Shown: piece after piece, positions 1 through 64,000 of the stretch
Numbering within the stretch: position 1 is the stretch's first letter
How the letters are laid out: each line of letters begins with the position of its first letter
The notes under the pieces: model-generated
Database searches by the model: none
What the model was told of the DNA's origin: nothing
What the model saw: only the letters and a program-made list of their open reading frames with translations
Program-made: the position numbers and the translations under genes
Assembly (NCBI GenBank): GCA_965203775.1
Contig: OZ241913.1
Coordinates: 1,081,390 to 1,145,389 of the forward strand
Reading direction: 5' to 3'
DNA length: 64,000 nucleotides
Source: Dehalococcoidia bacterium
GTDB lineage: Bacteria > Chloroflexota > Dehalococcoidia > Bin125

Positions 1-91
1 CACCTTGCGCAGTTGATCCAGCGAAATCGAAGCAAGCGGCATCAGGTCCCTGCCTTTCCCGGCGTCCTTTGCGTTCCCGTCCGCCTTGATC

Positions 92-778
92 CTAACCGCC
101 CACGAACTCTCCCGCGCTCGGACACCGATCACGCAGCACGCAGGCTCCGCACGCTGGCCGCCGCGCGTGGCAGACCCGCCGCCCGTGGCGAATGATCGAC
201 ACATGGAAGTCGTAGAACTTCGCCTCCGGCATCTGCGCCTCCAGCGCCTCGTGCGCCTTCACCGCGTTCACCTTCGCCCCAATCAGCCCCAACCGCTGCG
301 ACACCCGATGCACATGCGTATCCACCGGCAGCGCCGCCCGCCCCAGCGAAAACAGCAGCACGCACGCCGCCGTCTTCGGCCCCACCCCCGGCAGCGACAC
401 CAGCCACTCCTTCGCCTCTGCAATCGGCATCGTCTCCAGGAGCGACGCATCCCAGCCCGGCCCCAGCCGCTCGCGCAGCTGCGTCAGCAGCTCCCGCATT
501 CGCGCCGCCTTGGTCGGCGCGAGACCGCCCGGCCGAATCGTCTCCTCCAACTCCGCCGGATCGCTCGCCAGCACCGCGTCCCAGTCCGCGTACCGCCCCA
601 GCAACTGCTGAAACGCCCGCCCCGAGTTCGTGTCCGACGTGTTCTGCGAAAGCAGCGTCAGCACCAGCTCGGTGACCGGATCCCCCGTCGGACGCCACGG
701 CGTCAGCGGCGCCTCCTTTGTCAGCCGATTGACAATCGCCGTCGGCCGCAAGGGCTTCACCGCGCTCACCGCGCTCAT
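92..778 (-). CDS. nth: endonuclease III (Nth, HhH-GPD base-excision glycosylase)
   Basis: HhH-GPD region and C-terminal 4Fe-4S motif CHARRPACGACVLRDRC. Start trimmed to the ATG at 776-778 (MSAVSAVKPL), which overlaps the upstream gene stop as ATGA. Confidence 0.8.
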   Translation of the reverse strand: MSAVSAVKPLRPTAIVNRLTKEAPLTPWRPTGDPVTELVLTLLSQNTSDTNSGRAFQQLLGRYADWDAVLASDPAELEETIRPGGLAPTKAARMRELLTQLRERLGPGWDASLLETMPIAEAKEWLVSLPGVGPKTAACVLLFSLGRAALPVDTHVHRVSQRLGLIGAKVNAVKAHEALEAQMPEAKFYDFHVSIIRHGRRVCHARRPACGACVLRDRCPSAGEFVGG

Positions 779-1920
779 CCCGCCGCCAGCAGACGCTGCG
801 CCGCGCCTCCGCCGGGCAACCGCCCGAGCTCCGCCGCGTAGGTGCTCTCGCCCCGCATCACCCTGAAGAACGCCCGCCACAGGTAGTTCACCGCATTCGA
901 CGCCTGCCGCGCCAGCCACGGCCAGCTCGTCGCGCAGAAGTAGTAGAGCCGCGAGATCGTCCGCGCCGCGTCCAGCTCCGGCTGAATCTCCCGGTCCACC
1001 GCCGCGCCGTATGCCGCCGCCGCATCGCCCCCGCCCAAAACCGCCCCCGCCGCCAGATTCGCCGAGTGCGCCGCGTAGGCGATCCCCTCCGCCGTGAACT
1101 CGTCGGCCAGCCCCGCCGCGTCGCCCAGCAGCAGCGCCGCGCCTTGCGCGACCGGCTCGCTGCGACTCCGCCGATAGCGGATCGGGTGCCCCGCCACCTG
1201 CTCAATCTCCGCCTCCGCCAGCCCCAGACGCTCCAGGTACCGCCCCGCCTGCCGCCGAATCTCCCGCCCCCGCCCCGGCGCCGCGACCAACCCCACCGAA
1301 AGCGCCCCCTCTTTCGGAAAGACCCAGCCGTACCCCCACGGCCGGTAGCCCACATCCACATTCGCCGCCCCCCGCCAGCGCTCAAGCGCCCCCTGCGGCG
1401 CGGCCACCTCCAGCTCATACGCCGCGCTGCGCGTGCCCCCGACGGCGAAGCCGCACTGCCGCGCGGTGATGCCCGTCGCGCCGTCCGCCGCGATCAACCA
1501 GCGCGCCGTCTCGCGCCCGCGCGGCGTCTCCACCTCGACCCCCTCCGAGCGCAGCGCGACCCCTTGCGCCGGGCAGCCGTCGCGCAGCTCCGCGCCCGCC
1601 GCGAGCGCCTCGTCCGCCAGCCACTCGTCGAACCGATCGCGCATCACCATCGCCGCCAGCGGCTCGGCCGAGCGCTTGCGAAACCAGCTCGAACCGAAGC
1701 GGCTCACCTCGATCGTGTCCACCACGCCCTCCGACACCTCCCCGATCGGCAGCCCCAGCAGCGCCTTCGTGCGCGCCGGCACGCCGCCCCCGCAGGCCTT
1801 GTAGCGCGGCAGCCGCTGCTGCTCCAGCAGCAGCGGCCGCGCGCCGCCCGCGGCCAGCCGACGCGCCGCCGTCGCGCCCGCCGGCCCCGCTCCGATCACG
1901 ATCGCGTCCCAGGCCGCCAT
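775..1920 (-). CDS. geranylgeranyl reductase family FAD-dependent oxidoreductase
   Basis: N-terminal dinucleotide-binding motif IVIGAGPAGATAARRLA. ATG at 1918-1920 preferred over the GTG at 1957-1959. Confidence 0.7.
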   Translation of the reverse strand: MAAWDAIVIGAGPAGATAARRLAAGGARPLLLEQQRLPRYKACGGGVPARTKALLGLPIGEVSEGVVDTIEVSRFGSSWFRKRSAEPLAAMVMRDRFDEWLADEALAAGAELRDGCPAQGVALRSEGVEVETPRGRETARWLIAADGATGITARQCGFAVGGTRSAAYELEVAAPQGALERWRGAANVDVGYRPWGYGWVFPKEGALSVGLVAAPGRGREIRRQAGRYLERLGLAEAEIEQVAGHPIRYRRSRSEPVAQGAALLLGDAAGLADEFTAEGIAYAAHSANLAAGAVLGGGDAAAAYGAAVDREIQPELDAARTISRLYYFCATSWPWLARQASNAVNYLWRAFFRVMRGESTYAAELGRLPGGGAAQRLLAAG

Positions 1921-1950
1921 CGCCGCAGGGTACCCCCGCGCGGCGGCGGC

Positions 1951-1956
1951 TATAAT
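1951..1956 (+). promoter_or_regulatory. candidate -10 hexamer TATAAT about 33 nt upstream of the acyl-CoA dehydrogenase ATG, with GAGGAG Shine-Dalgarno at 1977-1982
   Basis: Perfect TATAAT in an otherwise >70% GC context. No convincing -35. Confidence 0.3.
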
Positions 1957-1988
1957 CACCGCACGACGGCATCCCCGAGGAGATCGAC

Positions 1989-3170
1989 ATGGACTACAAA
2001 TTCACGACCGAGGACGAATCGTTCCGCAGCGAGGTGGTCGACTTCATCGACGGCAACTGGGTGCCGCCCCAGGGCGCCAACGAACCCGGCGACGACTCCT
2101 TCTACGAGGCCGAGCGCGCCTTCGAGAAGCGCGCCGCCAGCAAGGGCTGGCTGACGATGGCCTGGCCGACCGAATACGGCGGCCGCGGCGCGAGCCACAT
2201 CCAGCAGACCATCTACCGCGAAGAGGCCGCCTACCGCGGCGCGCCCGGCGCCGGCGGACAGGGCATCTCGATGGTCGGCCCCTGCCTCATGCTGCACGGC
2301 ACCGAAGAACAGCGCCGCGAGCACCTCCCCCGCATCGCCAACGCCGAGTCCTACTGGGCCCAGGGCTTCTCCGAGCCCGGCAACGGCTCCGACCTCGCCG
2401 GACTCCAGACCCGCGCCGTCCGCGACGGCGACGACTTTGTCATCAACGGCCAGAAAATCTGGACCTCTGGCGCCCACCACGCCGACTGGATCCACGTCCT
2501 CACCCGCACCGACCCCGAAGCCCCCAAGCACCGCGGCATCTCCTACTTCCTGCTCGACATGAACTCGCCCGGCATCGAAGTCCGACCGCTGATCAACATG
2601 CTCGGCGAGCACGGCTTCAACGAGGTCTACTTCACCGATGTCCGCGTCCCCGCCAGCAACATGCTCGGCGAGTACAACCGCGGCTGGTACGTCGCCGCCA
2701 CCCTGCTCGACTTCGAGCGCTCCGGCGTCCAGTGGTCCGCCACCTCCCGCAAGAGCATTGAGCTGATGTCCGACTACGCCGCCGACCAGGCCGGCCGCCG
2801 CGGCGGCGCCACCCTGCTCGAAGACCCCGGCGTCCGCAACGGCCTCGCCAACCTCGCCATCGAGTCCGAAATCTCCCGCCTGATCTCCTACCGCGTCGTC
2901 GACATGCAGAGCAAAGGCCTCGTCCCCAACCACGAAGCCTCCATGTCCAAGATGTTCGGCAGCGAGCTCGGCCAGCGCGTCGCCCGCTTCGGCGTCAACA
3001 TGATTGGCCTCCCCTCCCAGCGCATCGACCCCGACGACCCCGCCGCGCCGATCGCCGCTCGCCTCGGACGCTCCTACATGTCCAGCGTGCCCAGCACCAT
3101 CGCCGCCGGCACCAGCGAAATCCAGCGCAACATCATCGCCACCCGCGGCCTCGGCCTCCCCCGCCAGTAA
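1989..3170 (+). CDS. acyl-CoA dehydrogenase family protein
   Basis: 393 aa. ACAD N/M/C architecture (WPTEYGGRG..., ...TSEIQRNIIA near the C-terminus). Confidence 0.85.
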   Translation: MDYKFTTEDESFRSEVVDFIDGNWVPPQGANEPGDDSFYEAERAFEKRAASKGWLTMAWPTEYGGRGASHIQQTIYREEAAYRGAPGAGGQGISMVGPCLMLHGTEEQRREHLPRIANAESYWAQGFSEPGNGSDLAGLQTRAVRDGDDFVINGQKIWTSGAHHADWIHVLTRTDPEAPKHRGISYFLLDMNSPGIEVRPLINMLGEHGFNEVYFTDVRVPASNMLGEYNRGWYVAATLLDFERSGVQWSATSRKSIELMSDYAADQAGRRGGATLLEDPGVRNGLANLAIESEISRLISYRVVDMQSKGLVPNHEASMSKMFGSELGQRVARFGVNMIGLPSQRIDPDDPAAPIAARLGRSYMSSVPSTIAAGTSEIQRNIIATRGLGLPRQ

Positions 3171-3277
3171 ACCGCTGCGCACACCCGCGCGCCGCGCTCC
3201 CGCCCGAATTCGCGGCTTCGTGGCACGCTGGAGGTGCGTCAACCGGAAGGTGTCGCACCGGGCAGGAGGAACCCCCG

Positions 3278-3504
3278 TGACGACTGAAGACCCCGCCCTC
3301 TCGCCGCCCGCAGGCACAAAGGCCGAAGATCTGCTCAATCAGCTGGAGATCGCGCGTGCCGCCCGCGAACACGCTCGAAAGGTCCGCGCAGGCAAGCCCG
3401 TCGTCGGCCGCTGGCCGCTCAAGCCTCCGACGAAGCCCGCGGGCGCTCCCGCGGACGAGCCGGTGCCTGGATTGCTCGATCGCTGGCGACAGGGCGGCGC
3501 GTGA
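3278..3504 (+). CDS. small hypothetical protein (75 aa), translationally coupled to the downstream protease (GTGA overlap)
   Basis: GTG start after the acad stop. Its stop TGA overlaps the GTG start of the 3501 ORF. No recognisable family. Confidence 0.35.
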
Positions 3505-4349
3505 CCACATCTGGAGCCTCCGGAACCAACCCGAAACGAACGCCCCTCTTTGAGGCCGCGCAAGGGCGTCGCTATCACCGCCAGGAACTCATTCGCGAGT
3601 ACCAGGCCGCGTTTCAATGCCGCTTGGTCGTGTTTGTGGGAGAGATCAGCCCCTACAGCGTCACATTCTTCGAAGACATGTTGTACGACGCTGATCCTTC
3701 TGAAGACCTCCATGTCATCCTGAGTACGCCCGGCGGCGACGGAGAAACGGCGCTTCGACTGATTCGTCAAGCGCAGGCTCGATGCGAAGAACTGACTGTC
3801 ATTGTGCCTGATCGTGCAAAAAGCGCGGGGACGCTGTTCGTGCTTGGGGCGCATTCCATCCTGATGGGACCGAGCAGCGATCTTGGCCCAGTAGATCCGC
3901 AAATTCCGATGCCGGACCAAAGCCTGGTCGCCGCGAAGACGATCATTGCGGCCGTTGAGCACGCTGAGGAACGCATTCGGAACGACCCGAACACATTCCC
4001 GTTGTACGCATCGCTCCTGGCCGACGTCAGCGGTCTACAAGTTCAGGCGGCCCGCGAGGCGATCGAGCGATCAAACGACCTCATTCATGAAGCGCTCGCA
4101 TCATGCACAGACCGCAGCGACGATTGCGTGAATGAAATTGCCAAACAGGCGCTGCCGCGTTTGGTCAAGGAACCGCAGAGCCATGCCGCCACGATCTCAG
4201 CGCACGACGCCGAGCGATTGGGCATGCCGGTGCTCCATGCCGATCCCGCAGGCGAGCAGTGGGAGAGCATCTGGCGGCTTTGGGTGGAGTACGTCGCAAT
4301 TCCCGAGACTCATGTCTATGAAGGAGAACGAGCCTCGCACATCTTCTGA
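3501..4349 (+). CDS. SDH-family (serine dehydrogenase proteinase, ClpP/crotonase-fold, S49-like) serine protease
   Basis: Motifs LSTPGGDGETALRLI and AKSAGTLFVLGAHSILMGPSSDLGPVDPQI. Local GC about 58% against about 72% in the flanks. Confidence 0.6.
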   Translation: MTTSGASGTNPKRTPLFEAAQGRRYHRQELIREYQAAFQCRLVVFVGEISPYSVTFFEDMLYDADPSEDLHVILSTPGGDGETALRLIRQAQARCEELTVIVPDRAKSAGTLFVLGAHSILMGPSSDLGPVDPQIPMPDQSLVAAKTIIAAVEHAEERIRNDPNTFPLYASLLADVSGLQVQAAREAIERSNDLIHEALASCTDRSDDCVNEIAKQALPRLVKEPQSHAATISAHDAERLGMPVLHADPAGEQWESIWRLWVEYVAIPETHVYEGERASHIF

Positions 4350-4424
4350 TCGAAGCGGTGTCACGTAGGCATGCAGCCAGAACCGCGACATCCAACGTGC
4401 GCGGAACATGATCAGGAAACTCCC

Positions 4425-4748
4425 ATGACCGAATGGGAACGCCTCGGCGGGCTGACGGTCCGCAAATTCGATTGGGTGGATCATCTGCGCGATGACGAAG
4501 ATGTCGCCGCGTACCTCGAGGCCGCCTACGAGTGGGGCGACCCCAAATTCATCACCACATGCCTCGCGGAAGTCGCCCGCGCCTACGGCGTAGCTGAGCT
4601 TCAACGCCCCGGCAGCGACGGCGCCGAGACGCTTGGCGACGCAACAGCCGCCCTCAACACGCTGCAGGCCGCGCAGATCCTCGACCTCCTGCGCAATTTC
4701 GGCTTGCAAATGCACTCCGCCGAGCCGATCCAGACACCCACTCGCTGA
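4425..4748 (+). CDS. divergent addiction-module antidote-like protein (HigA/TIGR02684-like N-terminal region, degenerate HTH)
   Basis: FDWVDHLRDDEDVAAYLEAAYEWGDPKFITTCLAEVARAYG resembles the conserved N-terminal part of the HI1420-type antidote family. AGGAAA SD sits 6 nt before the ATG at 4425. The longer ORF from 4371 is less likely. Confidence 0.5.
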   Translation: MTEWERLGGLTVRKFDWVDHLRDDEDVAAYLEAAYEWGDPKFITTCLAEVARAYGVAELQRPGSDGAETLGDATAALNTLQAAQILDLLRNFGLQMHSAEPIQTPTR

Positions 4749-4832
4749 AGAGAAGACGCTCTGCTATCGCTTCTCTGCCTGTAAGCTGGACTCGTAGGCC
4801 GCCTTGTCTACTCCTGAACCGATCGGAGCAGC

Positions 4833-5870
4833 ATGCGTGACGGAATCGACGCCGCCCTCCACATAGTGCATCGAAACGGCCCCGAATACGGCCCCGGCGC
4901 CTCGAACCATGCGCCGATGGCGATCGAGGCGATGACCGCAATGGGGCGCGGCGGCGGCATCATTCCTTGGCTGGAGGCCTACCGCGCAGAGCTGGACGAA
5001 GCCCCGCGCAGCGTCGCCCCAATCGCGCCCGACGAGTGGCGCGAAGCCCTTTCCGATCCAACCCGCGTCACCGATTGGATCGCCTTTTTCGACCGCGAGA
5101 TCGACCAACTTGGCTGGCGCGAAGCGGTCGCCTTGTGGGTTCCCCGCCTCGCGCCCGCGCTGATCTCCCGCGCGGCCCACGGACTAATCCGAACCACCCA
5201 CGCCGCGCGCAGCCTGACCAACGCCGAAACAGCGCCGCGCTTGCACGAACTCGCCCAGGGCCTGGGCTACTGGGCTTCCACCTGGCAAACGCTGCCCGGC
5301 GAGCCCGCCGCGTTTGCCGCTCCGCGCGCGCCGTCGCAGGCCATGCAAGGCGTTCAGCGCTTGCACGAACCCGGCTTCGTCAGCCAGGGCTTGATCTGGC
5401 AGACCATGCTGCGAATGCGCGAACAACCCAACTTCGCCGATACCATCAACCTGGCCGCGCCGGGCGAAAGCGTATCGGCGTTTCTGTCCAATCTCACCCA
5501 AACCGCCGCGCACTGGTACATGAGCGACCGCACGGTACCGTTCGTGTTCGTCCACACCGTAACCGCGCCGAGCGCGTTGCGCTTTGTTACACCGTATCTC
5601 TCGGACGCCAATGCGCGGCTGGCCGCCCGTTACGCCTGGCAAGCCTGCGCCGCCATGTACGCCTGGTACATGCTCGAAGAGCCGAACCCTGCCTACGATA
5701 CCGACGCCGAACTGCCCGGGCGGGACGACCTGATCGACCGCGCAATCCACGCCGCCGGCCCGCACGCAATCAAATTCACCGAAGCCTGCCTGCGCGAGTA
5801 CGAACTCAACCCCAACCCAATCTATCTGCATGCCGCCCACGACGCCACGGAGCGGATCGGCGACGGCTAA
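4833..5870 (+). CDS. hypothetical protein (345 aa), possibly DUF4243/questin-oxidase-like
   Basis: Long ORF with non-repetitive composition. Family call is from memory only. Confidence 0.45.
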   Translation: MRDGIDAALHIVHRNGPEYGPGASNHAPMAIEAMTAMGRGGGIIPWLEAYRAELDEAPRSVAPIAPDEWREALSDPTRVTDWIAFFDREIDQLGWREAVALWVPRLAPALISRAAHGLIRTTHAARSLTNAETAPRLHELAQGLGYWASTWQTLPGEPAAFAAPRAPSQAMQGVQRLHEPGFVSQGLIWQTMLRMREQPNFADTINLAAPGESVSAFLSNLTQTAAHWYMSDRTVPFVFVHTVTAPSALRFVTPYLSDANARLAARYAWQACAAMYAWYMLEEPNPAYDTDAELPGRDDLIDRAIHAAGPHAIKFTEACLREYELNPNPIYLHAAHDATERIGDG

Positions 5871-5899
5871 ATGCGTAGAACGTGAACAGCCCCAAGACC

Positions 5900-6800
5900 T
5901 GTTCACACTAATCACGCCCTCCACCCCTCCCTCCGTCATTCCTGCGCAGGCAGGAACCCAGGCGACCACCAGCGCCTGCGCTCGCCACCGGTATCTCGCC
6001 ACGCCCACCACCCCCCCAACACCCACCCCTTCCCCAATTCATCCCTCCCCCCTTCCAGGGGGGAGGTGAGGAGGGGGGTGGGCAGCCACGCCAACGCACC
6101 AAGCGCACCCAGCCCCAATCCCGACGCCACCCCTCCGTCGCACCCGCCCCAACCGTCATACCCCCGCCCCCTCTGTCACTCCTGCGCCCTCTTCCGTCAT
6201 TCCTGCGCAGGCAGGAACCCAGGCGACCACCAGCGCCTGCGCTCGCCACCGGTATCTCGTCACGCCCACCACCCAGCCAACACCCACCCCTTCCCCAATT
6301 CATCCCTCCCCCCTACTAGGGGGGAGGTGAGGAGGGGGGTGGGCAGCCACAAGCCAACGCACCAAACGCGCCCTGCCCCGATCCCTACCCCACACCTCCA
6401 TCGCCCCCGCCCCAACCGTCATACCCGCGCCCCTCTGTCACTCCTGCGCCCCCCTCCGTCATTCCTGCGCAGGCAGGAACCACGCGACCCCCAACCTACC
6501 CCCAAATCCACCCCCCACACGCATCCCTCCTCACACCCCCCAACACCCACCCCTTCCCCAATTCATCCCTCCCCCCCTACCAGGGGGGAGGTGAGGTGGG
6601 GGGTGAGAAGCCACGAGCCAACGCCCCAAGCGCACCCAGCCCCAATCCCTACGCCACACCTCCATCGCCCCCGCCCCCTCCGTCATCCTTGCACCTCCTC
6701 CGCCGCACCCGCCCCCTTCCGTCATTCCTGCCCCCTCCGTCATTCCTGCGCCCCCTTCGTCATTCCTGCGCAGGCAGGAACGGAAGGAAAGAGCGCAAAC
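5900..6800. repeat. tandem triplication (about 260 bp unit) of composite REP-like element (module A + module B)
   Basis: Three near-identical units starting near 5930, 6190 and 6450. Each holds GTCATTCCTGCGCAGGCAGGAAC and CCCTTCCCCAATTCATCCCTCCCCCC..GGGGGGAGGTGAGG. Confidence 0.9.
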
Positions 6801-6801
6801 C

Positions 6802-7284
6802 CTAACCCCCAGCAGTTTCCAAATCCCTGAGATGCTTCCGAACATGCCCCACCGTCACCCCGATCAACACCTCCAGCAGCGTCCCCTCAACGCCCCCCGC
6901 CGACCGCGTCCGCTGCGCCAGCAGCGCATCCTCCGCGCCGGCCACCGCCTCGATCGTCGCCGCCCGGTTGCGCCCAAACTCCTCCAGCAACTCCTCGATG
7001 CCCGCCTCCACCCGCTTCGCCACCTGCCGCTCGTTGTACGCATCCATATCAAACGTCCCGCCCGCCGAGCTGTCCGAACCGCCCGCTTCCGCCCGCTCGA
7101 TCAGCCGCGGATACGTCCACTCGATCGCCGCCAGGTGCGCCAGCAACTGCCGCGCGTTCCAGCCGTTCTCATACACCCCGCGCTCCAACTCCGCCTCCTC
7201 AATTGCCCCAACCACCTCCGGCAGCCGCCCGGCGTCCTCCCGCAGCGCCGCCAGCAACTCCTCGCGCGTGCGAAGCTCGCTCAT
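6802..7284 (-). CDS. DinB_2 / mycothiol-dependent maleylpyruvate-isomerase-N-terminal-like family protein
   Basis: Start at MSELRTREELLAAL (ATG complement at 7282-7284). The long N-terminal extension in the 6-frame ORF is repeat-derived. ATGA overlap with the upstream SDR. Confidence 0.65.
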   Translation of the reverse strand: MSELRTREELLAALREDAGRLPEVVGAIEEAELERGVYENGWNARQLLAHLAAIEWTYPRLIERAEAGGSDSSAGGTFDMDAYNERQVAKRVEAGIEELLEEFGRNRAATIEAVAGAEDALLAQRTRSAGGVEGTLLEVLIGVTVGHVRKHLRDLETAGG

Positions 7285-8162
7285 TCGCCCGCGTCCGGAT
7301 CGAGCGGCGGGAACTCCGCCCCCGTCAGCTCCGCGCTGATTCGCCAGAGCGCCGCGGCCGCCTCCGCATCCCGCGAGGCCGCGTTGCCCGGCCGACGCTT
7401 GCTCCGCTCGAAGTACTCCCCGCCCTGCTCTCGCATTTCCGCCTCCACCGCCGCCTCCACGACCGGCGACGCGCCTTGCCGAGGCGTCAACATGAACGGG
7501 AGCTTCTGCATCGCCCGCCAGGCCAGCCCGAACACGCCGTCCAGATCGCCGTCCCGCCCCAACTGCGTCCGCACCGCGCCCGGATGCACCGCCACGCTCG
7601 TCAGCCCCCGCCCCCCGTAGCGCCGCTGCAACTCCCGCGTGAACAGGATGTTGCCCAGCTTCGACGACGCATACGGATACACCCGCCCCCAGCGCCGCTC
7701 CAGCGTGGGATCGTCCAGCGGAAACCCGTTCGCCCGCCGATGCAGCACCGAAGACACATTCACCACCCGCGCATCGTCCGACTCCAACACCCGCTCCAGC
7801 AGCAGCCCCGTCAGCAGAAAGTGTCCGAAATGATTCACCTGTAGTGTCCGCTCGATCCCGTCCTCCGTCAGCGCCCGCTCCGACACGTTGATCCCCGCGT
7901 TGTTGATCAGCACATCGATCCGCTCCAGCCGCTCCAGCGCCTCCGCCGCGCATTCCCGCACCGACGCGAAGCTGGCCAGGTCCAGATCGAGCAGGGACGG
8001 CTCAGCCCCCTCGCCGGCCGCGCGAATCCGCTCCAGCGCCGCTTCTCCGCGCCCTGCGTCCCGCGCCGTGATCGCTACCGCCCAGCCCTGCTGTCGCAGC
8101 GCAATCGCCGCCCACAGCCCAATCCCGCTGTTCGCCCCCGTGATCAGCGCCGTGCGTGTCAT
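7281..8162 (-). CDS. SDR family NAD(P)-dependent oxidoreductase
   Basis: TGANSGIG glycine-rich motif and YxxxK (YASSK). Confidence 0.8.
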   Translation of the reverse strand: MTRTALITGANSGIGLWAAIALRQQGWAVAITARDAGRGEAALERIRAAGEGAEPSLLDLDLASFASVRECAAEALERLERIDVLINNAGINVSERALTEDGIERTLQVNHFGHFLLTGLLLERVLESDDARVVNVSSVLHRRANGFPLDDPTLERRWGRVYPYASSKLGNILFTRELQRRYGGRGLTSVAVHPGAVRTQLGRDGDLDGVFGLAWRAMQKLPFMLTPRQGASPVVEAAVEAEMREQGGEYFERSKRRPGNAASRDAEAAAALWRISAELTGAEFPPLDPDAGE

Positions 8163-8165
8163 CGC

Positions 8166-8393
8166 TCACTCATCTCTTCGCCGCGCCTCAGGATGGCCGT
8201 CGGCTGAATCCATCGCGCCACCGGACTGCTCCGCAACTTGGCTCATTCCGCGCGAGCGAGCGATGTCTCCGAGCGCTTTCGCGACGAGCATCGGGTCGCC
8301 CTCCTCCAGCGCCGCGTTCAGATACGCAAGACGATTAGCCTCGTCTCCGAGATAATCCGCTGCGTCCCAGCGATAGGTCTCGATTCTTGCCAT
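8166..8393 (-). pseudogene. truncated/decayed addiction-module antidote (TIGR02684-like) remnant
   Basis: WDAADYLGDEANRLAYLNAALEEGDPMLVAKALGDIARSRGMSQVAEQ matches the antidote-family N-terminus, but the C-terminal HTH part is degenerate and the ORF is only 75 aa. Confidence 0.45.
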
Positions 8394-8405
8394 CAGGGTC
8401 GCCCA

Positions 8406-9404
8406 TCAGGATCGCCTTGCAGCCAGAGTAGCAAACCACTCCACCGCCTCCCCAAACGCCTCCTCCAGCGGCGTCTGCGGCAGCCCCAACTCCTCAATCG
8501 CCTTGCTCACGTCGTACCACTGCCGCCGCCGACTGATCCGCACCCCCGCGACCGTCGCCCGCGGCGCCCGCCGCGCGAGCGCGCACCAGCCCTCCTCAAC
8601 CACCGCCCAGCCAAACGCCGCCTGCCACGGAATCGCCGCCCGCGGCGGCGTTGCCCCGCTCAGCGCCGCCGCCCGCTCGATGATCTCCCGCAGCGTCAGA
8701 TTCCCCTCCGCGTGCCCCAGGATGTAGCGCTCCCCAACCTTCCCCCGCTGCGCCGCCAGCACATGCCCCCGCGCCACATCCCGCACATCCGCCACATTCA
8801 GCCCCGCGCTGCCGATATAGGCCGGCATCCGACCGCTCGCCGCGTCCGCGATCAGCCGACCCGTCGGCGTCGGCTTGCGATCCAGCGCCCCGATCGGCGC
8901 CGTCGGCAGCACCGCCACCGCCGGCAGACCCTCCGCCGCGACCATCCGCTGCACCAGCCGCTCGCTTACGATCTTGCTCCGCTCATACGGCCCCGGCGCA
9001 TTCTTCGCCGCCGCCCACTGCCGCTCATCCGCGACGCCGCCCGTCGAGCCGATCGCCGCCACCGACGATGTATGCACCACCCGCTCCACACCCTGCCGCA
9101 GCGCCGCTCGCATGATTCGCTCCGTCCCCAGCACGTTCGCCCGCCAGACATCGCGCCGCGCGCCGCGCGACAGGTCGTACCGCGCCGCGACGTGAAACAG
9201 CGTGTCCACCCCCGCCAGCGCCCGATCCAGCGACGCCTCGTCCGTCACATCGCCTTCAACCACCTCGACGGGCAGCCCTTCAACGTTGGCCCGATCGCTG
9301 CCCGCCCGAACCAGCGCCCGCGCTTCGGCCCCGGCCTCCAGCGCCGCCCGCAGCACATGCGCCCCGATAAAACCGCTCGCGCCCGTCACCAGCGCCAACT
9401 GCAT
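8406..9404 (-). CDS. hpnA: NAD-dependent epimerase/dehydratase, hopanoid-associated sugar epimerase (HpnA)-like
   Basis: LVTGASGFIGAHV Rossmann motif. Adjacent to an HpnG-like phosphorylase. ATG at 9402-9404. Confidence 0.6.
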   Translation of the reverse strand: MQLALVTGASGFIGAHVLRAALEAGAEARALVRAGSDRANVEGLPVEVVEGDVTDEASLDRALAGVDTLFHVAARYDLSRGARRDVWRANVLGTERIMRAALRQGVERVVHTSSVAAIGSTGGVADERQWAAAKNAPGPYERSKIVSERLVQRMVAAEGLPAVAVLPTAPIGALDRKPTPTGRLIADAASGRMPAYIGSAGLNVADVRDVARGHVLAAQRGKVGERYILGHAEGNLTLREIIERAAALSGATPPRAAIPWQAAFGWAVVEEGWCALARRAPRATVAGVRISRRRQWYDVSKAIEELGLPQTPLEEAFGEAVEWFATLAARRS

Positions 9405-10207
9405 CAGAGCCTGGCGTCGTCCGCGGCTGTCGGCTCGGCCACCGCCGGAATCACATACATCAGCGCCTGTTCCAGCGCCCGAATCGACCGCCCCAGATTG
9501 ATCCGCAGCCGCACCAACTCCCGCGCCAGACCCGGCCGACGCGCCAGCGCCGCCGCAATCACCAGCGGATTCGGGCGGCTCGCCCACGCCGCCGGCTCCG
9601 ACGGCACCTGCTCATCCACCGCGTCGATCACCACCCGCAGCGCGCCGAACGCGACGCCCCGCGCCGCGCAGACCGCCGCCCACTCCGCATCCTCCATCTG
9701 CACAATCGCCGCCCCCCGTTCCGCCGCCGCGCGCTTCTCCTCAAAGCTCGCCAGCACCACCGGCGAAGTCAGCGAGTCGCCCACCTCCGCCTGAATCCCC
9801 GCCCCGCTCAGCGCCCGCCAGGCTGCCTGCCGCAGATCCGCATCGCCGACCACCGCCGCGCCGCCCTCCGTCCGCAGCAGCCGATCGCTCACAATCACGT
9901 CCCCGCAGCGCAGATCCGCCCGCAGCCCGCCCGCGATCCCCACGCTCAGCACCGCCTGCAACGCTTCCGCCTCAAGCAACTGCTCCGCCGCCGCCCGCGC
10001 CGCCGCCGGCCCCGGACCGCTCACCACGCTCAGCGTCCGATCCGACGGCAGCAGGCTGCGCCCCCCGCGCGCCGCCCGCGCCTCCGCGGGCAGCGCCGCC
10101 ACGATCGCCAAGCGCCCGGTCCGGCCTGCATCCACCTGCGTCGCCTCCCAAACGCGAGTCTCGCACGGATTACCCTTCCACGCGGCTACCATTGTCCCCA
10201 CGACCAC
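9404..10207 (-). CDS. hpnG: PNP_UDP_1 family phosphorylase/nucleosidase, hopanoid-associated phosphorylase (HpnG)-like
   Basis: MTA/SAH-nucleosidase-like C-terminal region (AIVQMEDAEWAAVCAARGVAFGALRVVID). Context with the hpnA-like gene and nearby hpnH. Confidence 0.55.
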   Translation of the reverse strand: MVVGTMVAAWKGNPCETRVWEATQVDAGRTGRLAIVAALPAEARAARGGRSLLPSDRTLSVVSGPGPAAARAAAEQLLEAEALQAVLSVGIAGGLRADLRCGDVIVSDRLLRTEGGAAVVGDADLRQAAWRALSGAGIQAEVGDSLTSPVVLASFEEKRAAAERGAAIVQMEDAEWAAVCAARGVAFGALRVVIDAVDEQVPSEPAAWASRPNPLVIAAALARRPGLARELVRLRINLGRSIRALEQALMYVIPAVAEPTAADDARL

Positions 10208-10239
10208 CCGCGCGCAGCGACACCCGAAACGGAGCCGCC

Positions 10240-11034
10240 ATGTCCGAGACGACGTTCGAGACCGTCCTCTACGAACTCGAAGACCAGATCGCCACCATCA
10301 CCCTCAACCGCCCCGAGCGCCTCAACGCCCTCAACGGAACGCTCCTCCGCGAACTCCGCCAGGCCCTCGAAGCCGCCGCTTCCGACAACGACGCCCGCGT
10401 TGTCGTCCTCACCGGCGCCGGCCGACTGTTCAGCGCCGGCGGCGACCTCAAGGACGGCACCGGCGCCGAGCCCAACCTCGAAGCCAGTATCGGCTCGCTC
10501 ACCTACTTCGAGCGCAGCGCCCTGCTGCTGCACGAAATGGCCAAGCCCACCATCTGCGCGCTCAACGGCGGCGCCGCCGGCGCCGGCTGCTCAATCGCCC
10601 TCGCCGCCGACCTCCGCTACATGGTCGACTCCGCCTACCTCTACACCGCCTTCCTCAATGTCGGCGCCTCCGGCGACTTCGGCGGCACCTGGACCCTCCC
10701 CCGCCTCGTCGGACTCGCCCGCGCACGCGAGATGTACCTGCTGCCCGACAAGGTCGACGCCGAAACCGCGCAGCGCCTCGGCCTCGCCAACGGCGTCTTC
10801 CCCGCCGACGAACTCATGCTGAGCGTCCGCGCGATCGCCGAGCGCCTGCGCGACTCCCACCCGCTCGCCATGGGCCAGATCAAGGCCAACCTCAACGACG
10901 CCTTCTCAATCCCCTTCTCCGAAGCCCTCCGCCGTGAGGCCGACCGCATGCGCCGCCTCGGCCTCAGCGAAGACTCCGCCGAAGCACGCAACGCCTTCAT
11001 CGAAAAGCGCAAGCCGGTCTTTAAAGGCCGCTAA
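10240..11034 (+). CDS. enoyl-CoA hydratase/isomerase (crotonase) family protein
   Basis: ITLNRPERLNAL ... GGAAGAGCSIALAAD crotonase signatures. GGAG SD before the ATG at 10240. Confidence 0.8.
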   Translation: MSETTFETVLYELEDQIATITLNRPERLNALNGTLLRELRQALEAAASDNDARVVVLTGAGRLFSAGGDLKDGTGAEPNLEASIGSLTYFERSALLLHEMAKPTICALNGGAAGAGCSIALAADLRYMVDSAYLYTAFLNVGASGDFGGTWTLPRLVGLARAREMYLLPDKVDAETAQRLGLANGVFPADELMLSVRAIAERLRDSHPLAMGQIKANLNDAFSIPFSEALRREADRMRRLGLSEDSAEARNAFIEKRKPVFKGR

Positions 11035-11069
11035 CAGATTCAAAGGCCGCCAACGGAACGGAGCGCCAC

Positions 11070-11837
11070 ATGCTGCGGATGCGCCAAATCTGCCTCGTCG
11101 CCGAAGACCTCGACACCATCGAAGCCCACCTGCGCGGCGTCTTCGGACTCGAAATCTGCTACCGCGACGAAGGCGTCGCCGCCTTCGGATTGCACAACTT
11201 CCTCATGCCCGTCGGCGACAACTTCCTCGAAGTCGTCTCCCCGCTCCGACCCGGCACCGCCGGCGGACGCTTCCTCCAGCGCCGCGGCGGCGACGGCGGC
11301 TACATGGTGATCATGCAGTGCGACGACATCGCCGCCCGCCGCGCCCACGTCGCCGAACTCGGCATCCGCCTCGTCAACGACTCCCCCGGCGAGCGCTCCG
11401 ACGGCATCCAGCTGCACCCCAAGGATGTCCCCGGCGCAATCGCCGAACTGCGCTGGAACGAAGGCGACGACGACCCCGCCGGCCCCTGGCAGCCCGCTGG
11501 CCCCAACTGGCTCCCCGCCCAACGCGCCGAGATCATCGCCCGCATGACCGCCGCCGAGCTCCAGTCCGACAACCCGCAAGCAATGGCCGCCCGCTGGTCC
11601 GAAGTACTCCAGCGCCCCCAAACCCAAAACAACGCCGGCCAACCCACCATCGCCCTCGACGACGCCCAACTCCGCTTCGTCGAAGCAACCGACGGCCGCG
11701 GCGACGGCCTCAGCGGCCTCGATGTGGAAACAGTGGACCACCCCCACATCATCCAGGCCGCCCGCCACCACGAACTGAAAATCTCCAACGACGAAACCAC
11801 CATCACCCTCTGCGGCATCCACTTCCGCCTCACCTAA
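11070..11837 (+). CDS. VOC/glyoxalase-like domain protein
   Basis: 255 aa ORF. Glyoxalase-like N-terminal region. Weak family assignment. Confidence 0.5.
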   Translation: MLRMRQICLVAEDLDTIEAHLRGVFGLEICYRDEGVAAFGLHNFLMPVGDNFLEVVSPLRPGTAGGRFLQRRGGDGGYMVIMQCDDIAARRAHVAELGIRLVNDSPGERSDGIQLHPKDVPGAIAELRWNEGDDDPAGPWQPAGPNWLPAQRAEIIARMTAAELQSDNPQAMAARWSEVLQRPQTQNNAGQPTIALDDAQLRFVEATDGRGDGLSGLDVETVDHPHIIQAARHHELKISNDETTITLCGIHFRLT

Positions 11838-11976
11838 CCCCACCCCCACCGCCACCCCCGCACAGGCAGGAACCCCACCGTCATTCCTGCGCCCCCCACC
11901 GTCATTCCTGCGCAGGCAGGAACCCGCGCACCCACCCCGCGCACCCACCCTCCGCCACCCCTGCGCCCCCCCACCG

Positions 11977-13000
11977 TCATTCCTGCGCAGGCAGGAATGT
12001 GGAGTCAGCTTGCAAATGCAACAGTTGGTTGTGGAGCACTTCGGCGGGGGTCTGGTAGTCGAGGCACTTGCGGGGGGTGTTGTTGGCGGCGCGGATGACG
12101 GCGTGGAGCGCGGCGGCGGAGAGCGCGTTGAGGTCGGTGTTGCGGTGCAGGCGGCGGCGCAGCCGGCCGATCGCGTTCTCCACGCCGCCCTTCTGCCAGG
12201 GCGAATGCGGGTCGCAGAAGAACGTCTCGATGCCCAGGTCGTGGAGCCGGTGATGGCGGACGAACTCGGAGCCGTTGTCGAAGGTCGCGCTGCGCCGGAG
12301 GGCCGGCGGGAGGCGCCGGAACAGCCCGCGCAGGACGCGGCTGAGCAGCTCGGCGGCCTTGCTCGGCAGAGCCGCGGCGAGCAGCGCGCGGGAGCGGCGC
12401 TCCTGCAGCACGAGCAGCGGCGGGCGCCCCTGGCCGAAGCTCATCAGGTCCACCTCCCAGTGGCCGTAGACCAGCCGCGCGTCGGCCTCGGGCGGGCGCT
12501 CGCTGAGCGGGCGGCGCTCCTGCAGGTAATCGGTCGAGCCGCGCGCGCCGCGCGTGCGGCTGTAGCCGCGCTTGACCCGCCCGCGGGGCAGATAGCGGGC
12601 GAAGCGGTAGTCCTTGGTGCGGGCGATCTGGGCGTGGATGAAGCGGTAGATGCTCTCGGGCGAGATCACATGCCGCCCGGCTTCGCGTTTGAGCCGTCCG
12701 GCGACCTGCTGGGGCGAGAGGCCGGCGGCGAGCATGTTCAGCACCTGCTCGCGCAGTTCGGCGTCGCGCTCCAGCCGCAAGCCGCGGAAGCCCAGTCATG
12801 CAGTGGGCGCGGGTTTGCTGCTGGGCGTAGTCCGGGTCGTAGCCGCCGTCGGCGCGCGCGTTGCGCTTCAACTCTCGAGTAATCGTCGCTGGCGCGCGAT
12901 CCAGAGTTGCCGCGATTTGCCGCGCGGAGCGGCCCTCGGCGTGTAGTCGGGCCAGCCGCCAGCGCTCCTCGCGGCTGAGCTGCGTGTGCGTTCGGGCCAT
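11977..13000 (-). pseudogene. IS30-family transposase, frameshifted (HTH N-terminus in one frame, DDE core in another)
   Basis: N-terminal MARTHTQLSREERWRLARLHAEGRSARQIAATLDRAPATITRELKRN in frame 12005..13000. DDE core (HWEVDLM, FDNGSEF, CDPHSPWQKGGVENAIGRLRR) in frame 11977..12780. Frames switch near 12780-12800. Confidence 0.7.
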
Positions 13001-13440
13001 CGCTCCACCTCCAACATCCGTTGCACCCCAAGCGCCAACTTAGCGAACCCAGACGACTCCAGGGCCGTTCACGCTAAGCGCGCCCACCACCCGCCCCTTC
13101 CCCAATTCATCCCTCCCCCCTTCCAGGGGGGAGGTTAGGTGGGGGGTGGGAGGCCCCGAGTGTCCACCAGCGGCCGAGCCGCAGCCCGCACCCTCCAAGA
13201 CGCATCCACACTCCCTTCACCCCCGCGCCCCTCTTCCGCCACCCCCGCGCCCCCCTCTCCGTCATTCCTGCGCAGGCAGGAACCACCCACCCCCTTCCCC
13301 AATTCATCCCTCCCCCCTTTTAGGGGGGAGGTTAGGTGGGGGGTGGGAGGCCCCGAGCGTCCACCAGCGGCCGAGCGGCAGCCCGCGCCCTCCAAGGCGC
13401 ATCCACACCCCCGCTCCCCCCAGCTATCACACAGGCGCCC

Positions 13441-13522
13441 CACTGGTGTAAAGTGACAACCGTGAACCACACCGCCAACCTCCCGACCGCCGCCCAACGC
13501 GCCCGCCGCGCGGCAGCGGCGC
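13441..13522 (+). promoter_or_regulatory. conserved leader (about 80 bp) shared by the three RCC1-like genes, candidate -10 TAAAGT
   Basis: Near-identical to 34347-34431. Related to 48741-48821 (TGGTGTAGAGT variant). Confidence 0.35.
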
Positions 13523-15310
13523 TTGCCCGATCGGGGGGGGGGGGGGGATAAATTCCTCCCGATCGCCCTAGCGATCGCCGCGCTCCTACTCGCCGCCCTG
13601 ACCCTCGCTCAAGCCGCCACGCCCACCTCAACCAGCCGCTACCTCGCGCTCGACGCCGGCGGCGAGCATCAATGCACGCTCCGAGCCGACGGCGCAATCC
13701 GCTGCTGGGGCGGCAACTCCGCCGAGCTGCGCGATGTTCCGGAGGGGCGCTACGCCGCCGTCAGCGCCGGGGCTTGGCACAACTGCGCAATTCGGCGGGG
13801 GAGCGGGGCGGTCGTCTGTTGGGGCGGCGACTCGAACGCGCCTGACGGCGCGTTCAGCGAGATCGCCGTCGGCTGGCAGTTCGCCTGCGGCGTGCGCGAA
13901 ACGGGCGAGCTTGAGTGCTGGGGAACCAGCAGCTTCGGCCGCAGCGTGCTCGACTACGGGCAGGCCGAGCCGCCGGAGGGGGAGTTCAGCGCGGTTAGCG
14001 CGGGCTATCTGCACGCCTGCGGGCTGCGGACGACGGGAGAAGTTGCCTGTTGGGGGCGCGCCAACCTTGGGCGCACTGATGCGCCCGAGGGAGTCTTCAC
14101 GCAGGTGAGCGCGGGCACGACGCACTCCTGCGCGCTGCGCGAGAGTGGCGCGGTGGAGTGCTGGGGTCTGAACAACTTCGGGCAGTTGGATGCGCCGTCG
14201 GGCGTCTTCACTCAAGTGAGCGCCGGCGCGTGGCACTCCTGCGGGTTGCGCGAATCGGGGGTCATCGAATGCTGGGGGGATGATCGCTATGGGCAGTCCA
14301 ACGCCCCGTCCGGGCGCTACCTCGCTGTGAGCGCGGGAACGCGCCATTCCTGCGCCCTAAGCCGCGCGAGTGCTCGCTGCTGGGGCGGGCAGGATGATCG
14401 CCTGCTCGAGCTGATCGCGGGGCTCTCCCCGACAAGCGCCCCCCGGACCGTCGCTGCTCCCTCAATCCCTGATGAGGACGGCGCAACACCGGACCCGCCG
14501 ACGCCCACGCCGACATCCACGACATTCACCGCTGTCAGCGCGGGCGGGCGGCACACTTGCGCTTTGAAGAGCACCGGGGCGATCGACTGCTGGGGCGCGA
14601 ACGCATACGGCCAGAGCACGGATCCGACGGGCACATTCACCGCCGTCAGCGCGGGCATTTGGCATACTTGCGCCGTGACCAGCGCAGGTACGATCTCCTG
14701 CTGGGGGTTGAGCACGGAGCAACGGACCAACGCGCCGTCGGGCAGCTTTACGGCGGTCGGAGCCGGCGACCAACACAGCTGCGGCCTGCGCAGCACCGGG
14801 GCGGTCGAATGCTGGGGCAACAATCTGCATGGGCAAAGCAACGATCCGACAGGCAGCTTTACAGCGATCAGCGTCGGCACGAATCACAGCTGCGGCCTGC
14901 TGAGCAGCGGCGCGCTCTCGTGTTGGGGGCACAGCGGCAGCAATCGGCTCAACGCGCCGTCGGGCAGCTTCAGCGCGGTCAGCGCCGGCGGGCAGCACAG
15001 TTGCGCCATCACCAGTGCCGGCGCAATCGACTGCTGGGGGTACGGTGCCAACGGGCGAGCCGATGACCAGAGCGGCAATTTCAGCGTGGTGAGCGTGGGC
15101 GACGGGCACAGCTGCGCCGTGACTAGCGCGGGAGCGATCTCGTGCTGGGGACTGGATACTCGGCGCCAAGTGCGCGATGCGCCCTCCTCAGGCACGTTCA
15201 CGGCGGTCAGCGCGGGCCTCGATCACACCTGCGGCATCAAGGCCGACGGCACGATCTCCTGTTGGGGCCGAAACATCGAAGACCAGGCACCGGCGACGCG
15301 CTCGCCCTGA
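13523..15310 (+). CDS. secreted RCC1/BLIP-II-like repeat protein (two beta-propeller domains joined by a PT-rich linker), paralog 1. G15 tract at 13533-13547 inside codons 5-9
   Basis: TTG start. MPDRGGGGDK then signal-peptide-like IALAIAALLLAALTLAQA. Repeated CWG..G(Q/R)...P.G.F..VSAG..H.C motifs about every 50 aa. Confidence 0.7.
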   Translation: MPDRGGGGDKFLPIALAIAALLLAALTLAQAATPTSTSRYLALDAGGEHQCTLRADGAIRCWGGNSAELRDVPEGRYAAVSAGAWHNCAIRRGSGAVVCWGGDSNAPDGAFSEIAVGWQFACGVRETGELECWGTSSFGRSVLDYGQAEPPEGEFSAVSAGYLHACGLRTTGEVACWGRANLGRTDAPEGVFTQVSAGTTHSCALRESGAVECWGLNNFGQLDAPSGVFTQVSAGAWHSCGLRESGVIECWGDDRYGQSNAPSGRYLAVSAGTRHSCALSRASARCWGGQDDRLLELIAGLSPTSAPRTVAAPSIPDEDGATPDPPTPTPTSTTFTAVSAGGRHTCALKSTGAIDCWGANAYGQSTDPTGTFTAVSAGIWHTCAVTSAGTISCWGLSTEQRTNAPSGSFTAVGAGDQHSCGLRSTGAVECWGNNLHGQSNDPTGSFTAISVGTNHSCGLLSSGALSCWGHSGSNRLNAPSGSFSAVSAGGQHSCAITSAGAIDCWGYGANGRADDQSGNFSVVSVGDGHSCAVTSAGAISCWGLDTRRQVRDAPSSGTFTAVSAGLDHTCGIKADGTISCWGRNIEDQAPATRSP

Positions 15311-15354
15311 GCGGGTTCCTGCCTGCGCAGGAATGACGAAAGCGTGAACAGCCC

Positions 15355-16362
15355 CTACCGAATCGCCCCCGTCAACGCCCGCAGCCCACGCCTCACATTC
15401 TGCGTCGCATCGATCACCGCCGTCGCCTCATAGCCCGAATGCACCATGCAGTCCACGCACTTCGGGTTCCCGCTCGCCACCCCGTAATTCTCCCACTCCG
15501 TCTCCTCGATCAACTCCCGGAACGTCTCCGCGTACCCCTCGTCCATCAGGTAGCACGGACGCTGCCAGCCGAACACCGTCCGCGTCGGATTCCCCCACGG
15601 CGTGCAGTCGTACTCGATCTCCCCCTTGAGAAAATCGAGAAACAGCCGCGAATGGTTGAACGTCCAGCGCTCCGGCGCGTCATCCAGAATCTCGCGGAAC
15701 AACTCCTTCGTCTGATTCCGCGCCAGAAAATGCTCCTGATCCGGCGCCTTCTCATACGGATAGCCCGGCGAGATCATCAGCCCGTCCACGCCCAACTCCG
15801 TCAGACGCTCGAACATCCCCCGAATCCGCTCCGGGTTCGCGCCCAGGAAAAACGTGCTGTTCGTCGTCACCCGAAAGCCGCGCTCCTTCGCCGCCGAAAT
15901 CGCGCGAATCGCCACATCCCACACCCCGTCGCGGCAGACCGACGCATCGTGATCCGCCTCCAGCCCGTCCACATGCACCGAGAATGTCAGATACGGGCTC
16001 GGCTCGAACTCATCCAGCTTCCGCTCCAGCAGCAGCGCGTTGGTGCAGAGATAGACGAACTTGCGCCGCTCGACGAAGCCCCGCGTGATCTCCCCGATCT
16101 CGTTGTGAATCAGCGGCTCGCCTCCCGCAATCGAGACCACCGGCGCGCCGCACTCCTCGATCGCCGCCCAGCACTCCTGCGGCGACAGCCGCCGACGCAA
16201 AATCTCCGTCGGATGCTGAATCTTGCCGCAGCCCGCGCACTCCAGATTGCACTGCAGCAGCGGCTCCAGCATCAGCACCAGCGGGTAGCGCTCCACCCCC
16301 CGCACGCGCTGCCCCAGCACATACTTCCCGACCTCAAACGACTGCCGCAGCGGAATGCCCAC
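15355..16362 (-). CDS. hpnH: hopanoid biosynthesis-associated radical SAM protein HpnH (adenosylhopane synthase)
   Basis: YPLVLMLEPLLQCNLECAGCGKIQ radical-SAM CxxxCxxC and HpnH-like length. GTG start at 16360-16362 chosen because the upstream 34 codons are encoded by a module-A repeat. Confidence 0.7.
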   Translation of the reverse strand: MGIPLRQSFEVGKYVLGQRVRGVERYPLVLMLEPLLQCNLECAGCGKIQHPTEILRRRLSPQECWAAIEECGAPVVSIAGGEPLIHNEIGEITRGFVERRKFVYLCTNALLLERKLDEFEPSPYLTFSVHVDGLEADHDASVCRDGVWDVAIRAISAAKERGFRVTTNSTFFLGANPERIRGMFERLTELGVDGLMISPGYPYEKAPDQEHFLARNQTKELFREILDDAPERWTFNHSRLFLDFLKGEIEYDCTPWGNPTRTVFGWQRPCYLMDEGYAETFRELIEETEWENYGVASGNPKCVDCMVHSGYEATAVIDATQNVRRGLRALTGAIR

Positions 16363-16389
16363 AGAGCACACCCCAATCGATTCGCGATT

Positions 16390-16625
16390 CAAAGCCACAC
16401 TACAGCATCCCGCCCCCCAACCGTCATTCCCGCGCAGCCAGGAACCCGCGCCCCCTCTCGTCATTCCTGCGCAGGCAGGAACCCACCACCGTCATTCCTG
16501 CGCCCCCTCTCGTCATTCCTGCGCAGGCAGGAACCCACCACCGTCATACCCACTCCCACCACCGTCATACCCGCGCCCCCTCTCGTCATTCCTGCGCAGG
16601 CAGGAACCACCCGCCCTAAGCCCGA
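16390..16625. repeat. REP-like module-A array (5 copies with 7-21 bp spacers)
   Basis: GTCATTCCTGCGCAGGCAGGAAC repeated with near-identical short spacers. Confidence 0.9.
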
Positions 16626-17212
16626 ACACCCGCCCCCAACGCCCGCCGATAATCCTCCGCCGTGTTCAAATTAAGCAACACCCCCGCATCCCCCACCTCC
16701 ACAAAAATCGTCCGCTCCCGCCAGCGACGCCGCACCTCCCGCAGACCCTCCCCCCGCTCCGACGCCCGCCGCAACTCCGGCAGCAGCGCCGCGTCGAACA
16801 CCGGCGGATGCCCGTTCCGCCCGCCGTGGCGAGGCACCGCAATCCGCGCCTCCCGATTGGCCCCAAGCGCCTCAACCAACGCCCGCACCGCCGACGCCGA
16901 GCACGGCTGATCCACGCTCGCCACCACCACCCGCTCCACATGCCGCGGCACCGCCCGCGCCCCCGCCCGAATCGACCCCGCCCGCCCCTCCCGCCACGCC
17001 CCGTTGATCGTCCACCGCGCCCCGCGCGGCAACGCCCGCCGCACCGCGCCCGACCGCGCGCCCAGCACCACAATCACCGGATCGCAGCCCGCCGCCGCCA
17101 GCGCCGCCACCTGCGCCGCGACCAGCGGACGCCCGCCCCAATCGAGCAGCGCCTTCGACTCCCCCATCCGCGACGATGCCCCCGCCGCCAGCAGAATCGC
17201 CGCCGTACTCAC
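16616..17212 (-). CDS. MobA-like NTP transferase domain protein (MocA/MobA family, molybdenum cofactor nucleotidyltransferase)
   Basis: AAILLAAGASSRMGESKALLDWGGRPLV N-terminal signature. GTG at 17210-17212. Confidence 0.65.
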   Translation of the reverse strand: MSTAAILLAAGASSRMGESKALLDWGGRPLVAAQVAALAAAGCDPVIVVLGARSGAVRRALPRGARWTINGAWREGRAGSIRAGARAVPRHVERVVVASVDQPCSASAVRALVEALGANREARIAVPRHGGRNGHPPVFDAALLPELRRASERGEGLREVRRRWRERTIFVEVGDAGVLLNLNTAEDYRRALGAGVRA

Positions 17213-17784
17213 GCCGCCGCCCGTTCCAGCGCCAGCAGCAGCGCCGCCCGCGCCGCCGCCGCCAGACATTCAAGCGCCGCCTCATCGATCACATCCCCCA
17301 CGCCGAACGGTTGCGCCTCGATCCGCGCCGTCTCCCCCGCGATCTCCACCAGCTGCGCCGACGCCGCCCGCCCGCGCAGCGCACCCTCGATCTGCCGCGC
17401 CCGCAGCGGGTACGGCGCGACGCCGACGATCACCACCGCCGCGTCCCCAATCCGCCCGCCGCGCAGCCGCAGCGCCAGCGCGACGCCCGGATCGCTTGAT
17501 CGTCCCCCCCCAACCCAGGCGCTCGCCGCCTCCCCGACCGGCGCGGCGAGCGCCCGCGCCCCGGACAAATCCACCGTCCCATCGTCCAGCAGCCGCTCTT
17601 CCAGCGCGACCGACGCCCCGCCGTCCAGCTCCAGCGCCGCGCCGCCCGCAATCAACGCCGCCAGGAGTGGACCGTTCAGCGCGCAGCGCAACGCCGCGCC
17701 GCCCGCGCCCGCGCAGACATCGCCCAGCGCCGACGCAGCCGCAACAGCGCCGCAATCGATCGCCGCATCAAGCAGCAGGCGCAT
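17209..17784 (-). CDS. hypothetical Ala/Gly-rich protein (possibly an XdhC/CoxI-type molybdoenzyme accessory factor)
   Basis: 4-bp overlaps with both neighbours suggest an operon. Family not recognisable from sequence alone. Confidence 0.35.
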   Translation of the reverse strand: MRLLLDAAIDCGAVAAASALGDVCAGAGGAALRCALNGPLLAALIAGGAALELDGGASVALEERLLDDGTVDLSGARALAAPVGEAASAWVGGGRSSDPGVALALRLRGGRIGDAAVVIVGVAPYPLRARQIEGALRGRAASAQLVEIAGETARIEAQPFGVGDVIDEAALECLAAAARAALLLALERAAA

Positions 17785-18167
17785 TATGCCCGCGCGCGGT
17801 AGTCCGCCAGCGCCCGCTTGAGCGCCGCCGCCGCCAGCACCGAGCAGTGAATCTTGCTCTTCGGCAGACCCCCCACCGCGTCCACGAAATCCTGCCGCTT
17901 CAGCTGCGCCGCCTCGTCGAGCGGCATCCCGATCAGCACCTCCGTCGCCACCGAGCTCGTCGCGATCGCCGCCGCGCAGCCCCGCGTCAGAAAGCGCGCC
18001 TCCGCAATCCGCTCCTGCTCAATCCGCAGCATCAGCCGCATGTGGTCGCCGCAGACCGGATTCCGCTCCTCGCCCACTGCGTTCGCTTCCGCCAGCTCGC
18101 CCGCGTTGCGCGGATTGCGGAAATGATCCAGCACCGTCTCGTTATAGGCCTGCAGATCGCCGGCCAT
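17784..18167 (-). CDS. IscU/SufU-like Fe-S cluster assembly scaffold (NifU N-terminal domain)
   Basis: NPVCGDHMRLMLRI, GCAAAIATSS, HCSVLAAAALKRAL motifs. AAGGAGG SD before the ATG at 18165-18167. Confidence 0.75.
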   Translation of the reverse strand: MAGDLQAYNETVLDHFRNPRNAGELAEANAVGEERNPVCGDHMRLMLRIEQERIAEARFLTRGCAAAIATSSVATEVLIGMPLDEAAQLKRQDFVDAVGGLPKSKIHCSVLAAAALKRALADYRARA

Positions 18168-19470
18168 CGCCCCCTCCTTGCCGCTGCTGCGGCTCAGCAT
18201 ATTCCGCCTCCGCGAGGTCGCAGATCAGCCGCAGCAGCGTCCGCAGCGAGCGCGTCCGATCCCGCGGCGAAAACCACTCCCGCGTGCTGTGCTGCTCGTC
18301 CGAGCGCCCGCCCCAACTCAGCGCAATCGCCGCCACTCCCGCCGCATACGCCGCGTTCGCGTCCGTCGAGGCCGCGCTCAGGCACGGCGTCAGACCTTCC
18401 GCCTGTAGCGCAGCGATCGCGGCGCGCACAAGCGGCGCATCGGCGTCGATCCGCCCCGCCGGACGCTCGCCGATCGATTCCACAAGCGGCGGCCGCGCGC
18501 CCTCCGGCCGTCGCGCCGCCTCCGCCTCATGCCCGCGCCGCACCGCCTCGAGAAACGCCGCGTCCAGCTCGGCCAGCGCCTCCGCGCTCTCGCTGCGCAG
18601 ATCCGCTTGCAACGACGCCGACTCGGGGATCGCGTTCACGCTCCCCGGCGCCGAAACCACCCCGATGTTGTACGTCGTGCGCGGCGTCTCCGGCAGCCGC
18701 AGCGCGCCCAGGCGCTCCGCCGCCCCGCCCAGCGCAAACGCCGGGTTGTAGCGCCCCGCGTGCGCCCACGAGTGCCCGCCCGCCCCGCGAAACTCCACCG
18801 CGTAGCGCCGCGAGCCCACCCCGCGATGCACAATCATCCCCGGCTCCGAGTGATCAATCGTCGCAAACGCCGCCGCCGAGCGCCCCCGCTCCGACGCGAA
18901 GAAATGCCGCGCCCCGCGTAGATCGCCCCGCCCCTCCTCCCCCACCGTCGCCAGAAACACCAGCGGACGCCTCAGCCGAATTTCCCCCGCCTCAAGCGCC
19001 CGCGCCAGCGCCAGCATCGCCGCCAAACCCGCCGCCGCGTCCGAAATCCCCGGCGCGTGATACTCCCCCGCCGGCGTCGGCTCTCCGCCGCGGTACGGAT
19101 TCGGCTCGCCCGGCCGTGCCACCCGCACCGCCTGATCCGCCCCAAACACCGTGTCCAAATGCGACGAGATCACAATCGCCGCGCCGCCGCGCGTTCCCGC
19201 CCGCTCTCCAATCACGTTCCCCACCGCGCCGCCATGCGTTCCCGCCCGCTCTCCAATCACATTTCCCACCGCGCCGCCATGCGTTCCCACCCGCTCTCCG
19301 ATCACATTCCCCACCGCGTCCCGCTCCACCCGCGTCCCGATCACGTTCCCCACCGCGTCGCGTTCCACCCGCAGCCCGATCGCCGCCATTCGCGCCGCCA
19401 CCGCGTCCGCGCGCGCCGCCTCCGCCCCCGTCGGCGCCGCAATCTCGCACAGCCCAATCTGCTCGGCCAT
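18142..19470 (-). CDS. M20 family metallopeptidase (ArgE/DapE/peptidase-T-like) containing an in-frame 42-bp tandem repeat
   Basis: HxD ... GEEG M20 signatures (SSHLDTV, FLATVGEEG). ATG at 19468-19470. The upstream part of the 6-frame ORF is repeat-derived. Confidence 0.65.
   Translation of the reverse strand: MAEQIGLCEIAAPTGAEAARADAVAARMAAIGLRVERDAVGNVIGTRVERDAVGNVIGERVGTHGGAVGNVIGERAGTHGGAVGNVIGERAGTRGGAAIVISSHLDTVFGADQAVRVARPGEPNPYRGGEPTPAGEYHAPGISDAAAGLAAMLALARALEAGEIRLRRPLVFLATVGEEGRGDLRGARHFFASERGRSAAAFATIDHSEPGMIVHRGVGSRRYAVEFRGAGGHSWAHAGRYNPAFALGGAAERLGALRLPETPRTTYNIGVVSAPGSVNAIPESASLQADLRSESAEALAELDAAFLEAVRRGHEAEAARRPEGARPPLVESIGERPAGRIDADAPLVRAAIAALQAEGLTPCLSAASTDANAAYAAGVAAIALSWGGRSDEQHSTREWFSPRDRTRSLRTLLRLICDLAEAEYAEPQQRQGGGDGRRSAGL
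19190..19400 (-). repeat. in-frame tandem repeat (about 42 bp, roughly 4 copies) inside the M20 peptidase gene, encoding (A/V)GTHGGAVGNVIGER units
   Basis: Protein shows VERDAVGNVIGTRVERDAVGNVIGERVGTHGGAVGNVIGERAGTHGGAVGNVIGERAGTRGG. Confidence 0.8.
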
Positions 19471-19559
19471 AATCTCGGCCTCACGATCGGCCAACCAAAC
19501 GCCAGCCCGGCGCAGCGCTTCAGGCAAACTACTCACGCCCGCCACACTAAGCCCTGTCC

Positions 19560-19875
19560 ACACTTCCGTCACACCCGCGCCCCCTCCGTCATTCCTGCGC
19601 AGGCAGGAACCCGCGCCCCTCCCCGTCATTCCTGCGCAGGCAGGAACCCGCGCCCCTCTCGTCACACCTGCGCAGGCAGGAACCCGCACCCCTCCCCGTC
19701 ACACCCGCGCAGGCAGGAACCCGCACCCCTCCCCGTCACACCCGCGCAGGCAGGAACCCGCACCCCCTCCGCCATCCCAGCCCCCCCTTCCGTCATTCCT
19801 GCGTAGGCAGGAACCCGCACCCCCTCCGTCACCCCCGCACCCCTCCCCGTCATTCCTGCGCAGGCAGGAACACCG
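19560..19875. repeat. REP-like module-A minisatellite (7 copies, about 41 bp period)
   Basis: GTCAT(T/A)CC(T/C)GCGCAGGCAGGAACCCGC(G/A)CCCCTCCCC repeated. Confidence 0.9.
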
Positions 19876-19877
19876 CA

Positions 19878-20330
19878 TCACACCCCAAGCGCCTCAAACA
19901 CAGCCTGAAACTGATTGAGATCAGCCGGCTGATAAAACGGAATCGCCAGCACCACCAGCCCCCCCGCGTCGGCCGCAAAGGCCGCCCTCGCGCTCCGACC
20001 CGCCGCCTCGTCCGCCACACCGAACGCTCGCGCCGCCTCCAACTGCGGATCGCTGAACAGCGGAAACGGAAAACCCTGCGCCGACGCAAAGCGCCGCTGC
20101 GACTCCACATCGTCCGCGCTGATCGCCGCCACCGACGCGCCCAACTCCGCGATCAGCTCCCACTCGTCGCGGAACGCGCACAACTGCGTCGTGCAGGTCG
20201 GCGTGGCATCCTCCCGATAGAACAGCACCAACAGCGGCCCACTGCCCAGCAGATCGTGCAGCGCCAGCGCTCCCTGCGGCCCCTGCAGCGTCGGATTGGG
20301 CAGGCGATCGCCCACCGCAAGCGCCGTCAC
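19878..20330 (-). CDS. peroxiredoxin (AhpC/TSA-Bcp-like thiol peroxidase)
   Basis: LVLFYREDATPTCTTQLCAF redoxin motif with peroxidatic Cys. Confidence 0.75.
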   Translation of the reverse strand: MTALAVGDRLPNPTLQGPQGALALHDLLGSGPLLVLFYREDATPTCTTQLCAFRDEWELIAELGASVAAISADDVESQRRFASAQGFPFPLFSDPQLEAARAFGVADEAAGRSARAAFAADAGGLVVLAIPFYQPADLNQFQAVFEALGV

Positions 20331-21433
20331 GACGCGCCACTCCCCAACCCCGGCAACTCCCCAATCGCCCCCCGCGTCGCCGCCATCACCCTAATCCGCC
20401 CCAACCCCTCGGCGTCGCTCAGCGCCTCCAGCGCCCGCCGCGCCGCGAGCCGCGCCCGCGCATCCTCAACCTCCTCCAACAGCCCGCCCCCAATCTCCCC
20501 CAACCACTCGGCCTGGCTGCGCGGCGCGCGCCAGTCCAGCCCGGCCGCCTCAACCGCCTCGCGCGCCTGATCGATGTCGATGTGGCAGCTGATGTCCTGC
20601 TCGCCCGCGTAGGCGTAGGGATCCTCCCCCGGCGCATGCCGCCGAAACGTCATCAGCGTCCCCCCCAGCCGCCGCGAGTCGTACAGCTGCGCGCGCGGAT
20701 ACCCGTAGTCGAACAGCAGCAGCAGCCCCTCGCCCAGCAGGCCGGCGAGCGACCCCACGATCGCTCCGCGCGCCGGCGACACCTCCGCAATCTGTCCCGG
20801 CGCAGCCGCGACGCCCCGCAGCGGCGCCAACAGCCGCGCGTCGCGGACCGGCGCGGGCGCATCGCAGAACCTCCCGTCGCCGTCGCAATCCACCAACAAC
20901 TCCGACCAGCCCTCCTCCCCGAACCGCAGCCGATGCGCCGGCTGCGCATCCAACAACTCGTTCGCCAGCACCAGATGCGCCCCGCCCGCCGCTTCCCCAA
21001 TCTCCCGCCGCCACTCCACCACAGCGCGCGCGCCCGCCAGACGGGCCCGCTGGCGCTCGACTGCGGCTTCGTCGCCCTCGATCAGCGTCAGCGAGATCGG
21101 CGCGGCGAGCGCCTCCAGCAGCGACTCCGCCAGCGCGCCCGTGCCCGGCCCAACCTCCACAATCCGAAGCGGATTGGGACGCCTCAGCGCCTCATGAACC
21201 GCCCCCGCAACCTTCCCCACCGCCGCGCCGAACAGCGGATGCAGCTCAGGGCTGGTCAGAAAATCTCCATCCGGACCGACCGTCGGCCGCCCCCGCCGGT
21301 AGTAGCCCCGCCCCGGCTCGTAGAGCGCCGCGCCCATCCACTCCGCATACGTGATCGGCCCGCCCGCGCGAATGCGCGCGCAAAGCAGCCGCGCCAGCGG
21401 CGTGGCTGCGGCGGCCCCTGCGGCCGGCGGCAT
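20327..21433 (-). CDS. class I SAM-dependent methyltransferase, MidA/NDUFAF7 (DUF185) family
   Basis: ITYAEWMGAALYEPGRGYY ... IVEVGPGTGALA. ATG at 21431-21433. Confidence 0.7.
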   Translation of the reverse strand: MPPAAGAAAATPLARLLCARIRAGGPITYAEWMGAALYEPGRGYYRRGRPTVGPDGDFLTSPELHPLFGAAVGKVAGAVHEALRRPNPLRIVEVGPGTGALAESLLEALAAPISLTLIEGDEAAVERQRARLAGARAVVEWRREIGEAAGGAHLVLANELLDAQPAHRLRFGEEGWSELLVDCDGDGRFCDAPAPVRDARLLAPLRGVAAAPGQIAEVSPARGAIVGSLAGLLGEGLLLLFDYGYPRAQLYDSRRLGGTLMTFRRHAPGEDPYAYAGEQDISCHIDIDQAREAVEAAGLDWRAPRSQAEWLGEIGGGLLEEVEDARARLAARRALEALSDAEGLGRIRVMAATRGAIGELPGLGSGAS

Positions 21434-21458
21434 CGCGCCAGTCGTCCCGACCGGAAAC

Positions 21459-21971
21459 TCAGCCGCCCACGCCCAGCACCGACACGCTGACCGTGCGATC
21501 CCGCGCATCGTCCAGCTCCACCAGAAAGATGCTCTGGTACTCGCCGATGTGCAGCTCCCCGTTCAGCACGGGCAGCGTCTCGCTCGTCCCCAGCAGCATG
21601 TGCTGGCAGTGCGAGTGGCCGTTCTCCGGCTCGTTCTCGTGCATGTTCACCGTGCGAATCGCGAAGTCGTTGTGCCGGTAGTACGCGCCCTCAGGCGCGA
21701 ACGCCGCCAGCCGGTCGCGCAGGTCCTCGAGCAGCAGCGGCTCGTGCTCCTGCAGAATGATCGCCGCCGTCGTGTGCTGCGAAAACACCGAAACCTGGCC
21801 GTAGGCAACTCCCGACTCGCGCAGAATCGCGCGCACATCGTCGGTGATGTCCAGGAACCACGGTCCGCACTCCGTGCGGTACCGCAACTCCTCATGCGCA
21901 TGCCGAAAGGCCGGGGGATCGGAGGCGGGCGCAGCAACCGGCAGCGGCCGGATTGCCGTGGCTCTGGCCAT
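21459..21971 (-). CDS. YjbQ/UPF0047 family protein (secondary thiamine-phosphate synthase-like)
   Basis: GQVSVFSQHTTAAIILQE ... NGHSHCQHMLLG conserved YjbQ motifs. Confidence 0.7.
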   Translation of the reverse strand: MARATAIRPLPVAAPASDPPAFRHAHEELRYRTECGPWFLDITDDVRAILRESGVAYGQVSVFSQHTTAAIILQEHEPLLLEDLRDRLAAFAPEGAYYRHNDFAIRTVNMHENEPENGHSHCQHMLLGTSETLPVLNGELHIGEYQSIFLVELDDARDRTVSVSVLGVGG

Positions 21972-22086
21972 TCTCCTCCTCGAATTTCACGAACTGCAAG
22001 ATGATCGGGATGAGATGAGATCGATGCGCCCCCGGGTTGCAGCAGTCCCGCACGCGCCCCACCAGTATAGCGATCTTCCCGCCGCC

Positions 22087-22944
22087 TCACCCGCCGCCCA
22101 GCTGCCGCCTCACCCGCTGCACGATCGCCCCCACCCGATTCGCGTCCGCCGCGTTCTCCGCATGCTCCTGGTAGAGCTCCAAATCCTCCAGCGCGGCCTC
22201 CAGCGAACCCAGCTCAAAATGCAGCAGACCCCGATCACGCCGCTCCTCCAGCGCCCACGGCGTCAGCGCCAGCAGATATTCCGTCGTCTCCAGCGCCTCC
22301 CCGAACTGCCGCTTCCGCACGCACGCCCCCTTCAGATTGGTCAGAATCCGCTGCAAAATCTGCCGCTTCGTCACCCCGCTCAGAAACGCCTCCGCGCTCG
22401 GCCCCGCCTGCGGATTCGTCTGCCGCAGCCGCGCCGCCAACTGCTCGCGGTCGATCGACCGGCCCTCGTGAAACGGATCCAGATAGTGCTCCCCCCGCTC
22501 ATCCTCAAACTTCACCAGAAAGTGAAACGGCGCGCCCACCCCCTGCAGCGCAATCCCCGCCCGCCGCCCCGCCTCGATCATGATCACCGCCAGCGTGATC
22601 GGCATCCCCCGCTCCGTCTCCAGCGCCCGGTGCAGGCAGCAGTTCGCCGGCTCGTAATACGTCTCCGTGTCGCCCCGAAAGCGGCGCCGCTGGAACAGCG
22701 TCTCGCACAGCGCCTCAACCGCGCCGACCGCGCCGGGCGCCGCGGCCGTCTCATCCGCCAGGGCTTGCAACCGGTTCAGCGCCGCCAGCGCGTCGAGCTT
22801 CGGATCCACAATCCGGCCGATCTGCAGGCAGGCCAGATCGAGCCGCAGCGCCGCGTCGGGTCCCTGCGCAATCTGCCCGAACTGCGCCGCGCGGCGCTTC
22901 GCCGCCCAGCGATCCACGGAACTCGGGTCGGGATTTACACGCAC
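22087..22944 (-). CDS. transglutaminase-like (Transglut_core2) / TPR protein of the SirB1/UPF0162 type
   Basis: YYEPANCCLHRALETERGMPITLAVIMIE and C-terminal TPR-like helices. Confidence 0.6.
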   Translation of the reverse strand: MRVNPDPSSVDRWAAKRRAAQFGQIAQGPDAALRLDLACLQIGRIVDPKLDALAALNRLQALADETAAAPGAVGAVEALCETLFQRRRFRGDTETYYEPANCCLHRALETERGMPITLAVIMIEAGRRAGIALQGVGAPFHFLVKFEDERGEHYLDPFHEGRSIDREQLAARLRQTNPQAGPSAEAFLSGVTKRQILQRILTNLKGACVRKRQFGEALETTEYLLALTPWALEERRDRGLLHFELGSLEAALEDLELYQEHAENAADANRVGAIVQRVRRQLGGG

Positions 22945-23063
22945 GTTGCGAATCTCCGCGTGTCAGCCGCGAGGCTAACAGCCTCGCGCCCCTGCGCCGC
23001 ATTATGCTGGCACAGACAAATCGCGCTACCGCGAAATGTGCTCCCAGGAGGCCGCCCCGCGCT

Positions 23064-24527
23064 ATGGCCAAGGCACAGACGACCCGCACCGGTCTGCCGC
23101 TCGACCGCAAGGCGCGCCTCCGGATCCCCCCGCATCACGTCACCAAACAGACGCCCCACGAGCGCGTCCATAACTGGGACGAGGTCTATTACGGCTACAC
23201 CGCCGGCCCCGCCATGTTCGAGGCCCAGCGCTGCATCCAGTGCCCCGCCGCGCCTTGCACCAAAGCCTGCCCCATCGACAACGACATCCCCGGCGCGCTC
23301 GCCTTCCTCGAAGTCGGCAAGCTCGCCGACGCCGCAGCCGTCTTCCGCCAGACCAGCGAAATGCCCGAACTCTGCGGACGCCTCTGCCCCCAGGAAGCGC
23401 TCTGCGAGGGCGTCTGCGTCGTCGGCAAAAAGGCCAAACCCGTCGCCATCGGCAAGCTCGAAGCCTTCCTCGGCGACTGGGACCGCGGCCGGCGCGGCGG
23501 CTTCCCCATCCCCGCTCCCGAGCGCGAGAGCGGCCGGCGCGTCGCCGTCGTCGGCTCCGGCCCCGCCGGGCTGGCCGTCGCCGAAGCCATGCGCGCCGCC
23601 GGACACGCCGTCACCGTCTTCGAAGCCTGGCCCGCCGCCGGCGGCGTCCTCCGCTACGGCATCCCCAACTTCAAATCCGCCAAAGACATCGTCGACGAAA
23701 AAGTCGAAGCGCTCCGCGCCGCCGGCGTCGAATTCCGCTTCGAGACCCGCGTCGGGCAGGAAGTGACCTGGGACGACCTCGACGACTGGGACGCGGTCTT
23801 CCTCGGCCACGGCGCGGGCGCCGGCAAACGCCTCCGCCTCGAAGGCGAAGAACTCGCCTTCGTCTACTCCGCCACCGAATTCCTCGTCCGCGCCAACCTC
23901 CCCGCCGCCGAACTGCCCGCCGCCATGCGCAGCCGACCCGAAGCCGAAGGCAAGCGCGTCGTCGTGGTCGGCGGCGGCGACACCTCCATGGACTGCGTCC
24001 GCTCCGCAATCCGCCTCGGCGCGTCCCATGTCACCCTGCTCTACCGCCGCACCGAAAACGAAATGCAGGGACGCCTCGAAGAACGCACCCACGCCCGCGA
24101 AGAAGGCGTCAGCTTTGAATACCTCACCACCCCCGTCCGACTGCTCGGCAAAGACGGCCATGTCGCCGCCGTCGAATGCGTCCGCATGACCCTCGGCGAA
24201 CCCGACGACAGCGGCCGCCGCCGCCCCATCCCCCACCAGGGCTCCGAATTCATCCTCGACGCCGATGTCGTCGTCGTCGCCGTCGGCTACGACGTCAGCC
24301 GCGAGCTCTACGAAGACTCCGGCATCGACGTCAACGACTGGGGCGAAGTCCTGGTAGACGAGGCCGGCCGCACCTCCCGCCCCGGCGTCTTCGCCGCCGG
24401 CGACAACGTCCACGGCGCAGACCTCGTCGTCACCGCCCTCAGCAGCGCCCACGCCGCCATCCCCACCATGCAAGAGTGGCTCGCCGACCACCTCGCCCCC
24501 GCCGCCGCCCCCACAGCCGCCGGCTAG
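23064..24527 (+). CDS. glutamate synthase small-subunit (GltD)-like NAD(P)H-dependent FAD/Fe-S oxidoreductase
   Basis: N-terminal Cys cluster (CIQCPAAPCTKACP), two dinucleotide-binding sites (VVGSGPAGLA and VVVVGGGDTSMDC). CAGGAGG SD. Confidence 0.8.
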   Translation: MAKAQTTRTGLPLDRKARLRIPPHHVTKQTPHERVHNWDEVYYGYTAGPAMFEAQRCIQCPAAPCTKACPIDNDIPGALAFLEVGKLADAAAVFRQTSEMPELCGRLCPQEALCEGVCVVGKKAKPVAIGKLEAFLGDWDRGRRGGFPIPAPERESGRRVAVVGSGPAGLAVAEAMRAAGHAVTVFEAWPAAGGVLRYGIPNFKSAKDIVDEKVEALRAAGVEFRFETRVGQEVTWDDLDDWDAVFLGHGAGAGKRLRLEGEELAFVYSATEFLVRANLPAAELPAAMRSRPEAEGKRVVVVGGGDTSMDCVRSAIRLGASHVTLLYRRTENEMQGRLEERTHAREEGVSFEYLTTPVRLLGKDGHVAAVECVRMTLGEPDDSGRRRPIPHQGSEFILDADVVVVAVGYDVSRELYEDSGIDVNDWGEVLVDEAGRTSRPGVFAAGDNVHGADLVVTALSSAHAAIPTMQEWLADHLAPAAAPTAAG

Positions 24528-24681
24528 CCCCCCAACCATCATTCCTGCGCAGGCAGGAACCCGCGCCCCCTCTCCGTCATTCCTGCGCAGGCAGGAACCT
24601 GCCACCCCCTCCCGTCATTCCTGCGCAGGCAGGAACCCGCGCCCCCTCTCCGTCATTCCTGCGCAGGCAGGAACCCACGCC

Positions 24682-25164
24682 CTAGCCGGAAAAGCGCCAG
24701 CGGGTGGCGTTGCTCGGGAAGCCCGCCTCACTCCAGGCGATCGCTTTGCGCAGCTCCAGACGGAAAACGGGAAAGCCCTCCGCCATCGGCGGCATCTCGT
24801 ACTTCTCGTTGAACGCCTTCAGCACCGCGGGGCTGAGCGGAAGCTGATCGAACCGCCCGTCGAGCAACACCACATCGTCGCCGCTCTCAAGATGGACGGC
24901 CGCGCGCGGATCGCGCGCAATGTTCTTCGCCGTCAGCGACTCCACATCAGTCAGAAAGTGAAACGCATCCTCCGCCCAGACGCCCCAGACAGGCACCGAA
25001 TGCGGCCGCCCCGACGGGCGCGTAGTGGCGATCCAGTAGTTCCGCTCGCCCGCAAACCGCTCAACCACATCGCTCCAGGCAATCGGCGTAAACGGGTGGT
25101 CAGGGTCCCCCAGCCCAAAGCTGGGCGGCATCTCCGGGCGATCAGGCTGAGGCGCTTGGGGCAT
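24682..25164 (-). CDS. pyridoxamine 5'-phosphate oxidase family (PPOX-class FMN/F420-binding) protein
   Basis: Split-barrel family signature region. GGAGG SD before the ATG at 25162-25164. Confidence 0.6.
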   Translation of the reverse strand: MPQAPQPDRPEMPPSFGLGDPDHPFTPIAWSDVVERFAGERNYWIATTRPSGRPHSVPVWGVWAEDAFHFLTDVESLTAKNIARDPRAAVHLESGDDVVLLDGRFDQLPLSPAVLKAFNEKYEMPPMAEGFPVFRLELRKAIAWSEAGFPSNATRWRFSG

Positions 25165-25199
25165 CGCAATTCCTCCACCCAGCAAGTCTAACAAGCAGA

Positions 25200-25745
25200 A
25201 TCACTCACAGTCGCACCAGTGATTCGCCCACCCCCTCCCCAACCGTCATTCCTGCGCCCCCCATTCCGTCATTCCTGCGCAGGCAGGAACCCAACTCTCC
25301 CCCACACTCCGCACCCACCCCCCTCCCCAATTCATCCCTCCCCCCTTCCAGGGGGGAGGTTAGGTGGGGGGTGGGAGCCCCGAGCAACCACCAGCCCCCA
25401 CTCACACCACCGCCACCCCCCTCCCCCATCCGCCATCCCCGCGCCCTCCCAACCGTCATCCCTGCGCAGGCAGGAACCCTGCTCTCCCCGACACTCCGCA
25501 CCCACCCCCTTCCCCAATTCATCCCTCCCCCCTACCAGGGGGGAGGTTAGGTGGGGGGTGGGAGCCCCGAGCAACCACCAGCCCCCACTCACACCACCGC
25601 CCCCCTCCCCCAACCGCCATCCCCGCGCCCCCCAACCGCCATCCTCATCCGCCATCCCCGCGCCCTCCCAACCGTCATCCCTGCGCCCCCCAACCGTCAT
25701 TCCTGCGCAGGCAGGAACCGCGCAGAAACACCAGCACCCCAACCC
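25200..25745. repeat. composite REP-like array (modules A and B, multiple copies)
   Basis: Two A+B units plus an extra A copy. Confidence 0.9.
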
Positions 25746-25747
25746 CC

Positions 25748-26164
25748 CTACACCACCTCACCCAGCGCGTCGTAAGTACCGAGATACCAAAGATTCCCCT
25801 CCGGGTCCGCCAGCGTGAACGCATGCGAACCATAGCCCGTGTCCTCCAGCGGCTGCATCACCGTCGCCCCGGCCGCCTGCGCGCGCGCGTAAATTTCGTC
25901 CACCTGCGCCGCGGACTCAGCGGTCAGATTGACCGAGCCATGGCGGTAGGAAAGGTCGTACCAGACCTCAGACTCCGGCTCCACCGAGCCGAGCATGATC
26001 AGACTGCCGCGCCACTCAATCTGCGCGTGATCGATCCGCCCGTCCTCGCCGGGCGCTACGAAATGCTCGGTCATACCGAAGATCTCGCGCAGCCAGGCGA
26101 TCGCGGCGGGCGCGTCGGCATAGCGCAGGCTGGGAATCACGGTCTGGCGGGATGCGTCGGGCAT
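25748..26164 (-). CDS. VOC (glyoxalase/bleomycin-resistance/dioxygenase) family protein
   Basis: 138 aa. Tandem paralog of the next gene. Confidence 0.7.
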   Translation of the reverse strand: MPDASRQTVIPSLRYADAPAAIAWLREIFGMTEHFVAPGEDGRIDHAQIEWRGSLIMLGSVEPESEVWYDLSYRHGSVNLTAESAAQVDEIYARAQAAGATVMQPLEDTGYGSHAFTLADPEGNLWYLGTYDALGEVV

Positions 26165-26170
26165 GGCGCG

Positions 26171-26590
26171 TCACTCCATCGGCGCAAGCGGATCGTAGGT
26201 GCCGAAATGCCACATGTTGCCCTCAGGGTCCGCGGCGGTGAAGGCGTGCGAGCCGTAGTCGGTGTCCTCCAGCGGCACGGCAATCTTCGCGCCCGCGGCC
26301 TGCGCGCGCGCGTACAGCTCGTCGACCTGCGCCGCCGACTCGGCGGCGAGGCTGACCGAGGCGTGCCCCGCCGTGTGGCTGAGGAAATCATGCCCCGCAA
26401 CGCCCCGCTGCGAGCCCAGCATCACCAGACTGCCGCGCCACTCCAGCTGCGCGTGATCAATCCGCCCGCCCTCGCCAGGCACGACGAAATGCTCGTTGAA
26501 GCCGAACGTGTCGCAGAGCCAGGCAATCGCGGCGGGCGCGTCGGCGTAGCGCAGCGCGGGGATGATCGTCTGGTGCGGTGTCTCGCTCAT
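26171..26590 (-). CDS. VOC family protein (tandem paralog)
   Basis: 139 aa. Roughly 60% identical to the preceding ORF. Confidence 0.7.
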   Translation of the reverse strand: MSETPHQTIIPALRYADAPAAIAWLCDTFGFNEHFVVPGEGGRIDHAQLEWRGSLVMLGSQRGVAGHDFLSHTAGHASVSLAAESAAQVDELYARAQAAGAKIAVPLEDTDYGSHAFTAADPEGNMWHFGTYDPLAPME

Positions 26591-26603
26591 GGCTGGCCTC
26601 CGT

Positions 26604-28688
<2,085 letters not shown>

Positions 28689-28838
28689 GAATGCTCCATC
28701 ACAGGACCCGCGTTGGACCCACGTAGCGCCCAAGCTAACAGCGCGCCCGCAGATCGCCATCGCCGCGCAGAGCAACGGCGGGCGGTGGGCGCAGGAATGA
28801 CGGAAGGGGCGCGAGGGTGAGGGAAGTGTGAACAGGGC

Positions 28839-29759
28839 TTAGACCGGCTCGCCGATTAGGTAGCGGCCTACTGCTTGCTCGAACTCGCGGGTTTCTGGCT
28901 CGCTGAGATCGCGGTAGGGGGGGCGTGCGTGGGTTAGCGGCAGGCCGCTGGTGAAGGCGAGCAGCTGCTTCAGCGCGCCGACTTTGGGGAATGAGTTCAG
29001 GATTGCGTGCAGCTCGTTCAGCTGGCGCTGGGGGCGCTCCGCGTCGCCGCCGTTGCGGTGCGCGTACTGGATCGTGCTGACCAGCGCCGGCACCGCGTTG
29101 GCCAGGCCCGACACCCCGCCCACGCAGCCCACGCCGTAGAGCGCGGCGTGCGCCTGATCCGCCCCCGCCATCACGCGGAACTCGCTGCCCGGGCCGCTTT
29201 CGGGTACCAGCTCGAGATAGCGGCGGGTGCGCTCCGCGTCGCCCGACGAGTCCTTGATCCCCGCCAGCAGATCGCCGTGCAGCTCCAGCAGCGCCAGCAG
29301 CACCTCGTCCGGGATGTCGAGCCCGGCCTGGGGCGGGATGTTGTAGAGCAGCGCCTTTGCGCCGCCCGGCAGCGACTCGAGCACCGTCGAAAACCAGTTG
29401 ACCAGCCCCTGCGCCTCGATGTTTTTGAAGAAGTAGGGCGGCAGCAGCGCGACGGCGTGCGCGCCGGCGTCGAGCGCCTCGTTGGCCGCGCGGATCGTGT
29501 CCGGCAGCGAGACCATCGTCGCGCCCGCCACGACCGTCATCCCGCCCGCGGCAGCGGCGACCGCCGCAATCAGCCGGCGGCGCTCCTCCAGCCCCACCGA
29601 CGGGCCCTCGCCGTTGGTGCCCAGCGTGAGCACCCCGTCGATCCCGAAGCCGCGCAGCCATTCGAGGTGACCGGCTACCCACTCCAGATCCAGCTCCGCG
29701 CCGTTGCGCGTAAACGGCGTCACCTGCGCGACCATCAGACCGTCCAGATTGAGCGTCAT
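28839..29759 (-). CDS. DapA/NAL family lyase (dihydrodipicolinate synthase-like)
   Basis: VAQVTPF ... GTNGE motifs. ATG at 29757-29759. Confidence 0.7.
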   Translation of the reverse strand: MTLNLDGLMVAQVTPFTRNGAELDLEWVAGHLEWLRGFGIDGVLTLGTNGEGPSVGLEERRRLIAAVAAAAGGMTVVAGATMVSLPDTIRAANEALDAGAHAVALLPPYFFKNIEAQGLVNWFSTVLESLPGGAKALLYNIPPQAGLDIPDEVLLALLELHGDLLAGIKDSSGDAERTRRYLELVPESGPGSEFRVMAGADQAHAALYGVGCVGGVSGLANAVPALVSTIQYAHRNGGDAERPQRQLNELHAILNSFPKVGALKQLLAFTSGLPLTHARPPYRDLSEPETREFEQAVGRYLIGEPV

Positions 29760-29846
29760 TGTCGCCTCCGCCCCCGCAGCGTAGCGGCGCGGCGCCCACA
29801 CTCCGTCTGTGCTCTGCTTGCGTTCGGCCTACAGTCCGCAGCAGCG

Positions 29847-31160
29847 ATGACGCGGCTCTACATCACCTCCGCGACCGGCGCGCTGAGCGCCGCCGACGCT
29901 CCCGTAGGCGGCGGCGTGGCCGTGCTCGAAGCGCTGCTGCCCCAGCTCGAGCGCGAGGCGATCGACTACACGCTGCTCACGCCCGGCTCCGTGGACGCGG
30001 TCGCCGGCCGCCGCCGCACGCTGGCCGTCCCCACCCTGCGCGGCGGGGACGCCGAGCGGCTGTTGCGGCTGGGCGAGCGCGACTACGCCCGCTTCGCGCT
30101 CGAGTGGCAGGCGGCGCTCAACCGCTTCTTCGCCGAGGTTCCCGCCGATGGCGCGGTGGTGCTGGCCAACGATGTCAGCGAGGGGCCGCCGTTTCGCGCC
30201 CTGGCGCGGCGCGGCTTTCGCCAGATCGTCCTCTTCCACGTGGTCGTCGCCGAGTTCTTCGCCTGCCGCTATCTGCGCTCGCTGCCGATCGGCGCGGCGC
30301 GCGCGGCGGCGCTCTGGCGCGGCGCGGAGCGCCTCGACCTGACCCGCTTCGCGCCCGACATCGCGCGGCTGGTCTGGCACAAAGAAGGCGAGGCCGCGCG
30401 CTACGCGGACGCGCTGGTGACGCCCTCCGCGCCGCTCGCCGCCTCCCTCGCAGCCTGCTACCCGCAGAGCGATGTTGCCCGCCGCTCGCACACCATCGAG
30501 TGGGGCGTAATCGGCGAGCCCAATCCGGGGCGCCGCGATCGCCGCGCGGCGGCCCTGGCCGCGGTCGGCGCGGACCGCAACCGCATGCAGCTGCTCACCC
30601 TCAGCCGCATCTCGCCGGAGAAACGGCTCGACCTGCTGCTCGACGCGCTGGCGCTGATCGAGCGCCAGTCGCCCGCGACGGCGCAGCGACTCGAGCTGAC
30701 CATCGCCGGCGCGCCCGCCTACATGGGCGGCGACGCCTACTTCGAGCAGCTGCGCCGCCGGGCGCGGCGCTTGCGCTTCGTCCCCGTGCGCTTCCCCGGC
30801 TACGTCTCCGCGCCGCTCAAGTGGGAGCTGCTGGCCGCCGCCGACCTGCTCTGCTCGCCCTCGCTCTACGAGGCCTACGGACTGACCATCGCCCAGGCGC
30901 TCGCCTCGGGCGCGCCCGTCCTGGCCGCCGACCACGAGGGCGCGCAGGCGATCATCACGCCGGCGACGGGCTGGATCGCCCGCGGGCGCGCGACCAACTT
31001 CGCGGCGGCGATCCGCCGCGCCGCCGCCGCGCACGAGACGGGCGAGCTGCGCGCGATGCGCGAGGCCGCGGCCGCCTGGGGCGCGGCGCACCCGTTCTCG
31101 CACGCCGCGTCGCGCATCATCCAACTCATCCGTACCCTGTCGCGGGAGGTGGCGCCATGA
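29847..31160 (+). CDS. glycosyltransferase family 4 (GT-B, RfaG-like)
   Basis: C-terminal EAYGLTIAQALASGAPVLA GT4 motif. ATG at 29847. Confidence 0.7.
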   Translation: MTRLYITSATGALSAADAPVGGGVAVLEALLPQLEREAIDYTLLTPGSVDAVAGRRRTLAVPTLRGGDAERLLRLGERDYARFALEWQAALNRFFAEVPADGAVVLANDVSEGPPFRALARRGFRQIVLFHVVVAEFFACRYLRSLPIGAARAAALWRGAERLDLTRFAPDIARLVWHKEGEAARYADALVTPSAPLAASLAACYPQSDVARRSHTIEWGVIGEPNPGRRDRRAAALAAVGADRNRMQLLTLSRISPEKRLDLLLDALALIERQSPATAQRLELTIAGAPAYMGGDAYFEQLRRRARRLRFVPVRFPGYVSAPLKWELLAAADLLCSPSLYEAYGLTIAQALASGAPVLAADHEGAQAIITPATGWIARGRATNFAAAIRRAAAAHETGELRAMREAAAAWGAAHPFSHAASRIIQLIRTLSREVAP

Positions 31161-31789
31161 CCAACCAACGCGCCGTGCTGTTCGACTTTGGCGGCGTCCT
31201 GATCCGCATGGACGCCGACGCCTACGACGGAATCGGCGAGCGCTGGAATCTGCCGCCCGGCGCGCTGATCGAGGCCTTCTACACGATCCCCGAGTGGCAC
31301 GCGATCGAGACCGGCGAGGGCAACTGGGAGCGCTGGCAGCGCGGCGTCGAGCAGCGCCTCGCGCCCTGGCTGACCGATCCCGTCGGCGATGTCCAGGCAA
31401 TTCTCGACGCCTGGTACGCGCAGCCCTGGCGCTATCACCTGCCCAACTTCGAGCTCGCCCGCGAATTGCAGGCAAGCGGCTGCAAGATCGGCGTGCTCAG
31501 CAACGCGCCCGACGACTTCCGCGAGACCTTTCTGAGCAGATCGCCGATCGGGATCGAGTGGGATGCGATCGTCGTCTCCGGCGAGGTCGGCATGCGCAAG
31601 CCCGATCCACGCATTTTCCACCTCGCCGCCGATCAGATCGGCGAGCCGCCCGAACGCTGCTTCTTCATCGACGATCTCCAGGAGAACGCCGCCGGCGCGC
31701 GGGCGATCGGGATGCGCGCCTTCCACTTCACCCGCAGCAACTACCGCGCCCTGCGAATCGCGCTGCGCACGGCGGGGATCGACTGCTGA
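31157..31789 (+). CDS. HAD family hydrolase
   Basis: VLFDFGGVL motif I, SN..D motif. ATGA overlap with the glycosyltransferase stop. Confidence 0.7.
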   Translation: MTNQRAVLFDFGGVLIRMDADAYDGIGERWNLPPGALIEAFYTIPEWHAIETGEGNWERWQRGVEQRLAPWLTDPVGDVQAILDAWYAQPWRYHLPNFELARELQASGCKIGVLSNAPDDFRETFLSRSPIGIEWDAIVVSGEVGMRKPDPRIFHLAADQIGEPPERCFFIDDLQENAAGARAIGMRAFHFTRSNYRALRIALRTAGIDC

Positions 31790-31792
31790 GCG

Positions 31793-32596
31793 CTACTCCT
31801 CGGGCGATTTGGCGGCCTGCGTCCGCTCGCGCAGCGCGACGTGAAAGATGGCAGCGAAGACCGCGCCCAGTCCCGGCGCAACCCAGTAGACCCAGTGGTC
31901 GGACCAGAACCAGGCCAGCGCGGCCGGCCCGAATGCGCGCGCCGGATTCATCGACGCCCCGCTCACGTCGCCGCCCAGCGCCACCGCCGCCGCGACGTAG
32001 AGCCCGATCGCCACAGCGAAGACCGGCCCGACGCTGCGCCGCTCGGCCAGCAGCAGAATCGCGTAGACCAGGAAAAACGTCAGCACGATCTCCATCCCGA
32101 TCGTCTGCATCAGCGGACCGCCGGGCATGTTCGCGCCGAGCGACGAAACGCCCTCCCCGGTGTGGTTGCGGAACAGCCCGTGCAGCACCGACCCGGCGAT
32201 CAGCGCGCCGGCCAGCTGCGCGCCAACGTAGGGCGCGAGCCGCCGCCCCGGCAGCCGCCCCGACAGCCACAGCCCCAGCGAGACCGCGGGATTCAGGTGC
32301 GCGCCCGAAATGCTCCAGAAGGCGAAGATCATCACCGCCACGCCGAAGCCGTTGACCAGCCCCACCCCCAGCATCCCCAGATTGCCGCTCGCCCACCAGT
32401 TGACATGCGCCGAGCCCGCGCAGAAAAACACCAGCCCAAACGTGCCCAGCACCTCCGCCATCACCCAGCGCGCATGCGCCGCGTTGCCCCGCAACACAGC
32501 CGGCAGCCAACCCCCAACCACCCGCCCAGCCCGCTCCAGCGGCCCCACAACCAGCGCCCCAGCACCCAGCGGCTCAGTACCATCCTCAGCGCACAT
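31793..32596 (-). CDS. MIP/aquaporin family channel (start uncertain; the ATG at 32459-32461 gives a typical short N-terminus)
   Basis: Two NPA boxes (NPAVSLG and NPARAFG). The N-terminal 38 codons of the 6-frame ORF are repeat-encoded. Confidence 0.75.
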   Translation of the reverse strand: MCAEDGTEPLGAGALVVGPLERAGRVVGGWLPAVLRGNAAHARWVMAEVLGTFGLVFFCAGSAHVNWWASGNLGMLGVGLVNGFGVAVMIFAFWSISGAHLNPAVSLGLWLSGRLPGRRLAPYVGAQLAGALIAGSVLHGLFRNHTGEGVSSLGANMPGGPLMQTIGMEIVLTFFLVYAILLLAERRSVGPVFAVAIGLYVAAAVALGGDVSGASMNPARAFGPAALAWFWSDHWVYWVAPGLGAVFAAIFHVALRERTQAAKSPEE

Positions 32597-32599
32597 ACG

Positions 32600-32989
32600 C
32601 CGAGCATACGCAGCGCCCGCACCCCACCCGTCATTCCTGCGCAGGCAGGAACCCACGCCTCCCTCTCCGTCATTCCTGCGCAGGCAGGAACCGCACCCCC
32701 TCTCCGTCATTCCCGCGCTCCTCCTCCGTCATTCCTGCGCAGGCAGGAACCCACCCACCCCACCACCCACCCCTTCCCCAATTCATCCCTCCCCCCTTTT
32801 AGGGGGGAGGTTAGGAGGGGGGTGGAAAGCCCCGAGCGTCCACCAGCGGCCGAGCGCGGCAACCCGCACCCACCAAGACGCATCCACACTCCCTTCACCC
32901 TCGCGCCTCCTCTCCGTCATTCCTGCGCAGGCAGGAACCCTCCCACCCCACCACCCACCCCTTCCCCAATTCATCCCTCCCCCCTTTTA
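32600..32989. repeat. composite REP-like array (modules A and B). The last module B is interrupted by the IS5-family insertion
   Basis: Sequence match to other arrays. Confidence 0.85.
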
Positions 32990-34177
32990 GAGACCTTTGA
33001 AAAAGTCGGCTGGCGGGGTTGTTGGGGGCGTTTTAGGGCGCGGGATGGCGCGGTTGGGGCCTTGCGCGGGGGGTTCGGGCGGGTGTTTTTGGGGCTGCGC
33101 GGGCGGGTTGGGCGCACTGCGCCCGGCGGCGGCGAGGCTTAGACTGCGGCCTGCAGCCGCACGAGTTTGCGCAGGTTGAAGGCGAGGCATTTGAGGTAGA
33201 ACTCGAAGCGGTTGCGCTCCAGGCTGTAGTAGCGCGTGGTGCGGTAGCCGTAGCTGCGTTTGAACGTGCCGAAGACCGGCTCGACCTTGCGTCTGGTTCG
33301 CTCCCAGAGCGCGTTCAGTTCGCGCTCCGCCTCCGTCAGCGGGTGGTAGCGGTCGGCCCGTCTGAGGATGCGGCAGTCGATCCGCATCGCCTCCAGCAGT
33401 GCGCGCCGCTCGGCCTTGTCGTAGGCGCGGTCGGCGTGCACCGCCGCCTCGTCGCCGGTCAGCAGCGCCTCGGCGACCTGCGACTCGTTGACGTTGGCCG
33501 GGGTGAAGACGCCGCGGCGGATCAGTTGGGTGTCGGCGTCGACCCCGATGTGGCCTTTGTAGCCGTAGCAGGCGTTCCCGCGGGCGCCGCCCCAGGCGGC
33601 GTCCGGGTCGGTCGGCCCCTGGGCCGACTTGGAGCGCCGCCGCGAGGCCTGCGCCTCGATCAGCGTGGCGTCCATCAGCGTCGCGCGGCCCGGCTCGATG
33701 AACAGCCCCTGCGCCTCCAACTGCTCGTCCAACTCGCGCAGCAGCGCCTCGCCCAGCCCGCGCTGCGCGAACAGCGCGCGGTAACGGCTGATCGTGGAGT
33801 GATCGGGGATCTCCTCGCAGAGGCTCAGCCCCGCGAAGCGGCAGAACGAGGCGCGCTCCCAGAGCATGTCCTCCATCGCCGGGTCGGACAGGTCGCGCCA
33901 CTGCTGCAGCAGACAGATTTTGAGCATGACCAGCGCCGGGTAGGCCTTGCGGCCCATCCGCGAGCCGTGCAGCCCGGCCAGCAGCCGCGCGAAGCGCGTC
34001 CAGTCAATCGCCGCGTGGATCGCCTCCAACTGCGCGTTGCGCCCGCGACGCTCCGGTATCTGCGCCTCGCCGAACGACCCCTGCCTGCGCTCACGCTCCA
34101 TGCCGCACCCCTTTCGCGTCCAACCCACCGCGTTCCCCACAAGAATCGCCGATCCCCCAGAGTTGTGCAAAGGTCTC
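32990..34177 (-). mobile_element. IS5-family insertion sequence (1188 bp) with 10-bp terminal inverted repeats GAGACCTTTG and 5-bp target-site duplication TTTTA
   Basis: Left end GAGACCTTTGAAAAAG, right end CAAAGGTCTC. Flanking TTTTA at 32985-32989 and 34178-34182. Removing the element restores an intact module-B repeat CCCCCCTTTTAGGGGGG. Confidence 0.8.
33139..34170 (-). CDS. IS5-family DDE transposase
   Basis: YGYKGHIGVDADTQLIRRGVFTPANVNESQ ... VEPVFGTFKRSYGY ... FYLKCLAFNLRKL, typical of the IS5 group. Confidence 0.8.
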   Translation of the reverse strand: MHNSGGSAILVGNAVGWTRKGCGMERERRQGSFGEAQIPERRGRNAQLEAIHAAIDWTRFARLLAGLHGSRMGRKAYPALVMLKICLLQQWRDLSDPAMEDMLWERASFCRFAGLSLCEEIPDHSTISRYRALFAQRGLGEALLRELDEQLEAQGLFIEPGRATLMDATLIEAQASRRRSKSAQGPTDPDAAWGGARGNACYGYKGHIGVDADTQLIRRGVFTPANVNESQVAEALLTGDEAAVHADRAYDKAERRALLEAMRIDCRILRRADRYHPLTEAERELNALWERTRRKVEPVFGTFKRSYGYRTTRYYSLERNRFEFYLKCLAFNLRKLVRLQAAV

Positions 34178-34431
34178 TTTTAGGGGGGAGGTTAGGTGGG
34201 GGGTGAGAGGCCCCGAGCGTCCACCAGCGGCCGAGCGCGACAACCCGCACCCTCCAAGACGCATCCACACTCCCGTCATTCCTGCCTCCCCACCGTCATT
34301 CCTGCGCAGGCAGGAACCCGCGACGAGCGCAGCTATGACGAAGGCGCCCCACTGGTGTAAAGTGACAACCGTGAACCACACCGCCAACCCCCAAACCACC
34401 GCCCAACGCGCCGGCCGCGCGTTGGCGGCGC

Positions 34432-36249
34432 TTACCCGATCGGGGGGGGGGGGGGGATAAATTCCTCCCGATCGCCCTCGCGATCGCCGCGCTCCTGCTC
34501 GCCGCCCTGACCCTTGCCCAGGCCGCCACGCCCACCTCAACCAGCCGCTACCTCGCGCTGGACGCCGGCGGCGAGCACCAATGCACCCTCCGCGCCGACG
34601 GCGTGATTCGCTGCTGGGGCGGCAACTCATCCGAGCTGCGCGATGTTCCGGAGGGGCGCTACGCGGCGGTCGGTGCCGGGGCGTGGCACAACTGCGCGAT
34701 TCGGCGGGGGAGCGGGGATGTCGTCTGCTGGGGCGGAGACTCGAACGCGCCTGACGGCGCGTTCGTTGATGTGGCCGCAGGCTGGCAGTTCGCCTGCGGC
34801 GTGCGCGAGGCAGGCGAGCTTGAGTGCTGGGGAACCAGCAGCTTCGGGCGCAGCGTGCTCGACTACGGCCAAGCGGAGCCGCCCGATGGCGAATTCAGCG
34901 CGGTTAGCGCCGGCTACCTGCACGCCTGCGGACTGCAAACGACAGGCGAAATCACCTGTTGGGGCCGCGCCAACCTCGGACGCACCAACGCGCCATCAGG
35001 CACTTTCACCCAAGTAAGCGCCGGCACCACGCACAGCTGCGCCCTGCGCGAAACCGGCGCAGCCGAATGCTGGGGCCTCAACAACTTCGGCCAGATGGAC
35101 GCTCCCTCAGGCGTCTTCACCCAAATCAGCGCCGGAGCCTGGCACAGCTGCGGGTTGCGCGAATCAGGCGCAATCGAATGCTGGGGCGACGACCGCTACG
35201 GCCAGTCCAACGCCCCATCCGGGCGCTACCTCGCCGTGAGCGCGGGAATGCGCCACTCCTGCGCCCTAAGCCGCGCGGGCACGCGCTGCTGGGGCGGGCA
35301 GGACGATCGCCTGCCTGAGCTGATTGTGGAGCTCGCGCCGGCAAGCAGCACCCGGACCGTCGCGGCTCCCTCAAGCGGCGACGAAAGCGATACGACGCCG
35401 GACCCTGTGACGCCCACGCCGACACCAACACCGACTCCGCCGACGACGACCTTCACCACGCTGAGCGCGGGCGACTATCACAACTGCGCGCGACGCAGCA
35501 CGGGCACGATCGACTGCTGGGGCAGTAACACAAACGGTCAGAGCGCCGATCCCTCCGGCAGCAGCTTCACGACAGCCAGCGCGGGCACCTCGCAGAGCTG
35601 CGGGCTGACCAGCGCCGGTGCGCTCTCCTGCTGGGGGCTGAGCACTACGCGTCCGACCACGGCGCAGGCGCAATCCAGCACGTTCACCGCGGTTGACGCC
35701 GGCGGGGTTGTCTGCGCCGTGCGCAGCGCGGGCACGCTCGCCTGCTGGGGGACGGCCGCCTATGGCGAAGACACGCCACCGACGGGCAGCAGCTTTACGG
35801 CGGTGAGCGTGGGCGACGAGCACGCCTGTGCGCTGAGCAGCGCGGGCGCCATCTCCTGTTGGGGTCGAAGCGCCAATGGGCGGACGACGGTTACGGCTGG
35901 CACGTATACGGCCGTGAGCGCGGGCGGGTTCCATAGCTGCGGGCTGACCAGCACGGGCGCGATCGTCTGCTGGGGCTGGAATGGCTACGGTCAGAGCGCC
36001 GCGCAAACGGGGACATTCACGGCGGTCAGCGCGGGCTGGGGGCACACCTGCGGCCTGCGCAGCACGGGCGCGATCGAGTGCTGGGGTCGGAGCAGCGCCC
36101 ACCCGACCACGGCGCAGGGGCAATCGAGCACGTTCACGGCGGTCGCGGCAGGCCGCGATCACACCTGCGGGCTGAAGAGCGACGGCACGATCGCCTGCTG
36201 GGGCAGCAACGCGAGCGGGCAAGCGCCGACGGCGGGCGTGTCGCCGTAG
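34432..36249 (+). CDS. RCC1-like double beta-propeller secreted protein, paralog 2. Canonical TTG start replaced by TTA; G15 tract at 34442-34456; first usable in-frame start GTG at 34603
   Basis: The frame is open from 34432 and encodes the same signal peptide as paralogs 1 and 3, but the track ORF starts at 34603 because no start codon remains upstream. Confidence 0.55.
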   Translation, partial: LPDRGGGGDKFLPIALAIAALLLAALTLAQAATPTSTSRYLALDAGGEHQCTLRADGVIRCWGGNSSELRDVPEGRYAAVGAGAWHNCAIRRGSGDVVCWGGDSNAPDGAFVDVAAGWQFACGVREAGELECWGTSSFGRSVLDYGQAEPPDGEFSAVSAGYLHACGLQTTGEITCWGRANLGRTNAPSGTFTQVSAGTTHSCALRETGAAECWGLNNFGQMDAPSGVFTQISAGAWHSCGLRESGAIECWGDDRYGQSNAPSGRYLAVSAGMRHSCALSRAGTRCWGGQDDRLPELIVELAPASSTRTVAAPSSGDESDTTPDPVTPTPTPTPTPPTTTFTTLSAGDYHNCARRSTGTIDCWGSNTNGQSADPSGSSFTTASAGTSQSCGLTSAGALSCWGLSTTRPTTAQAQSSTFTAVDAGGVVCAVRSAGTLACWGTAAYGEDTPPTGSSFTAVSVGDEHACALSSAGAISCWGRSANGRTTVTAGTYTAVSAGGFHSCGLTSTGAIVCWGWNGYGQSAAQTGTFTAVSAGWGHTCGLRSTGAIECWGRSSAHPTTAQGQSSTFTAVAAGRDHTCGLKSDGTIACWGSNASGQAPTAGVSP

Positions 36250-36419
36250 TCTCAACTCCGTCATAGCTGCGCATGCCGCCTGTGTGGGCGGGGGTGGGAG
36301 AGGGTAGGGGCTTGGGTGCTGTGTTCGGCGAGATACCCGCGGCGGAGCGCGGGTATGACGGATCTTTCTTGCGCGGGTATGACATGGGGGCGCGGGTGCG
36401 ACGGCAGTGTGAACAGGTA

Positions 36420-37520
36420 CTAAAGCGCCGCCAGATCCACCGGCGCGCCTGAGCGCGCCGACTCATAGATGCCGAAGACAATCTTCATCGTTTCGATGTT
36501 GTCGCGCCCACTGCTGATCGGCTCGCCGCCGTCCAGGCAGCAGCGCGCGAAATGCTGGATTTCGTTGATGTAGGGATCATCGGTGGGCAAGCCGAGGTCG
36601 TCCGTCTCAATCGGCTCAAAGCTTTGCGCGCCGCGAAAGCCGCGCTCCCCATCCTGCGCGGCGCTGGCGATTACCGCCGGGGCGCGGTGCGCGGCCAGCG
36701 GCGATCCGTCTTCAGGCGGCGGCGTCCAGGCGCTGCCGTGCTCGCCCAACAGCATCAGCTGAAACGCCCACGGCGTGCGGCTGCTGAAGCTGGCCGTGAG
36801 CTGCCCCACCGCGCCGTTGGCGAACTCCAGCGTCGCCGCGGCGCGATCTTCCGCGCCGTTGCTGAAGCTCGGATGGCCCGTCCAGCTGCGCGCGTCCACC
36901 CGCGCAACCTCGCCCACGAGATAGCGCAGCAGATCGAGATGGTGCACCGCAAGCATCGTCACCACGCCCCCGCCGCCGCGCTTGCCGTCGAAACCCCACC
37001 AGCCGGCGCCCGGGGCGATCGGCTGCCGGCCGTCCTCCAGCGCGGCGGTCAGGAAGGTGTCGCAGCGGGCCGACCAGATGCGCCCCAGCTCGCCCGCCTG
37101 GATGCGCCGCCGCAGACCCACATAGCTGGGCACGTGGCGCAGCTGCTGCGCGACCATGAATGTCACGCCCGCCCGCTCCGTCGCCTCCAGAATTGCGCGG
37201 CACTCGTCGAGCGAGATCGCCATCGGCTTCTCGAGCAGCACATGCTTGCCCGCCCGCGCCGCGGCGATCGCCAGCGGCGCGTGCTGGTCGTGGATCGTGC
37301 AGATGTCGACCGCGTCCACATCCGACTGCGCGAGCAGCTGCTCGGCGTCGCTGAACACCGCGTCCACGCCCGCCTCGTCGGCGAAGCGCCGCGCCGCGTC
37401 CTCGCGGATGTCGCACACAGCGGTGAGCCGCACCTCGTCGGGCGCGAGCTGGTAGCCGGGCAGGTGCATCCGCGAGATCGAGCCGGTCCCGATCAGGCCA
37501 ACTTTCAGCGGCTCAGTCAT
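36420..37520 (-). CDS. Gfo/Idh/MocA family oxidoreductase
   Basis: VGLIGTGSISRMHLPGY N-terminal Rossmann, EKPMA motif. ATG at 37518-37520. Confidence 0.8.
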   Translation of the reverse strand: MTEPLKVGLIGTGSISRMHLPGYQLAPDEVRLTAVCDIREDAARRFADEAGVDAVFSDAEQLLAQSDVDAVDICTIHDQHAPLAIAAARAGKHVLLEKPMAISLDECRAILEATERAGVTFMVAQQLRHVPSYVGLRRRIQAGELGRIWSARCDTFLTAALEDGRQPIAPGAGWWGFDGKRGGGGVVTMLAVHHLDLLRYLVGEVARVDARSWTGHPSFSNGAEDRAAATLEFANGAVGQLTASFSSRTPWAFQLMLLGEHGSAWTPPPEDGSPLAAHRAPAVIASAAQDGERGFRGAQSFEPIETDDLGLPTDDPYINEIQHFARCCLDGGEPISSGRDNIETMKIVFGIYESARSGAPVDLAAL

Positions 37521-37644
37521 GGCGCCCGCCGTTTCTCTGCGCAACGATAGCGATCTGCGGACGCGCTGTTAGCGTGGGCCCAGCGCAGCCGAGCACGAGC
37601 AAGTCAAAGCGGACACGGCGACGGCAGCCGACTGACTTCGGCCC

Positions 37645-38616
37645 CTACTTGCGGGCGATGGCCCGGCGGGCGGCGTCGGCGATCGCGGTCGGGGTGAGCT
37701 CGAAGCGCTCCAGCAGCGCTTGCCAGGGCCCCGACTCGCCGAAGCGGTCGGCGACGCCGACCTGCTCCATCGGCGCGGGCGAGTGGAGCGCAAGCACGCG
37801 CGCGACGGCCGAGCCGAGTCCGCCGATCACGTTGTGCTCTTCGGCGGCCACGATTGCGCCGGTTTCGCGCGCCGCGGCGATGATCGCCGCCTCATCGAGC
37901 GGCTTGAGCGAGGCCATGTTGAGCACGCGCGCCTCAATGCCCTCGGTGGCCAGGGCGGCGGCGGCCCGCAGGGCGGGCTCGACCAGCAGGCCGCAGGCGA
38001 GCAGCGCGACATCCGAGCCCTCGCGCAGCAGGTCGGCGCGGCCCAACTCGAAGCGCGGGCCGGCGGCGTAGACGACGGGCAGCTTGGGGCGGCCGACGCG
38101 GATGTACCAGGGCTCGGCGTCCTGCGCGGCGGCGACCATCGCCGCTTCGGCCTCGACGATGTCGCAGGGCGCGACCACGTTCATGCCCGGCAGCGCGGTC
38201 ATCAGCGCGAGATCTTCGATCGCCTGCGCGGATGCGCCGTCTTCGCCCACGCTCACGCCGCCGTGGCTGGCGACGAGCTTGACGTTCATGCGCTGCTGGG
38301 CAATCTGCACGCGGATTTGGTCGTAGCAGTGGCCGGGCAGGAAGACGGCGAAGGAGGCGGCGAAGACGGTCTTGCCGGTGGCGGCGAGGCCGGCGGCGAT
38401 GGAGATCAGGTTGGCTTCCGCGGCGCCAACGGTGTACCAGCGCTCGGGGAATTCGGCGGCCAGCTTGTTGCCCCCGGTCGAGGCGGAGAGGTCCGCGTCG
38501 AGCGCAACGAGGTCGCAGCCCTCGCGGGCGAGGCGCAGCAGCGCAGGGCCGTAGGCCTCGCGTGTCGCGGCGGGCGGGGCGGCGGCGGGCGCGGCGGGCG
38601 CGGACTGAGTGGTCAT
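37645..38616 (-). CDS. transketolase, C-terminal subunit (pyrimidine-binding + C-terminal domains)
   Basis: Split-transketolase architecture. ATGA overlap with the N-terminal subunit. Confidence 0.8.
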   Translation of the reverse strand: MTTQSAPAAPAAAPPAATREAYGPALLRLAREGCDLVALDADLSASTGGNKLAAEFPERWYTVGAAEANLISIAAGLAATGKTVFAASFAVFLPGHCYDQIRVQIAQQRMNVKLVASHGGVSVGEDGASAQAIEDLALMTALPGMNVVAPCDIVEAEAAMVAAAQDAEPWYIRVGRPKLPVVYAAGPRFELGRADLLREGSDVALLACGLLVEPALRAAAALATEGIEARVLNMASLKPLDEAAIIAAARETGAIVAAEEHNVIGGLGSAVARVLALHSPAPMEQVGVADRFGESGPWQALLERFELTPTAIADAARRAIARK

Positions 38617-39455
38617 CCGCGAATCTCCGCGAGCGCCTGGGCGAGCTGCTCGTCGCTCGGACCTTTGCCGTGCCAGCCGGCCGGGTTGTCGGCCATAAAC
38701 GAGACGCCTTTGCCCTTGACCGTCTCGGCGATCACGACCTGCGGCCCGGGCGCCGCGCGGGCGGCGCAGAGCGCCTTGACGACCGCGCCAACGTCGTGTC
38801 CGTCAACGTTGTGGACGCCCCAGCCGAAGGCGGACCATTTGTCGTCGAGCGGCTCGATGCGCATGATTTCAGCGCCTGGGCCGTCGTTCTGGAAGTGGTT
38901 GCGGTCGACGATCGCGGTCAGGTTGTCGAGCGCGAAGTGGGCGGCCGACATCGCCGCCTCCCAGTTCTGCCCTTCATTGAGTTCGCCGTCGCCGAGCAGG
39001 CACCAGGTGTGGGAAGCGCACCCGTCGAGCCGGTGTCCGAGCGCGAGGCCGACGCTGAAGGAGAGGCCCATGCCCAGCGCGCCGCCGCTCATCTCCACGC
39101 CCGGCGGGCGGCCGCGCACGACATGCCCCTGCAGGTCGCTGCCCAGCGAGCGGAAGCCGGACAGCGAGTCGGGGCTGAAGTAGCCGGCTTCGGCGAGCGC
39201 GGCGTAGATCACGGGCGTGGCGTGGCCCTTGGAGAGCACGAAGCGATCGCGCTCCGGCCAGTCGGGGTCGGTCGGGTCGTGGCGCATTACGCCGCCGAAA
39301 TAAAGCGCGGTGAGAATTTCGACGGCGGAGAGCGAGCCGCCCGGGTGGCCGGACTGCGCGGCGTGAGTCATGCGCACGATGTGCTCGCGGAGGCGGCGGG
39401 CGATCGTTTCGAGCTCGGCGGTCTTGGGGGCCTGCGTCAACTGCTCGGTGGTCAT
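38613..39455 (-). CDS. transketolase, N-terminal subunit (TPP-binding)
   Basis: SGHPGGSLS ... GDGELNEGQNWEA TPP-binding motifs. ATG at 39453-39455. Confidence 0.8.
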   Translation of the reverse strand: MTTEQLTQAPKTAELETIARRLREHIVRMTHAAQSGHPGGSLSAVEILTALYFGGVMRHDPTDPDWPERDRFVLSKGHATPVIYAALAEAGYFSPDSLSGFRSLGSDLQGHVVRGRPPGVEMSGGALGMGLSFSVGLALGHRLDGCASHTWCLLGDGELNEGQNWEAAMSAAHFALDNLTAIVDRNHFQNDGPGAEIMRIEPLDDKWSAFGWGVHNVDGHDVGAVVKALCAARAAPGPQVVIAETVKGKGVSFMADNPAGWHGKGPSDEQLAQALAEIRG

Positions 39456-39577
39456 CGCATCCCGGGCTGATCTGCGAGCTGGACCGGCCAGGCGTGGGCC
39501 GGTTCGGGCGTTGCGGCTTGCGCGCAATGCTAACGGCGCGCTGGGCGGCCGTCGCAGACATAAGCGCGTAGGCTGGG

Positions 39578-39835
39578 TTGGTGACTGAGCCCGCCGAGGA
39601 ATCGTTCGACGAATCGTTGCGCCTGTTCATCGCCGCGCGGCTGCCAGAGCGCGCGCAAGCGGAGGCGGGCGCGGCGCTGGCGCAGCTGCGCGCGGCGGGC
39701 TTGCCCGGCTGGCGCTGGGTTCGGCCGGCCGGGCTGCACCTGACGCTTCGCTTCCTGGGCGAGACGCGGCCCGATCAGGTCTGCCCCGCCGCCGAGGCGA
39801 TGCGGCTGAACGAAGAGCTGAGCGGCGCGGGTTGA
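39578..39835 (+). pseudogene. N-terminal fragment of RNA 2',3'-cyclic phosphodiesterase (ThpR/LigT, 2H family)
   Basis: RLFIAARLP ... LHLTLRFLGE (first HxT motif) but only 85 aa. The second HxT half is absent. Confidence 0.5.
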
Positions 39836-39889
39836 GCGGCGCTGTAGAATAAGGAGGCCGACTGAGCGAGGGACCTGCGAGGAGCAGCA

Positions 39890-40147
39890 ATGCAGAGCAG
39901 CCTGATCTCCAAGATCGAGAAGGCCCGAATCTACGCGAGCGAGAGCGATCGCTTCCGCTTCACCGCGCTGCAGTGCGATGTGCGGGGGGACTCCACGACG
40001 CACACCGCCCAACTCGGTCCCGACGGCTGGAGCTGCGACTGCCTGTTCTTCGCCGAGTTCGGCACCTGCTCGCACACAATGGCCCTGGAGCGCCTGCTGG
40101 ACGAGATGCTCCCGGAGCGCTACCGCCCAGCAATACCAAGCGCCTGA
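39890..40147 (+). CDS. small SWIM zinc-finger-like protein (CxC..CxH)
   Basis: WSCDCLFFAEFGTCSHTMAL. GGAG SD 7 nt before the ATG. Confidence 0.5.
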   Translation: MQSSLISKIEKARIYASESDRFRFTALQCDVRGDSTTHTAQLGPDGWSCDCLFFAEFGTCSHTMALERLLDEMLPERYRPAIPSA

Positions 40148-40189
40148 GGGCGGTCAGGGCCTCCCAAGGCTGTGCCGCCTTGTAGGGGT

Positions 40190-41100
40190 TAGGGGCTTTA
40201 GAGGTTGTGCCGCCCCCCGTCACCCCCGCGCCCTCTCCCCGTCATTCCCGCACCCCCTCTCCGACATTCCTGCGCCCCCTCTCCGTCATTCCTGCGCAGG
40301 CAGGAACCCGCAACCTCCCAATCCCCGCCTCACCTCCCCTCTTCCCCAATTCATCCCTCCCCCCTTCCAGGGGGGAGGTTAGGTGGGGGGTGGAACGCCG
40401 CGAGCGCACACCAGTCACGCCCCGCCCCGAAAATCACCCACGCCACCCGCCCCCCCGTCATTCCCGCGCCCGCCCTCCCGTCATCCCCGCGCCTCTCCCG
40501 TCATTCCTGCGCCCCCTCTCCGTCATTCCTGCGCAGGCAGGAACCCGCAACCTCCCACCCCCCGCCTCACCTCCCCTCTTCCCCAATTCATCCCTCCCCC
40601 CTTCCAGGGGGGAGGTGAGGTGGGGGGTGGAACGCCGCGAGCGCACACCAGTCACGCCCCGCCCCGAAATCACCCACGCCACCCACCCCCCGTCATTCCC
40701 GCGCCCGCCCTCCCGTCATCCCCGCACCCCCTCTCCGACATTCCTGCGTCCCTCTTCCGTCATTCCTGCGCAGGCAGGAACCCACCCGCGCCCACCCCCC
40801 ACCTCACCTCCCCTCTTCCCCAATTCATCCCTCCCCCCTCCCAGGGGGGAGGTTAGGTGGGGGGTGGGACGTTGCGAGCGACTACCAGCGATCGTTCGCG
40901 CCCCACTCGCCCACGCTGCGCCTCGACCGCCACGCTGCCATCTCATCCACCGTCATTCCTGCGCAGGCAGGAATCCAGCGCGCCTGCGCTCCATTCCGTC
41001 ATTCCTGCGCAGGCAGGAACCCGCGCCCTCCTCCCCGTCATTCAGGCCACTCTCTTTCCGTCATTCCTGCGCAGGCAGGAACCACCCCACACCCCCACTT
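40190..41100. repeat. composite REP-like array (3-4 A+B units)
   Basis: Repeated units near 40250-40400, 40490-40640, 40730-40870, 40940-41090. Confidence 0.9.
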
Positions 41101-41189
41101 CCCCCAAATCCTGCTACACTCACACTAGAACAGGAGTGCCGAACCATGCCTCTCTCCCCACAACACCGCCGCCCCTCCCTCCACGTCGA

Positions 41190-41300
41190 CGCCGTCAACC
41201 CCAACCTTGCCAACGCTGACCAAAACTTGACAGAGGTTGACACCAGGTTGACAAAAGTTGACAAGGGTTGACAAAAGTTGACACCGTCAACCCCTACCCC
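41190..41300 (+). promoter_or_regulatory. phased array of six direct GTTGACA repeats (10-11 bp period) flanked by inverted GTCAAC copies; iteron/operator-like
   Basis: AACTTGACAGAGGTTGACACCAGGTTGACAAAAGTTGACAAGGGTTGACAAAAGTTGACACCGTCAACCCC. GTCGAC and GCCGTCAAC lie upstream, GCGTCAAC..TGTCAAC downstream. Confidence 0.5.
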
Positions 41301-41628
41301 CACCCCAAACCCCAGCAAAACACAGCAAAACCGCAGCCACACCCACCACCCCGACACCCCCAGCGTCAACCTGCGCTGTCAACCCCTCCGACACACCCCG
41401 AACAACCCTGAACAAATCCGAACAACCCTGAACAAACCCGAACACCGCCGAACGCCCCGACCAGATAGGGAGCACCCCCAAATCACCCCCCAACACCCCC
41501 AAAAAAACAAACCCCGAACACCCTCTGCGCCGCCCGCCCGCGCGGTTCCTGCCTGCGCAGGAATGACGGAACGGGGGGCGCAGGGCATGACGGTTGGGGG
41601 GTGGCGGGGAGAGGAGCGTGAACAGGCG

Positions 41629-42105
41629 CTAGACGCCGGCGGTTTTGCGCCAGGCGCGGATGTCGGCCGTGTGCATGATGTCGTGCTCGATCAGGGCGTC
41701 GACGACGTCGTTGGGGCTGAGGCAGTCGGCCCCGAAGTCGTAGCAGGGCTGCTCCCGCTCGTCGTCGGTCTGGGCGCGGAGGCGGCGGGCGAGTTCCTCC
41801 GTGGAATTGCTCAGCGCGCTGAGCAGCTCGGGCAGCCCGCGATCGGCCCAGCTGCCCGGCACTGCGCCGTTCATCTCGTGCTCTTTGGGAAATTCGCCGA
41901 TTGGCTCGCCGCGGTCGTAGCGGTTCAGGACGCCGAGCAGCCAGGCGTCCCACGCGGTGAGGTGGGCGAGGCATTCGCGGATGCTCCAGACGCCGACCAC
42001 GTTGGGCTCGTCGTAGGTCTGCTCGGGCAGGTCGGCGGCCGCCTCGATCAGGCAGCGGCGGCTTTCCTCCAGGTCGATCGTTTCGCTTCGGGCTTCCGTA
42101 GTCAT
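41629..42105 (-). CDS. DinB_2 family protein
   Basis: WSIRECLAHLTAWDAWLLGVL ... HDIMHTADI. Confidence 0.65.
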   Translation of the reverse strand: MTTEARSETIDLEESRRCLIEAAADLPEQTYDEPNVVGVWSIRECLAHLTAWDAWLLGVLNRYDRGEPIGEFPKEHEMNGAVPGSWADRGLPELLSALSNSTEELARRLRAQTDDEREQPCYDFGADCLSPNDVVDALIEHDIMHTADIRAWRKTAGV

Positions 42106-42391
42106 GGCGTGTCCTGGGCAAGTTCTGGATTGGGGATCGAAATCGGGAATGCGCGGCCAGGGCCGCGGCGCGGGTCGCGCACTGCAACACAGTTGGGTTA
42201 ACGCTAGCCAAGCGGCGCCGCGGGTTTGCGTAGCCTGCGCTACAGAGCAGCGCGGGCGCGGGCGCTCGCTTGACGCTCAGGCGAGGCGCTAGATAGCCTG
42301 CGCACTTGGCGCCGCCGTCGTGGGGCCGTCGCATCGTGGCCGCTCCCGCGCGCCAGATCCGCCCCACCTTGCGCCCGAATGCTGGAGACGC

Positions 42392-43000
42392 ATGCGCTCT
42401 ATCGGACTCACGGGCGGGATCGCCTCGGGCAAATCCACGGTGGTCGGACTCCTCCAGGAGTTCGGGGCGGCGACGATCGACGCCGACAAGCTGGGACACC
42501 AAACCTACGAACCGGGCACGGACACGTTCCGCGCCGTGGTCGCCGCGTTCGGCGACGAGCTGGTCGCCGCCGACGGCACAATTGACCGTCGCGTGCTGGG
42601 CGGCAAGGTGTTCGGCAAGCCCGAGGAGCTGAAGCGGCTGACCGACATCGTCTGGCCGGGCATCCGCGCGCTGGCGGCCGCCGAGCTTGAGCGGCTCGCC
42701 GCAGCTGGGCAGACGGAAGTCGCCGTGCTGGAAGCGGCGGTGCTGATCGAGGCCGAGTGGCAGGATCTGGTGGATGAGGTCTGGGTGGTGTCCGTCTCGC
42801 CGCAGGCGGCGCGGGAACGGCTGATGGCGCGTAACAACATGAGCGCGGAGGACGCGGACGCGCGGATCAACTCCCAACTGAGCAACGACGAGCGGCTCGA
42901 GCACGCCGATGTGGTGATCGACACCGATTGCCCGCTGGAGGAAGTGCGCGGGCGCGTTGAGGCCGCCTGGGCCGAGCTCGGGCGGCGCAATGCCGACTGA
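42392..43000 (+). CDS. coaE: dephospho-CoA kinase
   Basis: IGLTGGIASGKST P-loop. GGAG SD before the ATG at 42392. Confidence 0.85.
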   Translation: MRSIGLTGGIASGKSTVVGLLQEFGAATIDADKLGHQTYEPGTDTFRAVVAAFGDELVAADGTIDRRVLGGKVFGKPEELKRLTDIVWPGIRALAAAELERLAAAGQTEVAVLEAAVLIEAEWQDLVDEVWVVSVSPQAARERLMARNNMSAEDADARINSQLSNDERLEHADVVIDTDCPLEEVRGRVEAAWAELGRRNAD

Positions 43001-43075
43001 GCCGACCAGGCCGACTGAGCCGACCGGGCCAACTGGACGGCAGGCAAGCGGATCGCAGCAGCGAGGGGACCATCG

Positions 43076-43972
43076 ATGACCACCGCAACCGAACCGATCA
43101 CCGAATACCGCTCCTGGGCGGTCGAGGAGTTTCGCCTCGAAGAAGAGCCCTACTACGTCCCCGTGAAGGACGAGGTGGAGGTCTTTCAGTCGGCCTGGAA
43201 CAGCAAGATCCCGGTGCTGCTCAAGGGCCCGACGGGCTGCGGCAAGACGCGCTTCGTGGAGTACATGGCCTATCACCTCAACCGCCCGCTGGCGGTGATG
43301 CGCGACGGCAAAGCGGAAATCGAGTCGGAGTCGAATCTGCCGCTGGTCACGGTCGCCTGCCACGAAGACCTGACGGCGAGCGACCTCGTGGGCCGCTACC
43401 TGCTCGAGGGCAACGAGACGGTCTGGATCGACGGGCCGCTGACCCGGGCGGTGAAGGCGGGCGCGATCTGCTACCTGGACGAGGTGGTGGAGGCGCGCAA
43501 GGACACGACGGTTCTGATCCACCCGCTGACGGACCACCGCCGAATCCTGCCGGTGGAGAAAAAGTCGCAACTGCTGCAGGCGCGCGACGGCTTTCTGCTG
43601 GTGATCTCCTTCAACCCGGGCTACCAGAGCGCGCTGAAGGACTTGAAGCAGAGCACGCGGCAGCGGTTCGTGGCGATCGAGTTCGACTACCCGCCGCGCG
43701 AGACCGAAGCGGAGATCGTGCGGCACGAGTCGGGCTGCGACCCGGAGACGGCGCTGAACCTGGCCAAGATGGCGGAGAAGATTCGCAACCTGCGCGAGCA
43801 CGGCCTGGCCGAGGGCGCGAGCACCCGGCTGCTGATCTACGCGGGGCGGATGATCACCCAGGGCGTCTCCCCGCGGCGGGCCTGCCAGGTCTCGATCGTC
43901 TGGCCGCTGACCGACGACGGCGAGATCCAGCGCAGCATCGAAGAGGTCGTGTCCTCGATCTTCGAGGACTAG
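43076..43972 (+). CDS. CbbQ/NirQ/NorQ/GpvN-family MoxR-type AAA+ ATPase
   Basis: Walker [12 protein letters not shown], Walker B ICYLDEV, 298 aa. Confidence 0.8.
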
Positions 43973-43997
43973 ACGCGGACGGGCGGGAGGTTCGGGC

Positions 43998-44576
43998 GTG
44001 CGTCTGGGCATCGTGAGCGACATCCACTGCAACATCGCGGCGCTGGACCGGGCGGTCGAGCAGATGGGCGAGATCGACGAACTGCTCTGCGCGGGCGACG
44101 CCTGCTACCAGTACCGCTTCTCCAACGAGGTGGCCGAGCGGCTGCGCGAACTGGGCGGCCGCTACGTGCTGGGCAACCACGAGGAGATCCTGCTCAGCGA
44201 GGCGGGCGCGCGCGCGCAGGCCTCGGAAACGGTCAACCGCGAACTGCTCGAGTGGACCCGGCAGCAGCCCCAGATCATCCGCTGCGAGGTGGGCGGGAAG
44301 CGCCTGCTGATGTTCCACGCCACGCCCTGGGCGCCCTACCGCGACTACCTGTTCCCCCACGATCCGCAGCTGGAACGGCTGGCGGAGGAAGAGGCGGACT
44401 TCATCATCTACGGGCACACCCACGCGCCGCTGGTGCGGCGAATCGGGCGCGCGCTGGTGATCAACCCCGGCTCGGCGGGGGAAGCGCGGGGCGTAGAGCG
44501 CAGCCTCACCTATGCTGTATTGGATACGGCCGCCGACGCGGCCACAATCGAGCAGATCGTCGTCGACGCGCCGTAA
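43998..44576 (+). CDS. calcineurin-like metallophosphoesterase (YfcE-type)
   Basis: GIVSDIHCN ... GDA ... GNHE ... GHTH motifs. Confidence 0.75.
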   Translation: MRLGIVSDIHCNIAALDRAVEQMGEIDELLCAGDACYQYRFSNEVAERLRELGGRYVLGNHEEILLSEAGARAQASETVNRELLEWTRQQPQIIRCEVGGKRLLMFHATPWAPYRDYLFPHDPQLERLAEEEADFIIYGHTHAPLVRRIGRALVINPGSAGEARGVERSLTYAVLDTAADAATIEQIVVDAP

Positions 44577-44614
44577 GCCGGCGGCGGCCCTGCCCACCCT
44601 CTGGACGGATGCCG

Positions 44615-47600
44615 ATGACCGATCGATCTACTTCCGAGTCGCCGCTGGAGACGGCGCGAGAGGCGCTGCGCGCCTTTCCGCCCGCCCTGAGCCAGGAATT
44701 CGAGTCCGCCGTTGAAGCGGTGCAGCCCGTGCTGGAGCCGGACGAATTCGCCGGCTGGATCGAGACGGGCCTGCAGGTCGCGCGGCACTCGCTGCGCTCC
44801 TGGGAGGCCGCCTCGGAGTACTTCCGCGGCAGCGGGCCGATGCTGGAGCAGGTGACCTACGAGCGAATGCGCGAGTGGTGCGATGTGGGCGTGGGGCTGA
44901 TGGATACCTCGCCGGCGCTGGCCGGGGCGCTGTTCCGCGCGAGCCCGCAGGTGCTGCCGCACCTCGCCGTGGCGCAAGCGCCCGACTGGGCCTCGCAGGG
45001 GCAATCCCTCTACAAGGGAACCTGGAAGTCCGGCTCGCTCTCGGCCCAGTACTTCGATGTCAGCCCGCAGGTGCTGCCGCACCTGCCGCTGAGCCAGATG
45101 CGGCTGCTGGTCGAACTGATCGACTCGCTGGCGAGCCACTCGTATGAGCTGGCCAGCGCCTGCCTGGGGATGGCGCCGACGGTGCTGGGTCAGCTCGAGC
45201 GCAGCGATCGCGCGCCGTTCCTGGAGTTCGGCGGAATCGTGGCGCACACGGCCTGGGTGGACGCCCGGGTCTACTTCGAGCGCGGTCCGGTCGCGCTACA
45301 GCAGATCAACGCGGAGCAGCGCGGGCGCTACCTGGGTCTGGCCGGGCAGGTGGCGCTGAAGGTGGGGCGGCTGGGCCACCCCTATTTCATCGAGTCGGCG
45401 CAGGCGCTCTCGGAGGTCGACCGCGACCTGCACGAGGGTCTGCTCGAGCTGTCGGAGCAGCTCGCGCCGCACTCGGGCGACGCGGCCATGGAGTTCCTCA
45501 AGTCCAGCCCGCGCGTCGTGCAGCGGCTGAGCATCGACGACATCGCGCGCTGGCAGGACTTCGGGCTCAACATCCTGCAGCAGAGCGTGGACGGCGGCGA
45601 GGCGTTCTTCCGGCTCGAGTCGACGCGCGGCGAAGAGGTGATGGAGGCGCTCTCGGCGCGGGTGGATCTGGATCGCGTCTCGGAGCTGATCCGGATGTAC
45701 TGCAAGGCGCTGACCGGCGTGGATGTGGGGATCAAGTCGTCGGAGGAGCTGGCCTCAAAGGGCGTGGGCTGGGTCGACGAAAGCAGCCCGACCACGGAGG
45801 GAACGACGATCTACCTGCCGGACATGGTCGAGCGCTACGCGAGCAAGGACGACAATTTCAGCGTTTACAAGGTGTTCGCGACGCACCAGGCCGGGCGGCT
45901 GGAGTTCGGCTCGTTCGAATACGACCAGCAGCGCTCGCCCCGCGTCTTCGAGCCGCAGGCGAACGGACAGGGCGCGAGCGTGAGCAGCGGCAACGGCGCC
46001 GCGCCGACCGGCGTTGCCGGAGAGACGCCTGAGGGAGCCGAGCAGGCGGAGATCCACACGGACATGGAGCGCTTCTTCGACCGCTTCGGCGACCGGCGGC
46101 TGGCCCACGATCTGTTCACAATCGTGGAGGACACGCGAATCGACACGATCGTCAAGCGGGAGTACGCCGGCGTGCGGCGCGCGCTGAACCGCCTGCAGCA
46201 GGCCGCCGCGGAGCAGCGGCGGCCGGTCGAAAACATGCCGGCCCGACAGGCGATGGTGGAAAACCTGCTGCGCGCCAGCCTCGACGACGCCGGCCGAATC
46301 CGCTGGCCCTCCGAGCTGGGCGAGCAACTGCGCGTCCCGCTGCGAATCCTCAACCAGATCCGCCAGGAAGGCGCGACCGTTGAGGACTCGGCGGCGGCCA
46401 CCCAGATGCTCTACGAGTGGGTCGCCCAGGTGCCCAATGTCGAGCTGGACGCCGAGGACTGGAGCGAGTTCGAGGATCCGCCGATGGCCGGCGAGCAGGA
46501 AGAGGGCGACGCGGATCTGATGCCGGGCAGCGGCTCGAGCGGGCTCGAAGAGTCGTTCATGCCGTTCATGCCGGGCAGCGAGGAGCGCCCCTACGACAGC
46601 CCCGAGCCGGTTGACTTCCGCGGCGATTTCAAGCCCGAACTGGTCCAACTGCTGATGAAGCTGAAGGGCGAGACGGGCACGGGCGACGCGCCGCCGATCC
46701 CCCTCTCCAAAGAACAGCTGCAGGAACTGCTCGAGAAGAGCGTGGAGATCTCGATCAACGAGCTGATGGACATGGACCTGGCCGAGTCCTCGGGCATGTT
46801 CCTGGACAACCTGCTCAAAGAGGTCAACAGCGTGCAGGGCGACCGCCCCGAAGGCCAGCAGGCGATGGGCGACGACAGCACCGGCGCGGACGACGGCGAG
46901 GAGCTGCCCGTCGAGGCGCAGTCCTTCTACTACGACGAGTGGGACTTCCGCGCGGCCGACTACAAGCCCCGCTGGTGCCGCGTGCAGGAGCAGCGCGGCG
47001 AGGTCGGCGACGTGGGCTACTACCAGGAGACGCTCCACGACCACGCCCAGCTGGTGCAGGAAACGCGCAAGCAGTTCGAGATGCTGCGCCCGGAACTCTT
47101 CCGCAAAATGAAGCGGCTGACCGACGGCGAGGACTACGACCTCGACGCCGTGATCGAGTGGTACACCGAGAAGATCGCCGGGGCCACGACGGAAACGAAG
47201 CTCTTCTACCGCCGCAACAAGGTGGAGCGCGATGTGGCCGTGGCCTTCCTGCTGGACGTCTCGGCCAGCACCGACGAGGAGATCCAGAAGCATCAGGACC
47301 GGCGGCAGGACGATCAGTTCGACGACGATCCGCGCAAATACCTCTCGTGGTGGGCGCAGCGTCGGGCCGAGGCCGCGCGGCACCCGGGCAAGCGAATCAT
47401 CGACCTCGAAAAGGAAGCGGTGGTGCTGCTGATCGAAGCGCTGGAGGCGATCGGCGACAAGTACGGCGTCTACGGCTTCAGCGGCTACGGGCGCGACAAC
47501 GTCGAGTTCTTCGTCTACAAGGACATGGACGAGCCCTTCGGCGACCGGACCAAGGAGCGGATCGACAAAATCGCGCCCGTGCGCTCGACGCGGATGGGCC

Positions 47601-47917
47601 CCGCGATTCGGCACTGCATCTGGAAGCTGCAGAACACCGACGCGAAGGTGAAGATCCTGATGCTGCTCTCCGACGGGCGGCCCCAGGACCACGGCTACGG
47701 GCGGGACCGAACGGAAAAGGAATACGCAATTCACGACACCAAGATGGCGCTGACCGAGGCGCGGCGCGAGGGCATGGTGCCGTTCGCGCTGACCGTCGAC
47801 CGGGCCGGGCACGACTACCTGAAGCAAATGTGCCAGGACATGGCCTACGAGGTGGTCGCCGACATCGAGTCGCTCCCGCGCCGCCTGCCGGCGCTCTACC
47901 GCCGGCTGACGGGCTGA
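44615..47917 (+). CDS. large (1100 aa) CbbO/NorD-like protein with C-terminal von Willebrand factor A domain
   Basis: C-terminal vWA with MIDAS LLDVSASTDE ... ILMLLSDGRPQD. ATG at 44615-44617. The upstream extension overlaps the phosphoesterase gene and is rejected. Confidence 0.7.
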   Translation: MTDRSTSESPLETAREALRAFPPALSQEFESAVEAVQPVLEPDEFAGWIETGLQVARHSLRSWEAASEYFRGSGPMLEQVTYERMREWCDVGVGLMDTSPALAGALFRASPQVLPHLAVAQAPDWASQGQSLYKGTWKSGSLSAQYFDVSPQVLPHLPLSQMRLLVELIDSLASHSYELASACLGMAPTVLGQLERSDRAPFLEFGGIVAHTAWVDARVYFERGPVALQQINAEQRGRYLGLAGQVALKVGRLGHPYFIESAQALSEVDRDLHEGLLELSEQLAPHSGDAAMEFLKSSPRVVQRLSIDDIARWQDFGLNILQQSVDGGEAFFRLESTRGEEVMEALSARVDLDRVSELIRMYCKALTGVDVGIKSSEELASKGVGWVDESSPTTEGTTIYLPDMVERYASKDDNFSVYKVFATHQAGRLEFGSFEYDQQRSPRVFEPQANGQGASVSSGNGAAPTGVAGETPEGAEQAEIHTDMERFFDRFGDRRLAHDLFTIVEDTRIDTIVKREYAGVRRALNRLQQAAAEQRRPVENMPARQAMVENLLRASLDDAGRIRWPSELGEQLRVPLRILNQIRQEGATVEDSAAATQMLYEWVAQVPNVELDAEDWSEFEDPPMAGEQEEGDADLMPGSGSSGLEESFMPFMPGSEERPYDSPEPVDFRGDFKPELVQLLMKLKGETGTGDAPPIPLSKEQLQELLEKSVEISINELMDMDLAESSGMFLDNLLKEVNSVQGDRPEGQQAMGDDSTGADDGEELPVEAQSFYYDEWDFRAADYKPRWCRVQEQRGEVGDVGYYQETLHDHAQLVQETRKQFEMLRPELFRKMKRLTDGEDYDLDAVIEWYTEKIAGATTETKLFYRRNKVERDVAVAFLLDVSASTDEEIQKHQDRRQDDQFDDDPRKYLSWWAQRRAEAARHPGKRIIDLEKEAVVLLIEALEAIGDKYGVYGFSGYGRDNVEFFVYKDMDEPFGDRTKERIDKIAPVRSTRMGPAIRHCIWKLQNTDAKVKILMLLSDGRPQDHGYGRDRTEKEYAIHDTKMALTEARREGMVPFALTVDRAGHDYLKQMCQDMAYEVVADIESLPRRLPALYRRLTG

Positions 47918-47921
47918 GCCC

Positions 47922-48254
47922 GTGCAACTGATCGGGGCCGGGCTGACTGTCGCCTCCCTGGCCGCGGCGATCGCCGCCGTGCTGCTGGGCGCGGCCTCGA
48001 CCAATCTCTATCTGGGCGCGGCAATCGCCGCCGGGGCGGGCACGGCGCTGTTCGCCGCGCAGCTAATTCACAGCCGCGCGGAGCTGTCGGCCTGGAGCGC
48101 GGTCGCGCCGCTCGGCGTGGCGCTGGGGCTGCTCGGCGTAGCGGCGAGCGGCGCCTCGTGCGGAGTGGCCTGCCTGGCGGTCGGCGCCCCGCTGGCCGGG
48201 CTGGCGCTGTACGCGCCGGAGCTCAATCTGCGGCTGCGCTCGGTCTTCCGCTAA
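47922..48254 (+). CDS. small Ala/Gly-rich membrane protein (about 3 TM helices)
   Basis: Hydrophobic composition. Immediately follows the vWA gene. Confidence 0.45.
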   Translation: MQLIGAGLTVASLAAAIAAVLLGAASTNLYLGAAIAAGAGTALFAAQLIHSRAELSAWSAVAPLGVALGLLGVAASGASCGVACLAVGAPLAGLALYAPELNLRLRSVFR

Positions 48255-48279
48255 CCGCGGGATTTGCTACTCTGGCGGC

Positions 48280-48711
48280 ATGGTCACTCTCGATCGACTT
48301 CCGATGCGCGATGTGCTCGTTGAGCAGCTCGACTGGGCGGAGGACGACGCGCGGGCGTTCTTGGATGTCCTCTTTGCGCCGGTGGAGAATCTGGCGACCA
48401 AGGACGATGTTGAGGCGGTCCGCGTGGAGCTACTCGCCGCTCGTGAGGAGCTCCTCACGGTTCGCAATGAGCTGCGCGGGGAGATCAATGGCGTCCGCGA
48501 TGAGCTGCGCGGCGACATCAACGGGGTTCGCGACGATCTGAAGCAATACATAGACCAACGTCTCGCCGAGCTGGCGAAGCAGCAAGACGAGCGCGAGCGT
48601 CGCATATACGCCGAGGTCAGATCGATGGTTCGCGCAGCCGAGGTGCGCATGCTGCTGCTGTTCACCGGAGGTTTTGGCACCGTGATCGGCCTTCTGCTCG
48701 AGCGGACCTAA
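48280..48711 (+). CDS. coiled-coil protein with C-terminal TM helix (DUF1640-like); internal NELRGEINGVRDELRGDINGVRDDL repeats
   Basis: Heptad-like repeats followed by a hydrophobic C-terminus LLLFTGGFGTVIGLLL. Confidence 0.5.
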   Translation: MVTLDRLPMRDVLVEQLDWAEDDARAFLDVLFAPVENLATKDDVEAVRVELLAAREELLTVRNELRGEINGVRDELRGDINGVRDDLKQYIDQRLAELAKQQDERERRIYAEVRSMVRAAEVRMLLLFTGGFGTVIGLLLERT

Positions 48712-48740
48712 GGAGGCGAAAGCGCCGCCGCAAGCTGTGC

Positions 48741-48821
48741 GCTGGTGTAGAGTTTCACTCATGCGACGCGACTCCCACACCCCGACCACCCTCCAACGCG
48801 CCTGCCGCGCGTTGGCGGCGC
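48741..48821 (+). promoter_or_regulatory. leader of RCC1-like paralog 3 (related to 13441-13522)
   Basis: Shares the ...CAACGCGCC.GCCGCGCG(TT/GC)GGCGGCGCTTGCCCGATCGG 3' half with the other two leaders. Confidence 0.3.
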
Positions 48822-50642
48822 TTGCCCGATCGGGGGGGGGGGGGGGGGGATAAATTCCTCCCGATCGCCCTCGCGATCGCCGCACTCCTGCTCGCCGCTC
48901 TGACCCTCGCCCAAGCCGCCACCCCCACCTCAACCAGCCGCTACCTGGCGCTCGACGCGGGCGGCGAGCATCAATGCACCCTCCGCGCCGACGGAGTCAT
49001 CCGCTGCTGGGGCGGCAATCAGGCAGATCTGCGCAACATCCCCGACGGCCGCTACAGCGCCATCAGCGCCGGCGCATGGCACAACTGCGCCATCCGCCAG
49101 GGCAGCGGCGAAATCGCCTGCTGGGGCGCAGATCAGAACGCGCCTGACGGCGCGTTCAGCGAGATCGCCGTCGGCTGGCAGTTCGCCTGCGCCATCCGCG
49201 CGAGCGACAGCGAGCTCGAATGCTGGGGAACCAACAGCTTCGGCCGCAGCGTTCTCGACTACGGCCAAGCCGACCCGCCCAACGGCGAGTTCACCTCCGT
49301 GAGCGCCGGCTACCTCCACGCCTGCGGACTACAAACGACAGGCGAAATCACCTGTTGGGGCCGCGACAACCTCGGACGCACCGACGCGCCTGAGGGCGTC
49401 TTCACACAGGTAAGCGCCGGCACCACGCACAGCTGCGCCATCCGCGAAAACGGCGCAGCCGAGTGTTGGGGCCTCAACAACTTCGGGCAGTTGGACGCCC
49501 CCTCAGGAGCCTTCACTCAAATCAGCGCGGGCGCATGGCATAGCTGCGGATTGCGCGAATCAGGCGCAATCGAGTGCTGGGGAGATGACCGCTACGGGCA
49601 GTCCAACGCTCCATCCGGGCGCTATGTCGCTGTGAGCGCAGGAATGCGCCACTCATGCGCGCTCAGCAGCGAGCGCGCTCGCTGCTGGGGCGGTCAGGAT
49701 GATCGCCTGCCTGAGCTGATCGCGGAGCTCGCCCCAACGAGCGCCACCCGGACCGTCGCGGATAGTTCGGCTGAGGACGAAAGCGACACAACGCCGGACC
49801 CTGTGGCGCCCACACCAACCCCCACGCCGACACCGACACCGACGACTACTTTCACCACGCTGAGCGCGGGCCAGTATCACACCTGCGCGCGGCGCAGCAC
49901 GGGGACGATCGACTGCTGGGGACAAAACACATACGGCCAGGACGCCGATCCCTCCGGCAGCAGCTTCACGGCGGTCAGCGCGGGCATTACTCAGAGCTGC
50001 GCGCTGACCAGCGCGGGCGCGCTCTCCTGTTGGGGGCGAAGCGTTAACCGTCCCACCACAACCCAGGCGCAATCCAGCACGTTCACAGCGGTCGCCGCCG
50101 GCGGGGTTGTCTGCGCCGTCCGCAGCGCGGGCACGCTCGCCTGTTGGGGGGCGACCGCCTACGGCCAAAACAACCCGCCTTCGGGCAGCAGCTTCACGGC
50201 GGTGAGCGTGGGCCATGATCACGCTTGCGCGCTGAGCAGCGCGGGGACGATCTCCTGCTGGGGTCGGAACAACAGCGGACAGCGAGATGTTACAGCCGGC
50301 ACCTACACGGCCGTCAGCGCGGGTGGGGTTCATACCTGCGGGTTGACCAGCACGGGCGCGATCGTCTGTTGGGGTTGGAACGCCTTGGGCCAGACCGACG
50401 CGCAGACGGGCACGTTCACGGCGGTCAGCGCGGGCTGGGGGCATACCTGTGGTTTGCGCAGCACGGGCACGATCGAGTGCTGGGGCAACAACGCGAACGG
50501 GCAAAGCACGGTCACTGCAGGTACGTACACGGCAGTCGCGGCAGGGCGCGAGCACACCTGCGGGTTGAAGACCGACGGCGCGATTGCCTGCTGGGGCAGT
50601 AACGCGAGCGGGCAAGCGCCGTCCACAGGCGTGTCGCCCTGA
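48822..50642 (+). CDS. RCC1-like double beta-propeller secreted protein, paralog 3. G18 tract at 48832-48849
   Basis: TTG start, MPDRGGGGGDKFLPIALAIAALLLAALTLAQA, two CWG-repeat propellers joined by a PTPTPTPTPTP linker. Confidence 0.7.
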   Translation: MPDRGGGGGDKFLPIALAIAALLLAALTLAQAATPTSTSRYLALDAGGEHQCTLRADGVIRCWGGNQADLRNIPDGRYSAISAGAWHNCAIRQGSGEIACWGADQNAPDGAFSEIAVGWQFACAIRASDSELECWGTNSFGRSVLDYGQADPPNGEFTSVSAGYLHACGLQTTGEITCWGRDNLGRTDAPEGVFTQVSAGTTHSCAIRENGAAECWGLNNFGQLDAPSGAFTQISAGAWHSCGLRESGAIECWGDDRYGQSNAPSGRYVAVSAGMRHSCALSSERARCWGGQDDRLPELIAELAPTSATRTVADSSAEDESDTTPDPVAPTPTPTPTPTPTTTFTTLSAGQYHTCARRSTGTIDCWGQNTYGQDADPSGSSFTAVSAGITQSCALTSAGALSCWGRSVNRPTTTQAQSSTFTAVAAGGVVCAVRSAGTLACWGATAYGQNNPPSGSSFTAVSVGHDHACALSSAGTISCWGRNNSGQRDVTAGTYTAVSAGGVHTCGLTSTGAIVCWGWNALGQTDAQTGTFTAVSAGWGHTCGLRSTGTIECWGNNANGQSTVTAGTYTAVAAGREHTCGLKTDGAIACWGSNASGQAPSTGVSP

Positions 50643-50885
50643 GCGAGGTTCCTGCCTGCGCAGGAATGACGAAGAGGGCGCAGGAATGACGGGAGAGGGC
50701 GCAGGGGTGACGGAGGGGGCGGCAGGAATGACGGAGTGGGTGGCAGGCACGACGGAACGGGAGCGTGCGGGGTTTGAGCGGCGGCAAGCGTGCTTGGTGC
50801 TCGGCGCGGCGAGATACCCGCGGCGAGCGCGGGTATGACGGATCTGGCTGTGCGGGGGCGGCGGATGGCGATGTGCGAGCAGGCC

Positions 50886-51356
50886 CTAGCCGCCCGAGGC
50901 GGCGGCGGGCTCCGCCGCATTGCCGCTTGCGCCGCAGGCGATGTTCTGCTCGGCGCAGCAGGTGTCCTCGATCAGCGTGACCAGCTCTGCGGCGGGCTGG
51001 TCGTCGGTGATCGTGTAGACCTCCCAGCGCAGGCCGGCCGGGTCGCGCACCCAGACCTTGTCCTGCTCCGCGTGGCAGCAGACCACCGCGTCCTCGATTT
51101 CCAGCTCGTGCCCGAGCTGGCCGAGCCGCTGCGTCTCCGCGACGACTTGGCCGGTGCTCTCGACCTCGACGCCGAGGTGGTTGAGGTCGCCGCCCTGGCC
51201 GTTCTCGATCAGCACCAGCTTGAGCGGCGGGTCGGCCACCTCGAAGTTGGCGTAGCCGGGCCGCACCTTGTGCGGTTCGGTGCGGAAGAGTTGCGAGTAG
51301 AAATCGATCGCCGAGTCGAGCTCGGCCACGTTGAGCGCCAGCTGCACGCGAGCCAT
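50886..51356 (-). CDS. ArsI/CadI-family VOC metalloenzyme (vicinal Cys pair)
   Basis: VOC fold with VVCCHAEQD and a second CC pair near the C-terminus, as in ArsI/CadI. Confidence 0.6.
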   Translation of the reverse strand: MARVQLALNVAELDSAIDFYSQLFRTEPHKVRPGYANFEVADPPLKLVLIENGQGGDLNHLGVEVESTGQVVAETQRLGQLGHELEIEDAVVCCHAEQDKVWVRDPAGLRWEVYTITDDQPAAELVTLIEDTCCAEQNIACGASGNAAEPAAASGG

Positions 51357-51419
51357 TGGGTTCCCCCTTGTGTTGCTCCTGCGTCGATTCGGTTCGACTT
51401 GCTCAGCCTACCCCGATCC

Positions 51420-52508
51420 TCAGGCAGCGGCGTTCACCGCCTGCATTCGCGGAATCACCCAGCGGCCGAAGCGCTCCGCTTCCGCGTCGTGCGGATAGCC
51501 GCTCAGGCAAAACTCGCTGCAACCCAGATCGACGAAGCGCTGGAGCGTCGCCGCGACCTGCTCCGGATTCCCGACGACGCAGACGCCCGCGCCGGTGCGC
51601 ACCGTGCTGATGCCGCTCCAGAGATGCGGCGCGATCAGGTAGTCGTTGTCGGCCGAGGCTTCGGCGAGCTGCCACATCCGCGTGTCGGCCTCGGAGTCGG
51701 CCGCGATTGCCCGGCGGCGCTCCCGCTGCCGCTCGGTGGTTCCCTCGATCAGCGCGTGCGCCGCGTCCCAGGCTTCGGCTTCGGTCTCGCGCACCACGAC
51801 CTGCAAGCGCATCCCGAAGCTCAGCTGCTCGCGCCCCGCGCGCCGCGCGCGGGCGCGAATGTCGGCGATCTTCTCCGCCGTCCGCTCGGGCGTATCGCCC
51901 CAGAAGAAGTAGCAGTCGGCGTGCCGCGCGCCCACCTCGCGCGCCGCCTCCGACTCGCCGCCGATGTAGAAGCGCGGCCAGGGCCGCTGTAGCGGCTTGG
52001 GCTGCACCTCCGCGCCGCGCAACTGGAAGTGCCGCCCCTCCCAGTCGAGCGGCGCATCCGCCGTCCAGAGCGCCTTCATAATCTCGACCGACTCGTCCAT
52101 CACCGCGTAGCGCTGATCGTGCGGGATCAGCAGCCCGTCTTGCGCGAGTTGGGCCGGGTCGCCGCCGGCGATCAGGTTGATCGCCATCCGCCCGCCGCTG
52201 AGCTGGTCGAACGTTGCGATCATCTTCGCCATCAGCGTCGGCACGATGTAGCCCGGCCGCGCCGCGACCAGCATGCTCAGCCGGGTGGTCTTGGCCGAGA
52301 CCATCGCGCAGGCGATCCAGGCCTCCCAGCAGGCCGACGCGACGGGCACGAGCGCGTACTCGAAGCCGGCCCGTTCCGCGGCCAGCGCGACCCGCTCGAA
52401 CAACTCGAGCCCGGGCGGCGAGGTGCAGGTCGGATCGACAAAGCGATCAAAGTCGCCGTAGGTGGGGATGAACCAGCCGAAACGCAGCGGCGCTTCGTTC
52501 GTCGGCAT
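51420..52508 (-). CDS. LLM-class (luciferase-like) flavin-dependent oxidoreductase
   Basis: LRFGWFIPTYGD N-terminus. AGGAGG SD before the ATG at 52506-52508. Confidence 0.75.
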   Translation of the reverse strand: MPTNEAPLRFGWFIPTYGDFDRFVDPTCTSPPGLELFERVALAAERAGFEYALVPVASACWEAWIACAMVSAKTTRLSMLVAARPGYIVPTLMAKMIATFDQLSGGRMAINLIAGGDPAQLAQDGLLIPHDQRYAVMDESVEIMKALWTADAPLDWEGRHFQLRGAEVQPKPLQRPWPRFYIGGESEAAREVGARHADCYFFWGDTPERTAEKIADIRARARRAGREQLSFGMRLQVVVRETEAEAWDAAHALIEGTTERQRERRRAIAADSEADTRMWQLAEASADNDYLIAPHLWSGISTVRTGAGVCVVGNPEQVAATLQRFVDLGCSEFCLSGYPHDAEAERFGRWVIPRMQAVNAAA

Positions 52509-52678
52509 CGCGCGCCTCCTCTCTCTGTCTGTGGGCGGTACATGGGCTGACTTGGGCCGCATTCGGCTTGATGCTACCGCCGCGCGCTTCGATTTGAAGC
52601 TCAGCGCTTATTCGGGGACACTCTGGCGACGGCGGACGTTCCGCAAGACAGAGCAAGGGCTCGGCAAGGGAGGCGCAG

Positions 52679-53482
52679 ATGGCGGGCAAACTCGACGGCA
52701 AAGTGGCGATCATCACCGGCGGCAACAGCGGGATTGGCGAGGTCACCGGCCACACCTTCGCGCAGGAGGGCGCGAAGGTGATCCTGATGGCGCGGCGCGA
52801 AGAGCAGGGCCGCGCCGTCGAGCGGGCGATCCGCGACGCCGGCGGCGAGGCGTCCTTCGTCGCCTGCGATGTGGGCGACGACCAGTCCGTGCTCGACGCC
52901 GTCGCGGCGGCCGCGCAGGTCTACGGTGAGGTGCATCTGCTCTTCAACAATGCCGGCGGCGGCGCGGGCAGCTACTTCCCCAACGAGCCGCAGAACGAGT
53001 GGGATCGCGTGATCAACGTCAATCTGACCGGCACGATGCGGGTCAGCCAGGCGGTCTGGCCGCACATCGCGGCGGCCGGCGGCGGCTGCGTGGTCAACAT
53101 GTCCTCGCTCGCCGCCCAGCGCGGCTTCTCGCCCAGAATGCAGGAGGAATTCGGCACCACCTCCGCCTCCTACTACGCGGCCAAGGCCGGCGTCGACGCG
53201 CTGACCCGCTACATGGCCGGCGTCGGCGGGCGCGACAACATTCGGGTCAACTGCGTTCGCCCCGGCCAGATCATCACGCCGGGCGCGACGCGCGGCACCT
53301 ACAACGACCCCGACGGCGGCCACCACGTCTTCGAGAAGATGTTCGATTTCGCCCAGATCGTGCCTGGCCCCGGCTACTCGCAGGATGTGGCCAACCTCGT
53401 GCTCTTCCTCAGCTGCGAGGATTCCCGCTTCATCACGGGCGAGATCATCAACATCGACGGCGGCGTGGCGGCCAAAATCTGA
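52679..53482 (+). CDS. SDR family oxidoreductase
   Basis: VAIITGGNSGIG, NNAG, YxxxK (YYAAK). Confidence 0.85.
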   Translation: MAGKLDGKVAIITGGNSGIGEVTGHTFAQEGAKVILMARREEQGRAVERAIRDAGGEASFVACDVGDDQSVLDAVAAAAQVYGEVHLLFNNAGGGAGSYFPNEPQNEWDRVINVNLTGTMRVSQAVWPHIAAAGGGCVVNMSSLAAQRGFSPRMQEEFGTTSASYYAAKAGVDALTRYMAGVGGRDNIRVNCVRPGQIITPGATRGTYNDPDGGHHVFEKMFDFAQIVPGPGYSQDVANLVLFLSCEDSRFITGEIINIDGGVAAKI

Positions 53483-53573
53483 GCGGGCGGGCTCCGCCGG
53501 CCGCCGCGGCCTATGATCGATCCCAGATTCGCGCCCGTCGCGAGATACGGGCGCGGCGCGGAAGGAGCGGACG

Positions 53574-54011
53574 ATGCAGGTTCGAGAGCTTGGCCACGCG
53601 GTGATCAAGGTGCGCAACCGCGAGCAGGCGGAGGCGTTCTACGGCGGCGTGCTGGGGATGACGCTCGCCGCGCGCCACGAAACGATGCCGATGACCTTCT
53701 ACACGCTCGGCAACCACCACGATCTCGCGCTGCTCGAAGTCGGCGAGGACGGCCCCGACGCCGACCCCAAGGCGCCCGGCCTCTATCACCTCGCCTTCTG
53801 CATCGGCGACACGCTCAACGAGCTGCGCGCCGCGCGCGATGAGCTCGAAGCGGCCGGCGTCACCGTGCACGCCGTGATCGACCATGTCGTCTCCAAGTCG
53901 CTCTACATCAACGACCCCGACGGCAACGGCGTCGAGCTGTACGTAGACGGCTCCGATGTCTGGAAGACCGACCCGCAAGCCGTCGCCCAAGGCGAGCCGC
54001 TGGCGCTGTAA
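53574..54011 (+). CDS. VOC family protein (glyoxalase-I-like)
   Basis: LGHAVIKVRNREQAEAFYGGVLGM ... HLAFCIG. Confidence 0.7.
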   Translation: MQVRELGHAVIKVRNREQAEAFYGGVLGMTLAARHETMPMTFYTLGNHHDLALLEVGEDGPDADPKAPGLYHLAFCIGDTLNELRAARDELEAAGVTVHAVIDHVVSKSLYINDPDGNGVELYVDGSDVWKTDPQAVAQGEPLAL

Positions 54012-54034
54012 GCGGCGAACCGAGAGGGCGCGCC

Positions 54035-55703
<1,669 letters not shown>

Positions 55704-55785
55704 GGGGCGCGCGGGTTCCTGCCTGCGCAGGAATGACGGGTGAGGGCGTAGCCTGTGCGTGATTGCGGCAGCGGAGGAGTTGGTC

Positions 55786-56538
55786 ATGGACGAAATCACG
55801 TATGAGGTGAGCGAGCGGATCGCTTCGATCCGGTTGGAGCGGCCGGAGAAGCTCAACGCGATGACCGACGCGATGTATGCGGCGATTGGCGACGCCGTGC
55901 GCGAGGCGGAGACCGACCCCGAGGTGCGCTGCATCGTCGTCAGCGGCAGCGGGCGCGCCTTCACTTCCGGGCACGACTTGGGCGAGTTCGCCGGGCGCAG
56001 CGAGTGGCGGCCCTGGCGCGCCGAGCGCTTCGACAACGGCCTCGAATGCGCCAAGCCGATCATCGCCGCGATCCAGGGCTACTGCCTGGCGGGTGGGCTC
56101 GAACTCGCGCTCTTCTGCGACATCCGCATCGCCGACGAGACGGCGCAGTTCGGCTGCCCCGAGGTGCGCTGGGGCATCCTGCACGGCTACGGTGCGCTGC
56201 GCCTGCCCGGGCTAATCGGCGGCTCGGATGCGATGCGTCTGCTGCTCACGGGTGAATTCATCGACGCGGCGGAGGCGCTGCGGATCGGCTTGGTCAGCGA
56301 GGTCGTCGCGCCCGACCGCCTGGCGGAGCGCGCCCGCGAGCTGGCGGCGGCGATCTCCGCCAACGGCCCCACGGCGATTCGGATGACCAAGGAGTTGGCG
56401 CAGCGCAGCCGCGACGCCTCGCTGGCCGACGGGCTGCGTATCTATCAGGAGTACAGCCGCCAGGCCTTCGCCTCCGCGGACGCCGCCGAGGGCCTGGCCG
56501 CTTTCGCCGAGCGGCGTGACCCGCGCTACGAGTCCTGA
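55786..56538 (+). CDS. enoyl-CoA hydratase/isomerase family protein
   Basis: Crotonase fold. ATG at 55786 with GGAGG SD. Confidence 0.8.
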   Translation: MDEITYEVSERIASIRLERPEKLNAMTDAMYAAIGDAVREAETDPEVRCIVVSGSGRAFTSGHDLGEFAGRSEWRPWRAERFDNGLECAKPIIAAIQGYCLAGGLELALFCDIRIADETAQFGCPEVRWGILHGYGALRLPGLIGGSDAMRLLLTGEFIDAAEALRIGLVSEVVAPDRLAERARELAAAISANGPTAIRMTKELAQRSRDASLADGLRIYQEYSRQAFASADAAEGLAAFAERRDPRYES

Positions 56539-56569
56539 CCGGCGCGGCGGTTGCCAGACGGTTGCCGAA

Positions 56570-56646
56570 TGGTGGGCCCTCTGGGACTCGAACCCAGGAC
56601 CTTCGGATTAAAAGTCCGCTGCTCTGCCAAACTGAGCTAAGGGCCC
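56570..56646 (-). tRNA. tRNA-Lys (anticodon UUU)
   Basis: Reverse complement folds as acceptor GGGCCCT/AGGGCCC, D arm GCTC-AGTTTGGCA-GAGC, anticodon loop CUUUUAA, T arm CTGGG-TTCGAGT-CCCAG, encoded CCA. Confidence 0.85.
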
Positions 56647-56649
56647 AAG

Positions 56650-57085
56650 GCCAGTCTACGCGGCCAGCGCGCATGCGGGCGCGCTCACACAAGAGTCTGT
56701 TCACGCATCCCTCAGCCCCACCATCCCCCAACCGCCATTCCTGCGCAGGCAGGAACCCACCATCCACGCGCTTCCGTCATTCCTGCGCAGGCAGGAACCC
56801 GCGCGCCCCTCACCGTCATTCCTGCGCTCTATCCGTCATTCCTGCGCAGGCAGGAACCCGCGCGCCCCTCACCGTCATTCCTGCGCTCTATCCGTCATTC
56901 CTGCGCAGGCAGGAACCCACCCACCCACGCTCCCGTCATTCCTGCGCAGGCAGGAACCCGCGCACCCCCCAACCGTCATTCCTGCGCAGGCAGGAACCCA
57001 CCACCGCTACTCAACTTCCCCCATCCCAAATTCATCCCTCCCCCCTTCCAGGGGGGAGGTTAGGTGGGGGGTGAGACGCCGCGAG
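56650..57085. repeat. composite REP-like array (7 module-A copies + 1 module B) adjacent to tRNA-Lys
   Basis: Sequence match. Confidence 0.9.
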
Positions 57086-57133
57086 CCGACACCACCGGTC
57101 GTGCGCGCCCCGATCCGTCCACACCCTCCCGCC

Positions 57134-57520
57134 TCAGTCCTCCGTCACCTCCGTCACGCTGTCCCGCCGCGTGATCGCCAGATGCGACATCGGCGAGCCT
57201 GTGTCGCCCGCGCCGTGCCAGTGATCCTCGCCCGCCGGGATGATCACGAAATCACCCACGCTGATTGTGCGCTCCCCCTCCGCGTTGCCCACCTTGCCGA
57301 TCCCCGCGACCACGTACAGCATCTGCTCCGACGAGTGCGTGTGGCGCTTGGTCCGCGCGCCCGCGCCGAACTGCACGACCGCCAGGTTGAAATCCGCGTC
57401 GTCGCCGCCCTGCTGACCGCCGATCGCCCCCGCCAGCGCGCGCACCCAGACATCGCCGCCCGTGAAAATCGGCGCGTTCGCCTGGTTCGTGTTCCCCTCC
57501 GCTGCCTGCGTCACTCGCAT
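57134..57520 (-). CDS. cupin domain protein
   Basis: HTHSSEQMLYVVAG ... GDFVIIPAGEDHWHG two-His cupin motifs. Confidence 0.7.
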   Translation of the reverse strand: MRVTQAAEGNTNQANAPIFTGGDVWVRALAGAIGGQQGGDDADFNLAVVQFGAGARTKRHTHSSEQMLYVVAGIGKVGNAEGERTISVGDFVIIPAGEDHWHGAGDTGSPMSHLAITRRDSVTEVTED

Positions 57521-57556
57521 TGCTGCCGCTCCTTACTGTGTGTGCTCGCCAGCTGT

Positions 57557-58324
57557 CTAGCTGTTCGCGCTGATGAACTCCTGCACCCGCCGCCAGGCGT
57601 CGGCGCAGGCGTCCTGATGCTCGTCATACGTGCGGTCGAAGAACGAGTGCGGCGCGCCCTCGTAGGTGATGAACTCGTTCGCCACGCCCCGCGCGTCCAG
57701 CGCCGCCGCGAACTTGTCCACCTCCGCCCGCGGAATGCCCTCATCCGCGCCGCCCATCAGACCGAGCAGCGGGCAGGCGACCTGCTCGACTTGCCCCAGC
57801 GGCGAAGCGCCCCCATTCAGGCCCTCCCGCGTTGGGTGGCCGTAGAAGCCGATCGCCCCGCTCAGGCCGTGCCCCGCCGCCCCTTGCAGCCACGAGTTGC
57901 TCCCGCCGAAGCAGAAGCCCACCGTGAACAGCGCCCGCTCCGCGTCGTCGGCCCGCAGCACCGCCGCCGCCGCCGCCACATCCGCCGCGATCCCCTCCGG
58001 CGTCGTGCCCCGCACGTGCGGCCAGAAGTCGAACTCCGCGTCGCGCTTGCCCACCCCGGCGGTCCGCCCGAAATAGTCGATCGCGACCGCCTCCACGCCC
58101 GCCTCCGCGAAGCGAATCGCCAGCTCCTCGTAGAAGCGGAACAGCCCGCGCACATCGGGCAGCACCACGATCGCCGGCCCGCCCGACTGCTCCGGCCGCG
58201 CGTGAAACGCGGCGAACTCCACCCCGTCCGACGCCCGCAGCGTCAGATCCTCCAGATCGACCGCCGCCCCCGCAATCGGCGGCACCGCCGGCAGAGCCTC
58301 GTATCGGTGGCACATCGCGCGCAC
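57557..58324 (-). CDS. dienelactone hydrolase family protein
   Basis: alpha/beta hydrolase with GFCFGG nucleophile elbow. Confidence 0.75.
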   Translation of the reverse strand: MRAMCHRYEALPAVPPIAGAAVDLEDLTLRASDGVEFAAFHARPEQSGGPAIVVLPDVRGLFRFYEELAIRFAEAGVEAVAIDYFGRTAGVGKRDAEFDFWPHVRGTTPEGIAADVAAAAAVLRADDAERALFTVGFCFGGSNSWLQGAAGHGLSGAIGFYGHPTREGLNGGASPLGQVEQVACPLLGLMGGADEGIPRAEVDKFAAALDARGVANEFITYEGAPHSFFDRTYDEHQDACADAWRRVQEFISANS

Positions 58325-58476
58325 TCCTCTCCGTCAACTGCTCAACCAACCACGACGCCCACAGGATAGTGCGCCGCTTGACATCTGCGCCGAGCGAGTT
58401 AGTGTTGATCTGACACGAAGTAGGGCGGCCGGCCCGCCGACGCCCCAGACGGACGCAGAGAGAGCAGGAAGACGCA

Positions 58477-59157
58477 ATGCCCCAGACCGCCAAAACCGCA
58501 CCCGAGCCGCTCAAAATCTGGTACCTGATCGACCGCTCCGGCTCCATGCGCCCGCTCCGCAAGGCCGTCGTCCGCGAGACCAACAAGCTGCTCGCCGAGC
58601 AGCGCCGCGGCGACGACGACTGCCGCATCACCATCGCCCAGTTCGACTCCCAAGAGCCCTTCGAGCTGATCGTCGACGATGAAGCGATCGGCGACGTCAA
58701 GCCTCTCACCGCCGACGACTACAAGCCGCGCGCCACCACCCCGCTCTACGACGCCATCGGCGCGCTGATCAGCCGCGCCGACCGCCGCATCAGCGAGCGC
58801 CAAACCGCACGCCTGCCCGAAGAAGACCAACTGCTCGTCATCTTCACCGACGGCCTCGAAAACGCCAGCACCGACTACCAGCGCGACACCATCATCGAGC
58901 TGCTCGACGAGCGCCAGAACCAGGGCTGGACGATCGGCTACCTCGGCGCGAACCAGGACGCCTACGCCGAAAGCCGCAAGCTCGGCATCGACCGCCGCAG
59001 CGCCTCCAACTTCGACGCCTCCGCGGGCGGCGTCGCCCGCGCCAACCGCTCCGTCAGCCGCGGCATTACGGAGCGCCGCGCTATGACACGCGCCCACCGC
59101 CGCCGCGCCAACCGCGACTTCTTCCAGGGCACCCGCGAAGCCGAGCAGCCCGAATAG
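58477..59157 (+). CDS. stand-alone cytoplasmic vWA-domain protein
   Basis: MIDAS DRSGSM ... TPLYDAI ... FTDGLEN. Confidence 0.6.
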   Translation: MPQTAKTAPEPLKIWYLIDRSGSMRPLRKAVVRETNKLLAEQRRGDDDCRITIAQFDSQEPFELIVDDEAIGDVKPLTADDYKPRATTPLYDAIGALISRADRRISERQTARLPEEDQLLVIFTDGLENASTDYQRDTIIELLDERQNQGWTIGYLGANQDAYAESRKLGIDRRSASNFDASAGGVARANRSVSRGITERRAMTRAHRRRANRDFFQGTREAEQPE

Positions 59158-59222
59158 CCGCCCCAGCAGCAGGGCGAGTAGACTGTGCGGCACGCGACCG
59201 CCAAGCGACGGAGAAACAACCC

Positions 59223-60113
59223 ATGACCCTCCCCACCTTCGAGAACATCCTGCTCGAACGCACCGGAACCGACGACCGCATCGGCGTCGTCACCCTCAAC
59301 CGCCCCGAAAAAATGAACGCCCTCTCCCAGGAACTCATCTACGACTTCCGCGACGCCCTCGAATACTTCGAAACCGACGACGACGTCCGCGTCCTGATCG
59401 TCAAAGGCGCCGGGCGCACCTTCTCCGCCGGCTACGACCTTACCCCCGCCGGCGGCTACGGCGCCGACGCCGTCCACCGCGCCTTCCGCACCAGCGACGA
59501 CGACGGCAACCGCCTGATCATGGGCATCCGCGGCGGCATGGCCCGCGTCACCGACATCTGGCTCTACTTCTGGAACATGCAGAAGGTCACCATCGCCCAA
59601 CTGCACGGCTACGCCATCGCCGGCGGCTTCGAACTCTCCATGATGGCCGACCTCGTCGTCGCCGCCGACGACACCCAAATCGGCCACCCCGGCCTGCGCT
59701 TCGCCGGCAGCCGCACCTCCGCCATCCTGCCCCTCCTCACCAACATGCGCAAAGCCAAAGAGCTCTTCTACACCGGCGACCCAATCCGCGCCACACAGGC
59801 CGCCGAGCTCAACCTGATCAACTACGCCGTCCCCAAAGACCAACTCGAAGAGCGCACCCTCGCCCTCGCCGAGCGCATCGCCAACCTCCCCGCCGACCAC
59901 CTCGCCCAACTCAAAGTCCACGTCAACCGCTTCTACGAAAACATGGGCATCTACGCCTCGCTCCGCTCCTCCACCGACCTCGACGCCGTCGGCACCTTCA
60001 CCTCCCAGCACTACGAATGGTCCCGCCGCATGCGCGAAGAAGGCCTGAAAGGCGCCCTAGCCTGGCGCGACGGCCCCTTCGGCGACTACTCCCAAGCCCC
60101 CCGCAACCGCTAA
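59223..60113 (+). CDS. enoyl-CoA hydratase/isomerase family protein
   Basis: VTLNRPEKMNAL ... crotonase fold. Confidence 0.8.
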   Translation: MTLPTFENILLERTGTDDRIGVVTLNRPEKMNALSQELIYDFRDALEYFETDDDVRVLIVKGAGRTFSAGYDLTPAGGYGADAVHRAFRTSDDDGNRLIMGIRGGMARVTDIWLYFWNMQKVTIAQLHGYAIAGGFELSMMADLVVAADDTQIGHPGLRFAGSRTSAILPLLTNMRKAKELFYTGDPIRATQAAELNLINYAVPKDQLEERTLALAERIANLPADHLAQLKVHVNRFYENMGIYASLRSSTDLDAVGTFTSQHYEWSRRMREEGLKGALAWRDGPFGDYSQAPRNR

Positions 60114-60119
60114 CCGCCG

Positions 60120-60535
60120 CCGCCCACGCACACGACCCATCCCTCCCCCCTCTCAGGGGGGAGGTTAGGTGGGGGGTGGGAAGCCACCCACCAGCACCAC
60201 CACCCGCAAGCAACCCCCAAACCCCCACTCCCACCCCCTCCCGCCATACTCACTCTCGCCCCTCCCATCATCCCCGTCCCCCTCCCGCCATACCACTCGT
60301 GCGCCCTCCCATCATCCCCCCTCCTGCCATACCCGCCCCCATCCGTCATTCCTGCGCCCCCCTCCCGTCATTCCTGCGCAGGCAGGAACCACGCGACCAC
60401 TGACATCGCTACGCCCCAACACCCCAACACCCCACTCAAGCCGCATCCACGCCGCCGCTGAACCTCACTGCCGGAACACAACTGCGTTCACTACGTGAGT
60501 TTCTGCCTACGCAGGAATGACGGAAGCGGGCGCAG
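60120..60535. repeat. composite REP-like elements (module B + A, plus an inverted A)
   Basis: Sequence match. Confidence 0.85.
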
Positions 60536-60638
60536 TATGACGGATCTAGAGAAGTGCGAACACGCTCTAGCGGCCCCGTGGGAACCAAGCAGCGCACCCC
60601 ATCGTCTGGCTAGCATCGCAGTGAATGGGAGGCCGCAA

Positions 60639-62120
60639 ATGCGCGTGGCGGCAATGGCGCTGATTGGACTGTTCGGGCTGCTGGCCGCGCTGCCCGGCGC
60701 GGCGGGACCCGCGCAGGCCGACGGACCGCCCGATGCGGGCGAGCCATCTGTGGAGCGCTGGTCGGCCGATCCGCGCCTCTGGCTGGCCCTGATCGAGTGG
60801 CGCCAGCGCCTCACGCTCGAGCTGGCAAGCTCCCGCGAGATCTGCACCGCGGGCACGCTGACGGAGGTCTCCTGGCAGATCAGCGGCGGCAAGCCACCCT
60901 ACAAGCTGCAAGTCGAGGGAACCCCCGTCAACGCCGACGCCGACAACATCCGCATCAACTGCGGCGCGCTGAGCGAGGCGGAGGCGGCGGACGAGGAAGC
61001 GGCGCTGGCCGCCAAGCGGATCACGGCGGCGGTGACGGACTCGAGGGGCGTGCGCCGCGAAGCCACGATCAAGGTCGCAAGGGCACGGGCGCTGCCGGCG
61101 CCGACCAATGTCCGGTACTCGTCGAGCCACCGCACCGTACTGGCGCTTTGGGACGAAGTGGCGGGGGCTGGTTCTCAATCGCCCCACAGCATTCACCCAG
61201 TTACTCGCAGCGCGTTGCGCACGACTGCCATGGTGCGCACTCGCGCCAAGGGCGATGCTATGTGGCGCTACAAAGTCGTTGACCGCGAGGGCCATAACGA
61301 GCTTGGGCTGGATGCGCAGCCCGGTACGCACGAGTTTTCCGTCGCAGCTGTGAGGCACCCACTGGAGTTGGAGACGCCTGCGGCGTTGAATTGGAGCGAC
61401 GCGCTCGCATATACCGCGACAAAGCCCGCCCCGAACGTGACGCTCACCGCGACGCACGACACGGTAACCGTATCGTGGGACCGTCAACCGCTCGCCCGGC
61501 ATCCGGGCTGGAACGTAGAGCTGCTTGACGTTGAAGGAGGCGGCATGCGGAGCGACATCATGAGCCACCGGATGATCTCCGATCAAGGCAGCTCATCGGC
61601 TCGCCACACGGTGACTTTCACGCACCTGCCGCCCGATACCGCGTTCAACGTGCACGTCTACCTAAACCTCGCCGAGCACGAGCCCATCCCGTCGTGGATG
61701 GCGTCGCTCTCATCTGAACATCCGCGCACGGTTCGCACCAAACCGGCACCACCAGATTGGACCCCGTGGCCCGTCGGCGCGCAAAACCTACAAACCACTG
61801 CGACTGACGACAGCATCACCATCTCGTGGGACGCACCGTCAGATAGCGCTGCTGATCGCTGGTTCGTCGAGCTGTACGACTCTACATCCGGACGTCTGCT
61901 ATATGCGCGCTGGGCATACCTCAGCGAAAGCCCACTGACAATCAACCGCCTGCTTCCGACAACGACGTACCGCATCACCGTGGAGCATATCGATCTGCAA
62001 ACGACTACAACGACAGCGACTGTTACTACATCCGCTACTGCTGCGGCCGGCGCCGGCGCGCCCGACTTCAGTAGTGCGTGCTACTGCCCCGATCCGACGA
62101 AACTGTTTCACGGGCAGTGA
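60639..62120 (+). CDS. secreted protein with fibronectin-type-III-like repeats; lower local GC (about 60%)
   Basis: Signal peptide MRVAAMALIGLFGLLAALPGAAGPAQA. Repeated units of about 95 aa (...VSWD..., ...ISWDAP..., RITVEH). GGGAGG SD. Confidence 0.55.
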   Translation: MRVAAMALIGLFGLLAALPGAAGPAQADGPPDAGEPSVERWSADPRLWLALIEWRQRLTLELASSREICTAGTLTEVSWQISGGKPPYKLQVEGTPVNADADNIRINCGALSEAEAADEEAALAAKRITAAVTDSRGVRREATIKVARARALPAPTNVRYSSSHRTVLALWDEVAGAGSQSPHSIHPVTRSALRTTAMVRTRAKGDAMWRYKVVDREGHNELGLDAQPGTHEFSVAAVRHPLELETPAALNWSDALAYTATKPAPNVTLTATHDTVTVSWDRQPLARHPGWNVELLDVEGGGMRSDIMSHRMISDQGSSSARHTVTFTHLPPDTAFNVHVYLNLAEHEPIPSWMASLSSEHPRTVRTKPAPPDWTPWPVGAQNLQTTATDDSITISWDAPSDSAADRWFVELYDSTSGRLLYARWAYLSESPLTINRLLPTTTYRITVEHIDLQTTTTTATVTTSATAAAGAGAPDFSSACYCPDPTKLFHGQ

Positions 62121-62206
62121 CCAGCCGGTTGGCAAGATGGCTCCATTTGCCAACACTTGGCCGATCGGGGCGTAGGGCTTGAGCGTCGCTGCCGCGGTCC
62201 TCTCCG

Positions 62207-62767
62207 CTACCCAGTAGCGGCGGGGTACCCCTCCGACGCCTTGAGGGCTTCGATTTGGGCGGTGTGCATTTGGTCGTGGACGGACTGGAACAGCGGCCAG
62301 GCGCGGCAGGGCAGCGGGCCGAAGAAGGCGTGCTCAACCGTCACCTCATCGTTGGGCTGCGGCGGCATTCGCAGGCCGACGGAGAGCAGCTGCTCTGAGG
62401 CCGCGACCAGCCGCTCGCGCAACTCCGCCACGCCCGCCTCGCCGACCGCGATCTGCCCCGGCGGGCCCTTTGGCTCGGTGCGCCCGTGCGCCGTGGCCTC
62501 GATGATTGCGGCGATATTGGGCGTCGCGGTGATCAGATGGCGCAGCACCTCGGCGATCGACCATGTCTCTTCCTCGTCGCCCGCGGCGGCGTGCGGCGGC
62601 CGCCAGACCGCCTGCGCGTCACTCACGTCCAGCGTCGCGCCGATCAGCGCGGCGCGCGCGGCGGCGAGGCGCTGCCAGATTGCGGGCCAGGGCAGCGCGG
62701 CCGCGTCTTCGAGCAGCCGCGCGCGCTGCGCGGCGATTTGGTCTTGCTGCGGTGCTTGGTCGGTCAT
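62207..62767 (-). CDS. DinB_2 family protein
   Basis: WSIAEVLRHLITATP ... HDQMHTAQIEALK. ATGA overlap with the upstream LLM gene. Confidence 0.65.
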   Translation of the reverse strand: MTDQAPQQDQIAAQRARLLEDAAALPWPAIWQRLAAARAALIGATLDVSDAQAVWRPPHAAAGDEEETWSIAEVLRHLITATPNIAAIIEATAHGRTEPKGPPGQIAVGEAGVAELRERLVAASEQLLSVGLRMPPQPNDEVTVEHAFFGPLPCRAWPLFQSVHDQMHTAQIEALKASEGYPAATG

Positions 62768-63669
62768 GACTGGCGGAACTCCGTTGCGATCTCGTTGATG
62801 AAGCGGTCCATCTGCTCGGTGCGCTCGAAGGCGTTCGCGCCGAGCGTGAAATCGGGAATGATCAGCTCGTCGACGCCGACATCGATGTACTCCTGCACGG
62901 TGCGCAGCAGCTCGTCGCGCGAGCCGCCCAGCACGGGGCGCCCCGACGCGCGGGCGCCCGCGACGCGCTCCTCGTCGTCGCTGTAGAGCAGCAGCGTGCA
63001 GGCGGAGCGCTGGATTTCGGCCGGGTCGCGCGCGAGGTCGCGGCAGTGCGCGTCGAGCACGCCGTTCTTGTGCCGCAGCACCTCCGGCGTGCCCCAAACA
63101 TTCCACTCGGTCGCGTACTGCGCGGTAATTCGCAGCGTGCGCTTCTCGCCGCCGCCGCCGATCATCAGCGGCAGCGGAGTCTGAATCGGCTTCGGTTCGA
63201 GCGGCGCGTCGACAAGCTGGTAGTGCTCGCCCTCGAAGTTGCTCTTCTGGTAGCGAAACAGGTCGGTGACGATCCGGCAGGCCTCTTCGAGCTTGTCCAG
63301 CCGCTCGCGGATGGTGCCCAGCGGGATGCCGTAGGCGGTGTGCTCGCGCTCCTGCCAGCCCGCACCGAGCCCCAGGATGAAGCGCCCGCCGGAGACGACA
63401 TCGATCTGCGCCGCCATCTTGGCCACGACGGCCGGGTGGCGGTAGGTGTTGCCGCTGACCATGTGGCCCATGTGGATGCGCGGGACGCGCACGGCGAGGG
63501 CGCTGAGCACGACCCAGCTTTCGTGCTGCGTTTCGTCGTTCTGCTCCGCCACGGGCATGAAGTGGTCGGCGAACCAGAGCCGGTCCCAGCCGGTCTGCTC
63601 GGCGTGGCGGCTGACATGCAGCACCTCCGCCCAGGGATTGGCGGCGGAGGGCCAAAATCCGAATCGCAT
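62764..63669 (-). CDS. LLM-class flavin/F420-dependent oxidoreductase
   Basis: Luciferase-like TIM barrel (GHMVSGNTYRHPAVVAKMAAQIDVVSGGRFILGLGAGW). Confidence 0.75.
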   Translation of the reverse strand: MRFGFWPSAANPWAEVLHVSRHAEQTGWDRLWFADHFMPVAEQNDETQHESWVVLSALAVRVPRIHMGHMVSGNTYRHPAVVAKMAAQIDVVSGGRFILGLGAGWQEREHTAYGIPLGTIRERLDKLEEACRIVTDLFRYQKSNFEGEHYQLVDAPLEPKPIQTPLPLMIGGGGEKRTLRITAQYATEWNVWGTPEVLRHKNGVLDAHCRDLARDPAEIQRSACTLLLYSDDEERVAGARASGRPVLGGSRDELLRTVQEYIDVGVDELIIPDFTLGANAFERTEQMDRFINEIATEFRQS

Positions 63670-63781
63670 CAGTCGCTCCCTTCCGAGGCATCGCGCGGCG
63701 GCTTACAGGTTAACGATTGATTGTCATCGGATCGCAGCGGGGCGGGCGGCGATACCCTGAAGCCGCAGAGGGGAGACGCCG

Positions 63782-64000
63782 ATGCGCACCGTGCTGGTGG
63801 TGGAGGACGAGCGGCATCTGGCCGAGACGCTGCGCTACAACCTCGAAGGCGAGGGCTATCGCGTGCGCACCGCCGGCGACGGCGTCGAGGGACTCTCGCT
63901 GGCGCGCACGCTCCAGCCCGACCTGGTGCTGCTCGACCTGATGCTGCCCGCAATGGACGGCGTGGGCGTGCTGCGCGGCATCCGCGAAGAGTCGCAGGTG
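63782..64000 (+). CDS. OmpR/PhoB-type response regulator receiver domain (3' partial at window edge)
   Basis: VLVVEDERHLAETLRYNLEGEGYRVRTA ... DLVLLDLMLPAMDG receiver signature. Confidence 0.75.
   Translation, partial: MRTVLVVEDERHLAETLRYNLEGEGYRVRTAGDGVEGLSLARTLQPDLVLLDLMLPAMDGVGVLRGIREESQV

Follow-up and report, generated by a model that had tools for sequence, protein, structure and literature searches.

The second of three RCC1-like paralogs in the window (the whole stretch of DNA analysed, 64,000 nucleotides of Dehalococcoidia contig OZ241913.1) is, on balance, best read as a poly-G phase-variable gene that is OFF as assembled, and a TTG to TTA difference near its 5' end would then be an alanine to threonine change. 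The preliminary description of this locus, which had three copies as its basis, took the TTG of copies 1 and 3 as the initiator and concluded that copy 2 had lost its start codon. The base difference is real, but the loss is probably not: TTG is missing from 9 of 27 family copies, and a GTG or ATG lies further upstream in all 27. This better-conserved upstream codon, a GTG in copy 2, is probably the true start, so that the TTG to TTA change is most likely harmless.

The features of copy 2 and of its surroundings are collected in Table 1, in which frame A denotes the frame of the upstream GTG. Much of the anatomy given earlier was borne out. The flagged TTA aligns with TTG in copy 1 (13523-13525) and copy 3 (48822-48824), the G15 tract is retained, and the signal peptide is the same in all three copies; the GTG at 34603 is the first ATG, GTG or TTG of the signal-peptide frame, the neighbouring IS5 element is intact, and all three proteins contain RCC1_2 repeats (Pfam, E 1e-85 to 1e-93). 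The signal-peptide frame, said to be open from the flagged codon, is indeed open there, but the opening begins as early as 34375, just past the TGA at 34372-34374.

Table 1. Features of the RCC1-like copy 2 locus and its two paralogs (positions in the window)
Feature	Positions	Strand	Details
Paralog 1	13462-15310	+	GTG 13462, TTG 13523, G15 13533-13547
IS5-type insertion sequence	32990-34177	-	Transposase ORF 33139-34170, minus strand, 343 aa
-35-like hexamer ATGACG, copy 2	34335-34340	+	17 nt before the -10-like box; from sequence
Conserved box GGTG-TAAAGT with -10-like TANNNT hexamer	34354-34363	+	GGTGTA[A/G/C]AGT in 27/27 copies; both flanks variable
-10-like hexamer TAAAGT, copy 2	34358-34363	+	Followed by 7 nt, then GTG 34371
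GTG, proposed leaderless-type start, frame A, copy 2	34371-34373	+	7 nt past the -10-like box
Frame-A ORF at assembled G15	34371-34460	+	29 codons, VNHTANPQTTAQRAGRALAALTRSGGGGG; stop TAA 34458-34460
Upstream TTG, Leu codon in frame A	34422-34424	+	At G15, not in the signal-peptide frame
Flagged TTA (TTG in copies 1 and 3)	34432-34434	+	Frame A: GCC to ACC, Ala to Thr
Poly-G tract G15, proposed slipped-strand frame switch	34442-34456	+	Would be read as poly-Gly; matching position in 27/27 copies; from sequence
Signal-peptide core KFLPIALAIAALLLAALTLAQA	34459-34524	+	Probable cleavage between AQA and A; from sequence and alignment
Mature RCC1-like protein, intact ORF	34525-36249	+	Two repeat blocks and a Pro/Thr-rich linker; from Pfam and alignment
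GTG, first canonical start in the signal-peptide frame	34603-34605	+	Product would lack the signal peptide
Paralog 3	48761-50642	+	ATG 48761, TTG 48822, G18 48832-48849

The comparison genome, OZ241849.1, is a Dehalococcoidia MAG of a sister strain, the flanks of which are 94-100% identical to the window. Its 24 paralogs and the three of the window make up the 27 copies, and the family thus has at least 24 members in the sister genome. At the flagged position, 18 of the 27 copies carry TTG, eight TTA and one TCA; the 24 sister-genome paralogs contribute seven of the TTA copies and the TCA copy. The syntenic counterpart of copy 2 (L002) has TTA together with G15, and this in an independently assembled genome, so the suggestion that sister strains be searched for TTG at this site led to TTA instead. 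Five of the TTA copies share a distinctive pair of indels around the tract, and TTA is therefore old in that lineage. Seven of the nine non-TTG copies have full-length ORFs with dN/dS values of 0.22-0.42, matching those of the TTG copies, and the body of copy 2 gives 0.21 against its nearest paralog; most of the non-TTG copies are under purifying selection (dN/dS 0.2-0.4).

In all 27 copies the box GGTGTA[AGC]AGT is followed, after 7 nt (6 in two copies), by GTG (25 copies) or ATG (two copies: copy 3 and L011 of the sister genome). The T and G of this start-like codon are invariant within variable surroundings, and the spacer and the next 10 codons vary freely. Hexamers resembling TATGAC, TATCAC or ATGACG occur at the same -35 spacing in most of the copies; a consensus promoter scan called no promoter at copy 2, because the match is 8/12 and the scanner needs 9. 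Elsewhere in the genome, the arrangement TANNNT-N6/7-RTG opens long high-GC3 ORFs 12 times, as against ∼3.9 expected (p = 7e-4). A TANNNT hexamer ∼6-8 nt before ATG or GTG without a Shine-Dalgarno sequence, the signature of a leaderless gene, is thus present in 27 of 27 copies. Leaderless genes have TANNNT ∼12 nt upstream of their starts and account for ∼5% of the genes in 4 of 12 Chloroflexi genomes (PMC3160421). For mycobacterial mRNAs to be translated without a leader, it is both required and enough that they begin with ATG or GTG; TTG and CTG do not serve (PMC4633059). Since the interchange of purines before TG and the spacing in the 27 copies match such genes, they were counted in favour of the GTG start. 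The leaderless mRNAs of Actinobacteria and Deinococcus-Thermus likewise have TANNNT 6-7 nt before ATG or GTG and no Shine-Dalgarno sequence (PMC3160421, PMC4633059, PMC4007540), although they belong to different phyla, and the hexamer is preceded here by a GGTG block rather than by the canonical extended -10 TGn. The preliminary description had named initiation at another upstream codon as something that would overturn it; by sequence, a candidate codon for such initiation is present in every copy. To our knowledge, leaderless GTG initiation has no published demonstration in Chloroflexota, which weighs against the GTG start.

The leader between this codon and the tract contains no stop codon in frame A in any of the 27 copies, and the variants just before the tract are synonymous in frame A (GCC/GCT/GCG, CTT/CTC, TTG/CTG/TTA) and radical in the frame of the TTG (Pro/Leu/Arg). 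The codon that matches the upstream TTG of copy 2 reads TTG, CTG, TTA, GCG, GCA or GTG in the other copies. Pairwise pN/pS of the leader shows no preference for frame A (1.06, versus 0.65 in the TTG frame and 1.01 in the third frame), and codon-position entropy reveals no three-base periodicity of leader variability; the leader peptide is therefore without visible constraint, and the coding constraint looked for downstream of a leaderless start was not found. This pattern is compatible with an unconstrained N-terminal extension and offers no positive support for frame A. Conserved RNA structure in the leader is likewise unsupported, since none of the 18 pairs predicted in an RNAalifold consensus fold of 21 leaders has compensatory changes. 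At Rfam gathering thresholds, the whole window yielded one tRNA only and nothing in the leaders.

The poly-G tract is the most regular feature of the family, with 12-20 G at the matching site in all 27 copies. Such runs are far beyond chance (22 overlapping matches to G11 observed, 0.42 expected). Over 241 kb, the lengths of G/C homopolymers are bimodal, reaching 9 and then resuming at 12-20, and all of the long runs lie in genes of the RCC1-like family or in one methyltransferase gene. The latter, a DNA methyltransferase gene in the window that is split by a G14 tract, harbours the only non-family G/C run of at least 10 in the 241 kb. No ATG, GTG or TTG occurs between tract and signal peptide in copy 2, which implies that translation begins upstream of the tract and that the tract, being translated, determines the frame. 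In silico, translation from the GTG at 34371 gives 625-626 aa, through the signal peptide and the RCC1 repeats, when the tract is set to G14 or G17, and 29-46 aa when it is set to G13, G15 or G16. Both a repeat tract within an ORF and, in silico, length-dependent frame switching, by which simple-sequence-repeat contingency loci are recognized, are therefore seen. The modal length in the sister genome is G15 (12 of 24 copies), although tract lengths taken from the consensus of a single-contig MAG may be wrong by at least one base and may mask heterogeneity in the population.

These features can be combined into a model, in which copy 2 would be one member of a large secreted RCC1-like family, each copy being switched individually by its own hypermutable tract, located within the coding sequence ahead of the signal-peptide core. 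Transcription would proceed from the conserved -35/-10 promoter, and the 5' end of the mRNA would lie at or beside the GTG. Translation from this GTG would produce a variable N-terminal extension of 23 codons and then poly-Gly, and would reach the signal peptide only at tract lengths of 3n+2 (G14, G17 and G20 for copy 2). The frame-A product of copy 2 would start VNHTAN and include the peptides AGRALAALTR and VNHTANPQTTAQR. At G15, frame A would end at a conserved TAA just past the tract, leaving copy 2 OFF; replication slippage that removes one G or adds two would switch it ON. The TTG/TTA site would be an internal Ala/Thr codon (GCC/ACC) and its TTG an out-of-frame coincidence, with no start lost and the flagged base change probably inconsequential. 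Programmed ribosomal frameshifting at GGA-TAA was considered as well and rejected: a -1 slip leads to the third frame, and re-pairing after a +1 slip would be on GAT.

The preliminary description had considered that copy 2 might be silent, be expressed without export or initiate non-canonically. Silence in the assembled G15 state is a reasonable conclusion, since the signal-peptide frame then has no canonical start codon; what had been overlooked is that the G tract would act as a frame switch, so that the frame described as intact would be one of three states able to interchange. Initiation at a non-canonical codon (ATC in the signal-peptide frame) was rejected, as the product would lack the charged N-terminal region.

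The signal-peptide core, LPIALAIAALLLAALTL followed by AQA and A at the probable cleavage site, was recognized by sequence inspection, and the charge of the N-terminus varies with the start chosen. Frame A places three to four Arg and a Lys ahead of the hydrophobic core, as a positively charged region, while a start at TTG yields MPDRGGGGDK, with a net charge of 0. The length of the GTG-started signal peptide, about 51 aa, is unusual and counts against the GTG reading. A Tat signal was rejected, as the RR pair is present in some copies only and lies ∼15 residues off the hydrophobic core. The protein of copy 2 matches RCC1_2 (PF13540; E 2e-85, 279 bits versus a cut-off of 22, nine matched stretches) and RLD (PF25390; 176.7 versus a Pfam cut-off of 150). 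The strength of such repeat matches (E 1e-85 to 1e-93) aligns the family with bacterial RCC1-like repeat proteins, for which the usual annotation is “alpha-tubulin suppressor-like RCC1 family protein”, but the nearest of the database proteins are only ∼30-45% identical and are devoid of the N-terminus of the copy 2 family. A protein search with the frame-A ON form of copy 2 was dominated by long RCC1-repeat proteins of at most 45% identity, and gave no close relative and no other N-terminus. A scan of metagenome DNA for the pattern of tract plus signal peptide gave 0 matches, and a metagenome protein-pattern scan gave distant relatives only, at most 57% identical over short segments, none with poly-G at the 5' end. 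Exact-protein look-up of the copy 2 ORF and of the neighbouring transketolase subunit found no record.

Were translation to begin at TTG, behind a 61-nt 5' UTR, G15 and G18 would be the ON lengths, and copy 2 and eight other non-TTG copies would be start-less and silent, their integrity reflecting either a recent loss or a role as donor cassettes that recombine with expressed copies. This alternative is considered unlikely, although the TTG of copies 1 and 3 opens an in-frame ORF, the modal G15 is accommodated, and the leader has no coding signature in frame A. The phases of the sister-genome copies are of some help to it, with 12 of 24 in the phase of the TTG position and 5 of 24 in that of the GTG, but the phases do not depart significantly from equality (p = 0.20), and the TTG phase is no more associated with TTG copies (7 of 16) than with non-TTG copies (5 of 8; Fisher p = 0.67). 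Syntenic loci of the two strains are 52-91% identical within the gene and 98-100% just 3' of it, a pattern which fits exchange among copies, and exchange could keep silent copies intact. Yet the nine non-TTG copies retain the promoter box, leader, tract and signal peptide, mostly with full-length ORFs and equal dN/dS, and the age of TTA in the five-copy lineage does not suit a recent loss. Moreover, the sequence GGCGGCGC, which stops 3 nt short of the TTG, matches a Shine-Dalgarno sequence poorly, the N-terminal region lacks net positive charge, and the invariant GTG/ATG 7 nt past the -10 box is left unexplained.

It is quite unlikely that both starts work, the leaderless GTG being ON at 3n+2 and the internal TTG at 3n. 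Both codons exist in different frames, each in register at a different tract length, and TTG is retained in two-thirds of the copies (18 of 27). TTG copies would then be ON in 2 of 3 phases, and copy 2, with TTA, would have one ON phase fewer and switch on less often. The missing ribosome-binding signal and the absent phase association weigh against TTG here too; a switch that is ON in 2 of 3 states is a weak one, and no observation requires two starts. Finally, a sequencing or assembly artefact that hides an in-frame TTG is highly improbable, for although long-read assemblies are prone to errors in long homopolymers and G15 is so frequent as to raise suspicion, the TTA, which the preliminary description had allowed might be an error, lies outside the homopolymer and recurs in seven paralogs of the independently assembled genome, the syntenic locus included.

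With the upstream GTG as the probable start, the family may be compared with known contingency systems. Poly-G/C contingency genes, with tracts typically of 8-13, are familiar from Campylobacter jejuni, Haemophilus, Helicobacter and Neisseria, and homopolymer contingency loci are a textbook feature of host-adapted pathogens. These bacteria likewise have G/C tracts near the 5' ends of ORFs that encode surface or secreted proteins and restriction-modification methyltransferases, as in the G14-split methyltransferase gene of the window, but the present tracts are longer (12-20) and lie at the same site in 24 or more paralogs of a single family, whereas those of the pathogens are found in unrelated genes. 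A closer parallel is Neisseria Opa, a many-copy exported family (∼11 opa loci) in which each copy has its own tract of CTCTT repeats in the leader-peptide coding sequence, the length of which sets the frame independently at each locus (PMC3745409). Recombination adds to the diversity of the Opa copies, and in the present family alleles are replaced between near-identical strains at the copy 2 and copy 3 loci: copy 3 (G18) and L011 (G16) share the upstream flank and leader type, but their bodies are not orthologous. Copy 1 and L001, by comparison, are 98.5% identical and have the same leader, and tract lengths agree at G15/G15 both for this pair and for copy 2 and L002. Unlike Opa, the tract is a mononucleotide G run and not a pentamer, the products are RCC1-like repeat proteins and not beta-barrels, the start is apparently leaderless, and the organism is an uncultured member of the Dehalococcoidia and not a host-restricted pathogen; switching is, for the present family, a prediction from the sequence.

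A tentative extension, given slightly less than even credence, is Opa-like combinatorial variation in Dehalococcoidia, in which at least 24 secreted proteins would be independently switched by G tracts in leaderless ORFs with extended signal peptides, with alleles exchanged between loci or strains and a switched methyltransferase nearby. If true, Chloroflexota would thereby gain their first described contingency-gene family; we know of nothing like stochastic surface or secretome variation in this lineage. A switched family of at least 24 members in an environmental member of the Chloroflexota would suggest such variation, perhaps directed at phages, predators or a host. The 27 natural variants would allow tests of leaderless initiation and of extended signal peptides in the phylum. 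The locus also illustrates a pitfall, in that genes with hypermutable tracts are given wrong starts or pseudogene calls by gene callers and readers, especially in long-read MAGs. More speculatively, tracts of at least 15 G could form G-quadruplexes and also initiate recombination, as does the pilE-associated G4 of Neisseria.

The IS5-type element beside copy 2 lies 194 bp upstream of the proposed GTG start and is absent from the syntenic sister locus. Its transposase carries DDE_Tnp_1 (PF01609, E 3e-26) and DUF772 (PF05598, E 1e-19), the ends are imperfect terminal inverted repeats (GAGACCTTTG.../...CAAAGGTCTC), and TTTTA is duplicated at 32985-32989 and 34178-34182, so that a DDE transposase with DUF772, inverted repeats and a target-site duplication, the marks of the IS5 family, are all present. 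The element is inserted within the loop of a dispersed hairpin repeat.

The three RCC1-like paralogs of the window (G+C content, 69%), referred to here as copies 1, 2 and 3, all encode RCC1_2 Pfam matches (E 1e-85 to 1e-93). In the preliminary description, copy 2 was said to have lost its TTG start codon through a change to TTA. Alignment of the three 5' regions confirmed the change (copies 1 and 3 carry TTG), as well as the intact G tract (G15 in copy 2; G15 and G18 in copies 1 and 3, respectively), the signal-peptide segment KFLPIALAIAALLLAALTLAQA common to all three, and GTG 34603 as the earliest canonical start in the signal-peptide frame of copy 2. That frame is indeed open at 34432, but the opening reaches back to 34375. 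The substitution is thus real, but most likely it is no start-codon loss: TTA also occurs in intact paralogs and in the counterpart of copy 2 in a sister genome. Judged from its sequence, the most plausible reading of copy 2 is an intact gene of a poly-G-switched family, OFF at present. The supposed loss matters little in itself; of moderate note is that it leads to a contingency-gene family in Dehalococcoidia.

Twenty-four family loci (L001 to L024) were located when one genome per species was scanned; they all lie on a single chromosome of 3.31 Mb, OZ241849.1 ("MAG: Dehalococcoidia bacterium"). The window does not belong to this chromosome and derives from a close relative. The region of copy 1 is 98.5% identical to L001, and the flanks of copy 2 match those of L002 at 94-98% or better. 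Copy 3 resembles L011 in its upstream flank and L006 in its downstream flank, two loci with about 130 kb between them in the sister genome. No relative above about 45% identity was found in the protein database, JGI metagenome scans gave no matches or distant relatives only, and exact-protein look-ups for closer relatives returned no record.

Features of the window and of the RCC1-like family (27 copies: the three paralogs and 24 sister loci)
Feature	Position	Remarks
Copy 1 ORF	13523-15310	RCC1_2 repeats
Copy 2 ORF	34432-36249 (as read)	RCC1_2 repeats
Copy 3 ORF	48822-50642	RCC1_2 repeats
-35-like hexamer ATGACG, copy 2	34335-34340	Similar hexamer in most of 27 copies
Conserved box GGTG-TA(A/G/C)AGT, copy 2	34354-34363	17 nt past the -35-like hexamer; common to 27 copies
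GTG (25 copies) or ATG (2 copies) after spacer, copy 2	34371-34373	
TTG/TTA site, copy 2	34432-34434	TTA
Post-tract out-of-frame stop, copy 2	34458-34460	
Post-tract out-of-frame stop, copy 1	13549-13551	
Post-tract out-of-frame stop, copy 3	48851-48853	
IS5-type element	32990-34177	DDE_Tnp_1 + DUF772 transposase; terminal inverted repeats; TTTTA either side
Hairpin repeat	6035, 6296, 6559, 13103, 13300, 25328, 25515, 32779, 32967/34177, 40347, 40584, 40821, 57029, 60138	Sister genome: L002, L004-L006, L009, L014, L017
Palindromic repeat CGTCATTCCTGCGCAGGCAGGAA(TGACG)	32729-32748, 32917-32936, 34296-34315, 13260-13285	Upstream of many sister loci
Methyltransferase-endonuclease gene	54035-55703	G14 at 54290-54303
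tRNA gene	56573-56646 (-)	

All 27 copies share a common 5' anatomy, in which the -10-like box is separated from the GTG or ATG by a spacer of variable sequence (7 nt; 6 nt in two copies). The leader spans 71-72 nt, the first 30 nt varying freely and the last 40 nt being conserved, and is followed by a run of 12-20 G, by (A)TAAA or a variant directly 3' of the run, and by the signal-peptide core. A conserved leader RNA structure received no support. Over 241 kb of sequence from this lineage, runs of G/C reach a length of 9 and then occur only at 12-20; all of the long ones lie in family genes, except for one G14. Since no ATG, GTG or TTG lies between tract and signal peptide, the exported protein must initiate upstream of the tract, whose length would then set the frame. 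On sequence grounds the layout is that of a slipped-strand phase-variable gene, and it is very likely that a poly-G tract within the 5' coding region switches the frame.

The TTG/TTA site precedes the tract by 10 nt, and tracts of length 3n bring it in frame. In the sister genome it reads TTG in 16 copies, TTA in seven and TCA in one, so that nine of the 27 copies lack TTG. Most of these (7 of 9) retain a full-length ORF, with 584-604 codons following the tract, and their dN/dS against other copies (0.22-0.42) falls in the range of the TTG copies. L021 (TCA) and L024 (TTA), with post-tract ORFs shortened to 443 and 106 codons, may be decaying. Tracts in the TTG phase showed no association with the codon in the sister genome (7 of 16 TTG copies versus 5 of 8 others; p = 0.67). 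Five TTA copies have in common a distinctive indel pair (gatTc ... ACGTAAACCG), which makes TTA old in that lineage. In the sister strain, L002, the positional counterpart of copy 2, carries TTA and G15; it lacks the IS5-type element, and shares with copy 2 a 47-bp upstream insertion that is missing from copy 1. With TTA at this counterpart too, neither an error of sequencing nor a recent mutation private to copy 2 can account for the change.

The start of copy 2 is rather to be sought at GTG 34371, which we consider the probable, though by no means certain, initiation codon. A start-like GTG or ATG follows the -10-like box in every copy; its T and G are invariant amid variable bases, and its sole substitution is a G/A exchange, as expected for a start codon. 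The spacing matches that of leaderless genes, in which TANNNT precedes the start by about 12 nt; of 12 Chloroflexi genomes, 4 had such genes, which made up about 5% of their genes (PMC3160421). For leaderless initiation in mycobacteria, an ATG or GTG at the 5' terminus is both necessary and sufficient, and TTG or CTG is not (PMC4633059). Outside the family, TANNNT-N6/7-ATG/GTG opens long high-GC3 ORFs 12 times in the 241 kb, versus about 3.9 expected (p = 7e-4). These unrelated genes, about a dozen in the window and at L002-L024 (for example at L008 4878, L010 5841, L014 286(-) and L023 6766), suggest that this genome makes regular use of leaderless genes. The frame opened by the GTG or ATG (frame A) contains no leader stop in any of the 27 copies and encodes a positively charged N-terminal region, ...QRA(R/G/C)RA(A/L)AAL(A/T)R(S/F)GGGG. 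Variants near the tract (GCC/GCT/GCG, CTT/CTC, TTG/CTG/TTA) are synonymous in frame A and radical in the TTG frame. Read in frame A, the substitution from TTG to TTA is GCC to ACC (Ala to Thr). In silico, frame A of copy 2 yields 625-626 aa at G14 or G17, and 29-46 aa at G13, G15 or G16.

Other observations count against frame A. Pairwise pN/pS of the leader does not single it out (1.06, versus 0.65 in the TTG frame and 1.01 in the third), three-base periodicity of leader variability is absent, and the consensus promoter scanner called no promoter. Among the 24 sister copies, 5 tracts fit the GTG and 12 the TTG (modal length, G15; departure from equal phases not significant, p = 0.20), these being MAG-consensus lengths that are possibly inaccurate and in any case population averages. 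The excess of 3n tracts would nevertheless fit initiation at the GTG, as frame A then stops at once on an out-of-frame TAA (TAG in L007) kept directly 3' of the tract in all 27 copies. This stop arises where a codon ending in T (GAT, CGT, CAT or GGT) precedes the Lys/Arg codon, in a family that strongly prefers G/C at third positions (T-ending usage: GAT, 36%; CAT, 21%; CGT, 4%; GGT, 6%). It is only suggestive, since its T may simply be inherited.

Alternatively, the non-TTG copies could be start-less genes kept as recombination donors, a role kept alive by apparent allele replacement among copies. Copy 2 and L002 are 98-100% identical immediately 3' of the stop codon, about 91% through promoter, leader and N-terminus, and 52-75% in the C-terminal half, and dS at this locus is 0.71. 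The body of copy 3 is unlike both L011 and L006 despite the flank matches. Such high synonymous divergence between strains with near-identical flanks suggests that recombination among copies has replaced alleles, together with rearrangements between paralogs; drift by point mutation fits poorly. The syntenic genes (34500-36300 versus L002; 48700-50700 versus L011 and L006) show 52-91% identity and their flanks 94-100%, and the change is abrupt at the 3' end of the gene. L002 also has one distal flank in inverted orientation, again in line with replacement of alleles and rearrangement through the paralogs.

Systems of this kind are already known, and poly-G contingency genes of Campylobacter, Haemophilus and Helicobacter are close to the present family. 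By analogy of layout, the closest counterpart is the Neisseria Opa family, likewise a many-locus family whose frame is set per locus by a repeat near the 5' coding end. Opa comprises roughly 11 loci, and at each of them the frame depends on a CTCTT repeat within the leader-peptide coding sequence (PMC3745409). What is new is the RCC1-like protein family, the phylum, the copy number, the length of the tracts and a start that appears to be leaderless.

The IS5-type element described beside copy 2 is intact. Its insertion is specific to this strain, lies 194 bp upstream of the promoter-proximal GTG, and bears no visible relation to the start of copy 2. It is inserted in the loop of one copy of an intergenic repeat; copies of this repeat are dispersed, measure about 60-115 bp, have the hairpin CCCTCCCCCC-TTTTA-GGGGGGAGG at their core and often form arrays with a spacing of about 190-260 bp. 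A short palindromic repeat is also scattered through intergenic DNA, and its ATGACG end coincides with the putative -35-like hexamer of several family promoters. The G14 outside the family splits a fusion gene for an N6/N4 DNA methyltransferase and an Mrr-like/NA-iREase1 endonuclease domain, which at G13 or G16 would encode, in silico, one protein of 555-556 aa. We regard it as a candidate for a phase-variable restriction-modification or "phasevarion" gene. About 0.9 kb downstream of it is a single tRNA gene.

Follow-up and report, generated by a model that had tools for sequence, protein, structure and literature searches.

An intergenic cluster of ten GTTGAC(A)-type sites, six direct and four inverted, at positions 41185–41383 of a 64-kb stretch of Dehalococcoidia DNA (the whole stretch that was analysed, hereafter the window) is real and non-random, and is putatively an iteron-type protein-binding cluster. 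Arrays of this kind form the replication origin beside the initiator gene in phage, satellite and integrative elements that encode a P4-alpha, SaPI-Rep or VapE-like primase-helicase. There, the winged-helix domain of a hexameric initiator reads 5–6-bp iterons arranged in opposed sets, and the initiator melts the DNA between them. We tentatively favor, at somewhat less than even confidence, an explanation in which the cluster is an orphan array of this type: either what is left of a mobile element that lost its genes upon rearrangement of the locus and invasion by REPs, or a site to which an initiator encoded elsewhere, outside the window, may still bind in trans. Both protein binding at the cluster and its relic or trans-acting status are what we infer from sequence, and GGTTGACA is the candidate binding target of the putative initiator. 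If initiator-bound, the cluster would be a trace of, or a trans site for, a primase-helicase mobile element in this genome of an uncultured high-GC Chloroflexi member, where none is annotated.

The core of the cluster is a phased array of six TTGACA hexamers on the plus strand (41227–41283), starting at 41227, 41237, 41248, 41258, 41268 and 41278, hence at spacings of 10, 11, 10, 10 and 10 bp, with spacers that vary (GAGG, CCAGG, AAAG, AGGG and AAAG). The original prediction of six phased repeats at 10–11 bp was therefore accurate in position and spacing; it had called all six GTTGACA, which holds for five copies, but the first reads CTTGACA. The 64-kb window has ten TTGACA hexamers, and seven of these fall inside one 157-bp stretch. 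Tandem Repeats Finder described the array as period 10 with 5.6 copies, and its spectral power at period 10.1 was greater than in all 200 shuffles and among the highest across the 64 kb. Mismatches were confined largely to the spacers: 1 of 42 positions in the 7-bp cores vs 6 of 18 in the 3-bp spacers (Fisher p=0.002, with the register picked post hoc). The array is also the lowest-GC 40-mer of the surrounding tract (GC 0.40), and regional GC at the cluster is 0.61 vs 0.69 for the window. A 41-codon open reading frame on the plus strand (41146–41271), with AGGAG 11 nt upstream (AGGAG-ATG at 41130–41148), enters the array and has its stop codon inside it; it is probably not a gene. A coding reading of the tract was rejected: the frame from 41146 is open save for one TGA, few stops occur in any frame because the sequence is T-poor, and a six-frame search against 5.8 billion protein clusters found no homologue of either the tract or the 41-codon frame.

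Inverted copies of the same core flank the array. Ten GTYRAC sites were observed in 41185–41383 vs approximately 0.14 expected from composition; elsewhere in the window the count was 50 vs 44 expected. Besides the six direct sites there are four inverted ones, GTCAAC at 41194, 41286, 41365 and 41378 (the last being TGTCAAC). A GTCGAC starts at 41185. The flanking GTCGAC and GTCAAC..TGTCAAC sites that had been pointed out earlier thus exist as described, as does GTCAACCCC, which occurs in three copies at steps of 92 and 92 bp. Strict GTTGAC/GTCAAC sites number nine, in the pattern '<>>>>><<<', and GTYRAC sites ten with the GTCGAC at 41185. Upstream, one inverted copy of the repeat core is included in an imperfect palindrome, GTCGAC-GCC-GTCAAC (41185–41199), which has 86% identity over 22 nt to 41277–41298. 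At the other end, the last direct copy abuts an inverted one in GTTGAC-ACC-GTCAAC (41277–41291), an inverted repeat whose 6-bp arms are 3 bp apart. The remaining two inverted copies, GTCAAC followed by TGTCAAC 13 bp away (41365–41383, minus strand), read CAGGTTGACG and GGGGTTGACA on the opposite strand. The extended consensus of the cluster is RGGTTGACR, and the inverted copies, read on the opposite strand, share its GG prefix at distances of 32–95 bp. Tandem slippage alone cannot produce inverted copies that lie tens of bases away and carry the same prefix, hence the cluster is not a simple minisatellite.

GTTGACA arrays are also found elsewhere. A pattern of three GTTGACA copies at 10–11 bp was searched for in one genome per species and in IMG/VR, and returned at least 115 loci (L002–L116) and 76 loci (L137–L212), respectively. 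The genome loci come from very diverse taxa, and nearly all of those checked are intergenic. The 76 phased triplets in the viral contigs of IMG/VR compare with 15, 20 and 4 for three composition-matched control heptamers, so that GTTGACA is 4–19 times commoner in this arrangement. Approximately 60% of the arrays elsewhere have variable spacers. A gene for a VapE-like, DUF5906, DUF3987 or DnaG-type primase or primase-helicase, called by Pfam and tblastn, accompanied 18 of the 76 viral loci and 15 of 115 among the genome loci listed, hence at least 33 of the fetched loci, compared with only 1 of 39 control-heptamer loci. This gene lies at most 300 bp from the array in most loci, and up to 2.8 kb away; in Micromonospora an integrase follows it.

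The rep-linked clusters (from hosts of 36–71% GC) contain 7–13 GTTGAC sites, with direct blocks at 9–11 bp followed by inverted blocks and with a GC content below the locus mean. The Rep C-termini could not be aligned by BLAST across groups, and an iteron core may be shared across initiator families. The recurrence of the GTTGAC(A) iteron beside such unrelated-looking primase and primase-helicase genes provides a simple sequence handle on the origins of these elements. In most of the arrays elsewhere no rep gene was detected, and some have a terminase, integrase, DnaB-helicase or methylase gene as their neighbor. The motif is thus not diagnostic of an origin; it appears, rather, to be typical of mobile-element DNA transactions. 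It also occurs in Bacteroidales elements. The housekeeping sigma factor of Bacteroidales is not known to use TTGACA as its –35 box, which makes an element protein a better candidate than host sigma-70 for recognizing the motif.

How closely does the cluster in the window resemble these? Its core is identical to that of the rep-linked GTTGAC(A) clusters in IMG/VR, Micromonospora and Bacteroidales, which often have the GG prefix and show the same 9–11 bp spacing, and the orientation string of its nine strict sites is identical to that of the rep-linked locus L149. Unlike the window cluster, however, the rep-linked ones lie mostly 0–300 bp from the initiator gene, some beside an integrase, whereas ours stands alone between REPs, and the C/A-rich tract downstream of it has no equivalent at any rep-linked cluster. 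Most of them also contain a 40-bp stretch of 7–28% GC that is missing here (the lowest 40-bp GC is 0.07–0.28 in rep-linked origins of low- and mid-GC hosts and 0.47–0.57 in Micromonospora). Compared with what defines an origin of an SF3 primase-helicase, the window offers ten sites (41185–41383) where 6–12 short iterons of 5–8 bp are expected, and these are opposed on two sides (string '<>>>>>><<<'), matching rep-linked loci such as L149 and L193. The AT-rich melting region between the iteron sets is absent, 41292–41364 being C-rich instead, and no initiator gene (rep or pri-rep) directly adjoins.

In SaPI origins, 6–12 penta- or hexanucleotide iterons lie directly 3' of rep; they face each other across an AT-rich center, and Rep reads them with its C-terminal winged helix (PMC9371898). 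The window cluster and SaPI/PICI origins, whose initiator is Rep or a Pri-Rep self-loading helicase, are alike in having short, phased hexanucleotide iterons in opposed sets (ten sites in the window); they differ in iteron sequence, and the rep gene and central AT-rich region of SaPI have no counterpart here. In phage P4, ori and crr carry octamer iterons (TGTTCACC), direct and inverted, that are bound by the C-terminal domain of the alpha primase-helicase, and crr, a second site with iterons, acts away from the gene. The window differs from P4 in sequence and has no alpha-like gene; a second array in the tract (see below), read on the minus strand as TTGTTCA, matches the P4 iteron at only 6 of 8 bases, which may be chance. 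The origins of iteron plasmids (pSC101, RK2, R6K, P1 and F) combine iterons of 17–22 bp with DnaA boxes and an AT-rich unwinding element, and rep lies next to them. Like the window cluster, they have direct and inverted copies, which in the plasmids bind an initiator and serve autoregulation, respectively; by contrast, the window has units of 10–11 bp, no DnaA box, AT-rich element or rep gene, and no plasmid match. The resemblance to iterons noted in the original prediction is therefore borne out by structure and by the comparison with primase-helicase loci, but not by a rep gene, a DnaA box, an AT-rich core or conservation.

Several results count against the orphan-iteron reading, namely that the 64 kb hold no partner gene or relic of one, that the cluster has neither a DnaA box nor an AT-rich core, and that no relative carries the tract at either flank. 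Queries for VapE, DUF5906, DUF3987, primase and integrase gave no tblastn match in the 64 kb at E≤0.1, and no rep or par gene occurs in the window, in which Pfam identified only housekeeping genes plus IS5 and IS30-like elements. No DnaA-box-like site with up to two mismatches was present in 41084–41543. Searches by blastn found no match to the tract in plasmid and phage records; the right-hand junction of the array with its palindrome gave two unrelated chance matches only in JGI metagenomes, and no match in IMG/VR. The tract has no paralogue in the rest of the window. A degraded IS end, which had been named as a possibility that would refute the prediction, was not supported either: the tract matched neither the IS5 nor the IS30-like copies of the window, and no direct repeat (target-site duplication) flanks the REP arms. 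The array is not in a tRNA or attachment-site context, the nearest tRNA being 15 kb away. An Rfam scan at gathering threshold called tRNA-Lys alone (56573–56646), and ARAGORN called a tRNA-SeC at 58150–58234.

The cluster lies in a gene-free gap of 1481 bp (40148–41628), in agreement with the approximately 1.5 kb given earlier, between the convergent SWIM ORF (39890–40147, plus strand) and DinB_2 (41629–42105, minus strand). Both flanks of the gap are thus 3' ends; the SWIM-finger ORF is conserved in Chloroflexi, and the neighboring genes of the cluster are SWIM, DinB_2, CoaE and transketolase. A tract of 460 bp containing the cluster is bracketed by perfect inverted REPs of 28 bp, the left arm (TTCCGTCATTCCTGCGCAGGCAGGAACC, 41056–41083, plus strand) being 100% complementary over 28 nt to the right arm (41544–41571, minus strand). 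The rest of the gap is occupied by a REP cluster that is C-rich on the plus strand (40213–41083) and includes a 237-bp tandem unit in 2.9 copies. The array itself sits between inverted REPs without being a REP or BIME, as no REP palindrome or REP core was found inside it. Hence the repeat motif is indeed unrelated to the REP modules, as had been claimed; the tract as a whole, however, is REP-bracketed and has the C content of the REP cluster.

Further details of these repeats were noted in passing. In the 64 kb, 63 copies of the REP family CCGTCATTCCTGCGCAGGCAGGAAC were counted (55 on the plus strand and 8 on the minus strand), for example at 40240–41083 and 56775–56974, with C-rich filler after each, and among the fetched relatives the family is common to L121 only. 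Two short-read contigs, L001 and P0012, end at the REPs. The 237-bp unit (40213–40888) consists of REP modules and a GGGGGGAGGT hairpin, in 2.9 copies of 91% identity. Its hairpins gave spurious miRNA-like matches in Rfam, and these sub-threshold matches on REP hairpins were the only ones, with no family matched in 41084–41543.

The junction between SWIM and DinB appears to be rearranged. In relatives with a DinB 70–82% identical, DinB is divergent from CoaE and converges on ETF-alpha, with a spacer of just 22–480 bp (in relative L120 an HTH ORF lies downstream of DinB instead of ETF-alpha). In relatives with a SWIM ORF 87–88% identical, LigT and SWIM are co-oriented and converge on KAS, with a spacer of 40–70 bp. 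On one contig of a relative (ENA ERZ25070760 contig_16; L126/L136) the SWIM and DinB loci lie on the same strand approximately 54 kb apart, so that the convergent junction in the window looks like an inversion or rearrangement breakpoint; this arrangement implies that the breakpoints of the putative inversion were the SWIM/KAS and DinB/ETF spacers. The LigT/ThpR 2',5'-RNA-ligase gene beside it (39578–39835) encodes 85 aa vs 196–198 aa in relatives L133–L136, and this truncation makes it probably a pseudogene at the rearranged locus. At the loci of relatives, on both flanks, no TTGACA at all and no comparable C/A-rich tract was found.

We also asked whether the tract is homologous to the HTH gene of L120, and rejected this. 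The ribosome-binding site, ATG and first codons are alike (38 of 59 nt), yet shuffles do as well: the best local alignment was equaled or exceeded by 92 of 300 block shuffles, and tblastn found no HTH domain in the tract. The L120 ORF (6498–7304, minus strand) was called as 268 aa with an N-terminal HTH_38/HTH_23 domain, convergent with DinB; its C-terminal half is made of three 30-bp REP-like repeats, hence the gene call is probably over-extended.

Downstream of the array, the plus strand is C/A-rich and G/T-poor (41280–41530: A 33.5%, C 49%, G 12%, T 5.6%). With 82.5% C+A, it is the extreme of the window (the runner-up, 76% at 60184, is another REP-linked filler), which confirms the description of approximately 250 bp of almost only C and A. 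Its C content equals that of the adjoining REP cluster (49% vs 48.5%), and the A excess alone is special to it. In our reading, the region 41290–41530 is an A-enriched form of the C-rich filler found alongside the REP clusters of this genome, shaped further by local duplications. Duplications of 10, 20, 92 and 165 bp are present in the tract. One of its repeats is a second phased array, with period 10 and a 20-bp super-period (41396–41455, plus strand), consisting of four GAACAA followed by GAACAC and GAACGC. The sub-repeats mentioned earlier are thus real, GAACAA as four exact and two degenerate copies (41400–41455) and CACCCCCAAA as three units of its type. The power of the GAACAA array at period 10.0 exceeded that of all 200 shuffles, and its core vs spacer contrast was not significant (p=0.08). 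A coherent 10-bp phase over the whole 320 bp was not supported: the GTTGACA and GAACAA arrays are each periodic on their own and mutually out of phase, and periodicity is confined to these two arrays. Between them lies a C-run block, CCCCTACCCCCACCCCAAACCCC, followed by CAGCAAAAC-type units of 10–11 bp (41291–41337, plus strand), the three CAGCA-type units starting at 41313, 41323 and 41334. The CCCCTACCCCCACCCCAAACCCC block (41291–41313), which abuts the repeat array, reads on the minus strand as a canonical G-quadruplex motif of four runs and on the plus strand as an i-motif.

These repeats are the basis of the main rival explanation, in which the cluster consists of functionless local repeats made by slippage and small segmental duplications from a low-complexity, strand-asymmetric junction sequence, and its match to an iteron motif is coincidental. 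We consider this unlikely, while giving it serious weight. Four different 10-bp arrays adjoin one another, together with the 20-, 92- and 165-bp duplications, and the presence of three other, unrelated 10-bp tandem arrays next to the GTTGACA array argues for local repeat instability. The region is repeat-prone, as seen from the 237-bp tandem unit and the 63 REPs. Moreover, the tract is unique and unconserved, and it is located at a synteny breakpoint between convergent gene ends with no gene to serve; the non-significant core vs spacer contrast of the second array fits as well. By contrast, in the first array the core is invariant while the spacers diverge, with the reservation on the chosen register given above. 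Inverted copies with a shared extended consensus are not made by slippage, and elsewhere the motif is enriched as phased arrays and linked to rep genes. Were the cluster mere decaying repeat DNA, the locus would be an ordinary REP-invaded rearrangement junction.

An operator for a tandem binder, such as an OmpR/PhoB-type winged-helix response regulator or a Xis/Cox-like protein, is improbable; the target of its control would be a small transcript not yet annotated, perhaps that of the 41-codon ORF or a C/A-rich RNA. OmpR/PhoB operators (ompF F1–F3, pho and tor boxes) have up to six direct repeats of 10–11 bp with a TGT(T)CA-like core on one strand and a 20-bp dimer super-period. Direct repeats of 10–11 bp with a 20-bp super-period are a hallmark of head-to-tail winged-helix binding, and both features occur here. 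On the minus strand, TGTCAAC and TGTTCA resemble known boxes, those of PhoB (CTGTCAT) and TorR (CTGTTCATAT), which is in favor of an operator. An AGGAG-ATG lies at 41130–41148, and some viral arrays elsewhere (L151 and L170) lie directly upstream of a ribosome-binding site. Nevertheless, whereas OmpR/PhoB arrays stand in for the –35 region of the promoter that they regulate, or directly adjoin it, the window array is followed by neither a –10 box nor a downstream gene. The promoter that an operator, one of the alternatives originally offered, would require is missing: no promoter-like site was detected on either strand in 39800–42500, no –10 box after the array and no terminator-like site. No Rfam family was matched, the 41-codon ORF has no homologue, both flanks are convergent 3' ends, and no regulator gene adjoins (the sole response-regulator start was seen at 63782). 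A promoter or an array of –35 boxes was rejected on similar grounds, as there is no –10 partner here and only 8–15% of the GTTGACA arrays elsewhere have a –10 box at promoter distance.

The C/A-rich part might instead act as RNA, either as a Rho-loading (rut-like) region or as a C/A-rich protein-sponge RNA, and to this we assign little probability. As a rut-like region, it would halt plus-strand read-through from the SWIM operon and REP cluster before antisense entry into DinB. The base composition (C 49% and G 12% over 250 nt), a plus-strand RNA predicted to be largely unpaired and a geometry convergent with DinB are consistent with this, and as RNA the tract would be an excellent Rho-loading region. 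However, fold z-scores are unremarkable (–2.3 on the plus strand and –0.4 on the minus strand), which together with the lack of an Rfam family also led us to reject a structured RNA; the tract is unconserved, and the GTTGACA sites are left unexplained. Furthermore, the whole REP cluster is equally C-rich, which makes the composition a regional property and not that of a dedicated element.

Very improbable, in our view, is that the cell keeps a rep-less chromosomal array, either as a decoy or 'handcuffing' site where an incoming primase-helicase element would have its initiator titrated, or as the origin of a minimal element replicated by a helper's Rep. If true, the former would be defense by incompatibility against a primase-helicase phage or satellite, and the latter a hitch-hiker whose origin is replicated in trans. 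The parC sites of R1 and pSK41 have direct repeats phased at 10–11 bp or 20 bp, and the window arrays have periods of 10 and 20 bp; a centromere-like partition site of the parC type (bound by ParR) or type Ib, as also suggested originally, is nonetheless the most remote of these explanations, since parM/parR and parA are missing both next to the repeats and anywhere in the window, a type II parC would have its repeats at the promoter of an adjoining parMR operon, the context is chromosomal, and inverted copies are foreign to the parC design.

Lastly, we made some observations on other repeats. A Thermomicrobiales locus (L042, 2035–2330) examined as a possible relative of the array contains GTTGACACTG in 30 perfect tandem units. 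It proved to be a simple minisatellite, unrelated to the array and sharing no REPs with the window, and the gene downstream of it has an N-terminus that, by eye, we take to be NYN-like. Within the window, two paralogous RCC1-repeat proteins (34603–36249 and 48822–50642) have PTPTPT linkers and a similar short upstream region each, and the first of the two genes adjoins an IS5-family transposase (33139–34170).

Follow-up and report, generated by a model that had tools for sequence, protein, structure and literature searches.

The locus studied here raises the question of what a motor of the CbbQ/NorQ type does where neither of its familiar clients is encoded beside it. The two well-studied machines built on CbbQ/GvpN/NorQ (CGN)-type MoxR AAA+ ATPases each have a known, adjacently encoded client: CbbQO, a CbbQ hexamer with the adaptor CbbO, is a Rubisco activase (Tsai et al. 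2015, PMC4660213; review PMC5437159), and NorQD is the chaperone inserting FeB into cNOR (PMC9976466, PMC13036017). In a 64,000-nucleotide stretch of the Dehalococcoidia contig OZ241913.1 (the window), a sequence-only reading had described a run of five genes at 43076-48711, in which a phosphoesterase gene separates a CbbQ-like ATPase gene from that of a long VWA protein, followed by genes for a membrane and a coiled-coil protein. All five open reading frames were confirmed on the plus strand (Table 1). The reported 38-nt gap between the phosphoesterase and VWA genes is correct, and that between the ATPase and phosphoesterase genes is 25 nt rather than 26; the VWA and membrane genes lie 4 nt apart, and the membrane and coiled-coil genes 25 nt. 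That reading missed coaE, which ends 75 nt upstream of the ATPase gene. An RNA element scan found no Rfam family within 39500-51500, and promoter and terminator scans at the locus were uninformative on co-transcription.

Table 1. Genes of the locus and regions of the VWA adaptor, in window coordinates.
Feature	Position	Strand	Remark	Basis
coaE (dephospho-CoA kinase)	42392..43000	+	first gene of the conserved unit	Pfam CoaE, E 1e-48
CbbQ/NorQ-class MoxR AAA+ ATPase, 298 aa	43076..43972	+		AAA_5 + CbbQ_C
YfcE-type metallophosphoesterase, 192 aa	43998..44576	+	apparently catalytically intact	Metallophos_2, E 3e-30
Long CbbO/NorD-type VWA adaptor, 1100 aa	44615..47917	+		hhalign, NorD profile match, Foldseek
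Adaptor N-terminal helical-repeat (alpha-solenoid) region, aa 10-347	44642..45655	+		AlphaFold
Adaptor core N-domain, aa 350-620	45662..46474	+	invariant THQ...EF and EDxRID motifs; common to CbbO- and NorD-like proteins	hhalign
Adaptor acidic linker, aa 621-765	46475..46909	+	predicted disordered	composition and pLDDT
Adaptor finger, VWA/MIDAS domain and conserved C-terminal tail, aa 766-1100	46910..47917	+		alignment to NorD
Small hydrophobic protein, 110 aa	47922..48254	+	lineage-specific add-on	hydropathy
Coiled-coil protein with C-terminal TM segment, 143 aa	48280..48711	+	strain-variable	sub-threshold PF07798

Pfam analysis of the ATPase revealed AAA_5 (PF07728, 105.7 bits) and CbbQ_C (PF08406, 105.4 bits), each at about E 1e-30, and phmmer comparison with solved structures returned CsoCbbQ 5c3c (E 2e-103), 6l1q (E 1e-94) and NorQ 9qh4 (E 2e-93), as well as midasin AAA modules (E 2.5e-37). 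Apart from one 18-aa insertion, the alignment with CbbQ runs nearly end to end, with about 60% identity to CsoCbbQ as judged by eye from the residue-by-residue alignment. This near-complete match places the protein in the chaperone-type CGN subfamily of MoxR AAA+ ATPases, of which it is, by its sequence, a genuine member. Walker A (GPTGCGKT) is encoded at 43226-43249 and Walker B at 43472-43483, and at 43391-43420 lies a 10-residue H2-insert with the NorQ motif GRxLLxxxxT, which in NorQ (as GRxLL/IxxxxT) was defined as the contact to the NorD finger (PMC13036017). All three elements are kept in 112/114 ATPase orthologues.

The sole Pfam match of the adaptor is VWA at residues 931-1078 (23.5 bits, cutoff 23.8), and no model in Pfam or NCBIfam covers its first ~750 residues; a search with these N-terminal 750 aa gathered a family of 1133 cluster representatives at E<=1e-3. 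By hhalign, residues 217-1099 match whole CbbO-length relatives of ~760 aa (prob 100, E 1e-49), these being proteins that adjoin amidase genes rather than biochemically proven CbbO. The family profile matches NorD 9qhd_G (E 4e-46), and the best Foldseek match is the NorD VWA domain 9qh6_G, followed by the MIDAS domain of MDN1. The original assignment of a CbbQ/NorQ-class ATPase with a CbbO/NorD-class VWA partner is thus borne out by structure-library, profile and hhalign matches. Positions 754-872 of the adaptor profile align to NorD 355-472, and 906-1081 to NorD 473-644. The former NorD segment contains the finger (403-448), and AlphaFold predicts a beta-hairpin here at adaptor residues 769-794, so that by alignment the adaptor carries a finger insertion ahead of the VWA core, predicted to enter the ring pore. 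The alignment of the C-terminus reaches NorD residue 644 of 646, in register with the essential last residues of NorD, with a tail, YRxLTx, that the family conserves. The MIDAS motif is complete (DVSAS at 47255-47269, SDGRPQD at 47669-47689), and DxSxST is kept in 157/157 family members. The linker, occupying the position of the NorD linker, shows 24% D+E and a net charge of -26 over aa 621-765, with pLDDT mostly <50; the very acidic mid-region noted at first reading is real, with 25% D+E and a net charge of -33 over residues 605-770. In NorQD, the linker, finger and C-terminus are each required, and the linker is essential for remodelling (PMC9976466, PMC13036017).

In both NorD and CbbO, client specificity is set by the N-terminus of the adaptor, and it is at this end that the present protein departs from them. 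Its core N-domain retains a recognisable signature, in that AHxxAH and IEDARVE of the ~760-aa and ~598-aa relatives align with THQAGRLEF and VEDTRID (hhalign), with Arg in place of the second His of AHxxAH. H424, Q425, E430, E505, D506, R508 and D510 are invariant in the family alignment, and in the broader alignment the matching columns vary little or not at all. Alignment with the NorD N-domain is confined to residues 350-525 at 63% probability (hhalign). Ahead of the core, AlphaFold predicts ~18 helices at pLDDT >90, arranged as two-helix repeats of ~37 aa. Some 200 residues at the N-terminus are without counterpart in the 760-aa relatives, whose match starts at 217, and Foldseek comparison of the N-terminal 620 aa with the PDB gave nothing significant, the best matches being designed repeat proteins (E 0.09). 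The VWA protein was rightly called unusually long, and its excess consists of these ~200 aa of helical repeats and the long acidic linker.

To define the conserved unit, ~160 related loci were gene-called and clustered for neighbourhood comparison. Across them the stable order is coaE, the CbbQ/NorQ-type AAA+ gene, a slot holding a phosphoesterase, a NUDIX hydrolase or nothing, and the gene of a ~1,080-aa VWA protein. The coaE gene (NCBIfam TIGR00152, 155 bits, cutoff 65.6) lies directly upstream of the ATPase gene on the same strand in 94/104 loci with room upstream, which makes it the most constant neighbour of the ATPase-VWA system, and the linkage persists where both flanks are scrambled and over GC contents from 0.29 to 0.69. 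At least 489 genome records match, nearly all from Dehalococcoidia. Carriers include cultured Tepidiforma and many lineages from marine metagenomes, the latter probably SAR202-like. Throughout the class, the cluster and the housekeeping gene coaE have descended together by vertical inheritance. These lineages tend to preserve local gene order, with ETF and FeS-oxidoreductase genes upstream in 34 loci and CinA/ComB persisting downstream; since neither the NUDIX clade nor Tepidiformaceae has the ETF/FeS-oxidoreductase genes, these were treated as inherited synteny. The only recurrent co-oriented partners of the pair are coaE, the phosphoesterase or NUDIX gene, and a histidine phosphatase gene found 3' of the VWA gene in 18 loci, in Tepidiformaceae. 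Outside Chloroflexota, genes for acyl-CoA dehydrogenase, synthetase or thiolase occurred within ~5 kb in 4/6 independent contexts, a recurrence not above chance by a rough estimate assuming that ~4% of genes are of such kind (~39% per locus).

This unit differs from the five genes initially grouped together: coaE had been overlooked, and the two downstream genes do not belong to the conserved core. The 110-aa protein is hydrophobic with ~3-4 TM segments by hydropathy and matches nothing in Pfam, NCBIfam or PADLOC. Its gene was found only where the VWA protein is >=84% identical, the membrane protein itself being 43-75% identical there. It diverges quickly, and the differences by codon position (526/420/753) are those expected of a coding gene under weak constraint. 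The 143-aa protein has a single C-terminal hydrophobic/TM segment. Its DUF1640-like label has a basis in a PF07798 match, which covers the coiled-coil part only and at 24 bits stays below the cutoff of 33.5. The coiled-coil gene was seen in few loci and is absent from three (L001, L003 and L004) that all encode a 100% identical ATPase, and it probably lies outside the system. Both downstream genes are local additions.

The slot between the ATPase and VWA genes holds the phosphoesterase in 51 loci and a NUDIX gene in 40 and is empty in 26; none of the ~160 gene-called loci carries both hydrolases. The phosphoesterase passes the YfcE model TIGR00040 (62.8 bits, cutoff 56.25), and of the five metal-binding motifs of its type, four (DIH, GD, GNHE and GHTH) were located by search, while the His of the remaining one, fourth in the series, was identified by inspecting the sequence. 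Of the orthologues, 53/54 retain all four motifs that were searched for, and the occurrences of the phosphoesterase span several Dehalococcoidia lineages, so the splitting of the pair by this gene is no strain oddity. Solved relatives are 3rqz, 3ck2, 3qfm, 1su1 and 2ahd. No observation made here ties the YfcE-type enzyme itself to CoA. The NUDIX hydrolase is found not in the window but in a sister marine clade. Its best NCBIfam match, by far, is CoA pyrophosphatase NF007980 (83-110 bits, under the equivalog cutoff of 134), its sole solved relatives are CoA diphosphatases, and a loose CoA signature is present in 33/42 copies, the strict PROSITE-like form in 3/42. In the gene calls, NUDIX genes frequently run 4-41 nt into the VWA gene. 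A few loci have cyclophilin, SDR or other genes in the slot, which may therefore simply tolerate insertions; being empty in 26 loci and in Desulfobacterota-like relatives, it also marks the hydrolase as dispensable. Each hydrolase may moreover stem from a single ancient inherited insertion, in which case the count is of ~2-3 independent events rather than of ninety.

We favour, with slightly better than even confidence, the reading that the unit encodes a housekeeping CbbQO/NorQD-like remodeller of a client outside Rubisco and NOR, coupled to a nucleotide- or CoA-type hydrolase. By homology, six CbbQ-like AAA+ subunits would form a ring that binds a single long VWA adaptor, whose finger would reach into the central pore while its C-terminal tail rests on the post-sensor-1 loop. 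Driven by ATP hydrolysis, the VWA/MIDAS domain would then be twisted relative to the N-terminal domains by way of the acidic linker; this would open the client and let a firmly held ligand escape or a cofactor enter. The client would be a protein other than Rubisco or nitric-oxide reductase, presumably encoded elsewhere in the genome, and both the MIDAS site and the enlarged helical-repeat N-terminus would take part in recognising it. Co-transcription of the machine with coaE is probable, and such transcription with a housekeeping gene points to a constitutive maintenance role. The active-looking YfcE-type enzyme here and the CoA-type NUDIX in the same slot of a sister clade suggest that the remodeller acts in concert with a small phosphohydrolase of nucleotide type. 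The most likely task of this hydrolase is to destroy a ligand resembling CoA or an adenine nucleotide once the remodeller has released it. Homology, motifs and gene order with its distribution are observed here, whereas the assembly of the complex, its mode of remodelling, the coupling to the hydrolase and the kind of ligand are inferred.

Comparison with characterised machines shows where the likeness ends. CbbQO is approached by the match of the ATPase to CsoCbbQ, by the nearly full-length alignment of the adaptor with the ~760-aa CbbO-length proteins, by the C-terminal VWA domain with its MIDAS and by the position of the adaptor gene downstream of the ATPase gene; it differs in that here there is no Rubisco nearby or, for Tepidiforma, in the organism, in the ~200 extra helical-repeat residues and longer acidic linker, and in the phosphoesterase gene within the pair and coaE upstream. 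NorQD shares the H2-insert, a homologous finger and VWA domain (the best structural match), the intervening linker, the aligned essential tail and the core motif of the N-domain. NorD, however, has ~600-640 aa and an N-domain that aligns weakly with the 1100-aa adaptor, which carries an extra solenoid, and here norCB is missing and an accessory hydrolase gene is present. Midasin/Rea1, whose AAA modules are matched by the ATPase and whose MIDAS domain is matched by the adaptor, likewise combines an AAA_5 ring with a MIDAS domain preceded by an acidic (D/E-rich) linker; the present system is bacterial, with separate subunits, one AAA module per chain and no link to ribosome biogenesis. For the hydrolase the parallel is one of concept: the sugar-phosphate phosphatases CbbY-type XuBP phosphatase and CA1P phosphatase destroy inhibitors freed by Rubisco activases, as cited in a review (PMC5437159), and offer a precedent for a small phosphohydrolase destroying a ligand released by an AAA+ activase. 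Their folds and substrates are different from those of the YfcE-type or CoA-type NUDIX enzymes, whose link to the machine is suggested by gene order alone.

The strongest competitor, which we consider possible but doubtful, keeps the same remodeller and regards coaE, the phosphoesterase and NUDIX as passengers sharing its transcription unit, the machine maturing or repairing an unlinked enzyme, for instance by metal insertion like NorQD for cNOR, with no CoA or nucleotide connection. The empty slots, within and outside Chloroflexota, agree with this, as do the cyclophilin and SDR genes able to occupy the slot and the generally conservative synteny of these genomes, and metal insertion is a frequent job of known MoxR-VWA pairs. 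It accounts less readily for one slot being occupied by two different nucleotide-type phosphohydrolases, one in each of two reciprocal clades, both with their active sites intact and with gene junctions that are tight or overlap, for a NUDIX specifically of CoA type two genes from coaE, and for a coaE linkage that survives scrambled flanks over so wide a GC range. That the phosphoesterase is instead a subunit or client, docking on the helical-repeat N-terminus or receiving metals from the machine, appears improbable. Vps29, a protein of Metallophos_2 fold, docks on the Vps35 solenoid, the adaptor does have a large extra solenoid, and in loci L046 and L171 the phosphoesterase gene lies directly upstream of the VWA gene though other genes part it from the ATPase gene. 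Scaffold-type members of the family, unlike nearly all orthologues here, lack the catalytic residues, and the solenoid extension also occurs in the NUDIX and empty-slot clades, the former with an unrelated fold in the same slot.

That the pair simply serves Rubisco activation or NOR maturation, with the client genes elsewhere in the genome, is very unlikely, even though automatic source names label relatives 'NorD' and carboxysomal CbbQ is closest to the ATPase. As the sequence-only reading had stated, Rubisco or NorB/COX1-type genes were found neither among the called genes within ~10 kb nor in a scan of the ten largest remaining ORFs of the window. In the neighbourhood comparison, genes outside the core unit vary among loci and no client gene emerged. 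Tepidiforma isolates, which bear the cluster (locus L051), lack both autotrophy genes and alternative electron acceptors (PMC10284905). The closest shorter relatives sampled adjoin amidase genes, not Rubisco, and the client-specifying end of the adaptor differs from that of NorD as described above. The suggestion of a conflict, defence or signalling system with the membrane and coiled-coil proteins as effectors or sensors has as little to recommend it. MoxR-VWA modules reportedly occur in some conflict systems, and the membrane and coiled-coil genes vary downstream of the pair, variable genes being a typical trait of defence islands; here, however, those two genes are missing in most members, the core is inherited vertically with coaE across the class, and the CbbQ match of the ATPase is to the chaperone-type subfamily. 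PADLOC gave only P-loop-level matches (<=22 bits) with no defence-system hit, no effector-type gene was seen at the locus, and we set this suggestion aside.

Within the favoured reading of a remodeller coupled to a hydrolase, a more specific and tentative version is a CoA-linked module for enzyme repair, which we think rather unlikely as it stands and worth stating for its consequences. Motor and adaptor would pry a dead-end, 3'-phospho-ADP-containing CoA-type ligand from a CoA-dependent client, the phosphoesterase here, or the CoA pyrophosphatase of the marine sister clade, would destroy the ligand, and CoaE would complete the resynthesis of CoA from salvaged phosphopantetheine. A literature search found no paper linking coaE or CoA pyrophosphatase with MoxR, CbbQ or NorQ, and none linking Dehalococcoidia or SAR202 with these proteins. 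If true, this version would carry over to CoA metabolism a principle of activases that has so far been described only for Rubisco, and would do so in a bacterial group that is among the most abundant in the ocean. More broadly, the family combines the same motor/adaptor design with a different and larger client-recognition end in a housekeeping operon across Dehalococcoidia-type Chloroflexota, raising the idea of activase-type enzyme repair beyond carbon fixation. The alternation of unrelated hydrolases beside a constant coaE linkage is a testable lead to a new class of client, and since Tepidiforma strains carrying the cluster grow in culture, that client can be sought directly.

Gene calls on the window placed six co-oriented genes on the forward strand between 42392 and 48711, with intergenic gaps from coaE on of 75, 25, 38, 4 and 25 nt, in DNA of about 70% G+C. 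An identical ATPase protein is encoded on several assembled contigs of about 3.4 Mb. The sequence-only reading had described the last five of these genes, correctly save for one base in a gap (25 nt, not 26, before the phosphoesterase gene) and for the label 'DUF1640-like' given to the coiled-coil protein, whose match is sub-threshold (24 bits against a cutoff of 33.5). The very acidic mid-region it had described in the VWA protein was borne out, residues 605-770 being 25% acidic with a net charge of -33; coaE, immediately upstream, had been overlooked.

Positions of the cluster genes and of other features in the window
Feature	Position	Strand	Basis
RCC1-repeat protein, first paralogue	13523-15310		
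DDE_Tnp_1/DUF772 transposase	33139-34170	-	
RCC1-repeat protein, second paralogue	34603-36249		
LigT-like 2H phosphoesterase, 85 aa	39578-39835	+	
Gene-less gap	40147-41629		
Three 237-nt tandem units	40261-40970		
coaE	42392-43000	+	Pfam CoaE, E 1e-48; NCBIfam dephospho-CoA kinase, above cutoff
ATPase, AAA_5 + CbbQ_C, 298 aa	43076-43972	+	Pfam
Phosphoesterase, Metallophos_2/YfcE-type, 192 aa	43998-44576	+	Pfam, NCBIfam
Adaptor, CbbO/NorD-type VWA protein, 1100 aa	44615-47917	+	
Hydrophobic protein, 110 aa	47922-48254	+	hydropathy
Coiled-coil protein, 143 aa, single C-terminal hydrophobic segment	48280-48711	+	hydropathy, Pfam
RCC1-repeat protein, third paralogue	48822-50642		
N6/N4 DNA methylase fused to Mrr-type restriction endonuclease domain	54357-55703	+	
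Small VWA-domain protein, 226 aa	58477-59157	+	

The ATPase aligned nearly end to end with carboxysomal CbbQ (5c3c, E 2e-103), with one 18-residue insertion only, and matched NorQ (9qh4) at E 2e-93. It carries Walker A, Walker B and an H2-insert fitting the GRxLL/IxxxxT motif, which grips the NorD finger in the cryo-EM structures of NorQD (PMC13036017), and these motifs are retained in 112 of 114 ATPase orthologues. The family profile of the adaptor matched NorD (9qhd_G, E 4e-46) over the VWA domain and the segment that contains the finger, stopping no more than 2 residues from the NorD C-terminus, and the best structural match to its AlphaFold model was the NorD VWA domain, followed by the MIDAS domain of midasin. 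All 157 adaptor family members examined have the MIDAS motif, and the family also conserves the C-terminal tail (YRxLT and one further residue). For NorD to function, its linker, its finger and its final two residues are all necessary (PMC13036017).

In the AlphaFold model, residues 10-347 of the adaptor form about eight two-helix repeats, roughly the first 200 residues being extra; residues 350-620 are the CbbO/NorD-type N-domain core, and residues 621-765 a long acidic linker predicted to be disordered, after which come the finger and the VWA domain. Profile-profile alignment equated residues 217-1099 with whole proteins of about 760 aa, the length of CbbO (probability 100%, E 1e-49); NorD-sized relatives aligned confidently only from residue 716, and weakly over 350-525. 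Core motifs of the N-domain are common to all three groups, as THQ...EF and EDxRID in the adaptor and as AHxxAH and IEDARVE in the relatives. Structural comparison of the N-terminal 620 residues with the PDB yielded no significant hit, nor did any Pfam or NCBIfam model match them.

ATPase and adaptor are thus very probably the core of a remodelling machine. By homology, six ATPase subunits and one adaptor would be joined via the finger and the C-terminal tail; ATP would drive a rotation that stretches the acidic linker joining the VWA/MIDAS domain to the N-domains, and a client bound by the MIDAS and the helical repeats would thereby be remodelled. This is the mechanism of NorQD (PMC13036017), which we infer, by analogy, for the system in the window. 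The N-domains of NorD and CbbO are thought to set client specificity (PMC9976466), and the enlarged N-terminus of the adaptor, which differs from theirs, argues for a client other than Rubisco or cNOR.

Loci carrying adaptor relatives (80 from genomes, 80 from metagenomes and a few others) were gene-called and clustered, revealing a conserved unit of coaE, ATPase, a variable slot and adaptor. Of 104 loci with room to show it, 94 have coaE immediately upstream of the ATPase gene in the same orientation, a linkage that holds despite changing flanks on both sides and a G+C content ranging from 0.29 to 0.69. Linkage to this essential housekeeping gene suggests constitutive use. The five-gene arrangement that had been proposed as a unit did not hold: the 110-aa membrane gene is limited to loci whose adaptor is at least 84% identical (the membrane protein itself being 43-75% identical there, with substitutions that still follow a coding pattern), and the coiled-coil gene is strain-variable, being absent from three loci with an identical ATPase (L001, L003 and L004). 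Both genes are local additions outside the system. In 34 genome loci and a few metagenome loci (L007-L028, L030, L034-L038, L141, L143, L149 and others) coaE is preceded on its own strand by genes for an acyl-CoA synthetase, a CCG/Fe-S oxidoreductase and the ETF beta and alpha subunits, a block absent from the window and from the NUDIX clade described below.

The slot is occupied by a YfcE-type phosphoesterase (51 loci), a NUDIX hydrolase (40) or a cyclophilin (3), and is empty in 26; some other gene lies directly upstream of the adaptor in 16 loci, and 21 are interrupted by a contig end. None of the loci examined has both hydrolases. Neighbour-joining grouped the NUDIX loci into a single large clade, mostly marine; the loci with a phosphoesterase made up the clades that include the window and Tepidiformaceae, and those with an empty slot another clade. 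Of 54 phosphoesterase copies, 53 retain intact catalytic motifs. For the slot NUDIX, the top NCBIfam match by a wide margin was CoA pyrophosphatase, at 83-110 bits and so short of that model's equivalog cutoff of 134, its solved relatives are CoA diphosphatases only (Deinococcus 1nqy, human NUDT7 and plant NUDT11), and 33 of 42 copies carry the CoA-type signature upstream of FPGG. The NUDIX and adaptor genes often overlap by a few bases as called, and in Tepidiformaceae a histidine phosphatase gene lies 3' of the adaptor gene in 18 loci. Cyclophilin-type peptidyl-prolyl isomerases, encoded by one or two genes, occur between the ATPase and adaptor genes in a minority of loci (L046, L052, L083, L084, L162, L164, L168 and L171), in some of them directly upstream of the adaptor with the contig cut there.

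That two unrelated nucleotide-type hydrolases alternate in the slot, one of them CoA-type and encoded two genes away from coaE, suggests that remodelling is accompanied by hydrolysis of a ligand resembling a nucleotide or CoA. An analogy is offered by Rubisco activases, where phosphatases destroy the inhibitors freed (cited in PMC5437159). This is the weakest part of the proposal, because the slot may be empty or hold a cyclophilin or another gene, each hydrolase may represent a single ancient insertion, and nothing ties the YfcE-type enzyme to CoA. We regard a functional link of the hydrolase to the remodeller as tentative, and a specific role in CoA repair as unlikely.

A chaperone of Rubisco or NOR was rejected, as was a defence system. 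Neither the genes called within about 10 kb of the cluster nor the window's ten largest other ORFs include a Rubisco or NorB-type gene, in agreement with the sequence-only reading. Carriers include Tepidiforma flava YIM 72310 (L051), with the order coaE, ATPase, phosphoesterase, adaptor and histidine phosphatase; growth of this isolate and of a second Tepidiforma is exclusively aerobic and heterotrophic, and the two encode neither known autotrophy genes nor alternative electron acceptors (PMC10284905). The suggested connection to conflict or signalling systems found no support, PADLOC matches being at P-loop level only and the distribution vertical, not island-like. No Rfam family was found in the cluster region.

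Adaptor relatives come almost all from Dehalococcoidia or other Chloroflexota genomes, including the cultured T. flava. A search with the N-terminal 750 residues alone retrieved 1133 cluster representatives (E<=1e-3), many of which are full-length and 26-35% identical. Contigs annotated as Deltaproteobacteria or Proteobacteria carry a divergent branch; in four sampled contexts the ATPase-adaptor pair stands alone among unrelated neighbours, with a GlpX-type bisphosphatase upstream in one. A Miltoncostaea oceani plasmid (NZ_CP064358.1, locus L178, 7524-11234) has a CbbQ-family gene together with a hypothetical gene of 363 aa and a VWA gene of 549 aa, the last two apparently the long adaptor split into two ORFs; the plasmid, of 46.6 kb, has thiolase, DUF35-like OB-fold and AMP-binding genes nearby. 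Sampled relatives of about 760 aa have an ABC transporter and a CN-hydrolase (amidase-type) gene as neighbours rather than Rubisco, in keeping with the published comment that there are CbbQ/CbbO-like pairs with no linkage to Rubisco (PMC5437159). In L092 (6197-9298) and L093 (6199-9274) the pair of CbbQ-type ATPase and protein of about 760 aa lies directly 3' of these genes, suggesting an amidase-linked branch of the family; urease genes are close by in L092.

Every component falls in a known family, and orphan pairs of the CbbQ/CbbO-like kind were already known. The literature searched contained neither the long adaptor form, nor its class-wide operon with coaE, nor a slot alternating between phosphoesterase and CoA-type NUDIX. 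The system is of interest chiefly as a concrete way, in culturable organisms, of finding a new client for CbbQ-type machines.

A REP-like repeat (core CCGTCATTCCTGCGCAGGCAGGAACC, able to form the hairpin TTCCTGC/GCAGGAA) occurs in at least 39 copies at intergenic sites of the window, frequently arrayed in tandem with a period of 37-38 nt (for example 5888-6782, 11873-11999, 16414-16646, 19541-19893, 24491-24697, 32583-32977 and 56890-57018); there is none within 41629-50642, the following copy beginning at 50647. The gene-less gap upstream of a DinB-like gene and coaE contains tandem units built on this repeat and a 354-aa ORF with no Pfam match, and related strains carry other genes at that position. 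The LigT-like protein appears truncated, having 203 aa in the related strains L002 and L004. The third RCC1 paralogue directly follows the cluster, and the transposase gene lies beside the second and repeat arrays. The paralogues share 300-nt stretches in their 5' regions (92% identical between the first two, 69% for the third), have an unusually weak third-position GC bias, and vary in copy number and position among near-identical strains. The small VWA protein, with a DRSGS MIDAS-like start, is positionally unrelated to the cluster. In one related strain (L006), a methylase different from that of the window forms a pair with Eco29kI upstream of the cluster.
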